Virus record (IMG/VR): IMGVR_UViG_3300023174_005338
Location: 124,001 to 188,000 of that record
DNA length: 64,000 nucleotides
Strand: one strand, 5' to 3'
Part shown: in pieces, positions 1-64,000 of the stretch
Layout of the letters: every line of letters starts with the position of its first letter
Numbering within the stretch: the stretch's first letter is position 1
The notes under the pieces: generated by a model
What the model saw: the letters and a program-made list of their open reading frames with translations, nothing else
Told to the model about the DNA's origin: nothing
Databases searched by the model: none
Program-made: the position numbers and the translations under genes

Positions 1-75
1 CTGGATCAAGAAAGTTATCAAAGCGACCAACAGGCACAAAATGCACAACAAACACTCCAACAACCAGCTATTTGA
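1..75 (+). CDS. 3' end of an upstream gene (partial)
   Basis: Frame-1 open stretch LDQESYQSDQQAQNAQQTLQQPAI ending TGA 73-75. Confidence 0.35.
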   Translation: MDQESYQSDQQAQNAQQTLQQPAI

Positions 76-601
76 AAGCCTGAGCTTCAAGGACCTTGAT
101 GGCTTGCTCAAGCCCACCATCCACGTGGATGAATTTAGTAGTAAAATGGGCGATGACGATGACATCATAGTGATCAGTTTTTTTGTGCGTGATCAACAAG
201 CCGCCAAGGACCTCATGATGTGGTTTGAAAAAGGCTATGACTTTGTACTAGATGCCGATCGCAGTCCAGGAGAAATTCGACCCGGACGTTACTTGGTTTA
301 TGTGGAAATACGACGTAGAAGCACAGCTGGTGGCAATGTAGAACAGTTGCTCAACGATCTCAATACTTTGACTGAGTTTGAATCAGCCGATCAATGGCTC
401 ATGCATTACAAGGGCAAAGAAATCCCGTTTAGCCGCGACACATTTGACAGCACAGTGCCCTTGACTCCCAAGGCCTATCGCGACCGCTATGAAAAAGATC
501 TAAATGAAGTACGTGTGGCAGCCGGTATTCCTGTGATCACCAGCTACGACAAACGAGATCGCGCACTGCAAACCATACAAAGCGCTGCTGGAATTATCTA
601 A
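41..601 (+). CDS. Hypothetical phage protein (186 aa)
   Basis: Intact ORF; no recognisable catalytic motif. Confidence 0.7.
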   Translation: MHNKHSNNQLFESLSFKDLDGLLKPTIHVDEFSSKMGDDDDIIVISFFVRDQQAAKDLMMWFEKGYDFVLDADRSPGEIRPGRYLVYVEIRRRSTAGGNVEQLLNDLNTLTEFESADQWLMHYKGKEIPFSRDTFDSTVPLTPKAYRDRYEKDLNEVRVAAGIPVITSYDKRDRALQTIQSAAGII

Positions 602-634
602 AGCTCTATTCTAAAAGTAGGTATATATGTACCT

Positions 635-1315
635 ATGAAATTAAAAAGTTTTGGTTGCAGTTTTACCTACGGAAGCGATCTTGCTGACTGTACCGATCAA
701 CGTCACAGTTGTTTGACCTGGCCGGCCCTGATAGCACAAAAACTTGATCTAGCCTATGAATGTCATGCCTGGCCCGGCATAGGAAATTTACAAATCATGC
801 ACAGGGTACTGGAACAAATCTCAGACTCAGAACCCAATGTATTTGTTATAAATTGGACCTGGTTGGACAGGTTTGACTACATGCATCCGGTCAACGAATC
901 TTTTTTGACCCTACGGCCGGATGGAGATCTTGAGGAACATCAGTTGTATTACAAACACTTTTACAATCAGTATCATACTGTGTTGACCAATGCGGCCTGG
1001 ATTATGGCCGTGATTTTACTCTTAAAAGCAAGAAATGTTAAATTTCTAATGACCTGTATGGATCCGATACTGATGGAGATCATCAATCCCAATTGGCAAG
1101 ATCCTAGATCTGTCACACTGTTACAAAATCAGATTGGTCCGTATCTGAGCTGGTTTGATGATAAGTCATTTCTAGAGTGGAGTCGTAGCAAAGGATACCC
1201 AGAATCCGATGCCTGGCATCCATTGCAACAGGCACACGAAGCAGCAGCAGCTTATATGATCACAGTTTTTGATAAACAAAAAACAAGCGACCCAGCTCTG
1301 CAGGTTCGCGTTTGA
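635..1315 (+). CDS. SGNH/GDSL-hydrolase-like protein
   Basis: N-terminal FGCSFTYG (block I Ser) and C-terminal DAWHP (DxxH). Confidence 0.5.
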   Translation: MKLKSFGCSFTYGSDLADCTDQRHSCLTWPALIAQKLDLAYECHAWPGIGNLQIMHRVLEQISDSEPNVFVINWTWLDRFDYMHPVNESFLTLRPDGDLEEHQLYYKHFYNQYHTVLTNAAWIMAVILLLKARNVKFLMTCMDPILMEIINPNWQDPRSVTLLQNQIGPYLSWFDDKSFLEWSRSKGYPESDAWHPLQQAHEAAAAYMITVFDKQKTSDPALQVRV

Positions 1316-2000
1316 ATTCCAATAGTTTTAAATTGTAACGTTCAGCAAACTCATTTACTATTTCAAAGGTCCAAGGAAATATATCTACATAAGGACCAGC
1401 CTTGTGCGGAATACCTGGATTGGCACGCAGATAGAATCGACCACCTGGTGCCAACAAGTTTATGCAATGGGCAAATCTTTCTTCGATTTCATCCTGGCTG
1501 TTGAAATTGATTGATCCCAGGGCAATGATATGATCATGTGTACCTGCACGCACTCGGTAATCCAGGATGTCAACTTCGTAGTCTGCGCAATCGTTGTAAG
1601 GGTCAATTCCGATCAAGTTTGGAATACGACCTTTAAACGGATGATATCCGCAACCCACGTCTAATACATTTTGGGGATTTTGTTTGGCAATGGTTTCGGC
1701 CAAGGCCCAGCCCGAGTGATCATATTCACCAGTCCTGGGCTTCCATATTTCGGCAAAAAATCTATGGGTGTAACGCTCACTGAGATCATCTACGATATGT
1801 TTTAGGGTGCCACGGTATTCACAAGGCAAGCCCAGTTCAGCTTCCACAGCATCTTTGAACTTGCGATAGCGTGCCGGAGTCCAAGGCAGGTCCTCTACTA
1901 TGGTGTCAGTGCCAACATTGGCACGTACACTTTCGTATTTGGGCAAGGCAAAAGCTGTGTCCAAATTTTTCTTGATTAAGGCAAAAATTTTGGTATTCAT
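1260..2000 (-). CDS. Class I SAM-dependent methyltransferase with N-terminal helical (ACP-like?) domain
   Basis: VLDVGCG motif I; minus-strand TAAATA at 2077-2082 upstream. Confidence 0.75.
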   Translation of the reverse strand: MNTKIFALIKKNLDTAFALPKYESVRANVGTDTIVEDLPWTPARYRKFKDAVEAELGLPCEYRGTLKHIVDDLSERYTHRFFAEIWKPRTGEYDHSGWALAETIAKQNPQNVLDVGCGYHPFKGRIPNLIGIDPYNDCADYEVDILDYRVRAGTHDHIIALGSINFNSQDEIEERFAHCINLLAPGGRFYLRANPGIPHKAGPYVDIFPWTFEIVNEFAERYNLKLLEFKREPAELGRLFFVYQKL

Positions 2001-2048
2001 GTAGATTTTTTCTAGAGTTGGTAAATAATTTTTACAGAAAGTAAAAAA

Positions 2049-2082
2049 TTTACAATCTGTTGAATTTTTCTATAAGTATTTA
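2049..2082. promoter_or_regulatory. Overlapping divergent promoters
   Basis: + strand TTTACA(2049)-16 nt-TATAAG, with TATAAGTA 2071-2078; minus-strand TAAATA 2077-2082. Confidence 0.5.
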
Positions 2083-2121
2083 CACACTTTCAGTGTAGGG
2101 CGATTTTTTTAAAGGATCAAA

Positions 2122-3093
2122 ATGAAACGTATTATAGCCGTATTACTATTGGCTCCAGCTTTGGCCTGGGCACAATGGGCTCCCAACAAGCCTATAAACA
2201 CCACCATTGGATTTGCTCCCGGAAGTGGTAATGAAATCAGTTTCCGCAAGGCCAGCGAAATAGTTGCACGACAAAATCCCGGTGTCACCTTTACTGTTGA
2301 AACACGACCAGGTGCAGATGCCGCAGTGGCCAGCAATGCTTTTATGACAGCGTCCAGCGATGGCCTACATGTCATGGTACCTAGTCACATGAGCCTGTTT
2401 GTTACCAATGACATTTGGCAACGAGACATCAAACGTTTTGAATACAACAGTTTCAAACCAGTGGTGACCTTGGGCAAAAGTTCCTTGGTGTTAGTTGCTG
2501 CCAGCAAGAGTTCAGTAAACACCCCACAAGAGTTTGTGAAATACATCACCAATGGAAAGACTGTGAACATTGCTGTGGGCGGCGGCGCACACAGAATGGC
2601 CTATGAATATATAATGTCCAAGACCAAGGCTGATCCTAAACTGATACAGCACGTGGCTTTCACGGGTCCATTACCAGCTGTGACCAGTGTGGCTAGCTAC
2701 GATGGCAAGACTGGAACTGAATTTGGCATCATGCCCATAGCAGTAGCCCGACCCTTGATTGAAGCAGGTAAAGTCAAGCCCGTCGGTCTCACCGGTGGTC
2801 CTCGACTAAAAGTCTTGCCAAACGTGCCCTTGCTCAGTGACACCATTCCAGGACTCAAGGTCTATGCAGGCTGGATAGTTGTGTTGCCGCCACAGACTCC
2901 TAACACTATTGTGGACTGGTATGTGGACAAGTTCTCTAAAGCAATACTAAGCAAAGAATATCAAGACTGGGCCGAGCAGAACTATATAATTATTGACAAG
3001 GATGAACTCAACCCACGTGGTGTCATGGCCTATGCAGAAGAACTACGCACAGCCTTTGCTCCTATAGCACGAAACATCCGAGTAGAGAAATAA
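2122..3093 (+). CDS. Bug/TctC-family tripartite tricarboxylate transporter substrate-binding protein
   Basis: Signal peptide, W-PNKPI---IGFAPGSG motif, VETRPGADAAVA, C-terminal VPLLSDTIPG...W..VVLPPQTP. Confidence 0.85.
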   Translation: MKRIIAVLLLAPALAWAQWAPNKPINTTIGFAPGSGNEISFRKASEIVARQNPGVTFTVETRPGADAAVASNAFMTASSDGLHVMVPSHMSLFVTNDIWQRDIKRFEYNSFKPVVTLGKSSLVLVAASKSSVNTPQEFVKYITNGKTVNIAVGGGAHRMAYEYIMSKTKADPKLIQHVAFTGPLPAVTSVASYDGKTGTEFGIMPIAVARPLIEAGKVKPVGLTGGPRLKVLPNVPLLSDTIPGLKVYAGWIVVLPPQTPNTIVDWYVDKFSKAILSKEYQDWAEQNYIIIDKDELNPRGVMAYAEELRTAFAPIARNIRVEK

Positions 3094-3708
3094 TTGAAAT
3101 ATATTTTTGTAGCCGGAGCACCGGGTTCCAAATGGAGCTCGGTGGTCAAAAACATTTATTATAGTTCTGACATTGACAGATCTGATGATACTGCCCAAAG
3201 AAGTTATGCTCATTCAGCGGCCTATGCTGGCCAACCCATGCACTTAGGTAGTTATTTTGATCCTGGCATGGAATTTGGCTCGTGGTTTGATCGGCTAGAT
3301 CAACACAGTCGTGAAGAATGTGAACGTGAATTTGACCGACCTTTTGGTGGCACAGGTATTAGAATAATAAAAAGTCATGTGTTCATGCATCACATAGCGT
3401 TTTTAAAACATACCTGGCCAGATTCGCCAATTATTTTAGTTCATCGTGGTGATGATGCTTGTCTGGGTTGGTGGGTTCGTTGTGGAGGATTCGACATTGA
3501 TTATCCCAATTACAGACCCTATTACAAAGACATTGAACACATGTATCAACAAATAATCCGACAAAATCAGGACATGCGTCCTTTTTGGGATTTGTCCAGT
3601 TTTGTTTACACCAACACGGAATTATGTGATCGTTTGGGGATAAGGCAGCCGCCGGAACAATATCAACAAAACTACGCAGAGCACAAGGTCAGAGTCAAAG
3701 TTTACTAA
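3094..3708 (+). CDS. Sulfotransferase-like / P-loop-fold protein
   Basis: IFVAGAPGSKWS (like G-x-PRSG[TS] 5'-PSB loop), IIKSH, IILVHR; TTG start. Confidence 0.5.
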   Translation: MKYIFVAGAPGSKWSSVVKNIYYSSDIDRSDDTAQRSYAHSAAYAGQPMHLGSYFDPGMEFGSWFDRLDQHSREECEREFDRPFGGTGIRIIKSHVFMHHIAFLKHTWPDSPIILVHRGDDACLGWWVRCGGFDIDYPNYRPYYKDIEHMYQQIIRQNQDMRPFWDLSSFVYTNTELCDRLGIRQPPEQYQQNYAEHKVRVKVY

Positions 3709-3712
3709 CAAC

Positions 3713-3745
3713 TAAATATGGGTATATCATCAAGGAATACCCATG
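3713..3745 (+). promoter_or_regulatory. Late promoter plus start-codon-sequestering hairpin
   Basis: TAAATA 3713-3718; ATGGGTAT 3718-3725 pairs with ATACCCAT 3737-3744, enclosing SD AAGGA and covering the ATG. Confidence 0.7.
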
Positions 3746-4369
3746 GAAATCACCAGAGAACAACTAGCTCAAATCATACCCAAAAACCCCTACATTGATC
3801 AGTGGTGTACGGCCTTAAACAAGTTATTACCTGACTACGGCATAGACACGCCACAGCGTGTGGCTGCCTTTCTAGCACAATGCGCCCATGAGAGCGGTGG
3901 ATTTGTGTTCTTGAAAGAAAATCTCAACTATCGTGCCGCAAGTTTACGCAAGATATTCCCCAAGTATTTTCCCAACGACGCCTTGGCTGAACAATATGCC
4001 GCTTTACCCAACAAAGCCGAAGCCATAGCCAACAGGATCTATGCCAACAGGATGGGCAATGGCCCAGAAGAGAGTGGCGACGGATTCCGTTACTGCGGTC
4101 GCGGGCTTATCCAGTTAACTGGCAAAAGCAATTACTCAAACTTTGCTGACAGCATAGAAACACCAGTGGAAGAAACCAGTGCTTACTTGGAAACCTTTGA
4201 AGGTGCAGTACAAAGTGCCTGCTGGTTCTGGGAAACCAACAATCTAAATCAATACGCCGACAACAATGACATCCTGACCATGACCAAAAGAATAAATGGT
4301 GGCACCATCGGACTCGAGGACAGGATGAAACACTATGCTCATGCCCTGCATGTATTTGGCGGTCATTGA
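3743..4369 (+). CDS. Glycoside hydrolase family 19 endolysin
   Basis: AFLAQCAHESGG, YANRMGNGPEESGDG, GRGLIQLTGKSNY, TKRINGG. Confidence 0.9.
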   Translation: MEITREQLAQIIPKNPYIDQWCTALNKLLPDYGIDTPQRVAAFLAQCAHESGGFVFLKENLNYRAASLRKIFPKYFPNDALAEQYAALPNKAEAIANRIYANRMGNGPEESGDGFRYCGRGLIQLTGKSNYSNFADSIETPVEETSAYLETFEGAVQSACWFWETNNLNQYADNNDILTMTKRINGGTIGLEDRMKHYAHALHVFGGH

Positions 4370-4980
4370 TGTGGCAGATACAATGGCTCCTGCAACTGAT
4401 ACCTGATGGTATATTTGTGTGGTTGACTTATCTTTTGTTTGGGGCAGGTGTGTTGTTGTACGTGGCCAGCAAGCTGGTGTCGTGGATACCACTCATGGGT
4501 CAGTACCGTTTGCCCGCAGAGTTAGTGGGCATCGTAGCCTTGGTCATAGCCGCTTATTTTTATGGTGGCATCAGCTACAGAGAACAGATAGCTGAAATGA
4601 AGCAACGAATCCGGGTCGCAGAAGAGAAGTCACAGCAGGTCAACACTGTGATTGAAACCAAGATAATTGAGAAAGTAAAGGTGGTCAAAGAAAATGTATA
4701 TATCACAAGAGAAATCGTCCGTGACACAGCGGGCCGGCAGTTGGATGCTCAGTGCAGTTTGCCTCGTAGCACTGTCAGCCTGCACGACAGTGCCAGTGGC
4801 AATGAAATTCCCAACCGTGCCGCCGCAGTTGATGGAACCCCCAGTGGCATTGAAGCCAGTCGTCTCCTCGACCGAGTCATCGAAAACTACGGAGCCTGCC
4901 ACGAAAACGCAGAAAAACTAAAGGCCTGGCAGGAATGGTATCGTGAACAGAAAAAAATATTCGAAAGCATCAGCAAATAA
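4369..4980 (+). CDS. Rz-like i-spanin
   Basis: Follows endolysin (TGATG overlap); N-terminal hydrophobic segments then coiled coil; carries an embedded lipoprotein ORF. Confidence 0.75.
   Translation: MWQIQWLLQLIPDGIFVWLTYLLFGAGVLLYVASKLVSWIPLMGQYRLPAELVGIVALVIAAYFYGGISYREQIAEMKQRIRVAEEKSQQVNTVIETKIIEKVKVVKENVYITREIVRDTAGRQLDAQCSLPRSTVSLHDSASGNEIPNRAAAVDGTPSGIEASRLLDRVIENYGACHENAEKLKAWQEWYREQKKIFESISK
4745..4921 (+). CDS. Rz1-like o-spanin lipoprotein, embedded in +1 frame
   Basis: MLSAVCLVALSA|C lipobox, Pro-rich mature peptide, wholly inside the Rz-like gene. Confidence 0.75.
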   Translation: MLSAVCLVALSACTTVPVAMKFPTVPPQLMEPPVALKPVVSSTESSKTTEPATKTQKN

Positions 4981-5001
4981 TAACCATTGAAAGGAAGCAA
5001 A

Positions 5002-6282
5002 ATGTCGTTGAACAAAAAAGCACGAGCAACACACATCAGAAAAGAATGGGAAAGCAATCCACGCTGGGACCATATCAAGCGCAACTATACCGCAGAACAG
5101 GTGGTAGACTTGCAAGGAAGTAATCCTGTGGAATACAGCTTGGCCGAACGTGGTGCCAACAAGTTATGGATGAGCTTGTTGGAAGAAGATTATGTCAACA
5201 CCCTAGGCGCACTAACAGGCATGCAGGCCTTGCAACAGGTCAAGGCTGGGCTCAAAGGAATTTACCTAAGTGGCTGGCAAGTGGCCGCTGATGCCAACAC
5301 CAGCGGACAGATGTATCCGGACCAAAGTCTGTATGCAGTAAACTCGGTACCTGAAATGGTGCGCAAGATCAACAACACATTTGCACGAGCAGATCAGATA
5401 CAGTGGATGGAAGGTTCAGGAGATGTGGACTTTTTCCAACCCATAGTGGCCGATGCCGAATCAGGCTTTGGTGGTGTGCTCAATGCCTACGAACTCATGA
5501 AGGCCATGATCGAAGCCGGCGCCGCAGGTGTGCATTTTGAAGATCAGTTGGCGTCGGCCAAGAAGTGCGGTCACATGGGCGGCAAGGTCTTGATTCCCAC
5601 CCGCGAAGCTGTCAACAAACTCAATGCTGCACGCCTGGCTGCCGATGTGCTGGGTGTGCCCACAGTATTATTGGCACGCACAGATGCCGAAGCAGCCGCA
5701 TTGGTCACCAGTGACGTGGACGAAAACGACCGACCTTTCCTGACCGGTGAGCGCACAGTGGAGGGTTTCTATGAAACACGCAACGGCTTTGAGCAGGCAG
5801 TGAGTCGTGGCCTGGCCTATGCACCTTACGCAGATTTGATCTGGTGTGAGACAGGCACGCCAGATCTGGATTTTGCCAAGAAATTTGCCGATGCAATTCA
5901 TGACAAATTCCCTAACAAGATGTTGGCCTACAACTGCTCGCCATCTTTTAACTGGAAGAAAAATTTAGATGATACAACAATCAGCGTTTTCCAACGTGAA
6001 CTTGGAGCTATGGGTTACAAGTTTCAATTCATTACACTCGCTGGCTTTCATGCTCTTAATCACGGCATGTTTGATCTGGCTCATGGCTATGCTAGGAATG
6101 GCATGTCGGCATTTGTGGACCTACAGCAGAAAGAATTTGCCGATGGTGCGCGAGGCTTTGAAGCAGTCAAACACCAAAGAGAAGTAGGAACCAGCTATTT
6201 TGACCGTGTGACCACAACCATAGAAGCCACAGCGTCAACACAGGCACTCAAGGGCAGCACTGAAGAGGAACAGTTTCACTGA
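5002..6282 (+). CDS. aceA: Isocitrate lyase
   Basis: KKCGHM catalytic signature, [27 protein letters not shown]; SD AAGGAAG before ATG 5002. Confidence 0.95.
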
Positions 6283-6392
6283 TGCTTGATTTTATGTTCT
6301 ATGCGTTGGAAGTGTTGGGCTGGACTGTGGTGATGATAGCAGTGTCAGTGGCCGCGGCCGTGATATTCTGGCCTGACAAGGAACGACCATGA
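6282..6392 (+). CDS. Small single-pass membrane protein (36 aa; not in ORF track)
   Basis: [36 protein letters not shown]; TGATG and ATGA overlaps at both ends. Confidence 0.65.
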   Translation: MLDFMFYALEVLGWTVVMIAVSVAAAVIFWPDKERP

Positions 6393-6793
6393 AACGCATT
6401 GTTCTAGCCCTGACCTGTGTGTTGCTGAACAGTTGTGCCTTGTTGGATGCCTACTTGATGGCACCCTATGACGCCAACGAGTACCTGCAGATCACTGAGA
6501 TCCGAGTCATGGCCGGTCAGTATCGTCAGCAGTGTGACAATTTCCAGGCCAGTGCTGTCAACGCCCAAGACATCACACGCAGGACCATGATGTTCGAACG
6601 CTATTCAGAATATATTCCCCGAAACGAAAATGGATTCAAAGCGGCTCGAACACTCAATGAAATAGCACAAGGCTTGGGCACTGCCTACAGCAAGGGCATA
6701 GTCAGTGCCACATTCTGCAGATTGAAATACAACAACATAGAGCATGCAGCCGAACTCATACAGCGTGTCACAGCAGGCAGACCGCGTAAATAA
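6389..6793 (+). CDS. Lipoprotein, unknown function
   Basis: MKR + hydrophobic stretch + LNS|C lipobox. Confidence 0.7.
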   Translation: MKRIVLALTCVLLNSCALLDAYLMAPYDANEYLQITEIRVMAGQYRQQCDNFQASAVNAQDITRRTMMFERYSEYIPRNENGFKAARTLNEIAQGLGTAYSKGIVSATFCRLKYNNIEHAAELIQRVTAGRPRK

Positions 6794-6797
6794 TGTT

Positions 6798-7547
6798 ATG
6801 AGAGCCGAAGAATTCACCTCTACCAGAGTCATGGCCAAGATAGAAAAGACTGGCCAAATAGTGCAGATATTGAAGCATCAGGACGGTGACTTCTTGATCA
6901 ATACCAATCCAGACACAAAAAGCCACATGGGAGTCAAATGGATTCCGGACACCACTAGATTTGCCTGGGTTAGAAAGTTTGACACATTGAAAGAAGTCAA
7001 CTATCCCGATGAACTCTCAGTCAGCGATCAGATACAACAATATTTCTTCCAGCGTGGCTATGAACTGGCCGGTGAAGGACGTGATCAAATGGCGTTCGAA
7101 AGTCCAAGAGGCACCATCGTGAAAGTCTTGGGCATTGGCGAAGACGAACGTGAACAGATAGTAAAAAACTATGTGCAGTTCTTTGAACAAAATCAGCAGA
7201 ATCCTTTCTACCCCAGAATCTACAACTCGGGCAACTTCACAGTGGCGGGTGAAACTTACTTTGTATATGAAATGGAACGTGTGAACTATGTGGCCAACGA
7301 AGAAGCAACCTTGGATTATATAGAAGGTCTCATGCGTGCTGTGGACCGTGAACAAGGCGAAGCATTCTTAGAAAAAAATCCTGTGCCCGCAGAAATGAGC
7401 GAAGCAGAAATATTTGGACTGATCCAGGCCACCGAAGACATGATACAGGTGCTGGGTGGCCAGGCACCACTAGATTTGACAGCAGTGGAAAATCTTGGCC
7501 GCAGAAACAACGGCCACTTGGTCATAGTGGATCCCTACAGCCTATGA
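6798..7547 (+). CDS. Protein-kinase-like fold protein with CTS-like N-terminus
   Basis: MRAEEF start, TAAATA 6787-6792; GEGRDQMAF, IVKVL, YPRIY, YEMERV, DLTAVEN, IVDP. Confidence 0.6.
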   Translation: MRAEEFTSTRVMAKIEKTGQIVQILKHQDGDFLINTNPDTKSHMGVKWIPDTTRFAWVRKFDTLKEVNYPDELSVSDQIQQYFFQRGYELAGEGRDQMAFESPRGTIVKVLGIGEDEREQIVKNYVQFFEQNQQNPFYPRIYNSGNFTVAGETYFVYEMERVNYVANEEATLDYIEGLMRAVDREQGEAFLEKNPVPAEMSEAEIFGLIQATEDMIQVLGGQAPLDLTAVENLGRRNNGHLVIVDPYSL

Positions 7548-8377
7548 GAGCCCAAGAGTTCGTCCAAGATTTTGAAGGCATGACTATGTCTCTCGACGTT
7601 GAAAAAGACGATGCGTATGTGGATGACGACGACGCAGACAATCAAGTCATTGTTGTCCGAGCCACCAGCTATGGCCGAGAGCTAGGGCAGGTATTGTTCA
7701 CCATGAGTTATGATGGCCAGGGACTGATTCTCAATCCGCAGGACCTAGAAGTCAATGAGCGATATCGCGGTCAAGGCATTGCCCGAGCCATGTATGATTT
7801 TACCAAAAGCCGTGGATACAGAATCCGACGCAGTGGACAACAAACCGACGCTGGCGCAGCATTTTGGCAGAAACATAGACCCAATAGCAATGTTTGGGAA
7901 ACACAGCTCTTGGAACGTCAAGACGCCAGAACCGAGATAGAAAACATGGCAACCATCTTGCCCGGCTCGCCCGACGAATACTTTGTGAGATTCACCGACC
8001 AGGACAAGTTGGGATTCAGTGCCCGCCAGCATTTTGGTCGCACACCTGACATCGACGATCCTGGCTATGATCCCTTGGCCCTGCCCAGACCGTCAGGACG
8101 TCCAGCACTGTGGTTCTACCCTTTACGAACTTACCTACGCGGTGGCGATTTGTTTGCCAGCCAACATCCATACACCTGGTTGGTCAGACTGCGGCCAGAT
8201 GCTTGGTTACAACAAGTGGGCCAGGAAGAAAAAACCGATGCGCCCCAGGGCAAAACCCGTGTGGGCATGATCAGACAAGATCAAGGTGTGCCCATGGCCA
8301 TATTTTTCCGGCCAGGATTTGATGTTGTAGATCGCTGGTATGATTATGGCAAAATGCACCCAAGGAGAAAGCAATGA
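7544..8377 (+). CDS. GNAT acetyltransferase plus second unknown module, CTS-like N-terminus
   Basis: MRAQEF; LEVNERYRGQGIARAMY (R/QxxGxG/A), QTDAGAAFW. Confidence 0.7.
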   Translation: MRAQEFVQDFEGMTMSLDVEKDDAYVDDDDADNQVIVVRATSYGRELGQVLFTMSYDGQGLILNPQDLEVNERYRGQGIARAMYDFTKSRGYRIRRSGQQTDAGAAFWQKHRPNSNVWETQLLERQDARTEIENMATILPGSPDEYFVRFTDQDKLGFSARQHFGRTPDIDDPGYDPLALPRPSGRPALWFYPLRTYLRGGDLFASQHPYTWLVRLRPDAWLQQVGQEEKTDAPQGKTRVGMIRQDQGVPMAIFFRPGFDVVDRWYDYGKMHPRRKQ

Positions 8378-8634
8378 GTTGGCAACAATGGGAAACAGAA
8401 GTTCTACATATATTAAACAATCCTGATGATGAAAATACCAGAATGGTGGCGGTAGCCACCAATGCCTATGGTGAAGAACTGCGTGCAGGCAATATTCGAT
8501 CCAGCGAGTATGCAGAGTTATTGTTGGATCTACAACGCCAAATCACCATCACAGAAAACATGAGCCAGTTCGAAACCAAACAAAGGTTAAATACAGCCAT
8601 AACTGCTTTGATCACCATAGCCTCAGCAGTGTAA
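8374..8634 (+). CDS. Hypothetical protein (86 aa)
   Basis: ATGA-coupled ORF. Confidence 0.6.
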   Translation: MSWQQWETEVLHILNNPDDENTRMVAVATNAYGEELRAGNIRSSEYAELLLDLQRQITITENMSQFETKQRLNTAITALITIASAV

Positions 8635-8673
8635 TAGTAGCATATTATAATAATAAAAATAAAAGGAGCAGAC

Positions 8674-9132
8674 ATGCCTGCTGAAGAAGTCAAAAGCGAA
8701 AGTGCAAAGAAAAACGAAGATTGGATGAATTCAAAATGGCGTCCAGCCATGGGTTGGATGTACATGTTGGTGTGCATCGCGGACTTTGTACTATTTCCAG
8801 TTTTATGGAGCCTGGTCCAGGTTATAGCTGGCGGCGAAGTCAAAAGCCAATGGAGTCCAATCACACTACAAGGCGCAGGCCTGTTCCACATGGCCATGGG
8901 TGCCATACTAGGTATCGCGGCTTATGGTCGCACACAAGAAAAAATGGCTGGTGCCAACAACGGTGGAATAGCACCACCCACACCCACTCCAAGTTTCGGC
9001 GCACCTGCCGCACCCACACCAGCCTTTGGTGCAACACCCACACCGACTCCAAGTTTCGGCGCACCTGCGGCAAAAACAACACCAGCACCAGCGTTTGGAG
9101 CACCGGTACAACCGCCACACCCTGAAATTTAA
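8674..9132 (+). CDS. Holin-like membrane protein (3TM gene-transfer holin type) with Pro/FG-repeat tail
   Basis: KWRPAMGWMY motif, two to three hydrophobic segments, SD AAGGAG. Confidence 0.55.
   Translation: MPAEEVKSESAKKNEDWMNSKWRPAMGWMYMLVCIADFVLFPVLWSLVQVIAGGEVKSQWSPITLQGAGLFHMAMGAILGIAAYGRTQEKMAGANNGGIAPPTPTPSFGAPAAPTPAFGATPTPTPSFGAPAAKTTPAPAFGAPVQPPHPEI
8975..9105 (+). repeat. Coding tandem repeat (about 30-nt unit, 60-nt higher-order period)
   Basis: CACCCACACC(C/G)ACTCCAAGTTTCGGCGCACCTGC at about 8975 and 9035; four P[SA]FGA[PT] units. Confidence 0.85.
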
Positions 9133-9143
9133 GGAGACTCAAC

Positions 9144-9263
9144 ATGTTAGACACTATATTATGGATAGCACTAGGAGCATTCGTGGGCTGGAACTTTCCA
9201 CAGCCATTCTGGGCCAAGGCCATACAACAAAAAATAGTTTCAATGATAAAGGATAAAAAATGA
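9144..9263 (+). CDS. Small membrane protein (39 aa; not in ORF track)
   Basis: MLDTILWIALGAFVGWNFPQPFWAKAIQQKIVSMIKDKK; SD AAGGAG; ATGA overlap with next gene. Confidence 0.7.
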   Translation: MLDTILWIALGAFVGWNFPQPFWAKAIQQKIVSMIKDKK

Positions 9264-9451
9264 ACTCAATTATGAAAATCTGTTGGGCCACAGTCATTGC
9301 CGTGAGCTTGATCACCGTTGCCAATGCCGCTGGTGAAATCAAACGTGTTTGCAAAACCGACGATAAGACCAAGAAAGAAGTGTGCAAGGACATCAAAGTA
9401 CACAAGAAACTGGAAGGTACACCAGTACCTGACAAATCAGCCAAGAAGTAA
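9260..9451 (+). CDS. Small exported basic protein (63 aa, two Cys after the signal)
   Basis: Signal peptide ending ANA, Lys-rich mature part. Confidence 0.65.
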   Translation: MNSIMKICWATVIAVSLITVANAAGEIKRVCKTDDKTKKEVCKDIKVHKKLEGTPVPDKSAKK

Positions 9452-9480
9452 TTGACCTTGCACCCAATGGCCAGTATAAT
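9452..9480 (+). promoter_or_regulatory. sigma70-like promoter
   Basis: TTGACC-17 nt-TATAAT upstream of dnaJ-like gene. Confidence 0.7.
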
Positions 9481-9503
9481 TACTATGCTGGCCATTTTCT
9501 TTT

Positions 9504-10277
9504 ATGCAGAATCCTTATCAAACTCTAGGCGTTGATCGCAGCGCATCACCGGATGAAATAAAACGGGCCTATCGCCGCTTGGCCAGCCAGCATCATCCTG
9601 ACAAAGGCGGAGACAAGGCTCGCTTCCAGGAAATACAAGCAGCCTACGAGTCTATAACCAATCCCCGGCCAAACAATTTCCAAAACACACAAAATCCGTT
9701 TGGCCAGACCAACAATAGTTCATTTGATTTTGATCATATATTCAACATATTTGGTGCCAGATTCCAACAACCGCATCAACGCATGCAACAACAGGCACGC
9801 ATGAGTCTCTGGATCACACTCAAAGATGCGGCACAAGGCGGCCCTCGTAGCATCACTGTTGGCACTGCCCAAGGCACCCAGGTAGTAGAGATAGAGATAC
9901 CTCGGGGCATCAACGATGGTGATTCGGTACAGTATCCAGGCATTGGCCCTGGTGGCATGGACCTGATCATCAGCTTTAGAATACATCCTGATGCGCAGTG
10001 GACACGACAAGGTCTAGATCTGGTCACCGAACACACCTTGAACATTTGGGACCTGATTTTGGGCACTGAGTTGCCGGTACGTGATGTACTTGGCAACCAA
10101 CTCAATGTAAACATTGCCGCAGGCACTCAACCCGGTACCATGATGAGATTACGGGGCCGTGGAATCACTGCCAGATCTGGTCAAGCAGGAGATCTTTTGA
10201 TCAAGATCCAGACCCGTATACCCACAAATATACCCGAAGATCTGGTCGTGCAGATCCGAGACCGATGCCGAAAATAA
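9504..10277 (+). CDS. DnaJ/CbpA-like co-chaperone (no zinc finger)
   Basis: J-domain with HPD (HHPDKGGD), G/F-rich linker, C-terminal peptide-binding domain (GTQPG, GDLLI). Confidence 0.9.
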   Translation: MQNPYQTLGVDRSASPDEIKRAYRRLASQHHPDKGGDKARFQEIQAAYESITNPRPNNFQNTQNPFGQTNNSSFDFDHIFNIFGARFQQPHQRMQQQARMSLWITLKDAAQGGPRSITVGTAQGTQVVEIEIPRGINDGDSVQYPGIGPGGMDLIISFRIHPDAQWTRQGLDLVTEHTLNIWDLILGTELPVRDVLGNQLNVNIAAGTQPGTMMRLRGRGITARSGQAGDLLIKIQTRIPTNIPEDLVVQIRDRCRK

Positions 10278-10348
10278 ATACTCTAACAACTTGCAAAAAG
10301 TACCAAAGTGTTGTAAACTAGTCGTAAGTACCAACAACAAAGGCCCGC

Positions 10349-12625
10349 ATGCAAAACAATCCTGAAATTGAACAAATTGTCGATCTGGCTGTAAAATTGG
10401 CTCGAGATCGGCATCATGAATATGTAATGACCGAGCATGTGTTGTTGAGCCTTATTCGTCATGAACCATTCCGTCGTGTGCTAGAAAAGTTTGGCACTGA
10501 TGTGGTGCGACTGGATTCAGAACTTGATGCTTATTTGTCTGGCTTGGTCGCAGTGGTTACCGACAAAGACATCCAACCCAAAAAGACCAATGCCTTGGAA
10601 CGCTGTTTCAATCGCGCACTCACGCAGGTGTTGTTTACCGGTCGCAGGACCATCAGCACCGTGGATCTTTATCTGGCCATGATGAGCGAAACCAATAGCC
10701 ATGCACATTATTTCTTGCTCAAGTACGGAGTCAAAAAAGCTGAATTTGTAGATTTTTATCAGACCAACTACAAACAAAGTGATGTACGACTCACTGATCA
10801 ACAGGCCACAGAAATACTCACAGAACACTGTACCAACCTCACACGTCTGGCCCAGGAAGATAGACTGGAGCCCATGATTGGTCGCACCGCCGAGCTGGCA
10901 GAAATGATCACAGTGTTGGCCCGCAAGTTCAAGGCCAATGTGCTCATGGTTGGAGATCCTGGCGTGGGCAAGACTGCCATAGTGGAGGGCCTGGCCCAGG
11001 AAGTAAGTGCAGGTCGTGTGCCTGAGTTTCTCAAGGGTCACGAAGTCTGGAGTCTGGAAGTTGGTAGCCTGTTGGCCGGATCAAAGTATCGCGGTGAGTT
11101 TGAAGAAAAATTCAAGGCCGTGATCACTGCCCTGGAAACCAAGAAAAACTGCATCTTGTTCATTGACGAAGCACACACCATCAAGGGCGCTGGATCCAGC
11201 AGCCAAAGCACCTTGGACATGGCCAACATGCTTAAACCGGCCATAACCAAGGGCAACCTCAAAGTGGTAGCTTCAACCACCTGGGAAGAATACTACGAAA
11301 GCTTTGAAAAAGATCGTGCGCTCATGCGCAGATTCCATAGGGTCAGCATTGATGAACCCACGAGAGAAACCACGGAACAGATCCTGATTGGCCTGAGCCC
11401 TCGATTGGAAGTGTTCCATAATGTGCTGATCGACACCGAAGCCATTACTGCCGCTGTGGAAATGAGTGGTCGTTACATACACGATCGCAAAAATCCCGAC
11501 AAAAGCATTGACTTGCTGGACGGTGCCTGTGCTCAAGAACGTGTGAAAGATCTAGGAAATGTAACTGTGAACAAACAAATGATCATGGCTCAGCTGAGTC
11601 GTGTCACAGATGTGCCCTTGGATCGCCTGGAAAATGAACGCAGCACCAAGATAGTGGAATTGGAAAGCAATATCAAACAAAAACTGTATGGACAAGATGC
11701 CGCAGTGGATCGAGTGCTGGAACGTGTTTACATCAATTTTTCCGGCATTGGCAATACCAAAAGGCCCATTGCCAGTTTCTTGTTCCTGGGACCCACTGGC
11801 ACCGGCAAGACCGAACTGGCCAAACTGCTGGCAGAAAATCTTGACATGACGTTGCTAAAATATGACATGAGTGAATATCAGGAACGCCACACTGTGTCAG
11901 GACTCATAGGTGCGCCTCCGGGCTATGTGGGCTTTGAAGATGGCAATCTCGGCGGCGGCAAGCTGATCTCGGACGTGAACAAGCACCCGTTCAGCATTTT
12001 GTTGTTTGATGAGATAGAAAAGGCACATCCAGATGTCATAAACATCATGTTGCAGATGCTGGACGAAGCCAGAATTACCAGCAGTGCAGGCAAGACCGTG
12101 GATCTCAAAAACTGCATCATTATCATGACTTCGAATCTGGGTGCCCGAGACAACGAAAACAACAACATTGGTTTTGGACAGAGTCTGGAACGCACCGGCG
12201 AAGAAGACCGTGCCATGAAAGATTTTTTCAAACCAGAACTGCGAAATCGCATAGACTCAGTGTGCAAGTTCAACAAACTGGATACCTTGGCCATAAAGAA
12301 AGTGGTGATCAAGTTTGTGGATGAACTCAAAGACAGCCTGCTCAACAGAAACATCAAACTCAATCTAGCCGAGCCAGTGATCAACCTGTTGGCTGAACGT
12401 GGCTACGACAGTCGCATGGGTGCTAGGCCCTTAGGTCGCAAAATAGACGAACTGATACGTGTGCCGCTGAGCCGCCGCATCTTGTTTGACAGACTTGAAA
12501 ATTGCACAGTGAACACCACAGTGGTTGATGATCAAATTGAGTTTTCTGTTGACACACCACCGGCCACACCCATGGTCGACCAAGATGGATACATAGTCCT
12601 TGACCAACCCAACTCGTCCATTTAA
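10349..12625 (+). CDS. clpA: ClpA-like Hsp100 ATPase
   Basis: Clp N-domain, two Walker A (GDPGVGKT, GPTGTGKT), GAPPGYVG, IGF loop, no ClpB middle domain. Confidence 0.85.
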   Translation: MQNNPEIEQIVDLAVKLARDRHHEYVMTEHVLLSLIRHEPFRRVLEKFGTDVVRLDSELDAYLSGLVAVVTDKDIQPKKTNALERCFNRALTQVLFTGRRTISTVDLYLAMMSETNSHAHYFLLKYGVKKAEFVDFYQTNYKQSDVRLTDQQATEILTEHCTNLTRLAQEDRLEPMIGRTAELAEMITVLARKFKANVLMVGDPGVGKTAIVEGLAQEVSAGRVPEFLKGHEVWSLEVGSLLAGSKYRGEFEEKFKAVITALETKKNCILFIDEAHTIKGAGSSSQSTLDMANMLKPAITKGNLKVVASTTWEEYYESFEKDRALMRRFHRVSIDEPTRETTEQILIGLSPRLEVFHNVLIDTEAITAAVEMSGRYIHDRKNPDKSIDLLDGACAQERVKDLGNVTVNKQMIMAQLSRVTDVPLDRLENERSTKIVELESNIKQKLYGQDAAVDRVLERVYINFSGIGNTKRPIASFLFLGPTGTGKTELAKLLAENLDMTLLKYDMSEYQERHTVSGLIGAPPGYVGFEDGNLGGGKLISDVNKHPFSILLFDEIEKAHPDVINIMLQMLDEARITSSAGKTVDLKNCIIIMTSNLGARDNENNNIGFGQSLERTGEEDRAMKDFFKPELRNRIDSVCKFNKLDTLAIKKVVIKFVDELKDSLLNRNIKLNLAEPVINLLAERGYDSRMGARPLGRKIDELIRVPLSRRILFDRLENCTVNTTVVDDQIEFSVDTPPATPMVDQDGYIVLDQPNSSI

Positions 12626-13307
12626 GACCGTAGCCAAAGATCGCCTGTTTTACGATCAGTTTGAATACTGCATAGGTTTCTACCTGGATGAAGTCAGTGC
12701 TCTACGCGAACTGGATCATGTCCGCATTGATGATCTTATACAGCGTAGGAAAGCCTGGCGTGAAGTAGCCCAACAACGCTGGATCAATGGAAAACAAAAA
12801 CACGGCACCATAATTAGCCGAAGCTGGCGAGATATCACAGATCAGACCCAGGCAGATTTGCACACTCTGGCCGACGTGTTGCTGACCACAGCTACGTCAT
12901 ACAAATTGGTGGTCAGTGTCAATCAAGGCTATGTGTATACCAACCAACTGTCCTTGATTGATCAGCTGGATACTATGCCTGAACTGAGACACAAAACTTA
13001 TAGCCGGGCCCGGATTATCAGGCCCAAAAATACCATACAGTTAAATAATCCCCGGCATGAATACAGGACCTATTTCCGTACGATCAAATTATCTTGGCAG
13101 GAAAAACAAGTGTTGATAGATTTTTTGCACAATCAGCAGGAGCATACAAGAATGAGTCCAGGCTTGAAAAATTGGGTTGACGACCCATTCACACGCACAC
13201 AGGACTATTTCTTTGTGGATCACAACGGCTCCAGCTGGCTGAGCATGCTGAGCCTGGTACGCCCTGGTATAATAAGAAAAACACTTCAAATTATCCCGGC
13301 TAAATAA
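12600..13307 (+). CDS. Hypothetical protein (235 aa)
   Basis: Long ORF, TTG start uncertain. Confidence 0.6.
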   Translation: MTNPTRPFKTVAKDRLFYDQFEYCIGFYLDEVSALRELDHVRIDDLIQRRKAWREVAQQRWINGKQKHGTIISRSWRDITDQTQADLHTLADVLLTTATSYKLVVSVNQGYVYTNQLSLIDQLDTMPELRHKTYSRARIIRPKNTIQLNNPRHEYRTYFRTIKLSWQEKQVLIDFLHNQQEHTRMSPGLKNWVDDPFTRTQDYFFVDHNGSSWLSMLSLVRPGIIRKTLQIIPAK

Positions 13308-13313
13308 TACACT

Positions 13314-13478
13314 ATGGCAAAAATTAATGAACAAACCCTGGTAGTAACTGTGAGCCAATTGGTTCGAGACGATGTGCCCACTGCAGATCTATTAAGTGCT
13401 GAAGTTGTGGCCCAGTTGGAAGTGGTTGTGGCTGAACTGGCTGGTGCTGGCACCTTGGTCGAAATCAAACAGGCATGA
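13314..13478 (+). CDS. Small hypothetical protein (54 aa; not in ORF track)
   Basis: MAKINEQTLVVTVSQLVRDD...IKQA; TAAATA 13301-13306; ATGA overlap. Confidence 0.7.
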   Translation: MAKINEQTLVVTVSQLVRDDVPTADLLSAEVVAQLEVVVAELAGAGTLVEIKQA

Positions 13479-13843
13479 CAGCGTATACCACTCAATATCT
13501 GTTGCAAGATGTGATCTATGGTACAGCATCGGGTAATTATGACGGCTCCAGCCAAGACTTTGTGAGCAATGCTTTGCCTGCGGCCAATTACTATGGCGGC
13601 CAGGGCAGTTTACAAACCATCACATTTCGCCTGACAGGTTTTTCAGGTATCATCACCATTGAAGCTACACTCAACGACACACAAGATTCGGCCCCCTGGT
13701 TTGATGTGTATGAATATGACGCAGCTAGCTCGGCTGTGACCGATTATCATCCTGCTAATGTGATCGGCAACTTTGTTTGGTTGCGAGCCCGAGTACAAAA
13801 CTTTGACAGTGGTGAAATTAATTTTGTCACAGTGGCCTACTGA
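13475..13843 (+). CDS. Hypothetical beta-rich protein (122 aa)
   Basis: Coupled ORF. Confidence 0.65.
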   Translation: MTAYTTQYLLQDVIYGTASGNYDGSSQDFVSNALPAANYYGGQGSLQTITFRLTGFSGIITIEATLNDTQDSAPWFDVYEYDAASSAVTDYHPANVIGNFVWLRARVQNFDSGEINFVTVAY

Positions 13844-13844
13844 C

Positions 13845-14282
13845 ATGACCGATACAGTTACTATTTCCTGTGATTTAGATACCACTGACCCAGTGGCTAA
13901 GTTGGGTTTCGAAGCCTGGATTGATGACAAAAAATTCCATGACACAGATCATGTAGCACATTGTCAACGGATTTTTATAGAAATCCCAGATGACGATGCC
14001 GAACATGAACTGCGCCTGATCATGAAAAACAAAACCACGGAACATACTCAAGTAGATGAAGCAGGAAATATCATAGCTGATGCAAGACTCAAGATCACAG
14101 ATATAGCCTTTGATGAAGTACAGCTAGGGCATATGACCACAGAGCAGGCAATCTACGAACATAATTTCAACGGCACTCATGCCCTGTCTCAACACAAGTT
14201 TTACGGCGAGATGGGTTGCAATGGCACAGTGAGCCTGAAGTTTACCACACCCATTTATCTCTGGTTACTAGAGCACATGTAA
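13845..14282 (+). CDS. Hypothetical protein
   Basis: ATG 13845 right after upstream stop is the likelier start than 13773. Confidence 0.6.
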   Translation: MTDTVTISCDLDTTDPVAKLGFEAWIDDKKFHDTDHVAHCQRIFIEIPDDDAEHELRLIMKNKTTEHTQVDEAGNIIADARLKITDIAFDEVQLGHMTTEQAIYEHNFNGTHALSQHKFYGEMGCNGTVSLKFTTPIYLWLLEHM

Positions 14283-14298
14283 CCATAAATATATTACA

Positions 14299-15144
14299 AT
14301 GAACTATCTTGTAATATATCCCGGCAGATTCCATCCGTTCCACCTAGGTCACAAGGCCAGCTATGATTGGTTGACCAATGAATTTGGTGAAAACTCAGTG
14401 TTTATAGCCAGCAGTGAAAAACAGGATCCTGAAACCAGTCCATTCAAATATGGCGACAAAGTGACCATGATGACCAAATTGGGTGTGCCCGCTGGGCGCA
14501 TCAAGAAAGTTACAAATCCTTATCAGGCCACGGAAATCACCTCCGCCCTGTCCGATGAAGAAAAGGCCAACACAGTGTTGGTATTTGCTGTCAGCGACAA
14601 AGATGCCCAGCGTTTCGATTATCGACCCAGAGCCGACGGTTCTCCGTCCTACCTACAACCCCTGCCCGAGAAAGAAAAAGCTATCAAGCCCATGACCCAG
14701 CATGGATATGTTGTGGTGACTCCCACAGTGAATTTCCGAGTACAAGGAGCAGATGCCAACAGCGCCAGCCAGATACGCAAACTTTATACAGCGGGCAACG
14801 ACAATGATCGAGATCAGATCATTGTGGATTTGTATGGCGCCGCTGACCCAGAACTACGGGACGTATTTGACAAGGCCCTGGGAGTCAACGAACCCCAGGA
14901 AGGCATAATTTACGGGCAAGAAGCGGTATTTGCTGGTGATAATCCTGTCAACGTCATGCGTGAAGAACGCCTGGCATGCCTGCGTGAAAATATGGAATAT
15001 CTACAACAGCGCATACAAAAGTTAAGAGATGGCCTGGACTACATTGATGAAAAATGGAGTCGTAAATACAAACGCAGTATCAACTGTGCCAGGCCACGAG
15101 GATTCAGCCAAAAGGCACACTGCGCCGGTCGCAAGAAAAAATAA
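14299..15144 (+). CDS. HxGH (cytidylyltransferase-like) nucleotidyltransferase with C-terminal basic two-Cys module
   Basis: PGRFHPFHLGH, SASQIR; ends IDE-KWSRKYKRSINC...HCAGRKKK. Confidence 0.75.
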   Translation: MNYLVIYPGRFHPFHLGHKASYDWLTNEFGENSVFIASSEKQDPETSPFKYGDKVTMMTKLGVPAGRIKKVTNPYQATEITSALSDEEKANTVLVFAVSDKDAQRFDYRPRADGSPSYLQPLPEKEKAIKPMTQHGYVVVTPTVNFRVQGADANSASQIRKLYTAGNDNDRDQIIVDLYGAADPELRDVFDKALGVNEPQEGIIYGQEAVFAGDNPVNVMREERLACLRENMEYLQQRIQKLRDGLDYIDEKWSRKYKRSINCARPRGFSQKAHCAGRKKK

Positions 15145-15159
15145 CAGCCTGTATAATCA

Positions 15160-15189
15160 CTAGTAAATATCACACAATTTACTAGAGGA
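15160..15189 (+). promoter_or_regulatory. Late promoter inside a 9-bp hairpin abutting the SD
   Basis: CTAGTAAAT 15160-15168 / ATTTACTAG 15177-15185; TAAATA 15164-15169; SD GAGGA 15185-15189. Confidence 0.65.
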
Positions 15190-15193
15190 ACTC

Positions 15194-16096
15194 ATGGCTG
15201 AAAACAAAGACGCAGTACCTACCACCCAAACTCCACAGGCACCAGCAACACAGCCAGGACAACAACAAATACAAGTCAACATTGATTATTTGAAGACCAC
15301 CCGAGTGCATATCTGCATGCCTTGTTATGGTGGCATGCTCACAGAAAGCACATTCATGAGCTATATCAAATGGTCAAATACCTGCCGACAATTGGGCATT
15401 GATTGGACCATGGAAACCATGACCAATGAAAGTCTTATTTCACGAGCCAGAAACACACTCACAGCCAAGTTCCTGCACAACAAAGATTCTACACATTTAA
15501 TGTTTATCGACGCCGACATTGGTTGGGAACCCTGGCACCTGTTGGTCATGCTGAATCGTGACGTGGATGTGATCGGTGGCCTGTACCCCATGAAGAGCCT
15601 GCCGGTGAAATGGTGTGTCAACGGCTTTGACGGTGCTGAAGAAGGTCCTGATGGCCTACAAGAAGTATCGAAAACAGGCACTGGATTCATGCTGATCAAG
15701 CGCCATGTGTTCGAAAAATTAAATGCACATCCAGCTACCCGCCCATTCATAAATGACATCGGCCTGCCAGCAGAACTCAATCCCTACATGAAGACCTACT
15801 TTGACACAGCAGTGCGTGAAAATCGCTACTATAGTGAAGACTGGACTTTCTGTGAAAACTGGCGTGATATAGGCGGCCGAGTCTGGGTAGACAAACGCAT
15901 CTTGTTGAAACACACTGGAACCTATGTGTTTGATTTCCAGACCCAGGATCAGTTGTACAAGGATCTACATGCCTTGGCTCAAGCCAGCGGCCAGGCTGCA
16001 CCAGTAAATGCTGTGCCGGCTCCAGTGGCAGACAAGCCGGTGGTAGCAAAAACCATTGCAACTAGCAAAAAAGACAAGAAGAAAGCCAAAGCCTAA
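15194..16096 (+). CDS. GT-A fold glycosyltransferase-like protein
   Basis: ICMPCYGG, SLISRARN, LMFIDADIGW (DxD), YSEDWTFC. Confidence 0.7.
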   Translation: MAENKDAVPTTQTPQAPATQPGQQQIQVNIDYLKTTRVHICMPCYGGMLTESTFMSYIKWSNTCRQLGIDWTMETMTNESLISRARNTLTAKFLHNKDSTHLMFIDADIGWEPWHLLVMLNRDVDVIGGLYPMKSLPVKWCVNGFDGAEEGPDGLQEVSKTGTGFMLIKRHVFEKLNAHPATRPFINDIGLPAELNPYMKTYFDTAVRENRYYSEDWTFCENWRDIGGRVWVDKRILLKHTGTYVFDFQTQDQLYKDLHALAQASGQAAPVNAVPAPVADKPVVAKTIATSKKDKKKAKA

Positions 16097-16114
16097 CCAG
16101 CGGTAAATACACTC

Positions 16115-19100
16115 ATGAACATCCATGAGTTAGATTCCTACGATTTAGGCGATGCTGTCAAGTTCAATGATCAGTTAAATCCACGCCTCTGGGGCGCAGA
16201 CGAAAAAATGCGTCCCGAAGTGCGTGAACAACTATTAAAAATCGCTGATGATTTCCGTGAATTCCTGGGCATAGATGTCGAAGTCAAGGACATCACTGTT
16301 TCAGGCAGTAACGCAGCCTATACCTATACTCCACATTCAGACATAGATCTACATCTGGTAGTTGACCTTCCCAAGGCTGATGCAAGTGAAGTTTATCGCG
16401 AGCTGTTTGATGCCAAAAAGTATGCATATAATGACATGCATGACATCCAGATTGGTGGTTATGATGTGGAACTGTATGTGCAAGATGCCAACAAACAGCA
16501 TCACAGTCAAGGCATCTACAGCATAATGAACAATGATTGGGTTGCAGTGCCTCGACGTCGCAGACCCGATGTGGACGACATCAGTGTAAAAAGCAAGTTT
16601 GAAGATCTCGGCCATCGTATTGAAGCGGCGATCAAAACTGGTGACTACGACAAGATTTCAACCATGGCCGAAAAGGTCCGAGAATATCGTCAAGCCGGCC
16701 TGGATGCTCACGGTGAGTTTGGTCCTGAAAATTTAGCATTCAAGATACTAAGAACTCAAGGACTAATCAAACAATTATACGACGCTCGTAACGCGGCCAA
16801 AGACGAACTGCTGAGCCTGGATGAGCGCCGAAAGAAAAAGAAACGCAAATCAGTACGATACGGCTACGGTGCTTACTGGTATCCGGGCACGGCCTATGCA
16901 GGCCAAGATCATCCTGCTGGTACCGAAGGTGGCGATGGCGGTGGTGACGGAGGCGGCGAAAGCATTAGAGAGTCTGTGGAAACCGCTGACGAAGACATAC
17001 TTCGAGATTTTGTGGATTTTTGTATCAAAGAATTAAAGATCAAACACATGCCACAAGTCAAACTACGCCGTGATCCACAATGGCCTGCGGTACACCGAAC
17101 CTTTGGTCGCTACAATGATGAAAACAAAACACTAGAAGTGGCCTGGGGACAACGTCACATCATGGATGTGCTAAGAACCGTGGCGCATGAACTCACACAC
17201 AAGCATCAACACGAGCGTGAAGGTGATCGCATGGGCCCCGACGCTGGCGAAACCGGCAGCCCTTATGAAAATGAAGCCAATGCTCGAGCTGGTGTGCTCA
17301 TGCGTGACTATGGTCGACTACACCCCGAATACTTTACCGTGGGCCAAGCACAGGGTCTGTCTGGGGATTCTATGCAAGAAACAGCACCCATAGGATTTGT
17401 CATGCCCGGCATGACCACAGATCCTGTCAAGGCCTGGAAACGACAAGTGCGTGATTTGATCCTGCAATACCGCGAGGATCCTACCAGACTGGCCGCGTTG
17501 GCCAAAGAAAAAGGTCCTGGCAGTGCCGAAGCGGTGGCCTATGCCTATATCAGAAACCCCACGGCACGTATTCCTTTGCCACCGGGTGTTGAGGTCAAGG
17601 AAAGCGCTAGTGGTTATATTCCAACAAAAAAGCAGGCCAAGGACCCAAGATTTTCAATGGCACTCACAGTGGATATCAAACCCGGACAAGTGGGCAAAGA
17701 AGCCAACAAGTTGAAATTAAAAACAGATCGCCAAGGACATCCACAGATAGCCCGTGCCAATGGCTTGTTTGAGGATTTGATGTTGGAATATCAACAGTTC
17801 AAAGAAAAAAAACTGTTTGCACTGGCCGCCGAAGACTACAGTCCAGACAATCCACCGGGCCCAGAGTTCAAGCCAACCATGCCAGCCGGCACGCTACGAG
17901 TAGATGTAAGCGATGTGTATGACTGGTACAAATTGGGACAACATATCGCCAATATGAAAGGCCTAGGCCAGCACGACTTTGGCAAAGGACCACCCAGCAC
18001 CATAATCAGCTTTGGTGATGAAGATGAAGAACACAAATTTATTGGGGATCTGGAAGCTACAGGCCTGGATGTCACAGACATTGACCCTCGTGATCCTGTA
18101 AAACGTCCAGGCAAAACAATCAAGACCGATCCCACTTACAATGTAAATGAATTTGCTCCCACGCCAGATCGTGATGACAACGATTACGTTCCAGATCAGT
18201 TGTTGATTTTGGCCAATCGCTGGTGGAATGCCACAGACAAGCAACCACAGATTGAGCATGTGCTAAACAGCCTAGGCTGGAGTATAGCACAGGTAGAGTC
18301 CGAAGATGATGCTGTGCAACTACAGCACCGTGATGGCACTACATATTTTATCAGTGCCGATGAATTTGATCCTGACCTATATGAAGTCAGTGATCAACGC
18401 CTGCAACAATACTTGAGCCGCGCTGGCCAACAAGTGGATCGCCGGCAAGAACGCATGGCCCAGGCTCGCGAACGCTTGAACAAGGGTTATGAAATCTATG
18501 ACGCCGAAGATCCCACTCGCATAGTGCATAGATTTGAAGCTGACACTCCTCAAGAAGCTCGACGCTACTACGAACAGTACAATGACAACTATGATAGTGA
18601 CGTGGACTACAATCTAAGACTGCGCCGCGCCACAGGTTTGATGGAAAGTGAAGAAGAGCTAGACGAAGTAAAAATGAGTCCTGGAGCCTTGGAAAAGTTT
18701 GCTACGTCTAATGCCGCAAAAGGTATACGTGCTGGCTTTGAAGCCGAACTCATATTCCGCGACACACAGGGCAGCAGCGATGACTTAGATCCTGAACCCG
18801 ACTACGATGCTGATGAGCGTGCCTACAGCATACAGCAGGTCATAGATTTTTTCAGCAACGATGATTATGGTTATGGACTCAGCGATCGTGAGCAAATGCG
18901 ACTCACTGACAACCTAGACGAAACTTATATGACATGGCGCGACGAGCAGATGATCAGCGACTTCCGCAACGACGCCGAAGACTTGATCCGTGAAAAACTG
19001 CTTGATGAAACTCCCCTGAGCGAACGCATACACTTGTATCTCACTGACAGTGAACAAATGTCAGACAAAGAGGCCGACCGGATCATAGCCGCCGGCGTAG

Positions 19101-21670
19101 ACGCACCTAAATTTGACACCAGCAAAGACCAAGCGGCCTATGCGGCACAAAATCCCTACTATCAAGCATACCTGGACGCTGTTGATGCAGTCGAGCTAGA
19201 ACTGGATGAATCAGTGGAATACAGTGTGAGCCGTGAAGACGAATACTGGGACGAAGCCTTGGATGATTACCGCGACAACTATTCCGGCGATGATGACAGT
19301 TTCTTTAGTGATGTGGGCCTGCGCTGGATGAGCGACATTGCCAACGAGTTTGGCCTGGATTGGCCTGTTTGGAACATGGACAGCGACCGCAACAACGGTT
19401 CACGCAGTTGGGAAGACATTGGTAGCGAACTACAGGCAGTGGTAGACATGCCAGTTGTGGTCAGCGATAACTATCATTCAACCCGTCGTAGACCCGGTCA
19501 GTGGATCATAGAACCCGACGGCAGTTTACATCCCGACGATCAAAGCGAAGAAGCTGGCTTGGAAATAGTCAGCCCACCCATGCCCTTGCTCACAGCCATT
19601 GAAAAATTAAAACAAGTCACGGACTGGGCCAATGATCCCAACGGTGGCAACGCTTATACCAATGGTACCACTGGCTTGCACATGGGCGTGAGCCTGCCTC
19701 GGTTTACCTCCGAAGATGCTGATTCAGATGCTGGCATAGACTATGTGAAACTGATCCTGTTCATGGGCGACAAGTATGTGCAACAACAGTTTGGTCGCGA
19801 AGCCAACAACTTCTGTGCCAGTGCCTTGGGCAAACTGCAACAAAACATCAAGGGCAAGAAATCAGATCCCGCAGGTGTGATCGAACTTCTGCGTCATGGA
19901 CTCACAGAACTAGCCTATAAAGAACTGCAAAAAGGTGTGGGCACCAGCAAGTATACTTCAGCACACATACAGGATGGCTACATTGAATTTCGTAGTCCGG
20001 GTGGTGACTGGTTGGCCAAGAGTGACGAAGAGATAGGCATACTAGAAAACACTATGTTGCGTTTTGCTAGAGCCATGGCCATAGCCGGCGACCCCAGTGC
20101 TGATCGCAAAGAATATGCCAAGAAGCTGTACAAGTTGGTCACCCAAGACAATGAACAGTATGCGGACCAACTACGCTTGTTCTCGGAGTTTTCGGCCGGC
20201 ACCATCAACAAAGAACAGCTCAAAAAACAGTGGGCTGATAGTGTGCTACGCAAAGAAATACCCACCACTGGCCAAGAAGAATACGAAGTCTACGATGCAA
20301 ACAAGAGTCGTAGTCCCGAGGGTGTGATCGACACATTCTATGCTCGGGACTACAATGATGCCTATGAGCAGTACACTAAAAAATACGTCAACGACCCTCG
20401 CTGGACACAGACTGATATACGCCTAAAACAACCATGGTTTGATGTGCAAGATGCTACGGGCAAAAACATACTGACCATGCGTGCTCCTGACATTGACAAA
20501 GCCACGCAACGGGTCCAATACGAATATGGCGAGAAGTCCCAGGACTGGAAAGTATATCGCAGACCCGATGAGTCACCTGAGCCAGAAAAGAAACTGAGTC
20601 CACGTGCTCAAGTGGCCAAGCGTATCACAACCAAACCAAAAACTGCGACCCAATTCAACTATGACATAGTGGATCAACGCACTGTAGAGTTGCGGGTAGT
20701 TGACAGGTTCCGTGCCGAAACACCAGCAGAAGCAGAAAAGATTTACAGTCAATGGTTGCAGAGCAAAGACCTGCCCGATGACACTGCCAACTATGGCTAT
20801 CGTAAAAATGCGCAGGCCGCAGACAATCAAAGAGATTCAGCAGATATACAACGCAGACTGGGTGTGCAGGATGTGGACACGGATGTGGCACAGAATTTTG
20901 GTCAGTCACAAGATGCCACACAAAGATCGGGTTCCTGGAGCATATATGATGTTACCCTGGGGCGCGAAATCACTAGGATGGACAATGTTCCATGGCAACA
21001 GGCCAACGATCGTGCCAACGAACTGGAACAAAGCACTGGACATAACATGTCAGTAAGAGGGCTATCTGAATCCATTGATCCCGTCAGCGGTGCTGGTGCT
21101 GTGAGTCCGAGACAAGATCCAAAAAACACGGGCAAGAAAGCTGTTACTCCAGCAGAAAAGGTCTTTAAGAATCCGGTCAAGGGCCAGCCTTACCGCAATG
21201 CCATTGGACAAGCCATCACCCAAAAAGACTTGGAAAACATGACACAACAGATACAAGTGGCCAGGAAGTTAGGCGACAGTGTGATGGAGATGGAAGATAC
21301 TCCGCCCGAAGTGTTGCGAGCATTGGACCAGGCTGCACAAAAAAATGGCTACAAGAACTGGGCAGATGTCAAGGCCAATCCTCGCAGTAGCAGTGCTGTA
21401 ATGACCGTGGCCAAGCTGGCTAACACTATCATGAAGACCACAGGTCCACATCATGAAAAATTGTTTTACAAGAATAAGACAGATGTAGATGAAAACTTTG
21501 CTGACGGAAAAAACCCTGGACGTAAAGGATTGAGCCGCAGGGTAGGTATTCCTAAAAAAGCCACACTGGGACAACTAGAAAAAATAGCCAAAAGTTCTAC
21601 AGGCGAGCGTCGCAAAATGGCACAGTGGCAGTTGAACATGCGTCGTGGAAAGGCAAAGAAAAACAAATGA
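16115..21670 (+). CDS. Giant polyvalent protein (1851 aa): Pol-beta-type nucleotidyltransferase, HExxH metallopeptidase, amidoligase-like domain, repeats
   Basis: GSNA...SDIDL...DVELY; HELTH...ENEANARA; GFEAE...EPDGSL...LEIVSPP...GLHMG...IEFR; TAAATA 16104-16109. Confidence 0.75.
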   Translation: MNIHELDSYDLGDAVKFNDQLNPRLWGADEKMRPEVREQLLKIADDFREFLGIDVEVKDITVSGSNAAYTYTPHSDIDLHLVVDLPKADASEVYRELFDAKKYAYNDMHDIQIGGYDVELYVQDANKQHHSQGIYSIMNNDWVAVPRRRRPDVDDISVKSKFEDLGHRIEAAIKTGDYDKISTMAEKVREYRQAGLDAHGEFGPENLAFKILRTQGLIKQLYDARNAAKDELLSLDERRKKKKRKSVRYGYGAYWYPGTAYAGQDHPAGTEGGDGGGDGGGESIRESVETADEDILRDFVDFCIKELKIKHMPQVKLRRDPQWPAVHRTFGRYNDENKTLEVAWGQRHIMDVLRTVAHELTHKHQHEREGDRMGPDAGETGSPYENEANARAGVLMRDYGRLHPEYFTVGQAQGLSGDSMQETAPIGFVMPGMTTDPVKAWKRQVRDLILQYREDPTRLAALAKEKGPGSAEAVAYAYIRNPTARIPLPPGVEVKESASGYIPTKKQAKDPRFSMALTVDIKPGQVGKEANKLKLKTDRQGHPQIARANGLFEDLMLEYQQFKEKKLFALAAEDYSPDNPPGPEFKPTMPAGTLRVDVSDVYDWYKLGQHIANMKGLGQHDFGKGPPSTIISFGDEDEEHKFIGDLEATGLDVTDIDPRDPVKRPGKTIKTDPTYNVNEFAPTPDRDDNDYVPDQLLILANRWWNATDKQPQIEHVLNSLGWSIAQVESEDDAVQLQHRDGTTYFISADEFDPDLYEVSDQRLQQYLSRAGQQVDRRQERMAQARERLNKGYEIYDAEDPTRIVHRFEADTPQEARRYYEQYNDNYDSDVDYNLRLRRATGLMESEEELDEVKMSPGALEKFATSNAAKGIRAGFEAELIFRDTQGSSDDLDPEPDYDADERAYSIQQVIDFFSNDDYGYGLSDREQMRLTDNLDETYMTWRDEQMISDFRNDAEDLIREKLLDETPLSERIHLYLTDSEQMSDKEADRIIAAGVDAPKFDTSKDQAAYAAQNPYYQAYLDAVDAVELELDESVEYSVSREDEYWDEALDDYRDNYSGDDDSFFSDVGLRWMSDIANEFGLDWPVWNMDSDRNNGSRSWEDIGSELQAVVDMPVVVSDNYHSTRRRPGQWIIEPDGSLHPDDQSEEAGLEIVSPPMPLLTAIEKLKQVTDWANDPNGGNAYTNGTTGLHMGVSLPRFTSEDADSDAGIDYVKLILFMGDKYVQQQFGREANNFCASALGKLQQNIKGKKSDPAGVIELLRHGLTELAYKELQKGVGTSKYTSAHIQDGYIEFRSPGGDWLAKSDEEIGILENTMLRFARAMAIAGDPSADRKEYAKKLYKLVTQDNEQYADQLRLFSEFSAGTINKEQLKKQWADSVLRKEIPTTGQEEYEVYDANKSRSPEGVIDTFYARDYNDAYEQYTKKYVNDPRWTQTDIRLKQPWFDVQDATGKNILTMRAPDIDKATQRVQYEYGEKSQDWKVYRRPDESPEPEKKLSPRAQVAKRITTKPKTATQFNYDIVDQRTVELRVVDRFRAETPAEAEKIYSQWLQSKDLPDDTANYGYRKNAQAADNQRDSADIQRRLGVQDVDTDVAQNFGQSQDATQRSGSWSIYDVTLGREITRMDNVPWQQANDRANELEQSTGHNMSVRGLSESIDPVSGAGAVSPRQDPKNTGKKAVTPAEKVFKNPVKGQPYRNAIGQAITQKDLENMTQQIQVARKLGDSVMEMEDTPPEVLRALDQAAQKNGYKNWADVKANPRSSSAVMTVAKLANTIMKTTGPHHEKLFYKNKTDVDENFADGKNPGRKGLSRRVGIPKKATLGQLEKIAKSSTGERRKMAQWQLNMRRGKAKKNK

Positions 21671-22206
21671 TAATCAATGAAATAATCACCAAAAGTCCAA
21701 GCCGTTATGGTGGAGGAGCTCCTAGCATGTCGGCCCAGCGTATGACCGCTCCGAACACCACTACACCGCGTGGCTTTTCGGATCCAATTTTTGTCAAACG
21801 TGCCAAGCAAGAAAAATACAATCGAGAAAAACAGTTCAAAGCCCTGGCTACTGCCAAAGAGAAGTTTGATTTTTTATATGGCTTGGAAAAAGGAAAAAGC
21901 ACCAACCAGATCCGTATACAAGGACCTAGCAATTTGACATATCACATTCAGCAGTATAATCCAGTCACAGGAGATATAGTGTTGTTACTCAAAGGACTGC
22001 AGTCTGACGATACAATCAAGGGTAACACCAGCAATTTTGTTTACCAAGGGCGACAGGCATCTGGGGCCACTGGACCAAAAATCTATATTTTTATTCCACA
22101 AGATCTGACCACGATCTCGTCTGAGCCCAAGATCAAAAAAACCAACAGAGGCAGGCCCACCGGCCCTGTCAAGAAACAATACAAGTTTCCTCCTAATCCT
22201 TGGTGA
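21667..22206 (+). CDS. Hypothetical basic protein with CTS-like N-terminus
   Basis: MIINEII at ATGA overlap. Confidence 0.6.
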   Translation: MIINEIITKSPSRYGGGAPSMSAQRMTAPNTTTPRGFSDPIFVKRAKQEKYNREKQFKALATAKEKFDFLYGLEKGKSTNQIRIQGPSNLTYHIQQYNPVTGDIVLLLKGLQSDDTIKGNTSNFVYQGRQASGATGPKIYIFIPQDLTTISSEPKIKKTNRGRPTGPVKKQYKFPPNPW

Positions 22207-22211
22207 TATAA

Positions 22212-23396
22212 ATGAGAGCACAAGAGCTGGGATCCGGCAAGCTGGTCATATTTGACATTGATGACACCTTGGTCAACACCGACACTAGAGTCAATGTGGT
22301 GCAGGATGGCCGAGTCATCAAGCAGTTGAACAGCCACGATTTCACACACTACAAACTGGCACCCGGTGAAACATTTGACTTTGGAGCATTCAAGGATGCC
22401 AGAGAGTTCTTTACCAAGGCCCGACCTATTCCTGGCATGATCAAACAGCTAAAGCATGACATAGCCACAGGTAACAGAGTGATCATGCTCACAGCACGCA
22501 GTGACTTCAATGACCGTGATGTGTTCTTGGACACATTCCGCAGATTTGGCATAGACATGGACCGGGTCCACGTATATCGTGCTGGCAATCTTGCCATCAA
22601 AGCGGCCACCGAAGAAAAGAAAAAAATCATACTCAAGCATTTACTGGGCAAAGAGCACTTTGACAAGCTGATCATGTACGATGATTCAGTGCCCAACCTT
22701 AATGCTTTCTTGAGCTTGAAGCAGGATTATCCCTACAGCAAATTTTATGCCTGGCATGTGGACCCCAATGGACAAGCTAGTGAATATCATAGAACCGATG
22801 AAGGACAAGTCATGGAGATCGCACGTATACCTGTGGGAGATTTTGGGGACAAAGACAATCTCATACCCATGAGTGAACCACGCAGTTCACGACCTTTGCC
22901 CGGAGGATCAGGCCTGAGCTATCATGTCAAAAACATGCATAACAAAAAACAAATCACCATGTTTGACCAAGGGCAGTTGGTGGCCGAAATGGATCTCATA
23001 GACAGCATTTATCCGGCCAACACCTGGGAAGTCGAAGGCATAGTGGTAGATCCTGACTACCGAGGTCGTGCCTTGGGCTTGGCCTTGTACGGCATAGCAC
23101 TCAGTGAGCTCCGACTTACCTTGAAAGCGGGCCGCACACAGACCCGCCACGGCAGGGCCATGTGGCTCAAGCTGAATCAGATACCTGGAGTTGAAATACG
23201 TGGAGTAACTCGAGCACGACGCAACCAGTACAAGCCTAGACCCAGCAATGAAATCCTAGCACAAAATCAACAATATGTGTGGTACACTTTTGCTGTGGAA
23301 CCAGGTGCTCAAAGCATGCGCAGCGGTCAGCGCGGAGTGGCCTTGTACAGCTACGACACACCCAGTACCATGATAGCACAGTGGAGAGGCCAATGA
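22212..23396 (+). CDS. HAD-family phosphatase fused to GNAT-like domain, CTS-like N-terminus
   Basis: MRAQEL; IFDIDDTL, MLTARS, MYDDSVPNL; second domain VDPDYRGRALGLALY, QTRHGRAMW. Confidence 0.75.
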   Translation: MRAQELGSGKLVIFDIDDTLVNTDTRVNVVQDGRVIKQLNSHDFTHYKLAPGETFDFGAFKDAREFFTKARPIPGMIKQLKHDIATGNRVIMLTARSDFNDRDVFLDTFRRFGIDMDRVHVYRAGNLAIKAATEEKKKIILKHLLGKEHFDKLIMYDDSVPNLNAFLSLKQDYPYSKFYAWHVDPNGQASEYHRTDEGQVMEIARIPVGDFGDKDNLIPMSEPRSSRPLPGGSGLSYHVKNMHNKKQITMFDQGQLVAEMDLIDSIYPANTWEVEGIVVDPDYRGRALGLALYGIALSELRLTLKAGRTQTRHGRAMWLKLNQIPGVEIRGVTRARRNQYKPRPSNEILAQNQQYVWYTFAVEPGAQSMRSGQRGVALYSYDTPSTMIAQWRGQ

Positions 23397-23581
23397 AAGC
23401 CCGAGAAATATATCCCAAATACAAGTTGTGGACTGCCCCTGTGCGCATACAGCAACCCAACTACGTAGGCTACATTGATGTTACGGTCACAGCCGACAAT
23501 CAGCAGGATGCCCGCAGGCTCATGCGAGCCCAGTATGGGGTGGCCGACTGGCACATAGGTAGCGTAAAGGAAGTGCGATGA
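23393..23581 (+). CDS. Small protein (62 aa), CTS-like N-terminus
   Basis: MKAREI; ATGA overlaps. Confidence 0.65.
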   Translation: MKAREIYPKYKLWTAPVRIQQPNYVGYIDVTVTADNQQDARRLMRAQYGVADWHIGSVKEVR

Positions 23582-24315
23582 GCATCACAGTCACAGGCGG
23601 CACAGCCGTCATAAACGGTGACTACACTGTTCGCACCTTTGAATCATCGGGTACACTCACAGTCTCAGGAGGCACACTGGCCAATGTTCAATACTTGCTT
23701 GTAGCTGGTGGCGGTCAAGCTGCTTTCCCTACCAGCACCTATGTGGCCGGTGGTGGTGCAGGCGGAGCCATGACCGGTAATATCAATTTAAATTCAGGCA
23801 GTTATCCTGTGGTCATTGGTGCCATTGGAAACAACAGCACGTTCTTGAACATGACAGCCATTGGCGGCGGTCAGGGCGGATTTTACGGCAACGGCAGCAG
23901 TGGTGGATCTGGCGGTGGAGGTGGAACCCTGGGTACCACACATATAAATTTTGCAAGTTTTGTTGGCGGAAACGGCACACCCGGACAGGGTTACAACGGT
24001 GGAGCACCCTATGGCGGTGGATATCCACCATTTGGACCAGGTGGGGGCGGTGGCGCAGGCGGTCAAGGCGGCAAAGGCTCACCCGATGGAGTAGGTGGTG
24101 TAGGTGGGCTTGGTCTAGCCAGCAACATAACTGGCAATGTTGTCTATTATGCTGCAGGCGGCAGTGGAATAGGCCCCCAAGGAATTGGCAACAACAATCC
24201 TGGCTACAAGAACTATGGTGCTGGAGGTGGCTATGATATAGCCGATGGTCCCACCTACTATGATCGATTGCCCGCACAGCCCGGTGTGCTCATAATCAGA
24301 TACCCTACACCCTAG
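23578..24315 (+). CDS. Glycine-rich phage protein
   Basis: LLVAGGG...GGGAGG, GGSGGGGG, GVLIIRY pattern. Confidence 0.75.
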   Translation: MSITVTGGTAVINGDYTVRTFESSGTLTVSGGTLANVQYLLVAGGGQAAFPTSTYVAGGGAGGAMTGNINLNSGSYPVVIGAIGNNSTFLNMTAIGGGQGGFYGNGSSGGSGGGGGTLGTTHINFASFVGGNGTPGQGYNGGAPYGGGYPPFGPGGGGGAGGQGGKGSPDGVGGVGGLGLASNITGNVVYYAAGGSGIGPQGIGNNNPGYKNYGAGGGYDIADGPTYYDRLPAQPGVLIIRYPTP

Positions 24316-24339
24316 CAATCGGCACCAGCTAAATACCTT

Positions 24340-24627
24340 ATGAACCGGTATTTTGTACAAGTGCTAGCCGATGTAAACTGCGAATGGGAAGGACTGGATC
24401 CTGTGTATCGCGTGTATGTCAACGAAGAACTATTTGCTGAACGTAGCTGGCGCTGGACTGATGCATATCTGGAAGAAATGTTGCAGATCGAAGCAGAACC
24501 TGGAGAATACCGACTGCGCTGGGAACTGGTACAGCCTTGCCTGGCACGACTCACTGTCAGTAATGTGCGTGTGGATCAGGGTCCAGCAAGCGTAAAAAAC
24601 AATGAACTGCTAAGGATAACTGGATGA
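24340..24627 (+). CDS. Hypothetical protein (95 aa)
   Basis: TAAATA 24330-24335 upstream. Confidence 0.65.
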   Translation: MNRYFVQVLADVNCEWEGLDPVYRVYVNEELFAERSWRWTDAYLEEMLQIEAEPGEYRLRWELVQPCLARLTVSNVRVDQGPASVKNNELLRITG

Positions 24628-24812
24628 GAGCTAGTGAATTTATAGTAGAAACAACTGTAAGCGGCAGTATTGCTTCAGTGGCCATGCCCCTGGGCGGCAT
24701 GATCACAAGAAATGCTGGATCTTTCTTTTCTGGTAAATACTCTAATAGTGCGGATCCGTATCCTAATACACCTGCCTACATGAAAAAAGGAAAAAAGCCT
24801 CGTGCTCGCTGA
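24624..24812 (+). CDS. Small basic protein with CTS-like N-terminus (62 aa)
   Basis: MRASEFIVE then GSIASVAMPLG and a K/R-rich end. Confidence 0.65.
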   Translation: MRASEFIVETTVSGSIASVAMPLGGMITRNAGSFFSGKYSNSADPYPNTPAYMKKGKKPRAR

Positions 24813-25242
24813 TTTGTTAAAAGTTTATCTAGCTTCAACATTTGCTTATTATTTGAAAGCACACTATTTCCACTGGAACGTGGAAGGCCCAGATTTTGGC
24901 CAACTGCACAAGTTTTTCCAAAAAATCTACGAAGATGCGTTTGGAGCTGTAGATCCCATTGCCGAATACATAAGAACCACAGAAGAATATGCACCCGGAA
25001 GTTTTGAACGCTTCCAAGAACTCACACAGATACAGGGACAGACCAAGGTTCCCCGTGCCCGATTAATGTTAGAAGAATTGCTCGCAGACACACAGACCAT
25101 GAAGGACATGAGCAAGCAGTTGTTTGATGCTGCCACAGCCGAAGGTCGTGAAGATGTAGCCAATTTTGCTGCCGAGCGCCAAAGCGCACACGGCAAGTAC
25201 ATGTGGCAGATCCGGAGTTATCTGAAAGACGCAAGGGCATGA
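24802..25242 (+). CDS. dps: Dps/ferritin-like DNA-protection protein
   Basis: HYFHWNVEGPDF..LHKFF..IYE...D.IAEYIR; HGKYMW. Confidence 0.85.
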   Translation: MLADLLKVYLASTFAYYLKAHYFHWNVEGPDFGQLHKFFQKIYEDAFGAVDPIAEYIRTTEEYAPGSFERFQELTQIQGQTKVPRARLMLEELLADTQTMKDMSKQLFDAATAEGREDVANFAAERQSAHGKYMWQIRSYLKDARA

Positions 25243-25245
25243 ACC

Positions 25246-26037
25246 GTGGCACAAGACCATAACGACATCTATACCATTGTGGAAAAACTGGCCATCCTGG
25301 AAGGCCGTATCACTCCCACTGGTGTAAAAAAAGGTCTCAACCCACAACAGCGATCAGTGCCACAGATGCCGGCCCTGTTCAAGCCAAAGACACAAAAAAT
25401 ACTAGGCGGCAATCCCAATGCCAAGAATCCCATGTCAGGCTACATGGTAGGCAGTGATGAAAGTGTGGAACGTGAAGAGGCAGTGCTGGAAGCCGAAATG
25501 GCCGAAGATGTCCTTGAAAAAGTAAAAAAATCATTCAAAGATTTTATCCGACAAGCCGAAGAACAAATCAAAGACAGCGACATCAAAGAAAAGAAACAAG
25601 AAGACACAGATCTCAAAAGCCGAGATGCCAAGGATCGGGATCTCATAGTCAAGGTAGCCCCAGTCGCTGAAGATCCCACTGACAGTGAAGAAGACCAAGA
25701 AGAATGGTACGATGCCAATGGCCGTCCCGACGAATATGGTTGTTATGATGCCGGCGGCCACTATCATGCCGAACGTGAGTCAGACATGGATGCTGGATAC
25801 GATGCTTACAAAGAGCGCAATTGGACTGACGAATCAGCTCCAGTTAAAACTTTAACCAACGAGTGTGGCCTTTGGGAAATGCATGGCAACGAGCGTGATG
25901 GCTTTGAAATTCGTCGGGCTGGTCGTTGCTTACCTACCCGCTTTAAGAATTTAGACGAAGCCGAGATGGCTGTAGAAATGTTCGCACATCGCCGCAGAAT
26001 GGCCGACGAGTCACAAGATTACCTGGATGAAGAATAA
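25246..26037 (+). CDS. Acidic modular hypothetical protein
   Basis: GTG start; several hydrophobic-x-E junctions. Confidence 0.65.
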   Translation: MAQDHNDIYTIVEKLAILEGRITPTGVKKGLNPQQRSVPQMPALFKPKTQKILGGNPNAKNPMSGYMVGSDESVEREEAVLEAEMAEDVLEKVKKSFKDFIRQAEEQIKDSDIKEKKQEDTDLKSRDAKDRDLIVKVAPVAEDPTDSEEDQEEWYDANGRPDEYGCYDAGGHYHAERESDMDAGYDAYKERNWTDESAPVKTLTNECGLWEMHGNERDGFEIRRAGRCLPTRFKNLDEAEMAVEMFAHRRRMADESQDYLDEE

Positions 26038-29000
26038 TGTTAAGCCTAGATTTATTTAATTCACGATATGAGAAAAAATTGCACGAAGGTGCAGTAGATG
26101 ATGCAGAATATGCTCGCCTTAAAAAACTTGGCGAAAAGATTGATTACCTAAAACAAGCACGGGCCAAGACCACGGATGCCGAAATGCAACGTGCCATAGA
26201 TGGGCGTATCAAAGAATACAACGACGAACGCATGGAGATTCTCAGTGTGCGTGGCATGAAAGAAGCCGAACAACCCACACAACGTCCCAGCAAACAAGAT
26301 CCATTCGCTTATGTCAAGCCTGATCCCCAAGGAATTGGTGACACGCAAGATCCTAAACAAAAGATGGCGCAGTTGACACAACGGGCCAAGAAAGGTCACC
26401 TGGCCAATGTAGGTGCAGGCATCAAGGCTTTTATCAAAGGCGAACCCGAGCCCATGGACGAAGAACAACAAACAGTAAATCCTCGTGCTCTAGGTGTGGC
26501 CAATTTCCAACGCCTGGTCAAGGCCAACATGGGCAACATCCCCACTGTGAATTTGGAATTCATCCGACCCGAAGAAAACTTCAAATTAGATCAAAAAGGT
26601 CTAGATCTGATCAGTGATTATTACGATGGCCTGGAAAGTGACCAAGCCAAAAATTATTTCATCTATCGTGTGTTGCCCAGTGGTGACGAAACTAAAAAAA
26701 TCCTCAAACAACTAGGTTGGACCACACAACAAGTACAACCATCCTTGCCCGGCATACCCACACAGGGCGAACTGCCGTTGCAAGAAAAAAAAAAGTCTAA
26801 CAACGACGATCTAGAAGCCGGTGATGTCAAGGTAGCACGCGAATTACAAAAATTACGTGCGAGATATCCTGCTGTGCGTAGCGACATTGAAGCTGTGGCC
26901 AGTGCAGAAATAGACAGCACAGAACGCAGTCAACAACAACTGGCAGCCATACGTGGTGCCAATGACAAACAAGATGCCCTACTCAAACAGTTGGTTGATC
27001 TGGACAAACAACAAGGTCGCGAAATTGACGGCTTAGACAAAGAAAACAACAGTTTGGAACAACGCCTAGCACAGGTACAGGCCACCAATGATCGACTGCA
27101 ACAGACCATTGGTCAAATGACCGGCACCAAAAAAGCTGCCACTAAAACCAAAACAACTGCGCCACAAGGCTCTGCTGACGTGGCCCAGGGCGGCATAATT
27201 GATGTGGGTGCTCCAATGGCATCAATGCCCAATGCAACTACAGTGGCACCGGCGTCCAACACAACATCGACGACCAGCAATAAAGCTATGAAATACACGT
27301 CTCAACAAATACAAGGACTTGGTCAAGTAGCACCTGATATTAGAGGTAAAGCCGCTAATGATGGTGATCAACAAACAAAAAAAGTTTCAGGATCTGACAT
27401 CGAGGAACACGGTGGTGGCATAGGTCCCCGGCAACACTGGCAAGACCTCATGCAGGAAGGTCAACCACAAGAACTCATACATCGCTATCTGGCCATCAAC
27501 GCAGAAACCGATGTAGATGCTGTCAGAAAGGCCATACAGGCCATCAGTAGGGATCCTGCCTTGGGTGCAAACAGCAAAGCTCGACTACTGGGACAGATTG
27601 GCATGATAATCAAGCGGCATCGCTTGCCCATTGGTAGATCATACTATCAGTTCATGCAACAGTACATGGAAGAACAAAGTGTCACTGAAACAGTAGAAAA
27701 TGTTCGAGCAGGCATGGCTCGAATATATCGCCGCCTGGCACCTAAAATCGAACGCCATCGTGACAGCTTCCTTGCCGGCCAACTGTATGACGAGTTGGAA
27801 AACTATGCTGAACTGCATGGTGCCGAAGGCGAGTTCAAACGCATGATGGCCACGGCTAGGAATAGTGCGCACATGGAATATGACACCAATCCTGGTGGTT
27901 TCCAAAACTGGTTCTGGTTCCTGCCGTTTGAAGACAACGATGTGGATGAGGCTATCAGCAAAAAAGACTTGCTTGCTAAACTACAAAAGAATTTGCCAAA
28001 AGTCAATGATCCAAAAAACAAACACGCCAAACCAGTTAACTGGACCGGTGCTGGTAAAGATGATTATGGATACACAGGTTATCAAGGCCACGGTATGCCC
28101 ACTGATAAACAAGAACGAGCTCGTATCCGTGCTGATAAGAAAAAAGGTGTAGCGGAAGGTACCGATGATATCAAAAAGAAAATGTCCAAGTTGGAAGCAC
28201 TGGCTCTGGCGGCCAATCGTGCCGGTGATGATGCAAAATGCAAAATGTATCAGCAAAAGATCCAATCACTCAAACAAAAACTGTCGCAAAGCATGGCAGA
28301 AGGCTGGAGTGATCAGGGCAACCCCACCCCTTATTCAGTCTACATCGACGGACGTGAATGGCGTGCCTACAAGAGTGATGATCATGCCCGTGCTGTGGCA
28401 GAAAAAGTTCGGGCCAATTTAAAACGCCAAGGTCGCGATCAAACAGTTACCATAGCACCCAGCAAAACTAAAAAGGTACAGGAAGATTTTGGCATGCCTG
28501 GCACAACAATTCCACGCAAGAGTCTCATACAAGGCTACACAGTGTTTTGGAATCCTACTACACAAGTGGTCAGTGTCACACGTGGTGGCGACAGCGAAGA
28601 AGCGGCCATTGAACAAGCAAGAGTTGGCACACCTAGCATGAAGAATTTCCGCCAAGCGGCTGACAGATTGATTGACAGGATAGAAAGCGATTTAACAGAA
28701 AACTTAACCCGCGAACCGCGCACAGCTCGTGAACGTGATGAAATGATCGACAAGATACGCAGAATGATGACGCAGGATCGAAATCCGGCCAATCTACAGA
28801 TCATGAAGAAGGATATAGAAATCCTGCAGACCAGGTATCGTGATCTCAAGGAAGACAGCGACAGTGGTAAAGCAGTGGAAATGGCCATCATGCGCAGAAT
28901 GTTGGTGGCACACACTGATCTCATAGTAGAATTTGGTCTGGACAAGGTAGTCGATGCCATAGAAGAAGTGGCCTACAACGTGGGTGACACTGACGAGATT

Positions 29001-29162
29001 GGCAGCAGTGATGTGAGTGGTTGGGTCAATCAAGTCAAACAGATCCTGGGCGTGCCTGAAGATCTAGATGAGAAGTGGAGTGCCAAATACAAAAAGAGCA
29101 TTAATTGTAGTAACCCAAAAGGATTCTCACAAAAAGCTCATTGTGCGGGAAGGAAAAAATGA
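26037..29162 (+). CDS. Large modular protein (1041 aa) with coiled coil and C-terminal basic two-Cys module
   Basis: About 14 hydrophobic-x-E junctions; ends LDE-KWSAKYKKSINC...HCAGRKK. Confidence 0.7.
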   Translation: MLSLDLFNSRYEKKLHEGAVDDAEYARLKKLGEKIDYLKQARAKTTDAEMQRAIDGRIKEYNDERMEILSVRGMKEAEQPTQRPSKQDPFAYVKPDPQGIGDTQDPKQKMAQLTQRAKKGHLANVGAGIKAFIKGEPEPMDEEQQTVNPRALGVANFQRLVKANMGNIPTVNLEFIRPEENFKLDQKGLDLISDYYDGLESDQAKNYFIYRVLPSGDETKKILKQLGWTTQQVQPSLPGIPTQGELPLQEKKKSNNDDLEAGDVKVARELQKLRARYPAVRSDIEAVASAEIDSTERSQQQLAAIRGANDKQDALLKQLVDLDKQQGREIDGLDKENNSLEQRLAQVQATNDRLQQTIGQMTGTKKAATKTKTTAPQGSADVAQGGIIDVGAPMASMPNATTVAPASNTTSTTSNKAMKYTSQQIQGLGQVAPDIRGKAANDGDQQTKKVSGSDIEEHGGGIGPRQHWQDLMQEGQPQELIHRYLAINAETDVDAVRKAIQAISRDPALGANSKARLLGQIGMIIKRHRLPIGRSYYQFMQQYMEEQSVTETVENVRAGMARIYRRLAPKIERHRDSFLAGQLYDELENYAELHGAEGEFKRMMATARNSAHMEYDTNPGGFQNWFWFLPFEDNDVDEAISKKDLLAKLQKNLPKVNDPKNKHAKPVNWTGAGKDDYGYTGYQGHGMPTDKQERARIRADKKKGVAEGTDDIKKKMSKLEALALAANRAGDDAKCKMYQQKIQSLKQKLSQSMAEGWSDQGNPTPYSVYIDGREWRAYKSDDHARAVAEKVRANLKRQGRDQTVTIAPSKTKKVQEDFGMPGTTIPRKSLIQGYTVFWNPTTQVVSVTRGGDSEEAAIEQARVGTPSMKNFRQAADRLIDRIESDLTENLTREPRTARERDEMIDKIRRMMTQDRNPANLQIMKKDIEILQTRYRDLKEDSDSGKAVEMAIMRRMLVAHTDLIVEFGLDKVVDAIEEVAYNVGDTDEIGSSDVSGWVNQVKQILGVPEDLDEKWSAKYKKSINCSNPKGFSQKAHCAGRKK

Positions 29163-30229
29163 GATATCAAGAAATTCTTGAAGCCTGCTGGACAGGATAT
29201 CGGCAAGCCGGCATGAAGAAAAAGGGCGACCGTCAAGTGCCCAACTGTGTGCCCGTGGAAGAGGTCAAGATAGGTCCAGAGATCACTGGCAAGGACCTGT
29301 TGTTCAAGGCAGCTGCCATGGCCATGCGTGATGCGTCACACGAAGGCATCAGCTTGGACTATGAACAGGCCATCAAGCAAGCCAGCAAAATTTATGGCAT
29401 ACCTTACCAACCCAGTGAACTGCCCAAGTTACTGGCCCAGCGCCAAGAAATAGATCGTCAGTTGGCCCTGTTGAAACAAGGCAAACAAGTGGCCAAGGCT
29501 CGCAGACAAGAAAAACGAGCACCCACACCAGCCGGTGCCGACGAATACTGGAAGACACATGCTCTTCCTACCGATCGTATCAAGCCTGCAACCAAATCTC
29601 TTGAAGAAACAGAAGCAGAACTGGCCGAAGATTTGAAAAAGTGGTTCAAAGAAAAGTGGGTGCGTTTTGGCCCCGATGGTAAAATCCGTGGTGACTGTGC
29701 CCGAGGCAGCAGCAAAGAAGGCAAACCAAAATGCCTGCCACAAAGCAAGGCACATGCTCTAGGCAAGAAAGGCCGTGCGTCGGCCGCGGCCAAGAAGCGC
29801 AGAGAAGATCCCAATCCCGAACGCAGAGGCCCAGCAAAAAATGTGGCCACCAAAGTCAAAGAAAATCGCGGCGGCAACTATGAAGAACTTGGTCTTAGAA
29901 AATCATCGGCAGATAGGTTCGCTGTGTTAGACAGAACGCTGGATGCCGTTATAATGACCACTAACGATTTAAAAGCAGCCAAACAAGAAGCTATTGAGTG
30001 GGCTGACTATGACGATATCAGGACAGAAATCATTGATCAAGTCACAGGTAAAAAAATATTTGCTGTGGATGGCAATGCAGGTGCAATGAACTATCTTGAT
30101 GAAAAACAAGACGCCTGCTACCGCAAGGTAAAAAGTCGTTACAAGGTCTGGCCGTCAGCTTATGCAAGTGGAGCTTTGGTCCAGTGTCGTAAGAAAGGTG
30201 CCGCCAATTGGGGCAACAAGAAAAAATGA
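29159..30229 (+). CDS. Modular protein of basic two-Cys micro-domains, CTS-like N-terminus
   Basis: MRYQEILE-ACW..., LAE-DLKKWFKEKW..., LDE-KQDACY... Confidence 0.7.
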   Translation: MRYQEILEACWTGYRQAGMKKKGDRQVPNCVPVEEVKIGPEITGKDLLFKAAAMAMRDASHEGISLDYEQAIKQASKIYGIPYQPSELPKLLAQRQEIDRQLALLKQGKQVAKARRQEKRAPTPAGADEYWKTHALPTDRIKPATKSLEETEAELAEDLKKWFKEKWVRFGPDGKIRGDCARGSSKEGKPKCLPQSKAHALGKKGRASAAAKKRREDPNPERRGPAKNVATKVKENRGGNYEELGLRKSSADRFAVLDRTLDAVIMTTNDLKAAKQEAIEWADYDDIRTEIIDQVTGKKIFAVDGNAGAMNYLDEKQDACYRKVKSRYKVWPSAYASGALVQCRKKGAANWGNKKK

Positions 30230-30654
30230 GAGAGCTTATCACACTGGTAGAAGCAGCCGAGAAGAATTGTCCTAGAGCAACACACGACATAGCATTAAAT
30301 CTCAAGAACCGTCAGAAGGCCATTGAGCAATATCACTATGGACCTCCCAATCCTGGTGAAGCTGGCACCTACTGGAAAGATGCGGCTCGTCGTTGGCGGG
30401 TCACAGAAAAAACCATGAAGACCATGCGCTGTGGCAACTGCGCGGCCTTTGATGCCAGTGACAGTATGCGCAAGTGTATAGCCTCTGGCATAGAGTCCGG
30501 TGAGAAAAACATAGATGCAGCCGCCAGTATCAATTTGTCAGATCTCGGCTACTGCAACTTCCTGCATTTCAAATGTGCAGGAACTCGTTCTTGTTCGGCC
30601 TGGATCACAGGCGGTCCTATCACTGAAAAGGACAAAGGTCACAAGGCCAACTAA
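30226..30654 (+). CDS. Cys-rich protein, CTS-like N-terminus
   Basis: MRELITLVE; CGNC, GYC...FKC...RSC. Confidence 0.65.
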   Translation: MRELITLVEAAEKNCPRATHDIALNLKNRQKAIEQYHYGPPNPGEAGTYWKDAARRWRVTEKTMKTMRCGNCAAFDASDSMRKCIASGIESGEKNIDAAASINLSDLGYCNFLHFKCAGTRSCSAWITGGPITEKDKGHKAN

Positions 30655-31293
30655 ATGCGTATCAGTGATTTCCGTATAGAAAACCATGACAAGCTGGATC
30701 GCATATTAGTAGATCTGTGTGAAATGGTCATTGCGGGTCAACAACAAGATCCAGATCTCTATGGCATGGTAGCGGCAGCTGTGTTGGATCCTGACAACCG
30801 TCTAGTCATGGCACTAAATCATGCCCAAGGCCGCAAGGATGTGCATGGCGAGCGTGCAGCCATAGACAAGTATAGAAAGCAGTATGGTGAAATTCCTGAA
30901 GGCAGTATCATCGTCACTACCTGTAGTCCCTGCACTGAACCCATGCCCGAACGTATGGGCGCAAGTTGTAGAGATCTAATCAGTTCAACTCCGGTCCACA
31001 AGGTCTATGCTGGTTATAGAGATCCCAGCCAGGACACAGGCCCAGGCGATAAAACCTATCACTTACAAATAACACGCAACAAACGGATACAAGAATTGTG
31101 TCGACAATTTGCCAACACCTGGCTCAAAGATGAATTAAATGAACTCAGCTTCCTAGGCAGTCCATGCACCCGAGACTGCTCAGGACATAGAGCTGGTTAC
31201 TACTGGAGCCAGGCAAGAGGCGGAGCCAAGGTGCCCAACTCATGGAGCCAGAGTTTCAACAATGGTGCGGCATTGCACAAGGCAGGCAAATGA
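30655..31293 (+). CDS. Zinc-dependent (cytidine/dCMP-type) deaminase plus C-terminal Cys/His module
   Basis: HGE...TTCSPC (HxE / PCxxC variant); LNE-LSFLGSPCTRDCSGH. Confidence 0.7.
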   Translation: MRISDFRIENHDKLDRILVDLCEMVIAGQQQDPDLYGMVAAAVLDPDNRLVMALNHAQGRKDVHGERAAIDKYRKQYGEIPEGSIIVTTCSPCTEPMPERMGASCRDLISSTPVHKVYAGYRDPSQDTGPGDKTYHLQITRNKRIQELCRQFANTWLKDELNELSFLGSPCTRDCSGHRAGYYWSQARGGAKVPNSWSQSFNNGAALHKAGK

Positions 31294-31361
31294 ACCCTTA
31301 TCCAGTATATCCCGAGGACAACGGCAGTGATACTCCAAGACTTCGCTACGCACCAGTCTAA
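31290..31361 (+). CDS. Possible 23-aa peptide
   Basis: MNPYPVYPEDNGSDTPRLRYAPV, ATGA-coupled, overlaps next gene. Confidence 0.35.
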   Translation: MNPYPVYPEDNGSDTPRLRYAPV

Positions 31362-31917
31362 CTTGGACGAGAGCAGTGGTTACAGCCTAGCAGGCAGTTT
31401 CACACGTGACCTCACTGCCAGCAAGGTGTGGTTGTTGACGGAACTAGAACGCATACAAACAAATTATTCTACAATTTACATTTTGGGTTCCTGGTATGGC
31501 AACTTGGCCCTGTACATGACTTTGGAAGGTAGAATACAGGCTGACAAGATTGTGCTGGTAGAAAAAGACAAAAAGTTTTTGAGTACCAGCAAAAAGTTAT
31601 TGGACTTGGCCGGTGCCCGCAATGTAGAATACATGTTAGAGGATTCAAACAAATTGGACTACCGTCAACTAGGCGAATCAGGAGTTGTGATCAACACCAG
31701 CCTGACCGACATGCAGGGACGTAGTTGGTTTTTAAACATACCCAACGGCACACTTGTGGTCATGCAGGCACGTGATCATGATCCCAATCGCAGTTTTTCG
31801 AGCACACAAGATATTGTAGATCGTTTTCCTTTATCGCAAGTCTTGTATCATGGACGCATGCAACTGCGTGACCCTGAAACTGAATATACTAGATACATGG
31901 TTGTTGGTACTAAATAA
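31327..31917 (+). CDS. Class I SAM-dependent methyltransferase-like, CTS-like N-terminus
   Basis: ILGSWYG, VLVEKD, VINTS; GTG start with SD GAGG. Confidence 0.65.
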   Translation: MILQDFATHQSNLDESSGYSLAGSFTRDLTASKVWLLTELERIQTNYSTIYILGSWYGNLALYMTLEGRIQADKIVLVEKDKKFLSTSKKLLDLAGARNVEYMLEDSNKLDYRQLGESGVVINTSLTDMQGRSWFLNIPNGTLVVMQARDHDPNRSFSSTQDIVDRFPLSQVLYHGRMQLRDPETEYTRYMVVGTK

Positions 31918-31920
31918 CCC

Positions 31921-32823
31921 ATGCCAAAGATTCAGCAAACTAACTTGCCAATTTACATTGGGGCAAGATGCAACTACTCTTGTCAACATTGTGCATCTGG
32001 ATCTGATCTCAGAAAAAACTTAGACCCTGATCCTTCTTTAGAGGAAATCATCTCTGCTATTCCTATTTTGGCTGAAAAATTTGAAGTCAATGGATCGATA
32101 AGTTTGCTTGGCGGCGAACCTCTGTTGTATTGGGACGAAAAAATTGTTCCGTTGACTGCAAAATTACGTGAACATTTTCCTAACTCACGGATCAACATTT
32201 ATACCAATGGACACCTGATTGGAAAAAATATCTCACGGATCTTGGATATCATGATCAAACACAATATATCTTTGACCATAAGTCGACATCTCATGGGCGA
32301 TATAACGTCAGTGGTTGGTCGGCAATGGCAAAAAAGTATAGATCAATTGATTTCTCATCCGTCTATTGTTAAAATTCACAACGATCACTTTCATATCAAA
32401 GATAATATTCGAGCCAATGTATATTTTTATACAAATAAATTTTGGTCATCACACTATTATACGCTTCCAAATGGTCAAATTAAACCACACGCTACCAATG
32501 ATCCAGAAAATTCTATACTACATGGATGCATAGGCTCTACCTGTAGTTACCTTTACGGAACCAAGTTATACAAATGCGGCAGATTGGCCAACTTGCAATA
32601 TCTGTTGCAATCTGTTGATCAGGTGGGAGATCTAGACTGGAAAAAATATTTAGATTATCAACCTCTTGATTTGTTAAATTTAAAACAAACAGACTTTGAT
32701 CACTTTTTAAGCACATATGGAAAACCCATATCAGAATGCGACATGTGTCAGGCAACACCACCGGATCTGTTATGGAAAGATCGAACCTGGGATTTGGTCT
32801 TTCATCAAAAACACACACCTTAG
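31921..32823 (+). CDS. Radical SAM protein
   Basis: CNYSCQHC, LLGGEPLL, YTNG, C-terminal Cys cluster; TAAATA 31911-31916. Confidence 0.85.
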   Translation: MPKIQQTNLPIYIGARCNYSCQHCASGSDLRKNLDPDPSLEEIISAIPILAEKFEVNGSISLLGGEPLLYWDEKIVPLTAKLREHFPNSRINIYTNGHLIGKNISRILDIMIKHNISLTISRHLMGDITSVVGRQWQKSIDQLISHPSIVKIHNDHFHIKDNIRANVYFYTNKFWSSHYYTLPNGQIKPHATNDPENSILHGCIGSTCSYLYGTKLYKCGRLANLQYLLQSVDQVGDLDWKKYLDYQPLDLLNLKQTDFDHFLSTYGKPISECDMCQATPPDLLWKDRTWDLVFHQKHTP

Positions 32824-32905
32824 GACCCTTGAGGTTATGTGTAGGCGGCTGCTGCCTCACTATAAATAGATTCGCTACCTATTTCAGTGGAAGTGAGCTA
32901 GGTAA
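32821..32905 (+). ncRNA. Candidate structured RNA / cis element
   Basis: Stems AGGC/GCCT (32843-57) and CACT..AAATAG/CTATTT..AGTG (32858-89); contains TATAAATA 32861-32868. Confidence 0.35.
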
Positions 32906-32922
32906 TTACAATTTTCATCAAC

Positions 32923-34023
32923 ATGTCAAACTCGCCTGCTCCTAGTATACCGTTGACCGTCAAAGGTCCTGCCAAAGATCTAGTTTTGAATCAAGAAATT
33001 TTGTATTGGTATCCATGGCTAAAAGGCATAGCCGGCACGGATACCTATGTGCATCTTCATGCGCAATGGCAAGTCGACAAAAATTCTGATCAACCTTGGC
33101 CAGAATCACCGCCTACAGGTTACACAAACTATATCATCAGTGGCGACAGCCTGATGGTAGGCTGGGCAGAACTGTTGAGTCAACAACTCGATGCAAACAT
33201 AATACAACTATTTCAGAGCTACATACCTGACGATTTTACTAAAGAGAATACTTTACACTTTACCTATAACACCGCTCATCTCCGAGGTCGCCGTTTGGCC
33301 AATAGACTTGGTCCCATGTCAAATAAAAACATCCGTTACAAGGCCAGTGCGCTGACCCGACGAATTTCACAGAGTAAAATTATAATTTTTTCTGCCATGA
33401 AAGAAATATTAGGTGATCACGATGCTGTGTATAGTCTCCATAAAGTGTTAAGAGATGAAAAAAATATACACAGTTGGCAGACCACCGGCAATGCCACTTG
33501 CGATCATTACATGCATTTGTTTAGAACAAAATGGGCCAACTCAGAAATAAAACTTCCCTGGGATGATCATGTCATGTGGACCTACGATAATCCAGCTTAT
33601 GTAGAATCTGCCATCAATTTTACACAGGAAAGTTATCATTACAGTTACACTCACAATGCACAAGGTTGTTTTATTCAGCCAGGACCGTTTTTAACAGAAA
33701 AAACCTGGAAATGTATCCTGAGTGAAACAGCATTTATACCTGTTGGACAATATTTTTCGTATCACTGGTTGCAGAAACTGGGCTTTCAATTTGATTACGG
33801 AGCACTTGATTTGAGTTTTGATAACGATCCAGGCAATCTAACACGACTTGAAAAAATTGTTGATTTGATCAGGACCTTGGCTGATCATTCTGCACAAGAC
33901 CTATTTGACATGACACGAGACAGCACAGTTTACAACAAAAAACATTTGCTCAGTGACAATTTCATTGATGCTTGCCAACAGGATAACCAACCTTTTTATG
34001 ATTTTCTTAGCACACTAAAATAA
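32923..34023 (+). CDS. Hypothetical protein, possibly glycosyltransferase-like
   Basis: C-terminal PFLTEKTWK..F.P.GQ...L..LGF pattern. Confidence 0.55.
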   Translation: MSNSPAPSIPLTVKGPAKDLVLNQEILYWYPWLKGIAGTDTYVHLHAQWQVDKNSDQPWPESPPTGYTNYIISGDSLMVGWAELLSQQLDANIIQLFQSYIPDDFTKENTLHFTYNTAHLRGRRLANRLGPMSNKNIRYKASALTRRISQSKIIIFSAMKEILGDHDAVYSLHKVLRDEKNIHSWQTTGNATCDHYMHLFRTKWANSEIKLPWDDHVMWTYDNPAYVESAINFTQESYHYSYTHNAQGCFIQPGPFLTEKTWKCILSETAFIPVGQYFSYHWLQKLGFQFDYGALDLSFDNDPGNLTRLEKIVDLIRTLADHSAQDLFDMTRDSTVYNKKHLLSDNFIDACQQDNQPFYDFLSTLK

Positions 34024-34026
34024 ATC

Positions 34027-34620
34027 ATGATCATAGGCAACCAAAAACCCATACGAATCATTGGCTACAGTGAATCATCTATGACTCAAGAGTTTGTAAA
34101 TGAGATATCAAAAACACATGTTTGCACAGTGATATCACCAGAAGACTTTGTCACAGACATTGATACAGACTATCAATACATAGTATCAGTCACGGTCGAC
34201 TTGCAAGAACGTAAAAAAATATTGGAGCAGGTTGACCAGCTTGACTTGGATTTAGTCACTTATATCCACAACACTGCCATAGTAAATGGCAATGTTAATC
34301 CTGGATCTTTTGTGTTTCCTTTTTGTAACATTGGTTTACATGCTAGACTAGGTAGACATTGTATTATAAGTGCTTACAGTATGATTGGACATTTCAGTGT
34401 ACTAGGGTCAAACTGTATTCTAAGACCAGGAGTTATGGTCACTGACAAATCTAGAATTGGCAACCACTGTGTTTTAAACATACGGTCTACAGTAACTAAC
34501 AAGGCACACATGGTAGATTATGTGGAACTTAAAGCCTTCAGTAGTGTGACAAAAAATATTACCAAGCCAGGCATTTACATTGGCTCCCCGGCAAGATCAA
34601 TGATTATATCATCAACTTAA
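34027..34620 (+). CDS. Hexapeptide-repeat (NeuD/PglD-like) acyltransferase
   Basis: [IVL]G-x-x-[CS]-[IV] hexads, YIGSPAR end. Confidence 0.8.
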   Translation: MIIGNQKPIRIIGYSESSMTQEFVNEISKTHVCTVISPEDFVTDIDTDYQYIVSVTVDLQERKKILEQVDQLDLDLVTYIHNTAIVNGNVNPGSFVFPFCNIGLHARLGRHCIISAYSMIGHFSVLGSNCILRPGVMVTDKSRIGNHCVLNIRSTVTNKAHMVDYVELKAFSSVTKNITKPGIYIGSPARSMIISST

Positions 34621-35535
34621 TTGTTTGATTAGATTATCTATTATCTGTTGGCAAGTTAATAATTCCGTGACATGATCTATACCATGTCCAAGATAAACGT
34701 GTCCATCTTTCTTGCCATGTATTCCACGTACTAATCCCATGGTGCCATTGGCATCATCGGGGCCATGATATGGCTGAAACTGCAAGGCACTTTGTTTGCG
34801 CTCTACGCCGCCCACTTGATGCACAAATTTTGTCAAATCGGCACTTTGTTTTTGTATGGCTGACAATTTGATTTCTGTGTTCAATGGACTTTCTACACTC
34901 AGGGCTAACACCGTGCCCACAGCAACCATTTCTGCACCCAGGTCGATGTAATCTTTGACCTGCTCGGCTGTGCCCACACCTCCATAAGGTATTAACATGG
35001 CTCCAGGAGTCAATTCACGTTGTGTTAAAAATAATTCTCGTATCGCATGAGATCCGGTAAATCCAGCACTTTCGGTACCTTTAATACAAAACCCGTCAAG
35101 TAAATGTAGATTCACGGTGGCTTGATCCACTGGGTCATATATGCGTTTAAAAACCTTGGTTCCTAAAGCCTTGATTGGGTCCAACAATGCAATCAGATCG
35201 GCGGTCAATTCTTGTTCGGTGGCTGTGAAATTAAAAGTATTTTTAGCACCGTAAATAATTTCCATAGTAGGAATACGATGAGATCTTACAATTTCCTGTA
35301 CGGCCACCGATTCGTATTCATACAATTCAAAACTTAGGTGTATGCAATTACTGCCAGTGCTTTGAACAAATTTATCTAGATCTTGTTGCATGCGGGTAGG
35401 ATTACCGTTGTACGTCCACGAACATAGACTAGGATACCCTCCAGCCTTGTGAACAGCCATGGCTAGTTCCACAGTTGAACCTTTGTTCATACAGGCTTCT
35501 AAAATGGGATATCGAGATTGAAATACAGCGGACAT
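34612..35535 (-). CDS. Nitronate monooxygenase / FabK-like flavoenzyme
   Basis: YPILEACM, ELAMAVHKAGG, KGTESAG, YGGVGT, VAVGTVL; minus-strand TAAATA 35540-35545. Confidence 0.7.
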   Translation of the reverse strand: MSAVFQSRYPILEACMNKGSTVELAMAVHKAGGYPSLCSWTYNGNPTRMQQDLDKFVQSTGSNCIHLSFELYEYESVAVQEIVRSHRIPTMEIIYGAKNTFNFTATEQELTADLIALLDPIKALGTKVFKRIYDPVDQATVNLHLLDGFCIKGTESAGFTGSHAIRELFLTQRELTPGAMLIPYGGVGTAEQVKDYIDLGAEMVAVGTVLALSVESPLNTEIKLSAIQKQSADLTKFVHQVGGVERKQSALQFQPYHGPDDANGTMGLVRGIHGKKDGHVYLGHGIDHVTELLTCQQIIDNLIKQLS

Positions 35536-35538
35536 AAA

Positions 35539-36630
35539 CTATTTACAATCAAAATGTTTGATCAACGATTTTCTTGACAGTTTTCCGGAATCTGATCGAG
35601 GTATGCTTTCTAATTGATTAATCCAAGAAGGATAACAAACAGAGTGTATAAGTTGCAAGCCCCGCACGACTCGTGACACGTCCACTGCACCAACATAGAC
35701 ACAATTCACTGTTGTTGTGCCAAAAATCACGATTTCTTGTAGTTCTGGAATGTCTTGCCGCATTTGTTGCTCTATACTGACCGGATCAATTTTGTAACCA
35801 CGAATATTGATACGATCAACACTGCGACCCAGTATTCGATAATAACCATGATCATCCTGCTCGGCCAAGTCACCGGTATCAAACCAATCCTGGGTATATG
35901 CTTGTTGGCTTCTGATCCACAAATTACCATCTCTTATGTCAGCCTCTACACCAGTGGTGGGCAGGCCCACGGTGCCAGGTCGTTGAGACCCAGACAAAGG
36001 ATTGCACAAAACATGACTCATGGCTTCAGTCATGCCAAAATATTCTATTACCGGCACCTGAAATTTGTGTTGTAGTGCCTGATACAGTTCCGGGCTCAGT
36101 GGAGCACTACCACTGCGGATCAATCTCAATGCAGTCAATGGCAGTTCGTTTATCACAGACAATATGTCAGGTATGGCCGACACAAATGTGGGTTGGTAAT
36201 CGACCATCTGTCGCACCTGGCGCACCGACAAAAAATGTGTTTCACATCCTGCGTCTCGTGTGGCCCAGTAAAGAGATTGCCCATGTGCATGCCAAAGGCT
36301 CATTACTCCCACATACCTATCGTTGGCAGTGATTTCCAAATCTTGCTGTATTGATCTTACAAGGTTATCAAGTTGTTGTTGTGTAAAGCTATAGAATTTG
36401 CTGTCGCCCACAGTGCCTGAAGTATACCACAGCAGTCGTTCGTTGCTGTAGTCGCCACCTGATCTTTGTTGTTGGTGATTGGGTTCAATCAGAAGGCTCC
36501 AATCAGATTGATCCAAAAGATATTTTTTCCTCGCAGGAGTATAATCTGGATTCACGATCATGATGCTGTAATCATCCAATTGATCTATGTAGTCTTGAGG
36601 ATTAGGGACACACAACACTGCTCTTTTCAT
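35539..36630 (-). CDS. AMP-binding acyl-CoA synthetase (adenylate-forming enzyme)
   Basis: YTSGTVG, YFGMTEA, FDTGDL, GRSVDRINIRGYKI; minus-strand TATAAATA 36664-36671. Confidence 0.85.
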   Translation of the reverse strand: MKRAVLCVPNPQDYIDQLDDYSIMIVNPDYTPARKKYLLDQSDWSLLIEPNHQQQRSGGDYSNERLLWYTSGTVGDSKFYSFTQQQLDNLVRSIQQDLEITANDRYVGVMSLWHAHGQSLYWATRDAGCETHFLSVRQVRQMVDYQPTFVSAIPDILSVINELPLTALRLIRSGSAPLSPELYQALQHKFQVPVIEYFGMTEAMSHVLCNPLSGSQRPGTVGLPTTGVEADIRDGNLWIRSQQAYTQDWFDTGDLAEQDDHGYYRILGRSVDRINIRGYKIDPVSIEQQMRQDIPELQEIVIFGTTTVNCVYVGAVDVSRVVRGLQLIHSVCYPSWINQLESIPRSDSGKLSRKSLIKHFDCK

Positions 36631-36671
36631 TGACCTACCTGGGAAATTTAATATATAATGAGTTATTTATA
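36630..36671. promoter_or_regulatory. Overlapping divergent promoters
   Basis: + TTGACC(36630)-18 nt-TATAAT(36654); minus-strand TATAAATA 36664-36671. Confidence 0.55.
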
Positions 36672-36688
36672 AAAGGAAAAAACTCCAA

Positions 36689-37606
36689 ATGAAAATGCTG
36701 TTGTTAACGCTGGGCATGATCTGGATTTCGGCGGTTCAAGCTCAGGAAGTCATACGCATACAAACTCCTTACGCGGCCAGCCACAGTGGTACTCCGGCCA
36801 TGTTGCGTATCATCGAAACATCCAATAACATTCAAAAAGACTATGTCTTTGTGCTGGAATTCCGTCCTGGCGGTAATCAAGTCATAGCGGTCAAACAAAT
36901 GGATCAAGATCCACAGCGCAATTTGGCCATTATAGCAGCATCGTTTGTAGAAAATACCGAACAGAAAATTTTATCGGCCGCAGACTATATTCCTGTTTGG
37001 AGTTTGGGTGATGCCTGCTGGATGGTCATATCTACTGTAGCTCGTAGTTCATCAATTTTTGGACTCAGAGATTCCCAAGAGCTCACAGTGGGCACTGTGG
37101 GATTTGGCAATGCCACCCATCTCACTGCCTTGCAGATTGGAAAGAAATACAATTTAAAAATACGTTTGGTACCATTCAAGTCCAACTATGATGCAGTAAT
37201 AAACATGGCCGGCGACAACGGAGTGACTTTTGGCATCGATACTCCAATTACATTTGAAAATCTACGTTCAAAAAACCCACGCCTGAAGAATTTGGCCGTG
37301 AGTTGTACAAAACGTTTGCCGGAGTATCCAGATGTGCCTACACTGCGTGAGCAAGGTATAGTGGCGCCGTCGGTGATCAACATTGTGGTGGCCAACCAGG
37401 TTATGTCCGCAGATCGTCGACAACAGTTGGGTAAAATTCTTGAACAAGCTACCAATCAAATTGGTGAAACTGAAATAGTTAGAACAAGCGGATTCGTGCC
37501 GCCACAGTTTGATCGAATCAGCGCACAGGAACATTTTACCAAAAATATAGAGTTGATCAGGCGACTGAGAGGTCAATTTGAAAGAGAAATCAAGCAATCA
37601 CAGTAA
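36689..37606 (+). CDS. Second Bug/TctC-family substrate-binding protein (divergent)
   Basis: Signal peptide; EFRPGGNQVIA, VGTVGFGNATHL, LVPFKS, YPDVPTLREQG. Confidence 0.8.
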   Translation: MKMLLLTLGMIWISAVQAQEVIRIQTPYAASHSGTPAMLRIIETSNNIQKDYVFVLEFRPGGNQVIAVKQMDQDPQRNLAIIAASFVENTEQKILSAADYIPVWSLGDACWMVISTVARSSSIFGLRDSQELTVGTVGFGNATHLTALQIGKKYNLKIRLVPFKSNYDAVINMAGDNGVTFGIDTPITFENLRSKNPRLKNLAVSCTKRLPEYPDVPTLREQGIVAPSVINIVVANQVMSADRRQQLGKILEQATNQIGETEIVRTSGFVPPQFDRISAQEHFTKNIELIRRLRGQFEREIKQSQ

Positions 37607-37609
37607 CCA

Positions 37610-37638
37610 TTGACAAGCTGTAAAATATACTGTATAGT
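37610..37638 (+). promoter_or_regulatory. sigma70-like promoter
   Basis: TTGACA-17 nt-TATAGT; SD AAGGAG downstream. Confidence 0.7.
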
Positions 37639-37659
37639 AAACAAATTAAGGAGAAACTT

Positions 37660-37920
37660 ATGTCAACCAAAAACTTCACAGCAGAACAAACCAAAAAACT
37701 AAATCAAGTCATCAATGAAGGCATGCAGGTCATGCACGAGATCGAGACCTTGACAGGCGGACTCAATGACACTGTTAAAGCCATCGCCGAAGAACTAGAA
37801 ATCAAACCCAATGTGCTAAAAAAAGCCATACGCCTGGCACATAAAAGCGAGTTTGGTCGTGAGCAACAGGACCATGAACTCCTGGAACAGATCTTGACCA
37901 CTGTAGGCAAGACGCTATAA
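37660..37920 (+). CDS. T4 DsbA-like dsDNA-binding protein
   Basis: 86-aa helical protein, VKAIAEELEIKPNVLKKAIRLAHK, directly upstream of polymerase. Confidence 0.65.
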   Translation: MSTKNFTAEQTKKLNQVINEGMQVMHEIETLTGGLNDTVKAIAEELEIKPNVLKKAIRLAHKSEFGREQQDHELLEQILTTVGKTL

Positions 37921-37993
37921 ATATCTCGCAGGAGACGAGTCGTTGCCGTAAGCAACATGAATCATGGCAGACCAGCCATAACTGGAGAAATCA
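37916..37993 (+). promoter_or_regulatory. Structured leader of DNA polymerase gene
   Basis: TATAAATA 37916-23; hairpins 37924-35, 37942-56, 37964-79; SD GGAG 37984-87; TTG start. Confidence 0.5.
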
Positions 37994-40651
37994 TTGAGTT
38001 ACATTGACGCACTATTTGATCGTGAACACGATCGCATACATGTGGTTGAACGGCGTGATGGCAAACGATGCTATCAGGAATACGCACCCAACTACATATT
38101 CTACTATGATGATCCCCGTGGCAAGTTCACCAGTATCTATGGCACGCCGGTCAGCCGCTTCAGCACTAGAAACAACAAAGAGTTTCGCAAAGAAATCCGC
38201 ATACAGAGTGGCAAGCAACTGTATGAAAGTGATATCAATCCCATATTCCGTTGCCTGGAAGAAAACTACAAAGGACAAGATGCACCACGCCTGAACGTAG
38301 CGTTTTTCGACATTGAGGTAGACTTTGATCCCGAACGTGGCTTCTCGCCAACAACAGATCCATTCAATGCTATCACTGCTATCTCAGTTTATCTGCAATG
38401 GTTAGAGCAAATGGTCACCTTGGTTGTTCCTCCTCGGCACATGAGCCGTGCGACCGCGGATGAAATCGCCGGCGAGTTTGAAAACTGCATTGTGTTTGAT
38501 CGCGAAGAAGAAATGTTAAAAACGTTCTTGGATCTAATCGAAGACGCAGATGCACTTTCAGGTTGGAACAGTGAGGGTTATGATATACCCTACACGATAA
38601 ATCGTGTGACTCGGGTCCTAAGCAAAGACGACACACGTAGATTTTGTTTATGGAATCAATACCCCAAGAAGCGTATGTTTGAACGCTTTGGTGCCGAGAA
38701 CGAAACCTATGACTTGATTGGTCGTGTACACATGGACTATATGCAACTGTATCGCAAGTATACATATGAAGAACGTCACAGTTATAGCCTGGATGCCATT
38801 GCTGAATATGAACTGCAAGAAACCAAGACAGTATTTGAAGGCACACTAGATCAACTGTACAATCAAAACTTCAAAAAGTTCATTGAATACAACCGTCAAG
38901 ACACAATGATTCTAGGCAAGTTGGACAAGAAATTAAAGTTCTTGGATCTGGCCAATACCTTGGCACATGAAAATACTGTTTTGTTACAGACCACAATGGG
39001 TGCTGTGGCTGTGACAGAACAGGCCATTATCAATGAAGCACACGAGCGTGGCATGGTTGTTCCCAATCGCAAGGAACGCTACAGTGATGAAGACACACAG
39101 GCCGCTGGTGCCTATGTTGCATTTCCAAAAAAAGGCATACACGAATATGTAGGTAGCATAGACATCAACAGTTTGTATCCCAGTGCCATTCGTGCGCTTA
39201 ACATGGGCCCAGAAACCATCGTTGGGCAGTTGCGTCCTGTAATGACCGAACGATATATCAGCGAAAAGATGCGCAGTGGGTCCAGCTTTGCTGCGGCATG
39301 GGAAGGCCTGTTTGGTAGTTTGGAATACACGGCTGTGATGAATACCGAAGTCGGCACAGAAATTACCATTGATTGGAAAGATGGTGAAGCGTCAGTTCAC
39401 AGTGCCGCTGACGTATGGAAGATAATCTTTGATAGCAACCGCCCTTGGATGATCACGGCCAATGGCACTATCTTTACCTACGAGAAGGAAGCAGTCATTC
39501 CTGGCTTGTTAAAACGCTGGTATGCCGAACGCAAAGAAATGCAGGCCCGACTAAAGGAATGTAAAAATGCAGAAGATGAAGAATATTGGGACAAAAGACA
39601 ACTTGTTAAAAAGATTAACCTCAACAGTCTGTATGGTGCTATTCTTAATCCAGGTTGTAGATTCTTTGACAAGCGTATTGGCCAATCCACAACTCTTACT
39701 GGTCGTGCCATTGCCCGGCACATGGATGCTTATGTAAATGAATGTATCACTGGCGAATATGATCATGTGGGTGACGCAATCATCTATGGTGACACAGATT
39801 CATGTTATTTCTCAGCGTATCCAGTGTTACAAAAAGAAATAGAAGCCGGCAACATGACCTGGAACAGAGAAATCGCTGTTCAACTGTACAACAGCATTGC
39901 TGATCAAGTCAACGATAGCTTTCCTGGTTTTATGGAACAAGCATTCCATGTGCCGCGTGAGATGGGCGATGTGATCCGAGGTGGTCGCGAAATTGTTGCC
40001 AGCAAAGGTTTGTTTATTACCAAAAAGCGTTATGCTGTCATGTATTACGACAAAGAAAACAAGCGTGTGGACACACACGGTAGTCCTGGCCGAGTAAAAG
40101 CCATGGGTCTTGATCTCAAGCGCAGTGACACGCCCAAGGTCATCCAGGAGTTTTTAAGCGAAATTCTCGATGAGGTGCTGATTGGTACAAGTCGTGAGCA
40201 GATCATTGAAAAGATTCGCGAATTCAAATACAAGTTCAAAGAGCGTCCAGGTTGGGAGAAGGGCAGTCCCAAGCGTGTGAACAACTTGACCCGGTATGCC
40301 AAGGAAGAAGAACGCCTGGGCAAGGCCAACATGCCAGGTCATGTGCGTGCTGCTATCAATTGGAATAACTTACGTAGAATGAATTCGGACAAATACAGCA
40401 TGCAGATTGTTGATGGCATGAAGACCATTGTGTGCAAGTTGAAATCTAATCCCTTGGGCTGGACCAGCATAGGGTATCCCACAGACGAGATCCATTTGCC
40501 ATCTTGGTTTAAAGAACTACCCTTCGACGATGCAGAAATGGAAGCCACAGTAGTGGATCAAAAATTAGATAATCTGTTAGGTGTGTTAGACTGGGATTTG
40601 GCCAGTGCCACCAACACAGAAAACACTTTCCAAACTTTATTTGAGTGGTGA
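37994..40651 (+). CDS. Family B DNA polymerase with 3'-5' exonuclease
   Basis: FFDIEVD, GWNSEGYD, YNRQD, DINSLYPS, KKINLNSLYG, YGDTDS, KKRYA. Confidence 0.95.
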   Translation: MSYIDALFDREHDRIHVVERRDGKRCYQEYAPNYIFYYDDPRGKFTSIYGTPVSRFSTRNNKEFRKEIRIQSGKQLYESDINPIFRCLEENYKGQDAPRLNVAFFDIEVDFDPERGFSPTTDPFNAITAISVYLQWLEQMVTLVVPPRHMSRATADEIAGEFENCIVFDREEEMLKTFLDLIEDADALSGWNSEGYDIPYTINRVTRVLSKDDTRRFCLWNQYPKKRMFERFGAENETYDLIGRVHMDYMQLYRKYTYEERHSYSLDAIAEYELQETKTVFEGTLDQLYNQNFKKFIEYNRQDTMILGKLDKKLKFLDLANTLAHENTVLLQTTMGAVAVTEQAIINEAHERGMVVPNRKERYSDEDTQAAGAYVAFPKKGIHEYVGSIDINSLYPSAIRALNMGPETIVGQLRPVMTERYISEKMRSGSSFAAAWEGLFGSLEYTAVMNTEVGTEITIDWKDGEASVHSAADVWKIIFDSNRPWMITANGTIFTYEKEAVIPGLLKRWYAERKEMQARLKECKNAEDEEYWDKRQLVKKINLNSLYGAILNPGCRFFDKRIGQSTTLTGRAIARHMDAYVNECITGEYDHVGDAIIYGDTDSCYFSAYPVLQKEIEAGNMTWNREIAVQLYNSIADQVNDSFPGFMEQAFHVPREMGDVIRGGREIVASKGLFITKKRYAVMYYDKENKRVDTHGSPGRVKAMGLDLKRSDTPKVIQEFLSEILDEVLIGTSREQIIEKIREFKYKFKERPGWEKGSPKRVNNLTRYAKEEERLGKANMPGHVRAAINWNNLRRMNSDKYSMQIVDGMKTIVCKLKSNPLGWTSIGYPTDEIHLPSWFKELPFDDAEMEATVVDQKLDNLLGVLDWDLASATNTENTFQTLFEW

Positions 40652-40652
40652 T

Positions 40653-41609
40653 ATGAAACTCAGTGATCTAGTCAACTACAAAAACATCCTTGATGAAATG
40701 TCGGTGATGACCTTGGAAAAAAATACACAGATTGAAATTTCAAAAATCACTAACATTGTTCAGACACAATCCATACAGATAGAAGACTCTGCACAACTGC
40801 TTAAAAAACGACAACAACAAGTATCAGAATCTTTCTTGTCATTCGAACAGGAACTACAGGCATTGAAACATCAACTCAAACAACAGATAGAAATTGCGGA
40901 AAAACCCTGGTTTGCGGAAAGTTATAGACTGTATGATCAAGAAATGAATCATGAAACATTGGCCGATATAAAATTCCGTAGACCCAATATTGCACAAAAA
41001 ACAGAATTTTTTTATCGTGCAAGGATCATGCGATATACCGGTTGGCAAAACACAGCCATGATAGTGCGACCTGGATTTGAAAACTATGTCAATGACATGG
41101 TCAGTTGTGATCCACTTTACCTAGTGGATGTCAATTATGAATTTTTTCAACCCTGTTTAGCCACATTTAATGAATCTTATCAAAATCGGATTAGAACCTA
41201 CATGGTCAGCGAACGTGAAAATGAAAAAATTCTCAAGCGCCTGCCCGACACACAGTTTGGTCTAATCTTGGCCTATAACTTTTTTAATTTCCGACCGATG
41301 GAAGTGATCAAACAATGGTTGTTGGAATTTTACGAAAAACTCAGACCCGGAGGCATGTTGTTGATGACCGTGAATGATTGCGATCGGGCCAAAGGAGTCA
41401 TGCTGGTTGAACAGCATTTTTGTTGCTACACACCCGGTGGTATGATCCGTGATTTGGCTCAAAGCATTGGGTTCGAAACTGAGTTTGTTTGGCACGATCG
41501 GGGACCCAGTACCTGGATGGAATTTAGAAAACCAGGAACTTGGTCATCCACCCGCGGCGGTCAGGCCCTGGCAAAAATACTACCCAAATCTGTTGCAGAA
41601 TCTAAATAA
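40653..41609 (+). CDS. Coiled coil plus methyltransferase-fold protein
   Basis: YLVD, LILAYNFF, LRPGG post-motifs; motif I degenerate. Confidence 0.55.
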   Translation: MKLSDLVNYKNILDEMSVMTLEKNTQIEISKITNIVQTQSIQIEDSAQLLKKRQQQVSESFLSFEQELQALKHQLKQQIEIAEKPWFAESYRLYDQEMNHETLADIKFRRPNIAQKTEFFYRARIMRYTGWQNTAMIVRPGFENYVNDMVSCDPLYLVDVNYEFFQPCLATFNESYQNRIRTYMVSERENEKILKRLPDTQFGLILAYNFFNFRPMEVIKQWLLEFYEKLRPGGMLLMTVNDCDRAKGVMLVEQHFCCYTPGGMIRDLAQSIGFETEFVWHDRGPSTWMEFRKPGTWSSTRGGQALAKILPKSVAESK

Positions 41610-41621
41610 ACCCCGTATAAT
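41593..41621 (+). promoter_or_regulatory. Dual promoter (sigma70-like with TAAATA in spacer)
   Basis: TTGCAG-17 nt-TATAAT; TAAATA 41603-41608. Confidence 0.6.
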
Positions 41622-41642
41622 CAAACACAAGGAGAAATATCA

Positions 41643-42365
41643 ATGAGAGACCATTTATTAGACTTAGTAGAACACACACATGACCTGGGCGTTATCGACC
41701 TGGTCAAAATCACCGGTGATGACAAAAGCACCGTGATCAACGGCCTAGCAGAAGATCGCAGCGTGGTAGTGGAAGGCACATTTGCAGGTCCACATGCAGA
41801 TTTCATTGGCAACTTTGGCATGCCAAACTTGAGCAAGTTAAAGATTCTTTTGAACTTGCAAGAGTATCGAGAAAATGCTCAATTAAGTTTAACAAGGAAA
41901 GATACTGGCGCACCCGACGGCATCAACTTTGTGAATGCCACCGGAGACTTTAAAAACAACTACAGATTCATGGCCAGTGAAATTGTGAATGAAAAGCTAA
42001 AAACTGTCAAGTTCAAAGGAGTGAACTGGCACATTGAGTTTACTCCTACTGTGGCCAGCATCCAGCGACTAAAAATGCAGGCACAGGCCAATGCTGAAGA
42101 AGTCAACTTCCAGGCCAAGACTGAAAACGGCGATCTAAAGTTTTTCTTTGGTGATCATAGTACCCATGCAGGAAACTTTGTGTTTCATCCCGGTGTGACC
42201 GGCACACTCAAGCGTACCTGGTCCTGGCCAATCAAAACAGTGATTGGTATTCTTGATCTAACCGGTGACAAGACATTTAAGATCAGCGATGATGGTGCGG
42301 CCATGATCACTGTGGATTCGGGCTTGGCTGTTTACAACTACATTCTTCCAGCACAGAGCAAGTGA
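41643..42365 (+). CDS. Probable sliding clamp (gp45-like)
   Basis: 240 aa, alternating beta/alpha pattern, near polymerase; size and context only. Confidence 0.5.
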   Translation: MRDHLLDLVEHTHDLGVIDLVKITGDDKSTVINGLAEDRSVVVEGTFAGPHADFIGNFGMPNLSKLKILLNLQEYRENAQLSLTRKDTGAPDGINFVNATGDFKNNYRFMASEIVNEKLKTVKFKGVNWHIEFTPTVASIQRLKMQAQANAEEVNFQAKTENGDLKFFFGDHSTHAGNFVFHPGVTGTLKRTWSWPIKTVIGILDLTGDKTFKISDDGAAMITVDSGLAVYNYILPAQSK

Positions 42366-43936
42366 GCCAAGACAATCTAACTGCCAAGCAGAATGATTAT
42401 GCTGTGTTCTTGCCGGCCATCTCGGGTTTCTATGCCACATTTGTAGGCAAGCAACGTGATCCGGTCAACGGCCCCTATGTAGATCCTGCCCGTATGCCCG
42501 CAGGCATTCAAGACATGGAGATGATGAACTGGCTCAATGATCAGAAGGGGCTGTTTCCTTACAAGTGGTCCTTGTACTCGGGCGGTCATGCCAACTTGGA
42601 TCTCAACAAGCAAGACTGGTCAGAAGACATGGTTCGTAATCGTGACCCTAATACCTTGATGCTGGGCGATTCAGGTGGATTCCAGATTGCCAAAGGATTG
42701 TGGGAAGGTGACTGGAAGGCCAACTCAGGTTGCGCCAAGGCACAAAAGAAACGTGAGTCAGTGTTAAAGTGGCTGGACAGTATTGCTGACTATGGCATGA
42801 TCCTAGATATACCAACCTGGGTCATACATGACAAGAAAGCGTCAGCGGCCTGCCAGATTACCACCTTGGAAGAAGCAGTAGATGCCACCAAGTTCAACAA
42901 CGACTACTTCATGAAACACCGTCGAGGTGTCAAGAATGGCGGTGCCCGGTTCTTGAATGTGTTGCAGGGTGCCAATCATGCCGACGCAGATCGTTGGTAT
43001 GACATCATGAAGCACTATTGTGATCCCAAGGTATATCCCGACACTCACTTTGATGGTTGGAGTATGGGTGGGCAGAACATGTGTGATGTACATCTAGTGT
43101 TAAAGCGCCTGGTGGCCTTGCGTCATGACAATCTCCTACAAGAAGGCATACATGATTGGATGCACTTCTTGGGCACAAGTAAGCTAGAGTGGGCAGTGTT
43201 GTTGACTGATATCCAACGTGCTGTTCGCAAGTATGTGAATCCAAGTTTTACCATCAGTTTTGACTGTGCAAGTCCGTTCCTGGCCACAGCCAATGGACAA
43301 GTATATCATCACATTGATTTGCCACACAACGACAAGTGGTGCTATAGAATGAGCCCTATCGTGGATGACAAAAAGTATGCCACAGATACACGTCAGTTTG
43401 GTCCGGCTGTGATTGCTGACGGGTTGATCAATCACTTTGATGAAAGTCCTATCAGCCAACAGTTGCAAATGAAGGACATTTGTATCTACAAGCCCGGTGA
43501 TCTCAACAAGATTGGCAAGGAAGGCAAAACGTCTTGGGACAGTTTCAGCTATGCATTGTTGATGGGCCATAATGTGTGGATGCATATCGAAGCCGTGCAA
43601 CGTGCCAATCGCGAGTATGACGCAGGTTCATGGCCAGCCATGATGTGGAATCAAAATGGTGACCATGCCCGATTCAAAGACATTGTGGATGCCATATTTG
43701 CCACTCCAGATCGAGCCGAAGCTGAGTCCATAATCGAACACTATGACCGTTATTGGATGGACATCGTAGGCACACGTGGATTCAAAGGCAAAAAAGCCAA
43801 AAACGCACACAGTCAGTTCAATGCATTGTTCGAAACTGTTGACGAAGACGAATCAGATAGTGTACAATTAGAAGAAGAATTTAGCCCGGACCAACAGGCC
43901 CGATTAGATCAACTCGAACATGATCAAGCACAATGA
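42362..43936 (+). CDS. TGT-fold transglycosylase (DpdA-like 7-deazaguanine DNA insertase)
   Basis: GDSGGFQI, NVLQG, HFLG, SFDCASP, GHN; FolE/QueD/DpdL-like genes nearby. Confidence 0.7.
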   Translation: MSQDNLTAKQNDYAVFLPAISGFYATFVGKQRDPVNGPYVDPARMPAGIQDMEMMNWLNDQKGLFPYKWSLYSGGHANLDLNKQDWSEDMVRNRDPNTLMLGDSGGFQIAKGLWEGDWKANSGCAKAQKKRESVLKWLDSIADYGMILDIPTWVIHDKKASAACQITTLEEAVDATKFNNDYFMKHRRGVKNGGARFLNVLQGANHADADRWYDIMKHYCDPKVYPDTHFDGWSMGGQNMCDVHLVLKRLVALRHDNLLQEGIHDWMHFLGTSKLEWAVLLTDIQRAVRKYVNPSFTISFDCASPFLATANGQVYHHIDLPHNDKWCYRMSPIVDDKKYATDTRQFGPAVIADGLINHFDESPISQQLQMKDICIYKPGDLNKIGKEGKTSWDSFSYALLMGHNVWMHIEAVQRANREYDAGSWPAMMWNQNGDHARFKDIVDAIFATPDRAEAESIIEHYDRYWMDIVGTRGFKGKKAKNAHSQFNALFETVDEDESDSVQLEEEFSPDQQARLDQLEHDQAQ

Positions 43937-44451
43937 ACCGAGACGGACACGAAGCAGTTAGCTTCTTTGTAGGAACCGAAGTAGAGCACACTCCAGCATT
44001 TGGACAACGTACCTTGTTTGTAGTGGGCATACAAGATCCACAGATCGTTCTACAACAGTTCAACAACAATGATTGTGAACACATTTATTTTGGTGCCAAT
44101 CAAAGTTTTCCAGCGTTAGATAAAAACGATGCCGAGGGCTGGCGCGATTGGGAATGGATGATCCGTACTTGTCTGGAACAGATTCCCAACTACTGTACCT
44201 TGGACCTGGATGTGGCACAGGCCGAGGGCTTGCTGGAAAGCAGTCTGGTAGAATTTGATAATTTCGTTCCCATGATTTCGGTCAAACTACCTTACATACG
44301 TCAATTTGGCTACAATGCCACACTCAAACTGGATGATCGAGACTTTCGTGCTACCAACCCCGGAGTGTGGTGTCACAGCCTACATAGTTTACAAAAAAGA
44401 TCAGTGTTTACTGACTGGTCTAAATATACTCAAGATGAGGTGCTAAAATGA
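43933..44451 (+). CDS. Hypothetical protein coupled to DpdA-like gene
   Basis: ATGA overlap; HIYFGANQS, GVWCH. Confidence 0.7.
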   Translation: MNRDGHEAVSFFVGTEVEHTPAFGQRTLFVVGIQDPQIVLQQFNNNDCEHIYFGANQSFPALDKNDAEGWRDWEWMIRTCLEQIPNYCTLDLDVAQAEGLLESSLVEFDNFVPMISVKLPYIRQFGYNATLKLDDRDFRATNPGVWCHSLHSLQKRSVFTDWSKYTQDEVLK

Positions 44452-44675
44452 ATGATGTAAAACAACAAGCAGAAGAACTGATTTATCGCGCCATGAACTT
44501 GCAAGAGTTCACAGTGTTGCGTGATGAGAATGACATGATCCTGGATGGTGTCATACGCTATGATATCCGCCACCGACCCGGCACGCCATACCGTATCACT
44601 GTGCCGGCCATGAGCCAGAAGGAAGCAGAGACACGTGTAGACGAGTGGATTCGTGAAATGAGGAACGCAGGATGA
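44448..44675 (+). CDS. Hypothetical protein (75 aa)
   Basis: Coupled ORF. Confidence 0.6.
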   Translation: MNDVKQQAEELIYRAMNLQEFTVLRDENDMILDGVIRYDIRHRPGTPYRITVPAMSQKEAETRVDEWIREMRNAG

Positions 44676-45115
44676 TACAAAGCGAAAGAAAAACTATAGA
44701 ACGCATCAAGGAACATGCAGAACGCAAGATCTGGGTCACGTTCAGGCGCGAAGGCATACATCGCTACCCAGCTGCTGCCACAGATTCCAAACTATGTACT
44801 GCTGGTGAGTATGATGTCAGTTTCTTGGCCAATGCGCATAGACACATATTCTGGTTCAGAGTTTGGATAGATGTGTGGCATAACGATCGTGATATTGAGT
44901 TTATACAGATGAAACGCTGGTTAGAAAGTCTTTACAGCAAAGATGTATTGGAACTGGATTTCAAATCGTGCGAGATGATCGCAGACGACCTATATACACA
45001 GATAGCCGCACGTTATCCAGAACGTGCTGTATGGATTGAGGTAGCCGAGGATGGTGAGAACGGTTGCCTTATCAAGTATGAACTTTCTCGCCCTAACTTA
45101 TTAATCAAATATTAA
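44672..45115 (+). CDS. QueD-paralog T-fold protein (DpdL-like)
   Basis: LANAHRHIF = LxxxHRHxF; DIEFI, SCEMIA, EVAEDGENG. Confidence 0.65.
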   Translation: MIQSERKTIERIKEHAERKIWVTFRREGIHRYPAAATDSKLCTAGEYDVSFLANAHRHIFWFRVWIDVWHNDRDIEFIQMKRWLESLYSKDVLELDFKSCEMIADDLYTQIAARYPERAVWIEVAEDGENGCLIKYELSRPNLLIKY

Positions 45116-45126
45116 AAGGAAATACA

Positions 45127-45348
45127 ATGGGCAAGCGTGAATATCGTCCCAATCCACGTGCATTACAAACACTAGAAGAGTTGAGCAACTTCCTGGAGTT
45201 CTGTCGAGACTATGGCTACAGATTCCGCGAGGAGGATCTTTACAACTTTAAAGCCTATGCCTGGCAACAGTACAACAAGTTCAGCCAAGGCAAAAACGCC
45301 AAGAACATGTGGGTGGAAGATGCCCGCAGACTGGGACGCAACATATGA
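45127..45348 (+). CDS. Hypothetical protein (73 aa)
   Basis: SD AAGGA, coupled to next gene. Confidence 0.65.
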   Translation: MGKREYRPNPRALQTLEELSNFLEFCRDYGYRFREEDLYNFKAYAWQQYNKFSQGKNAKNMWVEDARRLGRNI

Positions 45349-46550
45349 GACGACTGTTCTACATGGGCCTAGAGAGCTATGAAGCTCGTTACACCCTACA
45401 ACTCACAGAATGGAATCGTCGTGTGTTCGACCGCCGTGGACTCGATGTTGTATATGTTCCTGGGTCGACCATTGACAACACACAGAGCATCAGCGTGGGT
45501 CAGGTTCTAGATGCACACGGCCGCAGTTATTTTTCAATGAGCCAGATGATGAATCTGGTTCAAATGATGCGCAATGGAGAAGTCACCAATGAAGATGTGG
45601 TCTACTTTGAAGACATGTTTCAGCCCGGTATCGAGAGCTTACCTTATATTCTCGATCAAGTGGATCCTAGCCAGCGTCCTCGTATTTTTGTTCGCTGTCT
45701 TGCTCAAGCCATTGATCCTGATGATTTCGTTCATGTGTGGGGCATGGCGGAGTGGATGTCAACGTATGAAAAAATGGTTAACCAATTCGTAACAGGTGTC
45801 CTGGCCACCAATGAAGAAATGGTTGCTCATATGCGTATCGCAGGATGGACTGCTCCTATCTACAATATTTCAGGATTGGCCTTTGGCAAACAGGAAGTTC
45901 TAGAGCGCATAGGCGGTGTACAGAATATAAAACCCTTTGACCAAAGAAAAATGCGTGTGGGCTTTGCTGCAAGATTTGATCAAGAGAAACAGCCAGACTT
46001 CTACATGGACTTGATTGAAATGTATCTAGCACAAGGACGTCACAAGGACATTGAGTTTGCCGTGTTTCAGGGTGGCCCACTGCGTAGCAACAATGCGAGA
46101 TATATTCTGCGAGCCAGAGAGTTGGAAAATCAAGGTCGACTCAAAATCTATGAAAACTTGAAGAAAAATGATTATTACGCTCTTGTCAACGATTCTCGTG
46201 TGTTGTTTAATTGTGCTTTGCAAGACTGGGTATCTAACACAGTATCAGAAGCCGATACTCTTGGTTGCAACGTGTTGTATCCTGCTTATCGCAGTTTCCC
46301 AGAAACCTTTGCTGACGATCCTAATCGCCTGTATGTGCCTTGGAGCATTGATGATGCCTTCCACAAGTTAGAAAACTTGTTGGATCAAGCACATCACAAC
46401 CAGGGCTTGATTTCAGATTGGACCGACGGCACTGTGGATCGTATCGTGGACATACTCGAAGGCACTGGTGAACAGTGGAACCGTGCAGGCAACCGTTATC
46501 GTGACCATGTCAGCCAAGCCAAATATCCGGTAAGGAAAATTGAAAAATGA
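45345..46550 (+). CDS. GT-B fold glycosyltransferase
   Basis: VGFAARFDQEKQ, EADTLGCNVL..AYRSFPE (group-1 ExxxxG pattern). Confidence 0.75.
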   Translation: MRRLFYMGLESYEARYTLQLTEWNRRVFDRRGLDVVYVPGSTIDNTQSISVGQVLDAHGRSYFSMSQMMNLVQMMRNGEVTNEDVVYFEDMFQPGIESLPYILDQVDPSQRPRIFVRCLAQAIDPDDFVHVWGMAEWMSTYEKMVNQFVTGVLATNEEMVAHMRIAGWTAPIYNISGLAFGKQEVLERIGGVQNIKPFDQRKMRVGFAARFDQEKQPDFYMDLIEMYLAQGRHKDIEFAVFQGGPLRSNNARYILRARELENQGRLKIYENLKKNDYYALVNDSRVLFNCALQDWVSNTVSEADTLGCNVLYPAYRSFPETFADDPNRLYVPWSIDDAFHKLENLLDQAHHNQGLISDWTDGTVDRIVDILEGTGEQWNRAGNRYRDHVSQAKYPVRKIEK

Positions 46551-47494
46551 GAGTAGTAGTCACCGGCGGAGCCGGATACATCGGTGGGCAAACCGTACTC
46601 AAACTGTTGGATGCTGGTCACAGTGTGTTTGCCATTGATCGTGTATGGGCTCCAGATCATCTTGAACATTCGGGTGCCAAGTGGTTGATTGGCGATTTTG
46701 CTGGCGAGGTGGCATTGCAAGCCATTGAAACCTTCCAACCCGATGCAATCATACACTGTGCTGGTACCAGCCTGGTAGGACCCAGCATGACCAATCCTGC
46801 GGAATACTATGACAACAACTTTGTTCGTACAAAAATTCTTTGCGATTGGTTGGTCCAAAAAAAAATAAAAACTAGACTGATCTTCTCCAGCAGTGCCGCA
46901 ACCTATGGCAATCCCATAATGACACCAGTGCAAGAAGTAGATCCCACCGAGCCTATCAGTCCATATGGTCAAAGCAAGCTCATGGTAGATTGGTTGTTGG
47001 CCAGCTACAAACATGCATACGACCTTGATTACGTGAGTTTTAGATATTTCAACGCCTGCGGCGCAGACAGTCAAGCTCGCCACGGACAAGCAGTTGGGGC
47101 CACTCATATCATTGCTCGTGTGCTAGAAGCGGTAAAAAACAAACAAGACTTTACCTTGTACGGCACTGACTATGCCACCGATGATGGCACATGTGTAAGA
47201 GATTACATCCACGTGGAGGATTTGGCCACTGCGCATGTCATGGCCATTGATCCTTCTATACCCAGCGACATTTATAATCTTGGAACCAACCGGGGCACAA
47301 GCAATCTTGAAGTAATTCAGGCCGCGGCAAAAATCACCCAACAAGATGTGGGCGTGTTGCACGGTCCCAAGCGTGCAGGCGATCCTGCTGTATTGACCGC
47401 AGACTGCGGCAAATTCATTGCAGTCAGTGCCTGGCAACCAAAATTTGATCTCAACGACATGATAGCTCATGCCTGGGCCTGGTACACCAGATGA
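46547..47494 (+). CDS. galE: UDP-glucose 4-epimerase
   Basis: GGAGYIG, FSSSAATYG, YGQSK, RYFNACG, DGTCVRDYIHV. Confidence 0.9.
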   Translation: MRVVVTGGAGYIGGQTVLKLLDAGHSVFAIDRVWAPDHLEHSGAKWLIGDFAGEVALQAIETFQPDAIIHCAGTSLVGPSMTNPAEYYDNNFVRTKILCDWLVQKKIKTRLIFSSSAATYGNPIMTPVQEVDPTEPISPYGQSKLMVDWLLASYKHAYDLDYVSFRYFNACGADSQARHGQAVGATHIIARVLEAVKNKQDFTLYGTDYATDDGTCVRDYIHVEDLATAHVMAIDPSIPSDIYNLGTNRGTSNLEVIQAAAKITQQDVGVLHGPKRAGDPAVLTADCGKFIAVSAWQPKFDLNDMIAHAWAWYTR

Positions 47495-48126
47495 AAACCC
47501 TTAATGACTATACTGATGCATTTTTAGCAATCAAAGATTTTGAATCTGCGTTGGCTGATTTTACTGGAGCTCCATTTGCCATCACCACTGATTGTTGCAC
47601 GCATGCCATTGAAATTGCTTTTAGATTAGCACATGATAGTTCTGCAGTATCCTTTCCTGCCCGAACCTATCTCAGTGTGCCCATGACCATGCATAAACTA
47701 GGTATTAATTATGTTTTTGAAGATATCAAATGGAGAGAATGTTATCAATTCAAAGGATCACAAATATGGGATTGTGCAAGACTGTTCAAAGAAAACATGT
47801 ATCAAGCCGGAACCATACAGTGTTTGAGTTTTGGAAGAACCAAACCGTTACAAATTAGTCGTGGAGGTTGCATATTGACCAATGATCCAGAACTTTATCA
47901 ACGAGCAAGCCGTATGCGTTATGATGGGCGTGATATTTTTCAATTCAGCCTCGGAACCGAGCATAGTTGGGACGTGCAAAAAGATTTTGAAGTCGGATAT
48001 CATTATTATTTGAGGCCCGAAGATTGTGTAACAGGGTTAAATCTTTTAGAACAAAGAAATTTTGTTGAACAGGTTGAAAAACACTACAACTATCCAGATT
48101 GTAGAACTATAAACATTCGAAATTAA
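47491..48126 (+). CDS. Short DegT/DnrJ-family PLP aminotransferase
   Basis: DCCTHAI, WDCA, LSFGRTKPL...RGGCIL; lacks usual C-terminal domain. Confidence 0.65.
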   Translation: MKTLNDYTDAFLAIKDFESALADFTGAPFAITTDCCTHAIEIAFRLAHDSSAVSFPARTYLSVPMTMHKLGINYVFEDIKWRECYQFKGSQIWDCARLFKENMYQAGTIQCLSFGRTKPLQISRGGCILTNDPELYQRASRMRYDGRDIFQFSLGTEHSWDVQKDFEVGYHYYLRPEDCVTGLNLLEQRNFVEQVEKHYNYPDCRTINIRN

Positions 48127-48138
48127 ATCCATTTGATC

Positions 48139-48166
48139 TTGCAAAAATCTAAATATCGTGTATAAT
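48139..48166 (+). promoter_or_regulatory. Dual promoter (sigma70-like with TAAATA in spacer)
   Basis: TTGCAA-16 nt-TATAAT; TAAATA 48150-48155. Confidence 0.6.
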
Positions 48167-48177
48167 AAAAGGAAACC

Positions 48178-49017
48178 ATGACAACATTTACCAGTGAAGA
48201 CAGAGAGAACGCAGTGAAAAATAATGCCAGCCAAAAAACATTTGATGCCTTGCAACAAAGCCGTATTGTTGCCGAAGCACCATATCATCCAGGCTATGAA
48301 GATGCTGTAGTAGATCCCGACGAAGGCCGCCCACTGAGCGTGGTTATACGTGACAGCATGCGAGCTTCAGGTAAAAGATTCTGGGCTGGCGACAACATTA
48401 GTGAGTTTATCGAATCAGAGCGAGAACGCGAACAGCTGATTGACGAAGCCACACAAGCATTTGAAACTGTCTTGGACACCTTGTTGATTGATCGTGCGAC
48501 AGATCCCAACAGCCAAGGCACAGCAAGACGCTTGGCAAAAATGTATTTCAATGAAATCATGGCCGGCCGGTATGAACCCAGACCCGATGCCACAGCATTT
48601 CCCAACGATAGCGAGGACAGATATGAAGGAATGTTGGTTGTTAGAAGTGAATTGCGTAGTATGTGTAGTCATCACCATCAGCCTGTATCTGGGGTGGCTT
48701 ACATTGGTATCATTGCTGCCAACAAACTTATTGGCCTTAGCAAGTATACTCGTATTGCTCAGTGGTGCGCTAGGCGTGGTACTCTCCAGGAAGAGCTAGC
48801 CAACGACATTGCCAGAGAGATTGCCCGAGCCACTGACAGCGAAAACATTGGCGTTTATATCCAAGCCACACACGGTTGCTGTGAAAATCGTGGCATCATG
48901 GCACACAGTTCGTTGACTCAGACCACGGTGCTCAAAGGTGCGTTCAAAACTGATCCTGGCACCAAGAAAGAGTTCATGGATAATATCAAACTGCAACAAG
49001 AGTTTGCACCAAGATGA
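48178..49017 (+). CDS. folE: GTP cyclohydrolase I (N-terminally extended)
   Basis: SMCSHHHQP, GLSKYTRI, RRGTLQE, HGCCENRG. Confidence 0.92.
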   Translation: MTTFTSEDRENAVKNNASQKTFDALQQSRIVAEAPYHPGYEDAVVDPDEGRPLSVVIRDSMRASGKRFWAGDNISEFIESEREREQLIDEATQAFETVLDTLLIDRATDPNSQGTARRLAKMYFNEIMAGRYEPRPDATAFPNDSEDRYEGMLVVRSELRSMCSHHHQPVSGVAYIGIIAANKLIGLSKYTRIAQWCARRGTLQEELANDIAREIARATDSENIGVYIQATHGCCENRGIMAHSSLTQTTVLKGAFKTDPGTKKEFMDNIKLQQEFAPR

Positions 49018-49442
49018 TCCAGCCCTTGAGAGATGATCTCATGGTGCAACAACAGTTGCCCAACGGTTTAGAAGGTCGGGTGGCCGCTTGGCAACACATG
49101 GTGGCTGTAATCATGTTGAACCAGACTGGTCGTAAGCCTGTAAAAACTGTATTTCCCATCTTCATGCATTATTGGCCTAGTCCCAGCAAGTTTGTACGAG
49201 CAACAGAACAACAAGTTCGAGATGTGATATGGAGTCTAGGCATGGTCAATGTGCGGTATAAAAGATTGGTTGAAATGACCTACGACTTCATGCGCTGGGA
49301 TCTAGGTGATGCCACCAAGTTATATGGTATTGGCAAATACGGTTCGGACAGTTACGAAATGTTTTTCAAGAACAATTACCGAGTAGAACCCACAGACAAA
49401 GAGCTGATTCGCTATTTAGAACAAGAAGTTAGTGTATACTAA
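49014..49442 (+). CDS. MBD4-like HhH DNA glycosylase
   Basis: IMLNQT, LGMVNVR, LYGIGKYGSDSY (HhH plus catalytic Asp). Confidence 0.8.
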   Translation: MIQPLRDDLMVQQQLPNGLEGRVAAWQHMVAVIMLNQTGRKPVKTVFPIFMHYWPSPSKFVRATEQQVRDVIWSLGMVNVRYKRLVEMTYDFMRWDLGDATKLYGIGKYGSDSYEMFFKNNYRVEPTDKELIRYLEQEVSVY

Positions 49443-49448
49443 CCTGAG

Positions 49449-49477
49449 TTGACACAAAATACCCGTTTTGCTATAAT
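49449..49477 (+). promoter_or_regulatory. Consensus sigma70 promoter
   Basis: TTGACA-17 nt-TATAAT. Confidence 0.85.
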
Positions 49478-49507
49478 AGCAATATTATAAACTCTAATGG
49501 GTGTCAT

Positions 49508-51949
49508 ATGCGTCGCAAACTGCTGTGGACTTGTCTTTTTGGTACAGTTATTGTCGTCACTGGGTGTGGTGGAGGAGGTGGTGGAGGTGGTGGCTCTCCA
49601 TACAACAGTCCTAACCCTATACTTAGACAAGTTCCGTATTCCACTCCTGTACGAGTTGGATCAGTCACTCCCATAAACAGCACCGCACGAGAATATGACT
49701 CCAGTGCCATGTTTGCTGAAAATCTCAGTGGTACCGGTGAAGAATTAATCACAGCCGGCAGATCTAGTACCAGTAATCAAGGTTCCTATCCCACATCTAA
49801 TCTCAATGTGTTTGGTTGGAGCAACGGCACTTTGGTCAATCGAACCAGTCAGTGGTTCGCCGGCACAGACAACGTGATCTTAGGCACAGAACCCAGTGTT
49901 AAATTTGCTGACTTTGACGGTGATGGTCGCAAAGACATGTATGTGGCACCCAATACTGATGCCAGCTCAACCGGATCCGGGTGGGTATTTTTCAACAACG
50001 GTACCAGGTTTACCCGAGTAGATTTAAATCTCGGCATACATGGCCACGACAGTGCAGTTTATGATATCAACGGAGATGGTCGCAGTGATATTTTTACCAC
50101 TGGTAGTCGTGTGAGCTTTGGCAATGCTGATCGAACTTTCACCACACACGCAGTTTCAGGCGCAAATTATGGCGGCACCGCAGGATCAGTGGCCATAGCA
50201 GACTTCATGGGCACTGGTGGCAGCAGCATCATACTTACTGATCAAAATGCCTGGCAGACAGGAAATAATCGCTTGTATAGTTGGAGCATGGTCGACGGTG
50301 GTAGATCTACACTGGATTTTCGACTGACCATGATCAGTGCCCTGCCGGATTCGAGATTTCTCCTGCCCAAGTGGAGTGGGCATGGATTTGCTGGCAGCCA
50401 CGACTATAGAGCCCTGGCATTTGACTTTGACAATTCAGGTCTGCCCAGTGCTGTGATATTCAGTCGACCCCTTAAAGCCAACGGCACCGGCGGATACACC
50501 TGGCCCGACTACAGTGAAATACAGTTCTTGAAAAACCGCGGTGGTGGCACTTTTGTAGATGTCACTGACTCGACCTTGGTTGGGTATAACACAAACACAT
50601 CTTCACAACACTACAATCCCAAACTCATGGACGTGAACAACGATGGTCTTATTGACATTGTGTTGGGCGGAACCAGTTGGACCAGTGCCACTGGAGCCCA
50701 GGTCTTGATACACACCAAAGAACACAAATACGTGGCCAGTTATAGCACAGTGCTCGACGCTTTTCTTGGTCAGTCGTTGAACTTGGAAAAAGCCATAAAT
50801 GCCAGTGCAGAAACAGGCGCCAATGGCGTTGTTTTTGTGCGTGGGCCAGATGGCAACATGTATCTGGCCACCGCGGTCAGTTATGTCAGTGGCGGTGTGC
50901 AACAAAAAGCCATTTATCTCAGCAAGCTGGGCTCCACGGTTACCAATGCCCAGGCCACTGCCGCGGCAATCAAACAGGCTTGGCCCTGGATGAGTGACGG
51001 CCAGATCAACACAGTGCTGGCACAGAGCTCGACCACATGGTTTGGCATGAATGTGTTGGACCCAGAAAAAGCATTTCAACCAATCGGCAACTTGGGCATA
51101 CCGCTTGCCACCGGTGGCATAGCACCCATACGTGGTTACATCACAGGCCTGAACATTGGTGACGGGTCAGCTGTGGTCACTGACAGCTTGGGTCGTGCAT
51201 TCTCTACCAACATTAAACCCATGAATATCACTGCCATGAATGCGTTTGGATACAATACCGAACACAATGATCAGTATGAACTGACCAGCCATGCCGAATA
51301 TCTAGTCAATGGTACCTTGACCACTGTGGGCAATCTACGCTTTGGCAGTGATTTTGCCGGTAGAGACAACACCGGCCAGGGTCTTAACCGACCTCGACAA
51401 TACACCGTGGGTGTGCCAAGATGGTACAGCAAGGGAAACTGGAGTGCAGGCACACAATATACCTATCTAAATTCCAACCCGTGGATGGCTTTTGGTGGTG
51501 CCTGGGGTGAGATCACCGGAAGTGGCGTCATGGACAATGTGATCACATATCGCCGCGATGGATTCTCAGCACAGGCCAGTGCCATGCATGTGACAACCAA
51601 CATAACTCCGGGTCTGATCACTCGAGTCAACAACATGTGGGGTGCCTGGGCAGAATCCGGATATAGATTTGGTGATGCCAAAAGGTCCGGTGACATGGGC
51701 ATATATGCTGGCATCAAACCTGTGGTATTATCAGGATCAGTTGAAGCCCGAATACCCACAGCCGTTGACATGTCAGGTAATGTAGTATATACTAACAAGA
51801 AGTTAATGGTGCAAAATCAAACCACTGGTTATTTACGAACACTATATACTAATCAATTGGACCGTCGAACTCAGTTGAGACTGAGTGCTGTGAGCACTAC
51901 CGCAGGACAGTATCGGGCCATGACCGAACTTAAATTTTGGATAGACTAA
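49508..51949 (+). CDS. Lipoprotein with FG-GAP/VCBS repeats and probable C-terminal beta-barrel
   Basis: VTG|C lipobox, Gly9 linker, ADFDGDGRKD, DINGDGRSD, DVNNDGLID; amphipathic strands, ends ELKFWID. Confidence 0.7.
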   Translation: MRRKLLWTCLFGTVIVVTGCGGGGGGGGGSPYNSPNPILRQVPYSTPVRVGSVTPINSTAREYDSSAMFAENLSGTGEELITAGRSSTSNQGSYPTSNLNVFGWSNGTLVNRTSQWFAGTDNVILGTEPSVKFADFDGDGRKDMYVAPNTDASSTGSGWVFFNNGTRFTRVDLNLGIHGHDSAVYDINGDGRSDIFTTGSRVSFGNADRTFTTHAVSGANYGGTAGSVAIADFMGTGGSSIILTDQNAWQTGNNRLYSWSMVDGGRSTLDFRLTMISALPDSRFLLPKWSGHGFAGSHDYRALAFDFDNSGLPSAVIFSRPLKANGTGGYTWPDYSEIQFLKNRGGGTFVDVTDSTLVGYNTNTSSQHYNPKLMDVNNDGLIDIVLGGTSWTSATGAQVLIHTKEHKYVASYSTVLDAFLGQSLNLEKAINASAETGANGVVFVRGPDGNMYLATAVSYVSGGVQQKAIYLSKLGSTVTNAQATAAAIKQAWPWMSDGQINTVLAQSSTTWFGMNVLDPEKAFQPIGNLGIPLATGGIAPIRGYITGLNIGDGSAVVTDSLGRAFSTNIKPMNITAMNAFGYNTEHNDQYELTSHAEYLVNGTLTTVGNLRFGSDFAGRDNTGQGLNRPRQYTVGVPRWYSKGNWSAGTQYTYLNSNPWMAFGGAWGEITGSGVMDNVITYRRDGFSAQASAMHVTTNITPGLITRVNNMWGAWAESGYRFGDAKRSGDMGIYAGIKPVVLSGSVEARIPTAVDMSGNVVYTNKKLMVQNQTTGYLRTLYTNQLDRRTQLRLSAVSTTAGQYRAMTELKFWID

Positions 51950-51950
51950 C

Positions 51951-52319
51951 ATGACACTTGTAGAAGCTCAACAAGCTGGAATAGCACCATGGGACAATGA
52001 AATAGACAACCGTAATCGAGTGGTTGTTTACCTAGACCGGTATCCCTGCACGCCCGGACATAGATTGTATGTGCCCAAAGACAATGACAATCCCAACTGG
52101 GTAGTAAGAGCCTTTGAGGAGGCCCTGGCCGATGGTACCCACATGGTAGCATCTGGTGAGTGCGATGGGTTTAACATTGGTTACAACAGCGGCGAGGCAG
52201 CCGGACAAACTGTCATGTATCCACACATACATCTTATTCCACGTCGAGTCGGAGATGTAGCAGATCCAGTGGGCGGTGTGCGTAACACCATACCCGGCAA
52301 AGGAAATTATCGCAAATGA
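51951..52319 (+). CDS. HIT-family nucleotide hydrolase
   Basis: YPCTPGHRLYVP, NSGEAAGQTVMYPHIHLIPR. Confidence 0.85.
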   Translation: MTLVEAQQAGIAPWDNEIDNRNRVVVYLDRYPCTPGHRLYVPKDNDNPNWVVRAFEEALADGTHMVASGECDGFNIGYNSGEAAGQTVMYPHIHLIPRRVGDVADPVGGVRNTIPGKGNYRK

Positions 52320-52332
52320 AAGAAAACAGTCA

Positions 52333-53259
52333 ATGACTCTCCCACTACAACCAAATTTGCTGGGGTTACCTCTGGCTCCTGCTCAGTGTGTGATAGATCC
52401 GGCTCTCAAACAACAAGTGTATTCAATCATTGACAGCTCCAGTGATTATCTGGACAGTGATAGTGTGCTGTCTGATTTTCTGAGCACGTATATTCACTGG
52501 ATCAAACAAAGTCAGTTGAATTGTATCACCGGCATTGATAGTTTTGATCAAGTTGATTATTCTCAAGGTACAACAGAATCATTTGATCACTTTTATATTA
52601 AAAATTCTCAAAGAAGATTTCGTTGTTTTCGCGGAGAATATCTGTATCATCAATTGGTTTGGAAGAGCAGTTTTCCAAACTGGAAATTCATAGAAGACGA
52701 GCCGTTGATGTCAAACGATGCTGTAGTTTTAAGTGTGCCGTTTGCTGATACTGGAAACGTGCATGCTGGCATAGACAAAACCTTTCTGGACCAGTGTGCC
52801 TACTTGAAAATTCCAGTGCTGGTAGACATGGCTTTTTTTGGTATCTGTGGAAACATCGATTTTGATTTGGCACACCCGGCAATTTCAGATGTTTGTTTTA
52901 GTTTGAGCAAAACATTTCCTGTTAGCCTTTTACGAATTGGAATGAGACTGTCCCGAGGTAATCAGCAGGACGGGCTTGCTGTTTACAATCAAACACAATA
53001 TGTGAATCGTGCGGGAGCAGGCATAGGATTAAAATTGTTAAAAATACTTTCTGCTGATTGCACTTACTTGCGTTACAGAGACAAGCAAGAGTCATGGTGT
53101 CAACAACATGAACTAGCAACCAGTGACACAGTGATTTTTGGATTGGATTTTGCTCACAAATATGACCGGTACAACCGAGGCAGTGCAGACAGCAATAGAA
53201 TTTGTTTTGCCAGTATGTATCAATATGATTCTTGGCCACAGGCAGTCAAGATTGATTAA
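52333..53259 (+). CDS. Fold-type I PLP-dependent enzyme
   Basis: VLVDMAF, FSLSKTF..LRIG. Confidence 0.65.
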   Translation: MTLPLQPNLLGLPLAPAQCVIDPALKQQVYSIIDSSSDYLDSDSVLSDFLSTYIHWIKQSQLNCITGIDSFDQVDYSQGTTESFDHFYIKNSQRRFRCFRGEYLYHQLVWKSSFPNWKFIEDEPLMSNDAVVLSVPFADTGNVHAGIDKTFLDQCAYLKIPVLVDMAFFGICGNIDFDLAHPAISDVCFSLSKTFPVSLLRIGMRLSRGNQQDGLAVYNQTQYVNRAGAGIGLKLLKILSADCTYLRYRDKQESWCQQHELATSDTVIFGLDFAHKYDRYNRGSADSNRICFASMYQYDSWPQAVKID

Positions 53260-54076
53260 GGCCGGACACGACGACTGGCTTGGTCTCACATTGGATCCTG
53301 GTCAATTTTGTGTGGAAATACTCAAACCTGCTACCGTGGTCAAGTCAAATTTTCATCATGAAGCTGATCGCGCGATTAGATATCTGGCAGATAGATACTG
53401 TGATCGTCCTTTGTATTTGGCACTCAGTGGTGGCATCGACAGTGAGTTTGTTGCCAATCTCTTGCTGAAAAATTCCATACCTTTTAGACCAATCATCTTA
53501 AAAATTGATTCATTCAACAGCCCGGAATCATGGTATGCCGAGTATTGGTGCAAGCAACATGATATTGATCCCATAAGACTGAGTCTCACAACTGATCAAT
53601 ACATCCAGGAAATGAAAAAATACTATCCGTACTTGCTAAAATTACAGAATGCACTTCAAACACCAATGATGTATTTGTATGATTATGTAAATCAGCTCAA
53701 TGGTTATTGTATCTATTCTGCCGGAGACATCAATCTAGATTTAGAAGAAAAAAAATTTTATTGTTACAGTTTGGATTTTATCAGCGATTTACTGAACAAT
53801 GGACACCCCACCAGCTTTTTTATGTACACTCCGGAATTGGCATTGAGCTACGTCTCTGAATTTGATGTTAACATTACGGAACAAGAAAACAAATTAAATT
53901 TTTATAATGTATCGCCTAGACCAAAAATTGATTACATATCTTCTTTACATAGTTGTTCCACGGTGGCAGAGGTTATTGATAAGTTTTGTTACATCTCAAA
54001 ACAACAAATAGCGCCTTACCCGTATTGGTATGGAAAAAAAGAAGAATTGATAAAAAAACTTGTTGGGTCAAACTAA
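53225..54076 (+). CDS. PP-loop (adenine nucleotide alpha hydrolase-like) protein
   Basis: LALSGGIDSE; start uncertain. Confidence 0.6.
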   Translation: MILGHRQSRLIKAGHDDWLGLTLDPGQFCVEILKPATVVKSNFHHEADRAIRYLADRYCDRPLYLALSGGIDSEFVANLLLKNSIPFRPIILKIDSFNSPESWYAEYWCKQHDIDPIRLSLTTDQYIQEMKKYYPYLLKLQNALQTPMMYLYDYVNQLNGYCIYSAGDINLDLEEKKFYCYSLDFISDLLNNGHPTSFFMYTPELALSYVSEFDVNITEQENKLNFYNVSPRPKIDYISSLHSCSTVAEVIDKFCYISKQQIAPYPYWYGKKEELIKKLVGSN

Positions 54077-54082
54077 TGTCAA

Positions 54083-54167
54083 TAAGTATTATCCACAGCG
54101 GTCTTGGCGTCACTCCCGCTTTACAAACTCTGCCGCCTATGCTATAATCTAACATAGGAGAACTACA
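54083..54167 (+). ncRNA. Candidate riboswitch-like pseudoknot / SD-sequestering leader of queD
   Basis: P1 AGCGG/CCGCT, loop GGCG vs CGCC, A-rich linker, CCTATG/CATAGG over the SD. Confidence 0.4.
54120..54148 (+). promoter_or_regulatory. sigma70-like promoter
   Basis: TTTACA-17 nt-TATAAT. Confidence 0.6.
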
Positions 54168-54617
54168 ATGGCAAAGTATCTTTCAACCAAGCACTACGGA
54201 CACAACATTGGGTTGAGTGCTGTATTCCGTCAACCCAATGCTGACCACAGTCACTGTCACTTGCTACATGGTTACAGCCTGGCATTCACATTCACTTTTG
54301 GTTGCGATCAGTTAGATGATAAAAACTGGGCAGTGGACTTTGGTGGACTCAAAGAACTAAAAGCCTGGCTAGAAGATCATTTTGATCACAAGCTGGCCCT
54401 GGATCGTGCAGATCCGCACTTGGACAAGTTTCAAGAACTAGAAACATTGGGTTTAGCTGAGATCAGAATGTTTGATGGGGTAGGCGCTGAAAAGTTTGCC
54501 GAACATGCATTCAATTTTGCAGATCTCTTAATCCGCGAAAAGACCAATGGTCGTTGCTTTTGCGTCAGGGTAGAATGTGCTGAACACGGTGCCAACAGTG
54601 CCATCTACGAAGGATAA
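54168..54617 (+). CDS. queD: 6-carboxy-5,6,7,8-tetrahydropterin synthase
   Basis: HCHLLHGY (CxxxHG), VDFGGLK, FDHKL, EKFA, VECAE. Confidence 0.85.
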   Translation: MAKYLSTKHYGHNIGLSAVFRQPNADHSHCHLLHGYSLAFTFTFGCDQLDDKNWAVDFGGLKELKAWLEDHFDHKLALDRADPHLDKFQELETLGLAEIRMFDGVGAEKFAEHAFNFADLLIREKTNGRCFCVRVECAEHGANSAIYEG

Positions 54618-54659
54618 GATTTGTTGGCACCGTAAACGGCGTATATAAATATTCGCACT

Positions 54660-55481
54660 ATGGCAAACGACTATAAAATAGCAATATTACTTCCCACACG
54701 AGGCCGCACCGACGCCTTGACACGCAGTCTAATTGGCCTGTTAGAAAAAGCCACAGATCTAGATTCCATACAAGTGTTGTTGGGCTTGGACACAGATGAC
54801 ACTGTAGGCATCCAGCACTTCCAAGAAGAACTACAACCTAAATTAGACGACATGGGTGTGGATTATACTGCCATGTCTTTTGAGCCCATAGGCTACAGCC
54901 AATTGCATGATTATGTAAACACCCTGGCGCGAGCCAGTTCGGCAGATTGGATGTTTTTCTGGAACGACGATGCTGTCATGGACAGTGAAGCCTGGGATAC
55001 GGAAATTTGCAAGTACACTGGTGAATTTAAATTACTAGCAGTTCATACTCACAATGACCATCCCTACAGTATATTTCCCATAGTGCCCAGAGCCTGGCTG
55101 GATGTGATTGGACATCTCAGTTTGCACAGCATGAACGATGCCTGGCTGAGTCAAAATGCTTACTGTGTGGACATATTTGAGCGAATCAATGTGCATGTCA
55201 CGCATGATCGAGCTGACCTTACTGGCAATAATTTAGATGCCACTTACAAACAACGCGAACTCTTGGAAGGTAATCCCAGCAACCCCAAAGACTTTCATCA
55301 TCCAGAACAGACCTCAAAACGCATGCGTGAGTGTGACAAATTGAATGATTATTTGAAAACCATAGGGCAGAATCCTACCTGGTGGGATGCCGTCAAAACT
55401 CAACAGCAAGATCCCTGGCAACGGCTGAGAGAAAACGACGTCAATAATCAAATGCGTCAATTCCAAATAAAAATGAAATGA
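54660..55481 (+). CDS. GT2-like glycosyltransferase
   Basis: ILLPTRGR, LDTDD, FFWNDD; TATAAATA 54644-54651. Confidence 0.75.
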   Translation: MANDYKIAILLPTRGRTDALTRSLIGLLEKATDLDSIQVLLGLDTDDTVGIQHFQEELQPKLDDMGVDYTAMSFEPIGYSQLHDYVNTLARASSADWMFFWNDDAVMDSEAWDTEICKYTGEFKLLAVHTHNDHPYSIFPIVPRAWLDVIGHLSLHSMNDAWLSQNAYCVDIFERINVHVTHDRADLTGNNLDATYKQRELLEGNPSNPKDFHHPEQTSKRMRECDKLNDYLKTIGQNPTWWDAVKTQQQDPWQRLRENDVNNQMRQFQIKMK

Positions 55482-56428
55482 AAAAAATTGTATATGTCAC
55501 AGGTTGTTTGGGATTCATAGGAGTACACGTCACACGACAATGTCTGGCACGTGGATGGCATGTGATTGGTGTGGACAAAGGTACCTATGCCAGCAATTTT
55601 GATTTCTTAGATGAATTTCAAAAATACGATACATTTAAATTCATACACCGAGATATCAATGACCTTGACCGGTTGTATGATTGCGATTATATCATAAACA
55701 CGGCTGCTGAAACTCATGTAGACAACTCAATCATGAGTTCCGAGATATTCCTGCACAGCAACATCAACGGTGTACACCGTCTGTTAGAACTGATCCGCCA
55801 ACAACCTGTTCAAAAGCAACCAATATTGTTGCATTTTTCAACCGACGAGGTCTATGGAGATATTGATTCGGGCGCACATACCGAAACCGATCTGTTAAAA
55901 CCCAGCAATCCTTATTCAGCATCAAAGGCAGCTGCCGACATGTTGATCCTGGCCTGGGCAAGAACATATGGCATCCGATATGTGATCGTGCGTCCTACCA
56001 ACAATTATGGCATTGGTCAATATGTTGAAAAATTAATTCCCAAGTCGATCAAATATCTCAAAATAGGCAGGAAAATTGACCTGCATGATCGTGGTGAGCC
56101 GCGGAGGACTTGGTTGCATGTCGAAGACACTGCTCGTGCGGCCATGACCGTGATTGATCACGGCAAAGTCAACGAAATCTACAACATTTCAGGCAATGCG
56201 GAAATGCCCAACAAGGAAGTTATCAAGAAGATTTTGCAACACTATCCCGGCAGCGGTGCTGAAGATCGTTGGGAAGATTATATAATTGGCAGTCATCGAC
56301 AAGGCCAAGATGTGCGTTATGCAATCGATGACTCCAAACTCAAAGCCCTGGGATGGCGACCCGTGGCCAACTTTGATCAAGAATTACAAAGAGTTATAGA
56401 GTACTATATGTTAAATTTTATTTGGTGA
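55478..56428 (+). CDS. rmlB: NDP-glucose 4,6-dehydratase (RmlB/RfbB-like)
   Basis: AAETHVDNSI, STDEVYG, NPYSASKA, NNYG, LIPK, RxGQDVRYAID. Confidence 0.85.
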   Translation: MKKIVYVTGCLGFIGVHVTRQCLARGWHVIGVDKGTYASNFDFLDEFQKYDTFKFIHRDINDLDRLYDCDYIINTAAETHVDNSIMSSEIFLHSNINGVHRLLELIRQQPVQKQPILLHFSTDEVYGDIDSGAHTETDLLKPSNPYSASKAAADMLILAWARTYGIRYVIVRPTNNYGIGQYVEKLIPKSIKYLKIGRKIDLHDRGEPRRTWLHVEDTARAAMTVIDHGKVNEIYNISGNAEMPNKEVIKKILQHYPGSGAEDRWEDYIIGSHRQGQDVRYAIDDSKLKALGWRPVANFDQELQRVIEYYMLNFIW

Positions 56429-56431
56429 TCC

Positions 56432-57130
56432 ATGGGAACATATTATAAAGCAGTAGCACAATTTATGGATGCAGTTGATCCCTCTGGTGCCTGGGTTGAG
56501 ATCGGAGTTGACCGTGGCGAAGGCAGCACCAAATTCTTTGCTGACATAGCAAAAACAAAAGGCATTAAGTTTTATGGTGTTGATGCCGATGAAAATCAAA
56601 TTGCTCGAGCTAGAACAGTGTTATCAGCACAAGGACAAGCAATATTAGGAGCCGACGGTCAATTTCGATTGGCCGAAGGACCTTTGCCGGATCACATAGA
56701 ATTAGTGCATGCCTTTGGTGAAAATTTTCTAGAGCAATTCACACGCGACAATCCAGGAAAGAAATTTTCGTTGGTGTACCTTGACAACTTTGACTGGGAC
56801 TACTGGGTTGGCGGTCAAGAAGAATCTTTTGTCCCAGCACAAAAGCAACACTATAGAGATTACATGGGCACCGAAATGACCAACATCAACAGCCAAAAAA
56901 CTCATCTGTTGCAGGCCATGCGACTAATGCCATTGATGACTGAAAACAGTATCATAGTATGTGATGACACCTGGTATCATCCCAACGAAGGAGTGTTCAT
57001 TGGCAAGTGTTCCGCAGTAATTCCTTACTTGTTGTTACAAGGATATGAAGTATTAAACAGCCAAGGCTACAGACAAAACAGTGGTGCTATTTTGGGCAGA
57101 TTTACTAAACGCACAGATTCAGAGAGTTGA
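56432..57130 (+). CDS. SAM-dependent methyltransferase (paralog 1)
   Basis: VEIGVDRGEGS, YLDNFDWD, CDDTW. Confidence 0.7.
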   Translation: MGTYYKAVAQFMDAVDPSGAWVEIGVDRGEGSTKFFADIAKTKGIKFYGVDADENQIARARTVLSAQGQAILGADGQFRLAEGPLPDHIELVHAFGENFLEQFTRDNPGKKFSLVYLDNFDWDYWVGGQEESFVPAQKQHYRDYMGTEMTNINSQKTHLLQAMRLMPLMTENSIIVCDDTWYHPNEGVFIGKCSAVIPYLLLQGYEVLNSQGYRQNSGAILGRFTKRTDSES

Positions 57131-57133
57131 TCA

Positions 57134-57754
57134 ATGGGCACATACTATCGAAATGTAGAAAAATTTATACCTCAAATTGATCCAGGTGTGTGGATTGAAA
57201 TTGGTGTTGATCGCGGCGAGGGCAGTACCAAGTTCTTTGCTGATCTAGCAAAAATACATGCCACAAGATTTTATGCTGTAGACTATGATCAAGATCAAAT
57301 CACCGGGCTCAAAGAAAGATTTGTAGAATTACCCGAGCATGTTCGAGCCATACAAGCCAAGGGCGAAGACTTCTTGGACAACTTTAGAAACCTGGAACCC
57401 ACTGCTCAAGTGAGTTTGGTGTACTTAGACAACTTTGACTGGGACTACTGGGTCAACCGAAAAGCCAAACCTTTTGTGCCAGCTCAAAAAGAACGCTACC
57501 TACAAAAAATGGGAACCGAAATGACCAATCTAAATAGTCAACAAGCTCATTTGAAACAGGCTATCCGGTTAATGCCATTGATGTGCAATAATAGCATTAT
57601 TGTGTGTGACGATACTTGGTACGAACCCGATGAAGGAGTGTTCATTGGCAAGTGTTCCGCGGCTATTCCTTATTTGTTATCCGAAGGTTATCGGCTGTTA
57701 CATAGTGAAGGGCATCGTCACAACAGCGGTGCTATATTAGGCAGATCGAAATGA
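57134..57754 (+). CDS. SAM-dependent methyltransferase (paralog 2)
   Basis: Same motifs as upstream gene. Confidence 0.7.
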   Translation: MGTYYRNVEKFIPQIDPGVWIEIGVDRGEGSTKFFADLAKIHATRFYAVDYDQDQITGLKERFVELPEHVRAIQAKGEDFLDNFRNLEPTAQVSLVYLDNFDWDYWVNRKAKPFVPAQKERYLQKMGTEMTNLNSQQAHLKQAIRLMPLMCNNSIIVCDDTWYEPDEGVFIGKCSAAIPYLLSEGYRLLHSEGHRHNSGAILGRSK

Positions 57755-58485
57755 CAGTTAAAAATTATCTAGTATCAGCTGTGCGGCCAATTCGCAACGG
57801 CTGGCACCTGGAAAACAATCAAGACCTGTACAAGGCCTACGGAGAAATGTACCAAATGAGATTGGCATCATTCCGTAAATTTTGTCAAGAACCATTTGAA
57901 GCTGTGTTATGGACTGAACCTACCAACGACAGTGATACCTATACCGTAGACAACTGGAAAGAAATCAAAACGTTGTGGCACAAAGAACCCTGCAACGTTT
58001 TCTGGGCCGGAGCTGACACATTCATGATTCGACCTACCAGTTTGTTCGGCGATCGCTACCAAGAATACAGATTGTTCAACTACACTGAGCCCAGAAACCA
58101 TAGAGAATTTCGACATCATTTCAATGATGATGTACAATACTATCCGCATACCATGTCACGAGAAATATGGGAGTTAGGCGAGAAATACTGGGCGCAAAGA
58201 GAAACACATCCAGATCGCTTGTGGGGATTTGATCAACTAAGACACAACGCAATGTTTTGGACTCAAGATATTCCTGAGGATGATCGATTACATCCAGAAA
58301 TGAATTACATGTGTCATAACTTAAGAAGCGACAGCCCAGCTGAACTAGAATCTACTAGACTCTGGAATTCTGGAGTGCCATTCGCTGACGCAAACATTTT
58401 GCATTTTTGTGCCAGCCGAGGCAGCCGTCAAGTGGTCAATATGATGAAAGTATTATGTCAAGAACTTGGAGTCACCTATGAATGA
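57751..58485 (+). CDS. Probable nucleotide-diphospho-sugar transferase
   Basis: FWAGADTF (DxD variant), ILHF; sugar-gene context. Confidence 0.45.
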   Translation: MTVKNYLVSAVRPIRNGWHLENNQDLYKAYGEMYQMRLASFRKFCQEPFEAVLWTEPTNDSDTYTVDNWKEIKTLWHKEPCNVFWAGADTFMIRPTSLFGDRYQEYRLFNYTEPRNHREFRHHFNDDVQYYPHTMSREIWELGEKYWAQRETHPDRLWGFDQLRHNAMFWTQDIPEDDRLHPEMNYMCHNLRSDSPAELESTRLWNSGVPFADANILHFCASRGSRQVVNMMKVLCQELGVTYE

Positions 58486-59797
58486 AATTTTAACATTGAT
58501 CAAACAGTATATTGAACAAAAACAATCTGCCAAGACCTGGGTAGCCGGCAAGGACTTTGTCAACTATGCAGGTCCGCATTTCAACTCCGACGAGTACGTG
58601 GCAGCCGCAGAAGCCTTGCTGAATGGCTGGCTGGTCATGGGCAACAAGAGCCTGCGCTTTGAACAAAAGTTTCCCAAGGAATTTGGCAAGACACGCGGAG
58701 TGTTGACCAACAGTGGTAGTTCAGCCAACTTGCTGATGATGACAGCAATGAAGAGCAAGCGCGGACACAACTTTCCACCTGGCACCAAAGTATTGATGCC
58801 CATTGCTGGATTCCCAACCACACTTAATCCAACCTTGCAAAATCAATTTACACCAGTGTTCTGCGACATTGAAATTGATACCTTGAACATTGATCTAGAT
58901 CACGCAGAACAGATACTTGCCGGTGATCCAGACATTAAAATTATAACCTTTGCACATGTGTTGGGTAACCCGCCCAACATGGACCGTGTGATGGAATTAG
59001 TTAATAAACACAATCTAATCCTGTTAGAAGATTGTTGCGATGGATTGGGAACAACTTACGATGGCAAGCCTTTGGGAAGTTTTGGTGAGATGGCATCATG
59101 CAGTTTTTATCCAGCACACCACATGACCATGGGCGAAGGCGGCTTTGTGGCCATGAATGATCCACAGCAAGAAATCATCGTGCGTAGCCTACGTGAATGG
59201 GGACGTGGATGTTATTGTGTAGGGCCCGAGGCCAACAAATTAAAATGTGGCACCTGTGGCAAGCGATTCAATGAGTGGATTCCTGAAATGCCAGATCAGA
59301 TTTTTGATCACAAGTATGTGTATGATGAAATTGGGTATAACTTAAAACCTATTGAACTACAAGCAGCCATGGGCCTTGAACAACTTAAAAAATTGCCAGA
59401 AATCCATGAGCTACGTCAACGCAACTACAATCTGTTGTTTGCTATCTATGAAAAATATGAACAATTCTTCCACTTGCCACGTGCTAGAGACAAAGCCGAT
59501 GTCAGTTGGTTTGCGTTCCCATTGACTATTCGTGCAGATGCTCCGTTCTCACGCATGGATATCGTTGACTATCTTGAAGAAAACTTGATACAGACCCGTC
59601 CATACTTTGCTGGCAACATCATGTTGCAACCTGCGTATAGTCACTTGATGGATCCTGTGGCAGCACGTGACAATTATCCTGTGGCCACATTTACCATGAA
59701 GAATACTTACTTCCATGGATGTAGTCCGGTTATTACACCCGAGCAGATTGCTTACATTGGAGAGAAGGTCGATGGATTTATGAGTTTATACCTATGA
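58478..59797 (+). CDS. rfbH: CDP-4-keto-6-deoxyglucose 3-dehydrase (RfbH/DdhC, E1)
   Basis: SFYPAHHMTMGEGG (His replaces Schiff-base Lys), GRGCYC...CGTC Fe-S Cys, DHKYVYDEIGYNLKP. Confidence 0.9.
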   Translation: MNEILTLIKQYIEQKQSAKTWVAGKDFVNYAGPHFNSDEYVAAAEALLNGWLVMGNKSLRFEQKFPKEFGKTRGVLTNSGSSANLLMMTAMKSKRGHNFPPGTKVLMPIAGFPTTLNPTLQNQFTPVFCDIEIDTLNIDLDHAEQILAGDPDIKIITFAHVLGNPPNMDRVMELVNKHNLILLEDCCDGLGTTYDGKPLGSFGEMASCSFYPAHHMTMGEGGFVAMNDPQQEIIVRSLREWGRGCYCVGPEANKLKCGTCGKRFNEWIPEMPDQIFDHKYVYDEIGYNLKPIELQAAMGLEQLKKLPEIHELRQRNYNLLFAIYEKYEQFFHLPRARDKADVSWFAFPLTIRADAPFSRMDIVDYLEENLIQTRPYFAGNIMLQPAYSHLMDPVAARDNYPVATFTMKNTYFHGCSPVITPEQIAYIGEKVDGFMSLYL

Positions 59798-60960
59798 AAA
59801 GTTTAAGCCAAGTAACCTCCAAAATTGATGGTCAGCCAATGTTCAAGTACCTGGACATGGCCAAGTCTTTGGAGGCCCGAGGCCAACATCTTATTCACAT
59901 GGAGATAGGTGAGCCAGACTTTGACACACCCAAAAATGTCACTTGGGCCGCTGTGCAATCTTTGTCCAACGGAGAAACACACTACGGTAGTAGTTTTGGC
60001 CTACAAGAATTTAGAGAAGCTGTGCAGTTTGCCACAGAACGCAGCCGAGGATTTCGTCCAGATCTAGATCAAGTGTTGATCACTCCGGGTGCCAACATTG
60101 CCATCTACTATGCTGTGTTCTGTTTGGTTGATCCCGGTTTTGAAGTCATTGTTCCAGACCCTGGATTCAGCACATATTACAGCAACATCAAAATGTGTGG
60201 TGCTGTTCCTGTTCGAGTGCCACTCAAAGAAGAAAACGAATTCCGTATGAGCCCGGATGATATCGAAGCGGCCATCACAGACAAGACACGTTTGATCATT
60301 ATCAACAGTCCGCAAAATCCCACAGGCAGTGTGCTTACCACTGACGAAGTCAAACGCATTTATGAAATTGCCAAGAAGCATGACATATACATTTACAGTG
60401 ATGAGATTTATGCACGCATGAACTATGAGCCAATCGGCTTTGCAAGTCCCAGCATTTACGATCATTGCAAAGAACATGTTATCCTCAGCAATGGTTTCAG
60501 TAAAGCATTTGCCATGACAGGCTGGAGATTGGGCACACTGATCGGACCGGCCAATGTCATTGAACGCATGGCGGCATTGTTACAAACCACGTCAAGTTGT
60601 GTCAGTGCGTTTGTTCAGCGTGCCGGCATTGAAGCAATTCGCGGCAGCCAAGAAACAGTCACAAACATGATGGCAGAATATCAGGCACGCAGAGACCTGC
60701 TGGTCGACGGACTCAATCGTGTCAAGGGTTTTAAATGTCTCCGGCCAGGCGGTGCATTTTATGTGTTTCCTAATATCACAGAAACAGGGTTATCAAGTGA
60801 CCAAGTTGTTGAAAAGTTAATGTCTGCTGGAGTAGTAACATTGCCTGGACATTGTTTTGGAAAACATGGTGAGGGCTATATTAGATTGTGTTATGCAACC
60901 AGTCGTGAAAACATTCAAGAAGGTCTGAATAGAATTTACAAAGCATTGGGAACAAAATGA
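59794..60960 (+). CDS. Class I/II PLP aminotransferase (AspAT-like)
   Basis: IGEPDF, NSPQNPTG, SDEIY, GFSKAFAMTGWRLG. Confidence 0.9.
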   Translation: MKSLSQVTSKIDGQPMFKYLDMAKSLEARGQHLIHMEIGEPDFDTPKNVTWAAVQSLSNGETHYGSSFGLQEFREAVQFATERSRGFRPDLDQVLITPGANIAIYYAVFCLVDPGFEVIVPDPGFSTYYSNIKMCGAVPVRVPLKEENEFRMSPDDIEAAITDKTRLIIINSPQNPTGSVLTTDEVKRIYEIAKKHDIYIYSDEIYARMNYEPIGFASPSIYDHCKEHVILSNGFSKAFAMTGWRLGTLIGPANVIERMAALLQTTSSCVSAFVQRAGIEAIRGSQETVTNMMAEYQARRDLLVDGLNRVKGFKCLRPGGAFYVFPNITETGLSSDQVVEKLMSAGVVTLPGHCFGKHGEGYIRLCYATSRENIQEGLNRIYKALGTK

Positions 60961-61964
60961 GAGTATGTGATTGGATCGCCGATTATCTAAAATCAATCGG
61001 AGTTGAACGTGTACACGGCCTAATGGGCGGTGGTGCCAGTGGACTCAATGACGGATTTATCAAACAAGGCATGCCCTACATCTGCTATCATCACGAACAA
61101 GGTGCAGGACATTCTGCCATTGGCGAAAGCAAGTTCACTGGCAAACTGGCCGTAGTAAATCCCACAACAGGCTGTGCAGGTACCAACTGTGCAACATCAG
61201 TTTTAAATGCATGGCAAGACAGTGTACCTGTTTTGTTCTTGTCGGGTAACGTTAGATTGGCAACCTGTAGCGGACACATCAACAAAAAAAACAACATTAA
61301 CATCCGTAAGTATGGTATCCAAGAACATCATGTGGTTGACACCTACAAGACCATGACCAAGTTGAGTTGCTTTGTTGACAATGTACAAGACGTAGCCTAC
61401 ACAATCCAATATGCGGTACACTTGGCAACCGCTGGTCGTCCAGGGCCTGTGTGGATTGACATTCCTGGAGATATTCAAACAGCACAGATGCCCGAGAACT
61501 ATAGAGAGTATGTTGCTACCGCCTTGGTCGACACAGTGTCAGATTATGGTCGTGTAAAACAAGCCATTGCCCGAGCCAAACGTCCCATCGTGTTGGCCGG
61601 CTACGGTATCCGTCAAAGCAACACCGTTGACGACTTTGTCAAATTCATTGAGCATTATCAGATTCCTTATGTCAGTACCTACGGAGCAAGAGATTACACA
61701 GCCAATGATCACAAGTTAAGCATTGGCGCTGTTGGCATCAAAGGAAGCCGTGCAGGCAATTTTGCCATGCAGAATGCAGATCTGTTGCTTGTGCTAGGTA
61801 GCAGTCTTGGATCAAGTGTGATTGGATACGATCCTGCACAGTTTAGTACTGCAAGTTATAAAATTATTGTAGACTTAGACATCAACGAACTAAAAAAAGA
61901 TATTGTCAACATTGATGAAAAATACAATGTCAACTTGGAACAATTTTTCAGGAGCATGCTATGA
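60957..61964 (+). CDS. TPP-dependent enzyme, N-terminal and middle domains (ALS/YerE-like)
   Basis: HHEQGAGH, PTTGCAGTN, GRPGPVWIDIPGDIQ, RAGNFAMQNADL. Confidence 0.85.
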   Translation: MRVCDWIADYLKSIGVERVHGLMGGGASGLNDGFIKQGMPYICYHHEQGAGHSAIGESKFTGKLAVVNPTTGCAGTNCATSVLNAWQDSVPVLFLSGNVRLATCSGHINKKNNINIRKYGIQEHHVVDTYKTMTKLSCFVDNVQDVAYTIQYAVHLATAGRPGPVWIDIPGDIQTAQMPENYREYVATALVDTVSDYGRVKQAIARAKRPIVLAGYGIRQSNTVDDFVKFIEHYQIPYVSTYGARDYTANDHKLSIGAVGIKGSRAGNFAMQNADLLLVLGSSLGSSVIGYDPAQFSTASYKIIVDLDINELKKDIVNIDEKYNVNLEQFFRSML

Positions 61965-62701
61965 ACCGCCAAGCCTGGATAGACAAATGCAATCACTGGA
62001 AAGATATCTGGCCTGTAATGCAGGATCAGTACCGGGCCAACGACAATGATCACTCATTGAATATCTATGCTGTGCTAGATGCTATCAACAAGCACAGTCG
62101 TCCTGAAGAGATTCTCATGGGTGATGCTGGCAGTATCAGCTACGCAGGTCCTGTTGCGCTGAATGCCAAGCCGGGTCAACGTTTTATTTTCAGTCCAGCA
62201 CAGGCAGACATGGGCTGGGCACTGCCTGCCGCAATTGGTGCCAGCATGGCCAGCAGTCAACCTATCATCAGCATCATAGGTGATGGCAGTTTTATGAGCA
62301 ATATCCAAGAACTTGCCACAGTCAAGCAACACGAACTCAATATCAAATTTGTCATACTCAACAACGCAGGTTATTTGAGTATCAAAAATACACAAACAAA
62401 ATATTTCAACGGTCGTGTGCATGGTACCAGCTCAGAAACTGGTCTGTGGTTTCCTGATTTTATGAACGTTGCTTCTGCATTTGGTATGAGCTATGTTGAC
62501 ATGAGGTCGGCATCCGACCTGGACCGGTTTCCAGAAATCCTTGCCATGACAGGGCCTTGCATCATTGATTGCCGTTGCCACACGGATCAAGAAATTCTGC
62601 CAGCCCAGGCATTAAAGGATGGCAAGCAAGCAGGCCTGCACGACATGACTCCATTCATTAGTGACCAAGAACTGGCTCGAGAAATGATTGTTAAAATTTA
62701 A
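61961..62701 (+). CDS. TPP-dependent enzyme, C-terminal TPP-binding domain
   Basis: MGWALPAAIG, GDGSF...NNAGY. Confidence 0.85.
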   Translation: MNRQAWIDKCNHWKDIWPVMQDQYRANDNDHSLNIYAVLDAINKHSRPEEILMGDAGSISYAGPVALNAKPGQRFIFSPAQADMGWALPAAIGASMASSQPIISIIGDGSFMSNIQELATVKQHELNIKFVILNNAGYLSIKNTQTKYFNGRVHGTSSETGLWFPDFMNVASAFGMSYVDMRSASDLDRFPEILAMTGPCIIDCRCHTDQEILPAQALKDGKQAGLHDMTPFISDQELAREMIVKI

Positions 62702-62707
62702 AACACC

Positions 62708-63382
62708 ATGTCATACCAAAAGATTCCTGGATTAGAAAACTTGGTTGAATTAAGAGACAGTTCACGGTACCCAGAATTAAAAAATCTGTGGTGGCCTCAA
62801 TATGATCAGAGCATGTGGAGTTATATGCACAAGCACCGTATCGCGCCAGAATTTTTTGATCAGCTGATGACGCATGTCACTGGCACTGGTGTCGTGGTAC
62901 AAGCTGGTGGCAACTGTGGACAGTATGTACGACAGTTTAGTCAACGATTTGACACTGTGTATACATTTGAACCAGATCCAACAAATTTTTTGTGTTTGAC
63001 TTTGAACTGCGGCGACAATGTGATAAAAACACAGGCCTGTGTAGGCAATGAAAGAAAATTTGTAAACACGAGCAAAGGCCATGATTCGGGCGCAATTCAC
63101 GTAAGCGGCCCAGGTAACTTATACACAGTGATCATTGATGACATGGATCTGCCGGCCTGTGATCTCATACAGTTGGACATTGAAGGTTACGAATATTTTG
63201 CCTTGTTGGGAGCTCGACGTACCATTGAACGATATCATCCTTTGCTCATGTTAGAATGGTGTGCGCCTTGGGCCAAGAGATATGGCGTGAGTTTTGAACA
63301 ATTTGAGAAATTGTTGGGCGATCTCGGCTACCGCCAAATTTTGACCAACATGACTGATTGCATTTACAAATACCAACCATGA
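62708..63382 (+). CDS. FkbM-family methyltransferase
   Basis: QAGGNCG, YTFEP, LDIEGYE..AL.GA. Confidence 0.8.
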   Translation: MSYQKIPGLENLVELRDSSRYPELKNLWWPQYDQSMWSYMHKHRIAPEFFDQLMTHVTGTGVVVQAGGNCGQYVRQFSQRFDTVYTFEPDPTNFLCLTLNCGDNVIKTQACVGNERKFVNTSKGHDSGAIHVSGPGNLYTVIIDDMDLPACDLIQLDIEGYEYFALLGARRTIERYHPLLMLEWCAPWAKRYGVSFEQFEKLLGDLGYRQILTNMTDCIYKYQP

Positions 63383-64000
63383 AAACAGCATTGATTACCG
63401 GAGCCAATGGATTCATTGGTCACTACTTAGTAGAAGAATTCGCCAAAGATCACAGTGTGATCTGCGTGGTACGACCAGGCTCCACCAATATGGAACGGAT
63501 CAATCACTTGCAGGATCGTGTCACTGTGATTGAGCACGACATCAAAAATCCTTGTAGACACTTGCCAGCGGCGGATATTATATTGCATGCTGGTGCCAAC
63601 CCCAGTTCGGCCGACAGCCTAAGTGATCCCACAGCATCTGTCATGGACAATGTGCTGGGTACGTTGAACCTGTTGGAACATGCACGTCATACCGGAGTTG
63701 AAAGATTTGTTTATTATAGCAGTGCCGAAGTGTTTGGTCCCATATCCATTGGACACGACAGTCAACCAACTGATGCCTACAACAGCAACAGTCCTTATGC
63801 GGCTGGCAAAGCCGCCGGAGAAGAACTGTGCCTGGCCTATGCCAATTCGTTCAATGTCCCTGCCAGCATCATACACATCAACAATACCTTTGGGCCACGT
63901 TGCCAAAGCAATCGCTTGCCGGTGATCATTGTACGCAAATTACTCAACAATGAAACCTTGGACATACACGTGGGTCCCAGCCAATTGATTGGTGGCCGCC
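63379..64000 (+). CDS. NAD-dependent epimerase/dehydratase (runs off window end; not in ORF track)
   Basis: MKTALITGANGFIG, NVLGT, YSSAEVFG, YAAGK, NTFGP. Confidence 0.85.
   Translation, partial: MKTALITGANGFIGHYLVEEFAKDHSVICVVRPGSTNMERINHLQDRVTVIEHDIKNPCRHLPAADIILHAGANPSSADSLSDPTASVMDNVLGTLNLLEHARHTGVERFVYYSSAEVFGPISIGHDSQPTDAYNSNSPYAAGKAAGEELCLAYANSFNVPASIIHINNTFGPRCQSNRLPVIIVRKLLNNETLDIHVGPSQLIGGR

Follow-up and report, generated by a model that had tools for sequence, protein, structure and literature searches.

Cassette polyproteins of a freshwater jumbo phage with prohead-protease-type motifs at their module junctions

Introduction

The internal proteins IPI-III and Alt of phage T4 are encoded with one gene per cargo, each cargo having its own CTS and receiving a single N-terminal cut, with Alt also cut at its C-terminus; within the T4 CTS, residues 8 and 10 control processing, and an Asp at position 10 blocks it (PMC9026906). 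Polyvalent proteins (Iyer, Burroughs, Anand, de Souza and Aravind 2017; PMC5512222) are mosaics of many unrelated enzymatic domains, among them a zincin-like metallopeptidase, and both their delivery with the DNA and the proteolytic release of their domains have been proposed; processing by the embedded MPTase was suggested, and no conserved junction motif was described (PMC5512222). The term 'amidoligase' is absent from the searched text of that paper. In the phiKZ-like giants (201phi2-1, phiKZ, and SPN3US with its gp245) a gp21-related protease makes multiple cuts after Glu in many head proteins, and propeptides are cut into pieces; in SPN3US these cuts, protease self-cleavage aside, remove N-terminal propeptides and do not separate retained cassettes (PMC10052503). 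The Dar proteins of phage P1 are anti-restriction enzymes located in the head, and one of them, DdrB, undergoes processing, either ahead of packaging or while it proceeds.

The polyproteins described here resemble the T4 internal proteins and Alt in having leaders of ~8-10 aa that end in phi-x-E (Glu at P1, a hydrophobic residue at P3), in their hypervariable cargo, and in the occurrence of gp21 in related genomes, but differ in stringing 5-15 cassettes along one polypeptide with internal, presumably cleaved sites, and in that the cassettes move among genes and phage groups. Unlike in polyvalent proteins, phi-x-E stands at cassette ends even in chains that lack a peptidase, and many of the cassettes are tiny basic peptides. 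The phiKZ-like motif, S/A/G-x-E, is not enriched at the junctions of genes A and B, and the Dar system consists of separate proteins with hierarchical incorporation, for which neither cassette chains nor phi-x-E punctuation have been reported. The original prediction spoke of a leading candidate for an undescribed system; polyvalent proteins (PMC5512222) as well as internal proteins processed through CTS and gp21 have been described, and it is the punctuated, shuffled polyprotein form that was not found in the searched literature.

Results

Genes A, B and C encode chains of cassettes

The window, which is the whole 64-kb stretch of DNA analysed, derives from a freshwater jumbo phage with a genome of ~337 kb, and cassette chains are encoded by its genes A, B and C, whose coordinates are those first described for open reading frames at 16115, 26037 and 29159. 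These genes and the relevant neighbouring ORFs are as follows (a slash marks the position after the Glu of a motif).

Gene A: 16115..21670, +, 1851 aa, polyprotein of ~13 cassettes
Gene B: 26037..29162, +, 1041 aa, polyprotein of ~14 segments
Gene C: 29159..30229, +, 356 aa from ATG, five modules behind a leader
ORF 14299..15144, +, cytidylyltransferase-like enzyme, IDE/ and the C-terminal basic Cys module of B
ORF 22212..23396, +, two cassettes, a HAD phosphatase and a GNAT-like domain, parted by VME
ORF 25246..26037, +, acidic, 263 aa, rich in phi-x-E, directly upstream of B, whose start it overlaps (TAATG)
ORF 30226..30654, +, 142 aa, CTS-like start MRELITLVE/A, coupled translationally to C (ATGA overlap)

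The start codon of C likewise overlaps the stop codon of B as ATGA. The surrounding genes are of metabolic and replication types (ClpB-like, cytidylyltransferase, radical SAM, PolB and similar), no head genes are present within the 64-kb window, and no homologue of A, B or C was seen beside head genes in 145 head loci inspected; the adjacency to virion or packaging genes that is characteristic of polyvalent proteins is absent from the A/B/C locus. A near-identity search with gene A against isolated phages gave no match. Across the chains the module types comprise nucleotidyltransferase, minimal zincin, amidoligase, HAD phosphatase, GNAT, cytidylyltransferase, small domains and basic Cys peptides.

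Gene A has the most readily recognised composition, with an invariant core of nucleotidyltransferase (NTase), zincin and amidoligase and variable small cassettes in between.

16115..16129, +, leader MNIHE/ (I-x-E, residues 3-5), kept in 106/120 homologues
16130..16825, +, cassette 1, NTase with an aminoglycoside-adenylyltransferase-like fold, ending LDE237
16826..16972, +, linker segment, basic and rich in Gly, with IRE286 at its end, motif 91% conserved with 9 P2 residues
16973..17380, +, minimal zincin-like metallopeptidase (HELTH motif) ending MQE422; AlphaFold confident block 290-408
17381..17602, +, optional helical cassette between MQE422 and VKE496, pLDDT 93-95; many homologues lack it or have another in its place
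17603..18646, +, four shuffled cassettes of small size, their ends at FKE564, VNE679, LYE757 and LME844
18647..21070, +, short spacer ending LDE851, then a large Amidoligase_2 cassette ending LSE1652
21071..21493, +, pair of small cassettes that end at VME1725 and VDE1793
21494..21667, +, basic module of 58 aa at the C-terminus (NFADGK..., pI 11.9)

With its NTase, zincin, Amidoligase_2 and further folded blocks, A falls within the 2-15 unrelated effector-type domains of polyvalent proteins, and ORF 22212, combining HAD and GNAT, has the same multi-domain character. Stand-alone phage homologues of the NTase cassette end at residue 236, next to LDE237. Comparison of A with 119 homologues places breakpoints at, or a few residues from, MQE422, VKE496, VNE679 (exact), LYE757, LME844, LDE936, VME1725 (exact) and VDE1793. 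A junction originally placed at LFE553 fits better at FKE564, where the x-K-E of homologues has A, V, S or L in the P3 position; FKE564 is a clear junction with a non-canonical P3.

Gene B has no recognisable domain, and a Foldseek search with its model gave no significant match. Its 17-aa leader ends at LHE17, with L-x-E kept in 96/120 homologues, and junctions are supported at MDE142, IEE457, MQE474, VTE551, VDE638, VAE707, MAE755, VQE816, LTE888, LKE939 and LDE1012. The last segment is a short module that recurs elsewhere.

29073..29159, +, C-terminal 29-aa basic Cys module of B (WSAKYKKSINC...)

This module also forms the C-terminus of ORF 14299, which belongs to the same cassette system as A, B and C, and of cyanophage proteins. 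Chains of this type occur in cultured cyanophages, S-CAM9 gp114 and the 'structural protein' of RB11-B being examples. Gene C begins with the leader MRYQEILE/A, its modules are parted by VEE35, LEE150/LAE157, VKE235 and LDE315, and the last of them is DUF5872-like; all six of its phi-x-E motifs (6/6) lie at module edges.

The motif is enriched at junctions and not overall

The motif, taken as [ILVM]-x-E, was compared with the controls phi-x-D, phi-x-K, phi-x-Q, [SAG]-x-E and [DKRQN]-x-E. Counted over whole proteins it shows no enrichment over composition shuffles (27 versus 25.7 expected in A, 21 versus 14.3 in B, and 6 versus 4.6 in C), which justifies an early caution that Glu is common in these proteins, raw counts being at shuffle level; the claim made here is therefore based on location rather than frequency.

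Homology breakpoints were obtained by all-vs-all comparison of 120 homologues each for families A and B. A phi-x-E lies within +-2 aa of 400 of the 1277 breakpoints in family A (101 expected) and of 454 of 1463 in family B (115 expected), ~4-fold in both cases, while the control motifs reach 0.5-1.2 times expectation. Counting over the full set of 284 raw breakpoint clusters was noisy (44 versus 17-31 for controls), and filtered clusters, with five or more variants and two or more different downstream partners, were used instead; phi-x-E closes 21/38 of the distinct cassette tails so defined and control motifs close 0-2/38 (P = 7e-14), while 17/38 of these robust breakpoints lack phi-x-E. The phiKZ-type motif [SAG]-x-E was considered as a junction motif, but its overall excess in A (z = 2.7) was unconfirmed at junctions, with 0.9-1.2 times expectation at breakpoints and 0/38 cassette tails.

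Conserved modules provide anchors of a different kind. Many modules are very basic, Cys-containing peptides of 30-80 aa, for which Pfam recognises only DUF5872 and DUF6321, and five small basic modules that follow dozens of unrelated upstream sequences nearly always have phi-x-E a fixed distance ahead of them. The NFADGK module occurs after 37 unrelated upstream sequences, at 78-98% identity (one match 60%), with the preceding E present in 37/37 and phi at P3 in 32/37; for the four other anchor modules phi-x-E precedes the module in 42/43, 42/42, 27/29 and 6/6 instances. A further exchange is illustrated by the HAD cassette of ORF 22212, of which a relative's copy (87% identity) is followed by VKE/ and the NFADGK basic module instead. 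Gain, loss and reordering of cassettes take place exactly at phi-x-E, the sites at which a comparison of orthologues had been proposed.

AlphaFold2 models were made of A(1-940) and B, with a mean pLDDT of 56-58 (low overall confidence). In these, 24/37 phi-x-E motifs fall inside low-pLDDT linkers (15.6 expected, P = 0.0045) and 15/34 edges of confident blocks have a phi-x-E no more than 6 aa away (7.5 expected, P = 0.003), the enrichment at domain boundaries that had been proposed as a test; control motifs are depleted or neutral at linkers and edges, those containing a hydrophobic residue being depleted in the polar linkers.

A motif that occurs once per 50-70 residues could coincide with boundaries drawn by eye simply because the tripeptide is common. 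Yet homology breakpoints, conserved-module anchors and AlphaFold blocks all show motif-specific enrichment with flat controls, and these tests on objective boundaries lead us to reject chance, which we regard as highly improbable. The initial suggestion that phi-x-E marks module boundaries is borne out by location at breakpoints, tails, anchors and AlphaFold blocks, and not by count.

Properties of the junction sites and leaders

The phi-x-E is retained in more than 20 unrelated cassettes, with P3 and P1 kept and P2 highly variable. Small residues are favoured at P1' and Ala at P2, as at scaffold sites and unlike in non-junction phi-x-E. Junction codons vary from site to site, so there is no evident common DNA sequence to guide recombination. 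The motif agrees with the gp21 rule (Glu at P1, a Leu/Ile-type P3, no Asp at P1), phi-x-D standing at 0.5-0.9 times expectation at breakpoints, and the T4 gp21-type specificity proposed at the outset holds in that the motif is specific for Glu and takes a hydrophobic residue at P3.

The C-type leaders MRYQEILE/A, MRAQEFLAE/N and MRAEEFISE/D are near the T4 CTS, as seen in MKTYQEFIAE/A of IPII/IPIII; C and its C-type relatives have a leader of ~10 aa like MKTYQEFIAE with a terminal phi-x-E, presumably removed. The leaders of A (5 aa) and B (17 aa) are conserved, yet unlike each other and unlike the T4 CTS; that of A has 11 different residues at P2 among aligned homologues.

These properties bear on whether the chains are cut at all. 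They might stay intact as multidomain, polyvalent proteins, with phi-x-E serving as a convention in linkers or for helix capping, or arising as a by-product when cassettes recombine; polyvalent phage proteins of 2-15 domains are known and some, such as the N4 vRNAP, are packaged uncut (PMC5512222), the motif is at chance level in overall frequency, and LDE237 lies within a predicted helix. A convention of this kind does not readily explain why the motif is specific for Glu and for a hydrophobic residue at P3 although the linkers are polar elsewhere, its retention over so many unrelated cassettes with P2 free, or its closing of 5-17-aa N-terminal leaders, and the differing junction codons speak against a recombination by-product. 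Known protease substrates of the lineage (the MCP propeptide and scaffold) bear phi-x-E too, and we consider intact chains unlikely.

Protease and head proteins in related genomes

No gp21-family protease is encoded in the 64-kb window, and one is present in Atu_ph07 and in related contigs of 209-355 kb. Among isolates with virion proteomics Atu_ph07 is the closest; it encodes a homologue of T4 gp21 in which the His and Ser motifs are conserved, and in IMG/VR contigs of 317-355 kb the gp21 homologues lie in a module ordered portal - core - gp21 - scaffold - MCP. Within the N-terminal ~42 aa of the relatives' MCP four phi-x-E are conserved, and the mature-type core follows the last of them immediately, as in T4 gp23 (LTE/AEIGG); the relatives' scaffold proteins have 6.9-8.0 phi-x-E per 100 aa, versus 7.8 in T4 gp22, and their core proteins are also at T4-like density. 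One 317-kb contig holds the head module, including gp21, together with C-like polyproteins, and one 209-kb contig holds gp21 and the HAD cassette with a basic tail. Atu_ph07 gp196, a homologue of the amidoligase cassette, is virion-associated by MS and its gene adjoins the portal gene; its 13-aa leader ends in LTE, aligned with the LDE851 junction of A. It is in relatives that the gp21 protease, head proteins with phi-x-E and one virion-associated cassette homologue are seen.

A different protease might act at the junctions, either the zincin of A, in cis or in trans, or a further Glu-specific peptidase of phage or host, perhaps in the cytoplasm or after injection. The HExxH domain of A matches Peptidase_M78 and, with prob 0.98 and E = 0.08, a jannalysin-like fold, both weakly, Foldseek with the A model giving only weak NTase and minimal-zincin matches; MPTase autoprocessing was proposed by Iyer et al. 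(PMC5512222), and the A, B and C genes lie outside the head module. However, no protease domain is detectable in B or C, and phi-x-E punctuation runs equally through chains that contain no recognisable protease, namely B, C, ORF 14299 and those of cyanophages, no specificity is known for such zincins, the specificity and leaders fit the gp21/CTS system, and the head proteins of the lineage bear the same motif. Cutting by another protease is about as doubtful as intact chains, although the zincin of A could do part of the cutting.

Discussion

The chains of A, B and C are built of cassettes, bear a motif conserved in position and specificity, and begin, in C, with CTS-like leaders. Together with at least ORF 14299 and ORF 22212, they are best explained as cassette polyproteins of a T4-superfamily jumbo phage. 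It is probable that A, B and C are capsid-targeted polyproteins that a prohead protease cuts at the cassette junctions, with cassettes shuffled among genes and phages; packaging, cleavage, injection and effector function of the chains are what we infer. A short N-terminal leader, T4-CTS-like in the C type, would bring the chain into the assembling prohead core, where a gp21-type prohead protease, cutting after Glu in phi-x-E, would split it at the junctions. The separate proteins and peptides so released would remain in the head with the DNA and presumably be co-injected. With a site of its own for each cassette, recombination could add, drop and reorder cassettes and leave processing intact, which would account for the mosaic families.

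More broadly, T4-superfamily phages, including an abundant clade of 320-370-kb freshwater jumbo phages and marine cyanomyoviruses, may share mobile capsid cargo cassettes with their own prohead-protease sites, strung behind a targeting leader, packaged once, cut into enzymes and basic peptides, and co-injected; we give this wider proposal an even chance. Such a pool of cargo cassettes would amount to plug-and-play delivery, with a logic comparable to that of polymorphic toxins.

Should cutting at the junctions take place in the prohead, a simple rule would diversify cargo, such that any cassette ending in phi-x-E can join a targeted chain. Thousands of unannotated giant hypothetical proteins of metagenomic jumbo phages and cyanophages would then resolve into predictable mature products, among them small basic peptides of very high conservation (DUF5872, DUF6321 and others without a name), and a concrete processing enzyme would be tied to the polyvalent-protein idea. 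The T4 CTS packaging tool would be extended to multi-cargo constructs, and the phi-x-E rule is directly testable in cultured cyanophages.

Source phage and candidate polyprotein genes

The family-B DNA polymerase encoded in the window is closest to those of Sinorhizobium Phosso (50%), Agrobacterium Atu_ph07 (46%) and the Rak2/121Q group (42%), all of them jumbo phages, and the 337-kb contig ENA ERZ2680843 NODE_36 (the same as IMGVR_UViG_3300023174_005338) encodes an identical protein A; the window thus comes from the genome of an uncultured jumbo phage in the T4 superfamily. A near-identity search of isolated phages returned no nearly identical match. The clade of this phage is very abundant, and its contigs reach about 320-370 kb. 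The three candidate cassette polyprotein genes are:

16115-21670, + strand: gene A, 1851 aa
26037-29162, + strand: gene B, 1041 aa
29159-30229, + strand: gene C, 356 aa, its start ATG overlapping the B stop as ATGA

In A, a nucleotidyltransferase can be recognised at the N-terminus, along with a zincin-like block bearing HExxH and an Amidoligase_2 domain; a domain search of B and a Foldseek search with its model found no recognisable domain, and C is a set of small modules, the last of them DUF5872-like. The ORF after C overlaps the C stop likewise (ATGA). TAATG or ATGA overlaps link ORF 25246 to B, B to C and C to ORF 30226, and ORF 30655 begins directly after the stop of ORF 30226; this arrangement suggests that 25246-31293 is one translationally coupled operon.

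The window also encodes a ClpB-like ATPase and an isocitrate lyase, alongside genes for sugar modification and further auxiliary functions. The first, a full-length ClpB/ClpA-type double AAA+ ATPase (10349-12625), precedes the polyprotein genes by a few kb, and Atu_ph07 has several Clp-family genes too; a 245-aa, extremely Gly-rich protein (phrog_2295, 23578-24315) sits between the polyprotein genes. Two auxiliary metabolic genes are unusual in a phage: that of the isocitrate lyase (4987-6282; ICL family, E = 6e-106) and one for a TctC-like tricarboxylate-binding protein (2122-3093). An 813-aa FG-GAP-repeat protein (49508-51949) looks intact and has a weak, sub-threshold match (E = 4.5e-4) to the mid/N-terminal region of the TcdB toxin. 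The long series of glycosyltransferase, DegT/aminotransferase and related genes at 45309-63382 suggests a sugar-modification pathway acting on either DNA or a surface glycan.

Phi-x-E is enriched at cassette boundaries

The original prediction held that module boundaries in these proteins fall at phi-x-E ([ILVM]-x-E, with the hydrophobic residue at P3 and Glu at P1). The motif occurs at chance level compared with shuffled sequences (27 vs 25.7 in A, 21 vs 14.3 in B, 6 vs 4.6 in C), and because it recurs every 50-70 residues, boundaries drawn by eye prove nothing; we therefore used three motif-independent definitions, namely homology breakpoints, conserved-module anchors and AlphaFold2 structure.

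Detectable relatives number more than 1400 for A (1147-2661 aa) and more than 550 for B; the blocks common to them are 50-85% identical, and the proteins differ in that blocks are inserted, lost or reordered. BLAST match ends between A and 119 relatives cluster at 415-417, 493, 564, 679, 755, 843, 940, 1638, 1725 and 1790, mostly 0-6 residues from a phi-x-E (6-14 residues at 564 and 1638), and the unrelated cassettes meeting there share a phi-x-E ending (LAE, IAE, VNE, VDE, VAE, VKE, LFE, LYE, MNE, MTE, IQE, IDE or VVE). In all-versus-all comparisons the final aligned residue is Glu at 33% of breakpoints, against a background of about 7% in these proteins, and the residue two before it is I/L/V/M at 34%. 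A phi-x-E lies within 2 residues on either side of 400 of 1277 family A breakpoints (101 expected) and 454 of 1463 in family B (115 expected); control motifs (phi-x-D, -K, -Q, -R, [SAG]-x-E and [DKRQN]-x-E) occur at 0.5-1.2 times expectation. When breakpoints were grouped into distinct cassette tails to strip phylogenetic redundancy, counting tails with at least 5 variants and at least 2 different downstream partners (n = 38), phi-x-E ended 21 of 38 and the controls 0-2 (binomial P = 7e-14 against motif density).

One anchor is the C-terminal basic module of A:

21494-21667, + strand: NFADGK module, 58 aa, found in 37 unrelated upstream contexts

This module keeps 78-98% identity (one match 60%) across the 37 upstream sequences, on many contigs, and is preceded by Glu in 37/37 and by I/L/V/M at P3 in 32/37, with P2 free. 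The same fixed spacing precedes modules of the DUF5872 (42/43), WFKEKWV (42/42), CWxGY (27/29) and WSxKYK (6/6) types. The NFADGK module is far better conserved than its surroundings; dozens of viral contigs, unrelated and mostly short, carry it (loci L020-L068) behind wholly different proteins, including a HAD phosphatase and a DGNHR-motif protein; a targeting tag, a DNA-binding peptide and an effector are candidate roles.

Across homologues, P3 and P1 of the junction motifs are kept while P2 varies widely: conservation is 96% at IHE5 of A, where 11 residues are seen at P2, and 91% at IRE286, where there are 9. Junction sites favour Gly/Ser/Ala at P1' and Ala at P2, a preference that non-junction phi-x-E lack.

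The AlphaFold2 models, of low overall confidence (mean pLDDT 58 for A residues 1-940, 56 for B), show compact blocks separated by low-confidence linkers. In A, IRE286 and MQE422 flank the modelled zincin block (290-408), MQE422 and VKE496 a helical block (435-493, pLDDT about 94), and VNE679 and LYE757 an alpha/beta block (690-756). Of the 37 phi-x-E in the two models together, 24 fall in predicted linkers (15.6 expected, P = 0.0045), where hydrophobic-containing control motifs are depleted, and 15 of 34 predicted block edges have a phi-x-E at most 6 residues away (7.5 expected, P = 0.003), the enrichment anticipated at domain boundaries. The proposed placement of boundaries is thus borne out by a roughly fourfold breakpoint excess, the cassette tails, the module anchors and the modelled edges; a chance pattern is rejected by this motif-specific enrichment.

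Leaders and the prohead protease

Protein C begins MRYQEILE/A (the slash marks the putative cut point), and relatives with a different first module begin MRAEEFISE/D, MRSDEFISE/N or MRAQEFLAE/N; T4 IPII and IPIII begin MKTYQEFIAE/A. Where the same first module is internal, an ordinary phi-x-E junction replaces the leader. A has the leader MNI-x-E/ in 106 of 120 relatives and B a 17-aa leader ending L-x-E/G in 96 of 120; neither resembles the T4 capsid-targeting sequence (CTS).

The T4 prohead protease, gp21, cleaves on the C-terminal side of Glu when P3 is Leu or Ile, and CTS processing is governed by residues 8 and 10, Asp at position 10 blocking it (PMC9026906); this rule fits the Glu-only, hydrophobic-P3 junction pattern. 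Atu_ph07 encodes a gp21 homologue with conserved His and Ser motifs, together with a scaffold resembling gp22 and a capsid protein resembling gp23. IMG/VR has many gp21 homologues 52-58% identical to that of Atu_ph07; on contigs of 317-355 kb they sit in a gene series that runs large protein, portal, acidic core protein, gp21, scaffold, major capsid protein. Within its first 42 or so residues this capsid protein has four conserved phi-x-E, of which the fourth (Y/H-L-x-E) directly precedes the conserved core of mature type; there are also four in T4 gp23, the last being the known LTE/AEIGG site. The scaffold has 6.9-8.0 phi-x-E per 100 residues (T4 gp22, 7.8), and the protease itself starts MALYLRE/N. 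The acidic protein of about 270-300 aa (L161:9160-9987, L190:9075-9986, L350:9118-9936) starts with a T4-CTS-like MNKFEQLIE/Y, has 10-12 phi-x-E in the two counted (L161, L190), and is probably the counterpart of the T4 core proteins gp67/gp68. The phi-x-E of capsid, scaffold, core protein and protease make it very probable, from protease genes read in relatives of the source phage, that the lineage's protease has T4-type specificity; the protease gene of the source phage itself would lie outside the window.

These features bear on the less supported reading that the chains are intact polyvalent proteins, which leaves the Glu and P3 specificity, the leaders and the motif shared with head proteins unexplained.

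Virion association and extent of the system

The only cultured-phage datum on virion association of a cassette homologue is Atu_ph07 gp196 (500 aa), a homologue of the A amidoligase cassette whose gene lies two away from that of the portal; it was found in virions with 14 peptides (30% coverage; PMC6102473 supplement). The 13-aa leader at its N-terminus ends LTE/LKMNSS and aligns with the A junction LDE851/VKMSPG. The 317-kb IMGVR_UViG_3300037882_001770 carries a head module with gp21 plus C-like chains, one a 487-aa string of small modules and another a 193-aa protein with a CTS-like leader, a DGNHR-motif domain (presumably ParB-like), MTE/ and a basic tail. IMGVR_UViG_3300035703_000008 encodes gp21 and a HAD cassette 87% identical to that of window ORF 22212, followed by VKE/ and the NFADGK module; in ORF 22212, VME/ and a GNAT-like cassette follow instead.

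Within the window the characteristic modules are confined to 14.3-30.2 kb, where ORF 14299 joins a cytidylyltransferase-like enzyme through IDE/ to the Cys module that ends B. T4-like cyanophages encode chains almost wholly of the same small modules with phi-x-E between, two of them beside virion structural genes:

L218:1658-3757: S-CAM9 gp114, small-module chain
L217:2171-3454: RB11-B protein annotated 'structural protein', small-module chain

The chains in cultured cyanophages are 430-700 aa, of Cys-containing, basic modules (DUF5872-like, DUF6321, WSxKYK, WFxxKW, CWxGY).

The zincin of A may itself cut the junctions, possibly as a contributor, and processing by embedded peptidases has been proposed for polyvalent proteins (PMC5512222), but this fails to explain identical punctuation in chains without a peptidase. 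The best-supported model, which we consider likely, is that A/B/C-type chains are capsid-targeted cassette polyproteins with cuts by the prohead protease predicted at every junction. The leader would target the polyprotein to the capsid, the protease would sever the chain at each junction, and cassettes could shuffle freely since each brings its own site.

The components are already known: internal proteins processed by way of CTS and gp21, polyvalent proteins and, in phiKZ-like phages, processing at multiple sites. In phiKZ-like SPN3US the reported cuts, protease self-cleavage aside, only remove N-terminal propeptides (PMC10052503), whereas here cuts are predicted at internal cassette junctions too. 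The searchable literature yielded no account of shuffled polyproteins punctuated by phi-x-E, nor any of these modules. The cultured T4-like cyanophages offer an experimental entry point to the system, and the model is directly testable there.

What the first reader, a model, noticed from the sequence alone, without database searches (positions are those of the whole stretch)
34027..37606. Divergent Bug cassette no. 2 mirrors cassette no. 1
All three minus-strand genes in the window sit head-to-head with a Bug gene. In both cassettes the enzymes are driven by a minus-strand TAAATA-type late motif and the Bug by a sigma70-like promoter overlapping it. Here the enzymes are an acyl-CoA ligase and an NMO/FabK-like flavoenzyme, converging on an acyltransferase. 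An early binding protein plus late synthesis enzymes is what a secreted small-molecule signal or scavenging circuit would look like. A simple carboxylate uptake-and-activation unit is the plainer reading.
Basis: partly seen in the sequence, partly recalled or inferred. Interest (0 to 1): 0.65.

Follow-up and report, generated by a model that had tools for sequence, protein, structure and literature searches.

The report
Phage acid-uptake, activation and sugar-acylation module
In an uncultured freshwater jumbo phage, an exported acid-binding protein sits beside a compact acid-activating ligase and an amino-sugar acyltransferase; this module recurs in many related phages and most likely helps build the phage's own modified sugars rather than a signalling circuit.

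Summary
The four genes are real and correctly typed. They are a PglD/VioB-like hexapeptide acyltransferase (34027-34620 +), an NMO-family flavoenzyme (34612-35535 -), a compact 363-aa ANL ligase (35539-36630 -) and a signal-peptide-bearing TctC/Bug binding protein (36689-37606 +).

The window is part of a complete 337-kb jumbo phage from lakes, probably with a Burkholderiales host.

For cassette 2 the promoter layout holds: a minus-strand TATAAATA, and a plus-strand TTGACC-18-TATAAT. For cassette 1 it holds only weakly.

The architecture recurs in more than 20 related viral contigs. The ligase is the constant partner of sugar-tailoring genes: the LbH acyltransferase, half-size DegT-like genes and dehydratases. 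This is also true in phages without a Bug.

Where a Bug is present it is always next to the ligase. The pair is usually divergent, but in L059 and L201/L202 it forms a single operon, so an early/late split is not a conserved feature.

Best reading: the Bug takes up a short (di)carboxylic acid, the ligase activates it, and the acyltransferase puts it on the phage's amino sugar. No evidence supports the signal-circuit idea. All biochemical steps are inferred. This is a new variant of known kinds, of moderate interest.

The parts
32861..32868 (+). TATAAATA late-type promoter core, 54 nt upstream of the hyp366-acyltransferase operon
   Evidence: Read directly from the sequence. Listed among the TAAATA sites. 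It is one of only 7 exact TATAAATA copies within 70 nt upstream of a gene in the genome.
32923..34023 (+). hyp366: a virus-only protein co-transcribed with the acyltransferase. Possibly sugar-related (glycosyltransferase-like); this is a lead only.
   Evidence: No Pfam, NCBIfam or PHROG hit. The Atlas model resembles half of a 705-aa viral protein fused to an Epimerase/GDP_Man_Dehyd domain, with a weak GT10 lead. At least 5 paralogues in the genome. Travels with the LbH gene in L016, L017, L058, L191-L202. My single-sequence fold failed.
34027..34620 (+). LbH197: hexapeptide N-acyltransferase of the PglD/VioB/NeuD type. It is the only hexapeptide protein in the genome.
   Evidence: Hexapep 40.8 bits. 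TIGR03570 NeuD/PglB/VioB 89.6 bits, below its cut-off. Aligns over residues 49-192 with PglD and VioB, and its His in MIGHF aligns with the His in PglD's VIEHE. Only Hexapep hit in the genome.
34612..35535 (-). NMO307: NMO-family FMN TIM-barrel-like flavoenzyme, second gene of the minus-strand operon. An accessory gene; not FabK.
   Evidence: NMO 40.8 bits against a cut-off of 28. FabK equivalog 26.7 bits against 453. 33% identical to the paralogue NMO318 near Bug4. Present in L009-L011, L024 and L192-L200, absent in L012, L013, L016, L017, L023, L053.
35539..36630 (-). AMP363: compact ANL adenylating enzyme (acid-CoA ligase type). This is the conserved core of the cassette.
   Evidence: AMP-binding 93 bits. 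All core motifs present and invariant across 57 homologues. The model (pLDDT 92) best matches oxalyl-CoA synthetases, MatB and MenE at TMq 0.81-0.85. 588 metagenomic homologues, none in cultured phages.
36664..36671 (-). TATAAATA late-type promoter core for the ligase-NMO operon, 33 nt from the ATG
   Evidence: An ATAA[AG]TA motif is kept upstream of the ligase in all divergent relatives examined except L020, where the ligase follows the acyltransferase gene in an operon. ATAAGTA is also orientation-biased, 11 sense against 1 antisense.
36630..36659 (+). Sigma70-like promoter TTGACC-18-TATAAT for Bug2. Its -35 hexamer overlaps the ligase start codon.
   Evidence: 11 of 12 positions match. It resembles the genome's early class, TTGAC[CA]-17-TGnTATAAT about 30 nt from the ATG, but lacks the TGn. 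Conserved only in L009, L010, L012 and L024.
36689..37606 (+). Bug2: exported orphan solute-binding protein of the tripartite tricarboxylate transporter family. The signal peptide is about residues 1-18.
   Evidence: TctC 37.4 bits. Residues 17-277 align with the solved protein 7ndr, E 1.8e-8. The signal peptide and an AVQA|QE cleavage site are read. 405 homologues, all metagenomic. No TctA in the phage. RNA-library contigs lie on it.
37610..37920 (+). Sigma70-like promoter (37610-37638) and an 86-aa putative regulator (37660-37920), always found between this cassette and the DNA polymerase
   Evidence: (phrog_12534 and phrog_639).
1260..3708 (.). Cassette 1: methyltransferase-like gene (1260-2000, -), Bug1 (2122-3093, +) and sulfotransferase-like gene (3094-3708, +)
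   Evidence: Pfam hits: TctC 55 bits, Methyltransf_23 and Sulfotransfer_3 both weak. The triad is conserved in 47 viral contigs, and the methyltransferase gene flips strand in three of them.
45309..63999 (+). Nucleotide-sugar gene cluster that would supply the amino-sugar acceptor: GT1-like gene, three 4,6-dehydratase/epimerases, DegT aminotransferases, a split TPP enzyme and methyltransferases
   Evidence: In L051, L014 and L019 the ligase sits inside the equivalent cluster.

Best explanation
The cassette is the acyl-supply-and-transfer arm of the phage's own amino-sugar (glycan) tailoring pathway, coupled to an uptake protein.

PROPOSED CHAIN
1. Bug2 is exported to the periplasm.
2. As an orphan TTT binding protein, it hands a short carboxylic, probably dicarboxylic, acid to the host's TctAB membrane channel.
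3. The compact ANL enzyme AMP363 adenylates that acid and most likely makes its CoA thioester.
4. The PglD/VioB-like acyltransferase LbH197 puts the acyl group on the amino group of a nucleotide-linked amino sugar. That sugar is made by the phage's dehydratase and DegT genes.
5. The NMO-like flavoenzyme, and in most relatives a half-size DegT-like protein, trim the acid or the sugar.

TIMING. The two convergent enzyme operons carry the phage's late promoter core, so the product is made together with virion parts. In this phage Bug2 has a host-type promoter. In other phages it is simply co-transcribed with the ligase.

SHOWN: gene identities, motifs, fold, conservation and gene linkage.
INFERRED: every biochemical step, the nature of the acid, and the final target of the sugar.
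For: LIGASE-ACYLTRANSFERASE LINK
- Tail-to-tail neighbours in the polymerase-adjacent layout: L012, L013, L016, L017, L023, L053, L058, L191, L201.
- One operon in L020, where the LbH profile scores E 7e-35.
- Neighbours inside a sugar cluster in L051, in the order ligase, LbH, DegT-like, radical SAM, dehydratase, GT1-like.

LIGASE-SUGAR LINK
- In L192-L199 and L024 the operon is ligase, NMO, DegT-like (220 aa).
- In L014 and L019 the ligase converges on the half-size DegT gene.

ACYLTRANSFERASE
- LbH197 is the genome's only hexapeptide acyltransferase.
- The genome encodes three full-length DegT/aminotransferase genes plus a half-size DegT-like gene (five DegT hits in four genes), and four dehydratase/epimerases.
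- It aligns with PglD and VioB, including the His that aligns with the His of PglD's VIEHE.

LIGASE CHEMISTRY
- All adenylation motifs are intact and invariant.
- The nearest sequences and folds are oxalyl-CoA synthetases, malonyl-CoA synthetase MatB and MenE. All three act on acids that carry a second carboxylate.
- No carrier protein is encoded in the phage.

BUG-LIGASE LINK
- Adjacent and divergent in at least 12 distinct contigs, at 41-90% Bug identity.
- Adjacent and co-directional in L059 and L201/L202.
- A second, unrelated ANL-Bug pair (AMP508-Bug5) exists in the same genome.

BUG IDENTITY. TTT binding proteins bind carboxylates, and orphan ones beside enzymes are read as substrate importers (review PMC5812351).

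EXPRESSION
- Both enzyme operons have an exact TATAAATA, a motif that precedes structural genes.
- In a lake RNA library, identical contigs lie on Bug2 and the regulator only. None lie on the enzyme genes.

PRECEDENT. In Vibrio cholerae O1, perosamine is N-acylated with tetronate by a dedicated gene set (VC0248-VC0252) that includes the ATP-binding protein WbeL (PMC3441752).
Against: - No biochemical evidence exists for any step.
- The ligase occurs without a Bug in L013, L025, L192-194, L014, L019, L020, L021 and L051. It occurs without the acyltransferase in L025, L014, L019 and L021. No partner is therefore obligatory.
- LbH197 scores below NCBIfam's cut-off for the NeuD/PglB/VioB family: 89.6 against 160.8.
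- Known PglD-type enzymes mostly use acetyl-CoA, which needs no dedicated ligase.
- Bug2 lacks the canonical P-F-x-A-G-G-x-x-D carboxylate-pincer signature; it has P-Y-A-A-S-H-S-G-T-P instead (PMC5812351).
- The sugar cluster lies 8 kb and more away in this genome.
- The target of the sugar (virion protein, host envelope or DNA) is unknown.
- The RNA evidence consists of three contigs from one environmental sample, without strand or time information.
Confidence: 0.45

Rival explanations
1. Plain nutritional auxiliary genes. Bug2 plus the ligase (with the NMO enzyme) import and activate a common carboxylate so the infected cell can burn it or feed central metabolism. The acyltransferase next door is unrelated.
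For: - Orphan Bug genes beside catabolic enzymes are typical of Burkholderiales (PMC5812351).
- The phage also carries isocitrate lyase, a TRAP binding protein and a Bug5-Rieske dioxygenase set, all of which look catabolic.
- The ligase resembles oxalyl- and malonyl-CoA synthetases.
- Bug and ligase form one operon in L059 and L201.
Against: - The ligase is a virus-only compact family with no close cellular relative. After two 360-aa clusters, the matches are generic ANL domains.
- It keeps company with the LbH acyltransferase, DegT-like and dehydratase genes even where no Bug is present.
- It carries the late promoter core shared with virion genes. That is late for an energy-harvesting role.
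- No downstream catabolic enzymes are in the module.
Confidence: 0.22
2. Neighbours without a shared job. The site between the dCMP-deaminase block and the polymerase is a hot spot for accessory genes. Bug2 belongs to the early polymerase-side transcription unit, and the enzymes belong to a separate late sugar unit.
For: - Gene content at this site varies widely: radical SAM, hyp366, NMO, DegT-like and Bug come and go.
- G+C is lowest here, 0.39-0.41 against about 0.45-0.49 elsewhere.
- Bug2 has its own sigma70-like promoter and is followed by the regulator and the polymerase.
- RNA contigs cover Bug2 and the regulator only.
Against: - Wherever a Bug is present at this site it touches the ligase, in both orientations. 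That includes a 4-bp overlapping operon and a different genomic context in L059.
- A second ANL-Bug pair exists elsewhere in the genome.
- By chance, two ANL genes both lying next to one of five Bugs among about 400 genes would be expected at well under 1 in 1000.
Confidence: 0.18
3. One reading: a small-molecule signal circuit. Late enzymes make a secreted acyl compound, and an early periplasmic receptor senses it in later infections.
For: In this phage the motifs do suggest different promoters for the two arms. An RNA library holds Bug2 but not the enzyme genes.
Against: - The temporal split is not conserved.
- No exporter, regulator coupled to the binding protein, or lysis-lysogeny switch is apparent.
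- The phage has five divergent Bugs, each beside different enzymes. That fits substrate supply better than one signal.
- The ligase and acyltransferase sit in sugar clusters in Bug-less phages.
Confidence: 0.04
4. Nucleobase or DNA hypermodification. The ligase and acyltransferase acylate an amino group on a modified base, for example an aminomethyl-deazaguanine or a thymidine derivative, rather than on a sugar.
For: - The cassette lies next to the DNA polymerase and dCMP deaminase.
- In L014, L019 and L051 the ligase is head-to-head with or close to GTP cyclohydrolase I, with PTPS nearby.
- Radical SAM genes are frequent neighbours.
Against: - No TGT/DpdA-type transglycosylase is in the genome.
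- The only QueC-like hit is weak and lies elsewhere.
- The acyltransferase aligns along its whole length with sugar-nucleotide N-acetyltransferases.
- DegT-like and dehydratase genes are its closest companions.
Confidence: 0.07

Closest known systems
Orphan Bug/TctC solute-binding proteins of Burkholderiales that sit beside enzymes, such as TphC next to terephthalate dioxygenase, AdpC, and the Bugs next to arylmalonate decarboxylases
   Same: Same Pfam family and full-length similarity to TphC (7ndr). Sec signal peptide. No adjacent TctAB. Placed next to an enzyme that acts on a carboxylate (PMC5812351).
   Different: Encoded by a virus, in five divergent copies per genome (about 20-26% identical to each other, where BLASTP aligns them at all). 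Bug2 lacks the canonical A-G-G-x-x-D pincer signature. Its partner is a virus-only compact ligase tied to sugar tailoring, not a catabolic operon.
Oxalyl-CoA synthetases (AAE3 5ie0-3, Pcs60p 8aff), malonyl-CoA synthetase MatB and o-succinylbenzoate-CoA ligase MenE
   Same: Best sequence and fold matches, TMq 0.81-0.85. All ANL catalytic motifs are present, including the C-terminal lysine loop.
   Different: 363 residues instead of about 500: roughly the first 100 residues of the N-terminal domain are missing. Only 18-24% identity. The substrate is unknown.
PglD / VioB / NeuD amino-sugar N-acetyltransferases
   Same: Left-handed beta-helix with an N-terminal domain, of similar length. The His that aligns with the His of PglD's VIEHE is kept. 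Associated with DegT-type and dehydratase genes.
   Different: Below the NCBIfam family cut-off. Paired with a dedicated acid-activating enzyme, which suggests a non-acetyl donor. LpxD scores equally well in the helix region.
Tetronate acylation of perosamine in the Vibrio cholerae O1 antigen (VC0248-VC0252, including WbeL)
   Same: A dedicated set of genes, including an ATP-binding activating enzyme, makes an unusual acid and attaches it to the amino group of a 4-amino-4,6-dideoxy sugar (PMC3441752).
   Different: That system is bacterial and chromosomal. From my own knowledge, it uses a carrier protein and has no uptake protein. The phage has no carrier protein. Sequence relatedness was not tested here.
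Cyanophage PstS and other phage-borne periplasmic binding proteins (auxiliary metabolic genes)
   Same: A phage supplies only the binding-protein part and relies on the host's membrane transporter. This comparison rests on my own knowledge.
   Different: A different transporter family (ABC versus TTT) and a different purpose: a general nutrient versus, as proposed here, a specific building block. No TctC-type family exists in PHROGs v4, and the INPHARED collection holds no phage homologue: its single weak partial match is to an unannotated human-gut contig (26% identity over 54% of Bug2, E 3e-4).
T4-type late promoters (TATAAATA)
   Same: Same core sequence, orientation-biased upstream of genes, and it precedes the portal, sheath, baseplate and adaptor genes.
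   Different: The consensus here is looser, ATAA[AG]TA. No late sigma factor was sought and no timing data exist.

Membership tests
TTT solute-binding proteins (TctC/Bug, PF03401) | Pfam TctC score above the gathering cut-off | tested here: met
   37.4 bits against 27 for Bug2. Bug1 scores 55.3.
TTT solute-binding proteins (TctC/Bug, PF03401) | Full-length similarity to a solved family member | tested here: met
   Residues 17-277 align with residues 19-290 of 7ndr, E 1.8e-8. BugD, Bug27, AdpC and terephthalate-binding proteins also match.
TTT solute-binding proteins (TctC/Bug, PF03401) | Export signal (periplasmic location) | tested here: met
   A hydrophobic N-terminus ending in AVQA|QE, read from the translation. 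All five phage Bugs have one. No predictor program was run.
TTT solute-binding proteins (TctC/Bug, PF03401) | Pincer signature P-F-x-A-G-G-x-x-D in the beta1-alpha1 loop | tested here: inconclusive
   Bug3, Bug4 and Bug5 keep G-G/S-x-x-D. The Bug2 group has P-Y-A-A-S-H-S-G-T-P, with one extra residue and no Asp. The review notes that variants with hydroxyl side chains exist (PMC5812351).
TTT solute-binding proteins (TctC/Bug, PF03401) | Delivers ligand to a TctAB membrane unit | not testable with these tools
   No TctA in the phage. A host TctAB would be needed. The host is inferred only from isocitrate lyase similarity to Burkholderiales.
ANL superfamily acid-CoA ligases | AMP-binding domain above cut-off, with core motifs A3, A5, A7, A8 and A10 | tested here: met
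   93.1 bits. The motifs TSGTVGDSK, YFGMTE, TGD, GRSVDRINIRGYKI and SGKLSRK are present and invariant across 57 homologues.
ANL superfamily acid-CoA ligases | Two-domain ANL fold | tested here: met
   Model pLDDT 92. TMq 0.81-0.85 to oxalyl-CoA synthetases, MatB and MenE.
ANL superfamily acid-CoA ligases | Full-size N-terminal domain (about 500 residues in total) | tested here: not met
   363 residues. Alignments begin at about residue 165 of the 500-residue enzymes. It is a compact variant, so I file it in the superfamily and not in any named ligase family.
ANL superfamily acid-CoA ligases | Forms a CoA thioester, rather than loading a carrier protein or making an amide | not testable with these tools
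   No PP-binding carrier protein in the phage. Chemistry untested.
NeuD/PglD/VioB sugar N-acetyltransferases (TIGR03570) | Family model above the curated cut-off | tested here: not met
   89.6 bits against 160.8. It is therefore 'PglD-like', not a called member.
NeuD/PglD/VioB sugar N-acetyltransferases (TIGR03570) | Whole-length alignment, including the residue equivalent to the catalytic His | tested here: met
   Residues 49-192 align with PglD residues 48-194. The His of MIGHF aligns with the His of VIEHE. That this His is catalytic in PglD rests on my own knowledge.
NeuD/PglD/VioB sugar N-acetyltransferases (TIGR03570) | Genomic association with sugar 4,6-dehydratase and DegT aminotransferase genes | tested here: met
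   Adjacent in L051 and L024 and in L192-L200. In this genome those genes lie 8 kb or more away.
FabK enoyl-ACP reductase II / nitronate monooxygenase | FabK equivalog score, and an ACP partner | tested here: not met
   26.7 bits against 453. No ACP in the phage. Only the broad NMO Pfam family is met: 40.8 against 28.
Phage small-molecule communication circuit | Conserved separation of receptor and synthase expression, plus a link to an infection decision | tested here: not met
   Bug and ligase form one operon in L201/L202 and L059. Bug5 lies in a late-motif operon. No decision module was found. Actual timing was not measured.
T4-type late promoter | Core motif oriented upstream of genes and enriched before structural genes | tested here: met
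   77 sense against 27 antisense. Precedes portal, sheath, baseplate wedge and adaptor genes.
T4-type late promoter | Dedicated late sigma factor, and measured late timing | not tested
   No search for a gp55-like factor. No time course is available for an uncultured phage.

The most novel reading that the evidence does not exclude
A clade of freshwater jumbo phages carries its own set of orphan TTT binding proteins. Each is paired with an enzyme gene: in two of the five pairs (Bug2, Bug5) that enzyme is an ANL acid-activating enzyme. The phages would use them to pull specific exogenous carboxylic acids through the host's TctAB channel, and they would build those acids into virion-associated glycans or other late-made hypermodifications. 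If so, the chemistry of the phage particle would depend on what organic acids are in the water. The phage, not the host, would decide which are imported.
Probability: 0.25. Interest if true: 0.75.

Novelty: new variant of a known kind. Interest (0 to 1): 0.55.

Why it matters
Phage-borne binding proteins are known mainly for bulk nutrients such as phosphate. Here a large, widespread but uncultured phage clade keeps several tricarboxylate-transporter-type binding proteins. None has a counterpart in PHROGs. Bug2, the only one searched, has no homologue in cultured phages either.

Each of these binding proteins is tied to an enzyme. Cassette 2 links uptake, ATP-dependent activation and transfer onto an amino sugar. 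That makes a testable case that phages import specific building blocks for their own surface or nucleic-acid chemistry.

The cassette also yields a compact 360-residue ANL enzyme family of possible biocatalytic interest. It gives two usable promoter classes for this clade.

If instead the module is only nutritional, it is an ordinary auxiliary metabolic gene set.

Tried and rejected
SEARCHES THAT FOUND NOTHING USEFUL
- Megablast of the cassette against cultured phages: no match.
- Protein searches of the ligase and Bug2 against the same collection: only about 25% identical hits, apparently bacterial or contaminant sequence.
- PHROGs: no family for any Bug, or for hyp366, h380 or h442.
- Rfam on the whole window: nothing. 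tRNA scan: none.
- Repeat scan of 31-38.5 kb: only chance-level short repeats.
- Literature searches for phage-borne TctC/Bug: only a tctA domain hit in SUP05 viruses.

TOOL FAILURES AND WEAK RESULTS
- Single-sequence fold of hyp366 failed (pLDDT 33), and no fold search was made on it.
- The most distant full-length ligase relatives (P0245, P0247) lie on short contigs without informative neighbours.
- The QueC/PP-loop lead for h442 (Atlas score 0.94) was not backed by Pfam and stays a lead.

IDEAS REJECTED
- FabK-type fatty-acid reduction: FabK model 26.7 against 453 bits, and no ACP.
- Deazaguanine DNA modification as the main role: no TGT/DpdA.
- A conserved 'AATAAGTATT' inside the ligase gene on the Bug strand as a promoter. 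It is explained by the conserved K-Y-L-L codons.
- The 203-aa minus ORF at 46496-47107, which overlaps two plus-strand genes, is treated as a shadow ORF.

Full report
WHAT THE WINDOW IS

The window is bases 124001-188000 of a 337,119-bp IMG/VR virus record with direct terminal repeats, rated complete. Its family-B DNA polymerase is 42-50% identical to those of the jumbo phages Phosso, Atu_ph07 and the Rak2/121Q group.

Near-identical DNA occurs in freshwater and lake metagenomes from several studies. The phage's isocitrate lyase is 77-80% identical to those of Rubrivivax, Aquabacterium, Piscinibacter and other Burkholderiales. This is the only host clue, and it is indirect. It does fit a host group known for large Bug families (PMC5812351).

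THE OBSERVATION

All four genes exist as described.

- 34027-34620(+) is a hexapeptide acyltransferase. Its best family is NeuD/PglB/VioB at 89.6 bits, below the curated cut-off. It aligns over residues 49-192 with PglD and VioB, including the His that aligns with the His of PglD's VIEHE.
- 34612-35535(-) passes the broad NMO Pfam model (40.8 bits) but is far from FabK (26.7 against 453 bits).
- 35539-36630(-) is an ANL adenylating enzyme (93 bits). All catalytic motifs are intact.
- 36689-37606(+) passes the TctC model and aligns over almost its full length with the solved TTT binding protein 7ndr. It begins with a typical export signal.

The ligase and the NMO gene are 3 bp apart. The NMO gene and the acyltransferase gene overlap tail-to-tail by 9 bp.

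The three long minus-strand genes of the window do face Bug genes. A gap-filling 113-aa minus ORF at 9154-9495 is probably a fourth minus-strand gene, and it does not face a Bug.

PROMOTERS

TAAATA is the most orientation-biased hexamer in the 70 nt upstream of genes: 77 sense against 27 antisense. ATAAGTA behaves the same way, 11 against 1. These motifs precede the portal, tail sheath, baseplate wedge, head-tail adaptor and fibre-like genes. Reading them as the late promoter core is therefore reasonable, but no timing data exist.

A second class, TTGAC[CA]-17-TGnTATAAT about 30 nt from the start codon, marks many small genes.

In cassette 2:
- The ligase operon has an exact minus-strand TATAAATA 33 nt from its ATG.
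- Bug2 has TTGACC-18-TATAAT (11 of 12 positions) 29 nt from its ATG.
- The two cores lie back-to-back in a 58-bp spacer.
- The hyp366-acyltransferase operon on the other side also has an exact TATAAATA.

The two convergent enzyme arms therefore share one motif class, and Bug2 differs.

In cassette 1 only a distant minus-strand GTAAATAC (76 nt away) is seen. No acceptable sigma70-like site is present.

Elsewhere in the genome Bug4 has its own TAAATA, and Bug5 sits behind an ANL gene in a TATAAATA-led operon. 'Bug early, enzymes late' is thus a feature of this one spacer, not a rule.

One lake RNA library holds three identical contigs on Bug2 and the downstream regulator and none on 32800-36781. 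This is compatible with separate expression. It is thin evidence: contigs only, one sample, no strand information.

RECURRENCE IN OTHER GENOMES

The ligase has 588 homologues in metagenomes and none in cultured phages. At 50% clustering only two further full-length clusters of the 360-residue form exist. After them come generic ANL domains. It is a virus-clade family.

Layouts found in related viral contigs:

1. The window's layout. Reading in the window's orientation, the order is acyltransferase (+), then, converging on it from the minus strand, an optional DegT-like gene, an optional NMO gene and the ligase, then Bug2, the regulator and the polymerase (all +). This layout recurs at 53-93% ligase identity in L009-L012, L016-L018, L023, L024, L053, L058, L191, L195 and L198-L199.
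2. Bug missing: L013, L025 and L192-194.
3. Ligase and Bug both missing: L200.
4. Acyltransferase missing: L025.
5. Ligase inside the sugar cluster, without a Bug. In L051 it converges on the acyltransferase, followed by a half-size DegT-like gene, a radical SAM gene, a dehydratase and a GT1-like gene. In L014 and L019 it lies between GTP cyclohydrolase I and the half-size DegT-like gene.
6. Acyltransferase and ligase in one operon, next to DegT and epimerase genes: L020.
7. Bug-like gene and ligase co-directional: 8 bp apart in L059; overlapping by 4 bp behind an ATAAGTA motif in L201/L202.

In most NMO-bearing relatives the enzyme operon is ligase, NMO, DegT-like (220 aa). The window and L009 have lost the last gene.

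Cassette 1 is even more stable. The triad of methyltransferase-like gene, Bug1 and sulfotransferase-like gene occurs in 47 contigs at 43-90% identity. The methyltransferase gene changes strand in three of them.

WHAT THE PARTS SAY

The ligase model is confident (pLDDT 92). It superposes best on oxalyl-CoA synthetases, MatB and MenE, as does the sequence search. These enzymes activate acids that carry a second carboxylate. The phage enzyme lacks about 100 N-terminal residues of the usual fold.

The phage has no acyl carrier protein and no TctA.

The acyltransferase is the only hexapeptide protein in a genome that encodes three full-length DegT/aminotransferase genes plus a half-size DegT-like gene (five DegT hits in four genes), four dehydratase/epimerases, a split TPP enzyme, several methyltransferases and a GT1-like gene. 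Most of these lie in window 45-64 kb.

hyp366 is virus-only. Its Atlas model resembles half of a viral protein fused to a sugar dehydratase/epimerase domain. This is a lead, not a result.

The five Bugs are only about 20-26% identical to each other, where BLASTP aligns them at all, and all have export signals. Bug2's pincer loop departs from the family signature (PMC5812351).

INTERPRETATION

Two gene links are strong, because each survives changes of orientation and of genomic context. These are ligase with acyltransferase and DegT-like genes, and Bug with ligase.

Put together, the most economical model has three steps: uptake of an acid (Bug2 plus host TctAB), activation (the ligase), and transfer onto an amino sugar (the acyltransferase). 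The flavoenzyme and the DegT-like protein would act as trimming steps. The product would be made late, with the virion.

The tetronate acylation of perosamine in Vibrio cholerae O1 is a bacterial precedent for a dedicated acid-activating gene set serving an amino sugar (PMC3441752).

I put 0.45 on the whole chain. I put more on 'the ligase and acyltransferase are sugar-tailoring genes' and about even odds on 'Bug2 supplies their acid'.

The rivals are:
- plain nutritional use;
- mere neighbourhood at an accessory-gene hot spot;
- base or DNA modification;

The signal circuit is weakened by the operon arrangements and by the lack of any decision module.

NOVELTY

Every protein belongs to a known superfamily. 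The assembly appears undescribed: virus-encoded orphan TTT binding proteins in several copies, each tied to an enzyme, and one tied to a compact virus-only ANL ligase and a PglD-like acyltransferase. It is absent from PHROGs, from cultured phage genomes and from the searchable literature.

I rate it a new variant of known kinds, interest 0.55.

Noticed in passing
window 45309-63999: A large nucleotide-sugar gene cluster. It holds a GT1-like gene, three 4,6-dehydratase/epimerases, a half-size DegT-like gene (47491-48126), a full DegT (58466), a class I/II aminotransferase (59794), a TPP enzyme split into two genes (60957, 61961), an FkbM methyltransferase and two further methyltransferases.
   Followed up: partly
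window 4987-6282: A phage-encoded isocitrate lyase (355 bits), 77-80% identical to those of Burkholderiales such as Rubrivivax, Aquabacterium and Piscinibacter. It is a glyoxylate-shunt auxiliary gene and the only host clue.
   Followed up: partly
genome 273605-277879 (L007:5605-9879): A TATAAATA-led operon: a 508-aa ANL enzyme, then Bug5, then the alpha and beta subunits of a Rieske ring-hydroxylating dioxygenase. It resembles the terephthalate tphC-A2-A3 arrangement.
   Followed up: no
genome 206187-213210 (L006:5187-12210): A third divergent Bug cassette plus tandem binding proteins. The order is h380, Bug3, a DctP-type TRAP binding protein, a 190-aa minus-strand gene, NMO318, then h442 (minus strand) head-to-head with Bug4. 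h380 and h442 are paralogues of unknown function, with only a weak QueC/PP-loop lead.
   Followed up: partly
window 1260-3708 and L060-L106: The triad of methyltransferase-like gene, Bug1 and sulfotransferase-like gene is conserved in 47 viral contigs up to 374 kb long. The methyltransferase gene lies on the other strand in L101, L103 and L104. The linkage is therefore functional and does not depend on gene orientation, and so not on a shared divergent promoter region.
   Followed up: partly
whole genome; for example window 49478-49506 upstream of 49508: A strong early-type promoter class, TTGAC[CA]-17-TGnTATAAT(AGT), lies about 30 nt before many mostly small genes. It is distinct from the ATAA[AG]TA late class.
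   Followed up: partly
window 9154-9495 (-): A 113-aa minus-strand ORF nearly fills the gap between two plus-strand genes and faces 9504-10277. It is a probable extra minus-strand gene not paired with a Bug.
   Followed up: no
window 32923-34023 and genome 15711, 61405, 224620, 225707, 236163: hyp366 belongs to a virus-only family with at least five paralogues in this genome. Several lie near sugar or tail-fibre genes. These are possible glycosyltransferases.
   Followed up: partly
window 48178-49017; L051:958-1446: The phage has GTP cyclohydrolase I, and relatives also have PTPS, yet no TGT/DpdA-type transglycosylase is found in the genome. The role of the pterin/deazapurine genes is open.
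   Followed up: partly
window 32001-36000: The lowest G+C of the window (0.39-0.41 against about 0.45-0.49) coincides with the stretch of variable gene content from the radical SAM gene to the ligase.
   Followed up: no
genome 245116-260094 (-): A single 4992-aa ORF next to baseplate and fibre-like genes. It is flanked by a block of 350-490-aa minus-strand genes that includes a carbamoyltransferase homologue.
   Followed up: no
L021:5152-7765; L051:6028-6923: In Bug-less relatives the ligase is flanked by SGNH/GDSL-type hydrolase-like genes and a small DUF2061 membrane protein. These may be further acyl-handling partners.
   Followed up: no

What the first reader, a model, noticed from the sequence alone, without database searches (positions are those of the whole stretch)
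42362..49442. 7-deazaguanine insertion genes coupled to a glycosyltransferase, epimerase and aminotransferase
One tightly coupled run: clamp-like, TGT/DpdA-like, unknown, unknown, LxxxHRHxF T-fold protein, unknown, GT-B, GalE, DegT-like, FolE, glycosylase; QueD lies 5 kb on. FolE-QueD-QueE make CDG. As I recall, DpdL-type QueD paralogs are linked to unsubstituted 7-deazaguanine in phage DNA. Sugar genes inside the same operon raise the possibility of a glycosylated or amino-sugar deazapurine, or a second hypermodified base, which I do not know to be described in DNA. QueE and canonical QueC are not in this window.
Basis: partly seen in the sequence, partly recalled or inferred. Interest (0 to 1): 0.75.

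Follow-up and report, generated by a model that had tools for sequence, protein, structure and literature searches.

The report
Deazaguanine DNA module with dedicated glycosyltransferase
A freshwater jumbo phage carries the known genes for putting 7-deazaguanine into its DNA, plus a glycosyltransferase family found almost only beside those genes, so the phage may sugar-coat a guanine substitute in DNA, which has not been described.

Summary
The gene run is real. Eleven co-directional genes lie at 41643-49442, and 8 of the 10 junctions are 4-bp overlaps.

**Gene identities**
- The 524-aa protein has a TGT fold and both catalytic aspartates. It is a distant DpdA branch shared with Pseudomonas phage PA5oct.
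- The 147-aa protein is a clear DpdL (LxxxHRHxF motif, 53% identical to ACP17 DpdL).
- FolE, QueD and GalE are solid.
- The "DegT" is a 211-aa miniature, and the glycosylase call is weak.
- QueE and a purine phosphoribosyltransferase lie 1 kb beyond the window. No QueC exists in the genome.

**Main new result**
- The GT-B enzyme belongs to a distinct, phage-only GT4-like family of 797 representatives that is tied to DpdL.
- It sits next to DpdL in six unrelated cultured phage groups, in 70 of 70 relatives of this phage, and in 5 of 6 distant metagenomic members.
- It is absent genome-wide from five DpdL phages, including phiST, whose DNA carries plain 7-deazaguanine.
- The cassette behind the GT varies: GalE plus mini-DegT, an RfbH/ThDP deoxysugar set, or nothing.

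**Reading**
- The best reading is that 7-deazaguanine is inserted by DpdA and then glycosylated.
- The chemistry is unproven.
- I found no paper describing a glycosylated deazaguanine in DNA.

The parts
37994..40651 (+). Family B DNA polymerase; the upstream boundary of the replication and modification block
   Evidence: PF00136 and PF03104. The same PolB-clamp-DpdA order is seen in PA5oct and Phosso.
41643..42365 (+). Sliding-clamp-like protein
   Evidence: phrog_12062. It is 36% identical to PA5oct EST35_0314 and 30% identical to the Phosso gene annotated as sliding clamp beta.
42362..43936 (+). DpdA-like DNA guanine transglycosylase (TGT fold), PA5oct-type branch
   Evidence: AF2 pLDDT 85. 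The top 50 Foldseek PDB matches are all TGT, with E about 4e-8. D103 (GDSGGFQ) and D301 (SFDCAS) are invariant in 28 homologs. hhalign against DpdA3 gives probability 88.8% and E 2.5e-6. It is 36% identical to PA5oct EST35_0316.
43933..44451 (+). Unknown 172-aa protein that travels with DpdA
   Evidence: Conserved in nearly all lineage loci. A homolog lies directly upstream of DpdA3 in ACP17 (E 2.7e-22), and there is a 47% identical homolog in PA5oct. No family or Atlas lead was found.
44448..44675 (+). Unknown 75-aa protein
   Evidence: Present in only some relatives; no family hit.
44672..45115 (+). DpdL, a QueD paralog and predicted 7-carboxy-7-deazaguanine decarboxylase
   Evidence: Motif LANAHRHIF. 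It is 53% identical to ACP17 DpdL with E 4e-45, 38% to BUCT-ZZ01 and 34% to phiST CGPG_00067. phrog_17812. The family definition is in PMC10516641.
45127..45348 (+). Unknown 73-aa protein between DpdL and the GT
   Evidence: Conserved with both GT types in the lineage. Not found outside the lineage.
45345..46550 (+). DpdL-linked GT-B glycosyltransferase (GT4-like); likely start at ATG 45345
   Evidence: AF2 pLDDT 93.8. The best PDB matches are BshA, MshA and glycogen synthase. In BFVD the best two matches, one of them the ACP17 GT, have TM 0.73-0.86, followed by a gap to generic GTs. 73 of 111 family members hit PF00534. R210, K215 and D294...E302 are conserved. The family has 797 representatives.
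46547..47494 (+). UDP-glucose 4-epimerase GalE
   Evidence: TIGR01179 at 308.7 bits against a cut-off of 262.3. It follows the type I GT in 31 of 35 non-redundant relatives.
47491..48126 (+). Miniature DegT-family PLP protein (211 aa)
   Evidence: PF01041 at 59.7 bits in two stretches. SFGRTK retains the lysine position, read directly. Homologs of 33-38% identity lie in phage glycan islands.
48178..49017 (+). GTP cyclohydrolase I (FolE) with an N-terminal extension of about 90 aa
   Evidence: PF01227 at 134 bits, matching residues 93-270.
49014..49442 (+). Small HhH-GPD-like protein; a variable accessory gene
   Evidence: PF00730 at 25.7 bits against a cut-off of 26.2. Present in only a few relatives. 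Not homologous to the Phosso 'glycosylase'.
54168..54617 (+). QueD (CPH4 synthase)
   Evidence: PF01242 at 52 bits. It is the only PTPS hit in the genome.
54660..55481 (+). GT-A (GT2-like) glycosyltransferase adjacent to QueD
   Evidence: Atlas feature score 0.99, with 232 of 256 features shared with a viral GT2 cluster. Conserved next to QueD in relatives with either GT type.
55478..64000 (+). Deoxysugar cassette: 4,6-dehydratase-like SDR, two methyltransferases, an unknown protein, RfbH-like 3-dehydrase, aminotransferase, split ThDP enzyme, FkbM methyltransferase and an SDR that runs off the window
   Evidence: RfbH equivalog at 436 bits against a cut-off of 423. In relatives L068 and L094 this cassette lies directly behind the DpdL-linked GT.

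Best explanation
This is the DNA-modification block of a 337-kb freshwater jumbo phage, embedded among its replication genes.

**Proposed pathway**
1. FolE, QueD and QueE (QueE lies just outside the window) convert GTP to 7-carboxy-7-deazaguanine.
2. DpdL removes the carboxyl group to give 7-deazaguanine.
3. The divergent DpdA-like transglycosylase swaps this base for guanine in phage DNA.
4. A glycosyltransferase family dedicated to this system then attaches a sugar to the deazaguanine. This most likely happens on DNA after insertion, but possibly on the free base before insertion.
5. Phage-made nucleotide sugars serve as donors. GalE suggests UDP-galactose here. The mini-DegT protein, the QueD-linked GT-A and the RfbH/ThDP deoxysugar cassette suggest further or alternative sugars.
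6. The XGPRT-like enzyme next to QueE probably recycles the displaced guanine back into GTP.
7. The outcome would be DNA resistant to host nucleases, with a sugar that differs between related phages.

**Shown here**
- The fold and family of each enzyme.
- The absence of QueC.
- The GT-DpdL linkage.
- The variability of the sugar cassette.

**Inferred**
- The DpdL chemistry, which is a literature prediction.
- Every step involving the sugar acceptor, the site of attachment and the timing.
For: **The pathway enzymes are present**
- There is no QueC.
- There is no ThyA-type hydroxymethylase. Only ThyX is present, so the usual hydroxymethyl-pyrimidine acceptor for DNA sugars is missing.

**The GT looks like a working enzyme**
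- Its fold is GT4-like.
- The diphosphate-binding R210 and K215 and a DX7E motif are conserved.
- Five of the eight invariant residues lie in the N-terminal, acceptor-side half. This fits one common acceptor across the family.

**The GT family is specific to DpdL systems**
- It lies beside or within about 3 kb of DpdL in BUCT-ZZ01, ACP17, Xanthomonas X1, BCSR5, PA5oct and Phosso. Each of the five genomes searched whole (ACP17, PA5oct, X1, Phosso, BCSR5) has one copy.
- It is present in 70 of 70 lineage loci that have enough flanking sequence.
- 5 of 6 distant representatives (28-34% identity by tblastn) on short metagenomic contigs have DpdL within 1.7 kb.
- 7 of the 8 hits among 185,579 species genomes have DpdL directly upstream, and all eight are MAG contigs; the longer ones carry the phage module.
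- It is absent from the whole genomes of phiST, RHph_I1_18, Bakedbeans, D479 and Ahp1. phiST DNA is plain dDG (PMC10516641).

**The sugar genes track the GT**
- GalE follows the type I GT in 31 of 35 loci and the type II GT in 0 of 8.
- In L068 and L094 the RfbH cassette takes GalE's place directly behind the GT.

**Literature context**
- dpdL plus dpdA from ACP17 gave no dDG in E. coli, and the authors suggested that other enzymes may be required.
- PA5oct DNA resists restriction enzymes whose sites contain G, and it is attacked by nucleases that sense hypermodified DNA. The modification itself is unidentified (PMC12191111).
Against: - There are no chemical data for any GT-bearing phage.
- 7-deazaguanine has no hydroxyl group. 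A GT4-type enzyme would need an unusual acceptor atom (C7 or C8, N2 or O6), or an unrecognised enzyme would have to create a handle first.
- The co-variation between GT type and GalE rests on only 1-2 switches on the DpdA tree, so the Fisher p of 3e-6 overstates the independence of the data.
- Mini-DegT homologs, and sugar islands generally, occur in phages whose DNA carries no sugar. One example is immuto_2-6A, whose DNA carries fdPreQ1.
- The genome has other GTs that could use these sugars.
- The complex prediction for GT with DpdL gave no answer.
- DpdL's decarboxylase activity has never been demonstrated.
Confidence: 0.55

Rival explanations
1. The DNA ends up with plain 7-deazaguanine, as in phiST. 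The GT, GalE, mini-DegT and the deoxysugar cassette instead glycosylate a non-DNA target, such as a virion protein, a host envelope glycan, or a replication or modification protein.
For: - Sugar islands containing the same mini-DegT exist in phages whose DNA shows no sugar.
- The genome carries at least three further GTs.
- dDG offers no ordinary hydroxyl acceptor.
Against: - This does not explain why the GT family is found essentially only next to DpdL, across unrelated phages and on short contigs.
- It does not explain why the GT sits among early replication genes rather than structural genes.
- It does not explain why the family is absent from phages known or expected to stop at dDG.
Confidence: 0.2
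2. The modification is made before replication, at the nucleotide level. The XGPRT-like enzyme phosphoribosylates the deazapurine base, the nucleotide enters the dNTP pool and the polymerase incorporates it. The GT and the TGT-like protein then act on precursors or serve other roles.
For: - The phosphoribosyltransferase-QueE adjacency is conserved in this lineage, in BUCT-ZZ01 and in PA5oct.
- Complete replacement of G occurs in DpdA3 phages.
- Deazapurine nucleoside antibiotic pathways use a phosphoribosyltransferase; this is from my own knowledge and was not checked here.
Against: - The TGT-like protein keeps both catalytic aspartates and is conserved alongside the module.
- The published view is that all deazaguanine DNA modifications are made after replication by DpdA.
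- Guanine salvage explains the phosphoribosyltransferase equally well.
Confidence: 0.12
3. The GT makes a soluble deazapurine glycoside by joining the base directly to a sugar. This would be a metabolite or an inhibitor of host enzymes rather than a component of DNA.
For: - The tightest linkage is GT to DpdL, the enzyme that makes the base, rather than GT to DpdA. In Phosso, DpdA is 170 kb away.
Against: - Every GT-bearing phage examined also encodes a DpdA or DpdA3.
- PA5oct virion DNA is itself modified at G.
Confidence: 0.06
4. The TGT-like enzyme acts on tRNA, giving a queuosine-type modification of host or phage tRNAs, and not on DNA.
For: The fold matches are to tRNA-guanine transglycosylases.
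Against: - There is no hit to the TGT Pfam model, whereas the control genomes all hit it.
- The nearest profile relatives are phage DpdA3.
- The gene lies between the polymerase clamp and DpdL.
- Its PA5oct ortholog sits in a phage whose DNA is G-modified.
Confidence: 0.03

Closest known systems
DpdL/DpdA3 7-deazaguanine (dDG) system of Cellulophaga phage phiST (Cui et al., NAR 2023, PMC10516641)
   Same: - It has FolE, QueD, QueE, DpdL with the LxxxHRHxF motif, and a divergent TGT-like transglycosylase.
- It has no QueC.
- The genes are clustered.
   Different: - phiST has no member of the GT family anywhere in its genome, and its DNA is plain dDG.
- Here the transglycosylase is a longer (524 aa), very distant branch: hhalign E 2.5e-6 against DpdA3, and 36% identity to PA5oct.
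- Here a GT-B, a GT-A, a phosphoribosyltransferase and nucleotide-sugar genes are added.
Deazaguanine clusters of Acidovorax phage ACP17, Pseudomonas phage PA5oct, Xanthomonas phage X1, Burkholderia phage BCSR5, Sinorhizobium phage Phosso and Synechococcus phage BUCT-ZZ01
   Same: - They share the DpdA - GT - DpdL core.
- PA5oct also shares the PolB-clamp-DpdA order, the DpdA branch and the phosphoribosyltransferase-QueE pair.
   Different: - Their GT is annotated as hypothetical and has not been discussed in the papers I could read.
- None of them has GalE, mini-DegT or the deoxysugar cassette next to the GT within the stretches examined.
- The DNA modification of PA5oct is unidentified, and I found no DNA analysis for the others in the papers I could search.
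Glycosylated hydroxymethyl- and hydroxy-pyrimidines of T-even phages, RB69/DLP3 and TET-linked phage glycosyltransferases
   Same: - A phage glycosyltransferase decorates a non-canonical base.
- The sugar varies between related phages.
- Phage-encoded nucleotide-sugar enzymes sit alongside (PMC13326640).
   Different: - Those sugars go onto a hydroxyl on a pyrimidine made by a ThyA homolog or by TET. This genome has no ThyA homolog.
- The GT here is not close to T4-type DNA glucosyltransferases. A cyanophage 'DNA alpha-GT' appears only at rank 42 with TM 0.5.
Mannosyl- and galactosyl-queuosine in animal tRNA (recalled from memory, not checked here)
   Same: A 7-deazaguanine derivative in a nucleic acid is glycosylated. 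As I recall, one of the enzymes is a GT4-family protein.
   Different: - The acceptor there is a hydroxyl on the cyclopentenediol side chain of queuosine in RNA.
- Here there is no QueC, QueF or side-chain pathway, and the nucleic acid would be DNA.

Membership tests
DpdA / TGT superfamily | TGT-type (beta/alpha)8 barrel fold | tested here: met
   AF2 model with pLDDT 85. The top 50 Foldseek PDB matches are all tRNA-guanine transglycosylase, with probability 1.00, E 4e-8 to 6e-7 and target TM about 0.55.
DpdA / TGT superfamily | Two catalytic aspartates (the DSGG motif and the nucleophile Asp in an xFDC/YDS motif) | tested here: met
   D103 in GDSGGFQ and D301 in SFDCAS are invariant in 28 homologs. 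hhalign aligns both with the DpdA3 motifs.
DpdA / TGT superfamily | Match to the curated TGT sequence model (PF01702) | tested here: not met
   There is no Pfam or NCBIfam hit, and no PF01702 hit anywhere in the genome although 14 of 14 control genomes hit it. The published DpdA3 was likewise found only by HHpred.
DpdA / TGT superfamily | Membership of a named subfamily (DpdA1-4, bDpdA) | tested here: inconclusive
   Closest to DpdA3, but only at hhalign probability 88.8% and E 2.5e-6 over 193 columns. BLASTP against ACP17 DpdA3 gives E 1e-4 and 20% identity. It forms its own branch with PA5oct and Phosso. The paper's supplementary lists are not held.
DpdA / TGT superfamily | Exchange of guanine for a 7-deazaguanine in DNA | not testable with these tools
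   This needs an enzyme assay or DNA mass spectrometry.
DpdL (QueD paralog) | Signature LxxxHRHxF replacing the QueD motif CxxxHGH | tested here: met
   LANAHRHIF is read. The definition is in PMC10516641. The alignment of 11 DpdL sequences is.
DpdL (QueD paralog) | Sequence homology to the published DpdL proteins (phiST CGPG_00067 and ACP17) | tested here: met
   53% identity and E 4e-45 to ACP17; 34% to phiST.
DpdL (QueD paralog) | Genomic context: FolE, QueD, QueE and DpdA are present and QueC is absent | tested here: met
DpdL (QueD paralog) | CDG decarboxylase activity | not testable with these tools
   This activity is also undemonstrated in the literature.
GT-B glycosyltransferase, GT4-like (Glycos_transf_1) | Two-Rossmann-domain GT-B fold | tested here: met
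   AF2 pLDDT 93.8 and pTM 0.91. Foldseek matches are BshA, MshA, PimA, glycogen synthase and SenB, with E 1e-12 to 1e-9.
GT-B glycosyltransferase, GT4-like (Glycos_transf_1) | Curated PF00534 match | tested here: inconclusive
   The window protein scores 24.6-24.7 bits against a cut-off of 26.4. 73 of 111 family members match PF00534 at E <= 0.01, with a best E of 2e-10.
GT-B glycosyltransferase, GT4-like (Glycos_transf_1) | Donor-binding residues (R/K pair and an EX7E-type motif) | tested here: met
   R210 and K215 are invariant, and D294 and E302 are conserved in 90% or more of members, in 111 sequences. The motif reads DX7E rather than EX7E. Assigning roles to these residues is inference.
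T4-type DNA glucosyltransferases (alpha-GT / beta-GT) | Close structural or sequence similarity to known DNA glucosyltransferases | tested here: not met
   None appears among the top 50 PDB matches. Only a cyanophage 'DNA alpha-GT' appears, at rank 42 with TM 0.5.
GalE (UDP-glucose 4-epimerase) | Score above the TIGR01179 equivalog cut-off | tested here: met
   308.7 bits against a cut-off of 262.3.
DegT/DnrJ/EryC1 sugar aminotransferases | Full-length fold of about 360-400 aa with the PLP lysine | tested here: not met
   PF01041 is hit at 59.7 bits, but the protein is 211 aa and covers only about profile positions 26-95 and 170-262. The lysine position is kept (SFGRTK). It is a miniature relative, not a standard member.
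QueE (CDG synthase), outside the window | Homology to QueE | tested here: inconclusive
   30% identity and E 1e-30 to the annotated PA5oct QueE. The only NCBIfam hits are five QueE models, all below their cut-offs.

The most novel reading that the evidence does not exclude
A phage-only GT4-like family of 797 representatives at 50% identity is a dedicated 7-deazaguanine glycosyltransferase. Phages carrying it, including this abundant freshwater jumbo lineage and the cultured phages PA5oct, ACP17, X1, BCSR5, Phosso and BUCT-ZZ01, would contain a sugar-bearing deazapurine in their DNA. This would be the first glycosylated purine-type base in DNA. The sugar would differ between relatives, from a hexose to a branched 3,6-dideoxy sugar.
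Probability: 0.45. Interest if true: 0.9.

Novelty: new variant of a known kind. Interest (0 to 1): 0.78.

Why it matters
- All DNA sugar decorations described in the papers I could search sit on pyrimidines. The eight known DNA deazaguanines carry only small groups. A glycosylated deazaguanine would add a new class of DNA base.
- It would offer an explanation for two open observations. Reconstituting ACP17 dpdL plus dpdA failed to give dDG, and the G modification that makes PA5oct DNA restriction-resistant remains unidentified.
- PA5oct-like phages include therapy candidates, so their DNA chemistry affects sequencing, engineering and sensitivity to host defences.
- The claim is directly testable, because six cultured phage groups carry the same DpdA-GT-DpdL core.
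- The lineage is very abundant in lakes: thousands of near-identical GT sequences were found and 362 related loci in IMG/VR.

Tried and rejected
- Megablast of the region against cultured phages found nothing.
- Sequence searches of the PDB with the single GT, the single DpdA-like protein and the DpdA profile found nothing useful.
- The 172-aa proteins of similar size near DpdL in PA5oct and BUCT-ZZ01 are not homologs of the window's 172-aa protein. The true PA5oct homolog lies 26 kb away.
- The Atlas gave no lead for the 172-aa protein.
- The 'QueC' hit just outside the window is NadE.
- The radical SAM gene at 31921-32823 is not QueE.
- The window's HhH-GPD protein is unrelated to Phosso's 'glycosylase'.
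- A viral-contig scan with a distant GT member found nothing.
- The full GT alignment was too diverse for the genome scan, so a narrower alignment was used.
- The complex prediction for GT with DpdL returned 'no answer' and is not used as evidence.
- RNA-library contigs from lakes hold only fragments 85-95% similar, from relatives. They do not show transcription of this phage.
- The supplements of the NAR 2023 paper and the 2024 MMBR review are not held.
- I considered the usual hydroxymethyl-pyrimidine route to DNA glycosylation and rejected it, because there is no ThyA homolog.

Full report
**Setting**

The window is bases 124001-188000 of a 337,119-bp viral record with direct terminal repeats, judged complete. 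Near-identical sequence is held by freshwater and lake-water metagenomes. Relatives are very common. More than 8,000 candidate proteins matched the GT, and the best 120 are 86-94% identical. The DpdL protein found 362 related loci in IMG/VR.

**The observation**

The ORF list shows eleven co-directional genes between 41643 and 49442. Eight of the ten junctions are 4-bp start/stop overlaps. The run follows a family B DNA polymerase at 37994-40651 and a 334-aa unknown protein.

**Identity of each gene**

- The 240-aa protein is 36% identical to the PA5oct protein that lies next to PolB. It is 30% identical to the Phosso gene annotated as sliding clamp beta.
- The 524-aa protein hits no Pfam, NCBIfam or PHROG family. 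PF01702 finds nothing in the genome.
  - An AlphaFold2 model built on 28 homologs (pLDDT 85) matches only tRNA-guanine transglycosylases among its top 50 PDB hits (E about 4e-8).
  - D103 in GDSGGFQ and D301 in SFDCAS are invariant.
  - A profile-profile comparison with five DpdA3 proteins aligns the catalytic core at probability 88.8% and E 2.5e-6.
  - Its closest cultured relatives are in PA5oct-like Pseudomonas jumbo phages (36%), Phosso (30%) and a Vibrio phage.
  - I call it a DpdA-like transglycosylase of a distinct branch.
- The 147-aa protein carries LANAHRHIF. It is 53% identical to the ACP17 protein and 34% to phiST CGPG_00067. Cui et al. named these proteins DpdL (PMC10516641).
- GalE exceeds the equivalog cut-off.
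- FolE and QueD are ordinary, although FolE has a 90-aa N-terminal extension.
- The DegT-like protein is only 211 aa. It covers two pieces of the family profile and keeps the PLP-lysine position.
- The HhH-GPD call is just under threshold, and the gene is present in only a few relatives.

**Beyond the window**

An XGPRT-like phosphoribosyltransferase and a QueE lie at genome 188353-189946. The QueE is 30% identical to PA5oct QueE with E 1e-30, and its only NCBIfam hits are QueE models. The sole PF06508 hit is NadE, so the genome has no QueC. That matches the published gene set for DpdL phages.

**The glycosyltransferase**

- A model built on 111 diverse homologs is confident (pLDDT 93.8).
- It is a GT-B fold closest to the retaining GT4 enzymes BshA, MshA, PimA, glycogen synthase and SenB.
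- 73 of 111 family members hit PF00534.
- R210 and K215 are invariant, and a DX7E motif is conserved.
- Five of the eight invariant residues are in the N-terminal, acceptor-side half.
- An exhaustive search found 797 representatives at 50% clustering, 209 of them at E <= 1e-30.
- Among predicted viral structures, the two best matches have TM 0.73-0.86. One is the ACP17 protein, and the other is an unnamed 370-aa viral protein. Generic GTs follow only after a clear gap.

**The GT family is tied to DpdL**

In cultured phages, a family member lies beside or within about 3 kb of DpdL in six groups:

| Phage | Gene order |
|---|---|
| ACP17 | FolE, 172-aa homolog, DpdA3, GT, DpdL, QueE |
| BUCT-ZZ01 | DpdA3, DpdL, GT |
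| Xanthomonas X1 | GT, DpdA3, DpdL, QueE |
| BCSR5 | GT, DpdA3 |
| PA5oct | clamp, an 86-aa ORF, DpdA, GT, DpdL |
| Phosso | clamp, glycosylase, DpdL, GT, a 122-aa ORF, FolE |

- Whole-genome searches find exactly one copy in each of five of these phages.
- Whole-genome searches find none in phiST, RHph_I1_18, Bakedbeans, D479 and Ahp1, which have DpdL but no GT.
- I sampled six distant representatives (28-34% identity by tblastn). Five lie on contigs of 2.5-10.7 kb with a DpdL within 1.7 kb on the same strand. The sixth contig has almost no flank.
- A scan of 185,579 species genomes found only eight hits, all on MAG contigs; the longer ones carry the phage module. Seven have DpdL directly upstream.
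- In 70 of 70 lineage loci with at least 1.2 kb downstream of DpdL, a family member follows within 0.5-3.1 kb.

This is not chance adjacency within one operon.

**The sugar genes**

- The lineage has two GT types. Type I is 66-95% identical to the window protein. Type II is divergent and about 360 aa, like those of PA5oct and ACP17.
- Among non-redundant loci with at least 5 kb of flank, GalE follows the type I GT in 31 of 35 and mini-DegT in 29 of 35.
- With type II the counts are 0 of 8 and 1 of 8 (Fisher p 3e-6).
- On a DpdA tree, type II forms one nested clade plus one long-branch outlier. The pattern therefore reflects only one or two switches and should not be over-read.
- The GT-GalE pair does persist in much more distant relatives, with DpdA at 38-45% identity.
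- The space between the GT and FolE is a variable cassette.
- In L068 and L094, GalE and mini-DegT are replaced directly behind the GT by homologs of the window's cluster at 55478-63382: a 4,6-dehydratase-like SDR, an unknown 244-aa protein, an RfbH-like dehydrase (87% identical), a split ThDP enzyme and an FkbM methyltransferase.
- A further protein next to QueD (54660-55481) is a GT-A by Atlas features (0.99). It is conserved with both GT types.
- So the core is DpdA, the 172-aa protein, DpdL, GT-B, FolE, QueD, GT-A, the phosphoribosyltransferase and QueE. The nucleotide-sugar genes are a changeable accessory.
- The genome has ThyX but no ThyA homolog. The known route to DNA sugars through hydroxylated pyrimidines is therefore not available.

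**Mechanism proposed**

1. GTP is converted to CDG by FolE, QueD and QueE.
2. DpdL gives 7-deazaguanine. This step is a literature prediction.
3. The DpdA-like enzyme exchanges that base for guanine in DNA.
4. The DpdL-linked GT adds a sugar from a phage-tuned donor.
5. The phosphoribosyltransferase may salvage the released guanine. This is inference from the conserved phosphoribosyltransferase-QueE pairing in three phage groups.

Whether the sugar is added to DNA or to the free base cannot be told from sequence. Neither can the atom that carries it. The lack of a hydroxyl on 7-deazaguanine is the main chemical objection.

**Fit with the literature**

- Cui et al. could not obtain dDG in E. 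coli from ACP17 or phiST dpdL plus dpdA, and suggested that further enzymes may be needed. Their text never mentions a glycosyltransferase or a sugar.
[quoted passage not shown] It is targeted by nucleases that sense hypermodified DNA, but the base was not identified (PMC12191111).
- Full-text searches found no report of a glycosylated deazaguanine in DNA.
- Known DNA glycosylation concerns 5hmC, 5hmU and 5-hydroxycytosine.

**Cautions**

- Phage sugar islands need not serve DNA. The mini-DegT has homologs inside glycan islands of immuto_2-6A and S-SCSM2R, and immuto DNA carries fdPreQ1 only.
- This genome has other GTs.
- The complex prediction gave no answer, and the RNA data are uninformative.

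**Verdict**

The product remains a prediction. I rate it a new variant of a known kind of system, of high interest because it can be tested at once in cultured phages.

Noticed in passing
window 55478-64000 (continues to genome 188317): This is a deoxysugar cassette. It holds an RfbH-equivalog 3-dehydrase (436 bits against a cut-off of 423), a dTDP-glucose-4,6-dehydratase-like SDR, two Methyltransf_24 proteins, a class I/II aminotransferase, an acetolactate-synthase-like ThDP enzyme split into two genes, an FkbM methyltransferase and a further SDR. The content suggests a methylated or branched 3,6-dideoxy sugar.
   Followed up: partly
window 54660-55481: This unannotated protein next to QueD looks like a GT-A (GT2-like) glycosyltransferase by Atlas features (0.99). 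It has a paralog at genome 7767-8483.
   Followed up: partly
L011:353-1946 (genome 188353-189946): An XGPRT-like phosphoribosyltransferase lies directly upstream of QueE. The same pairing is seen in BUCT-ZZ01 and PA5oct. It could recycle the guanine released by transglycosylation, or it could phosphoribosylate the deazapurine.
   Followed up: partly
whole genome G000: There are thirteen radical SAM matches in one phage genome, most of them outside the window. The one at window 31921-32823 is not QueE.
   Followed up: partly
window 32000-36700: This stretch has low GC (39-41% against about 47%). It contains a hexapeptide-repeat transferase on the + strand, and a nitronate-monooxygenase-like protein and a truncated AMP-binding enzyme on the minus strand. 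It may be an acquired island.
   Followed up: no
window 49508-51949: An 813-aa FG-GAP repeat protein interrupts the modification block. It has a weak, sub-threshold match to a TcdB middle/N-terminal region. It is present in only some relatives.
   Followed up: no
window 52276-53259 and 53138-54076: Two ORFs overlap by 122 bp. One is an unknown 327-aa protein that sits beside GalE in relatives L023 and L071. The other is a 312-aa PP-loop (asparagine-synthase-like) protein upstream of QueD. The overlap may mean a wrong start or a frameshift. The PP-loop enzyme could act on the CDG carboxylate.
   Followed up: no
L101:9212-10363 (Vibrio phage Bakedbeans gp176): DpdL forms the C-terminal part of a 383-aa protein, so it is fused to an unknown N-terminal domain.
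   Followed up: no
L013:6010-7353 (Synechococcus phage BUCT-ZZ01): A 447-aa protein just upstream of DpdA3 gives a weak hit to the GT family profile (E 1e-5). It may be a second, divergent GT in that cluster.
   Followed up: no
L011:2180-4224 and 9282-10403: The phage encodes NAD synthase (NadE), a UDP-glucose/GDP-mannose dehydrogenase and a Gram-negative porin. The porin points to a Gram-negative host.
   Followed up: no
L017:8831-12652 (phiST record NC_020842): A 3.8-kb stretch right after the phiST DpdA3 gene carries no annotated feature in that record.
   Followed up: no
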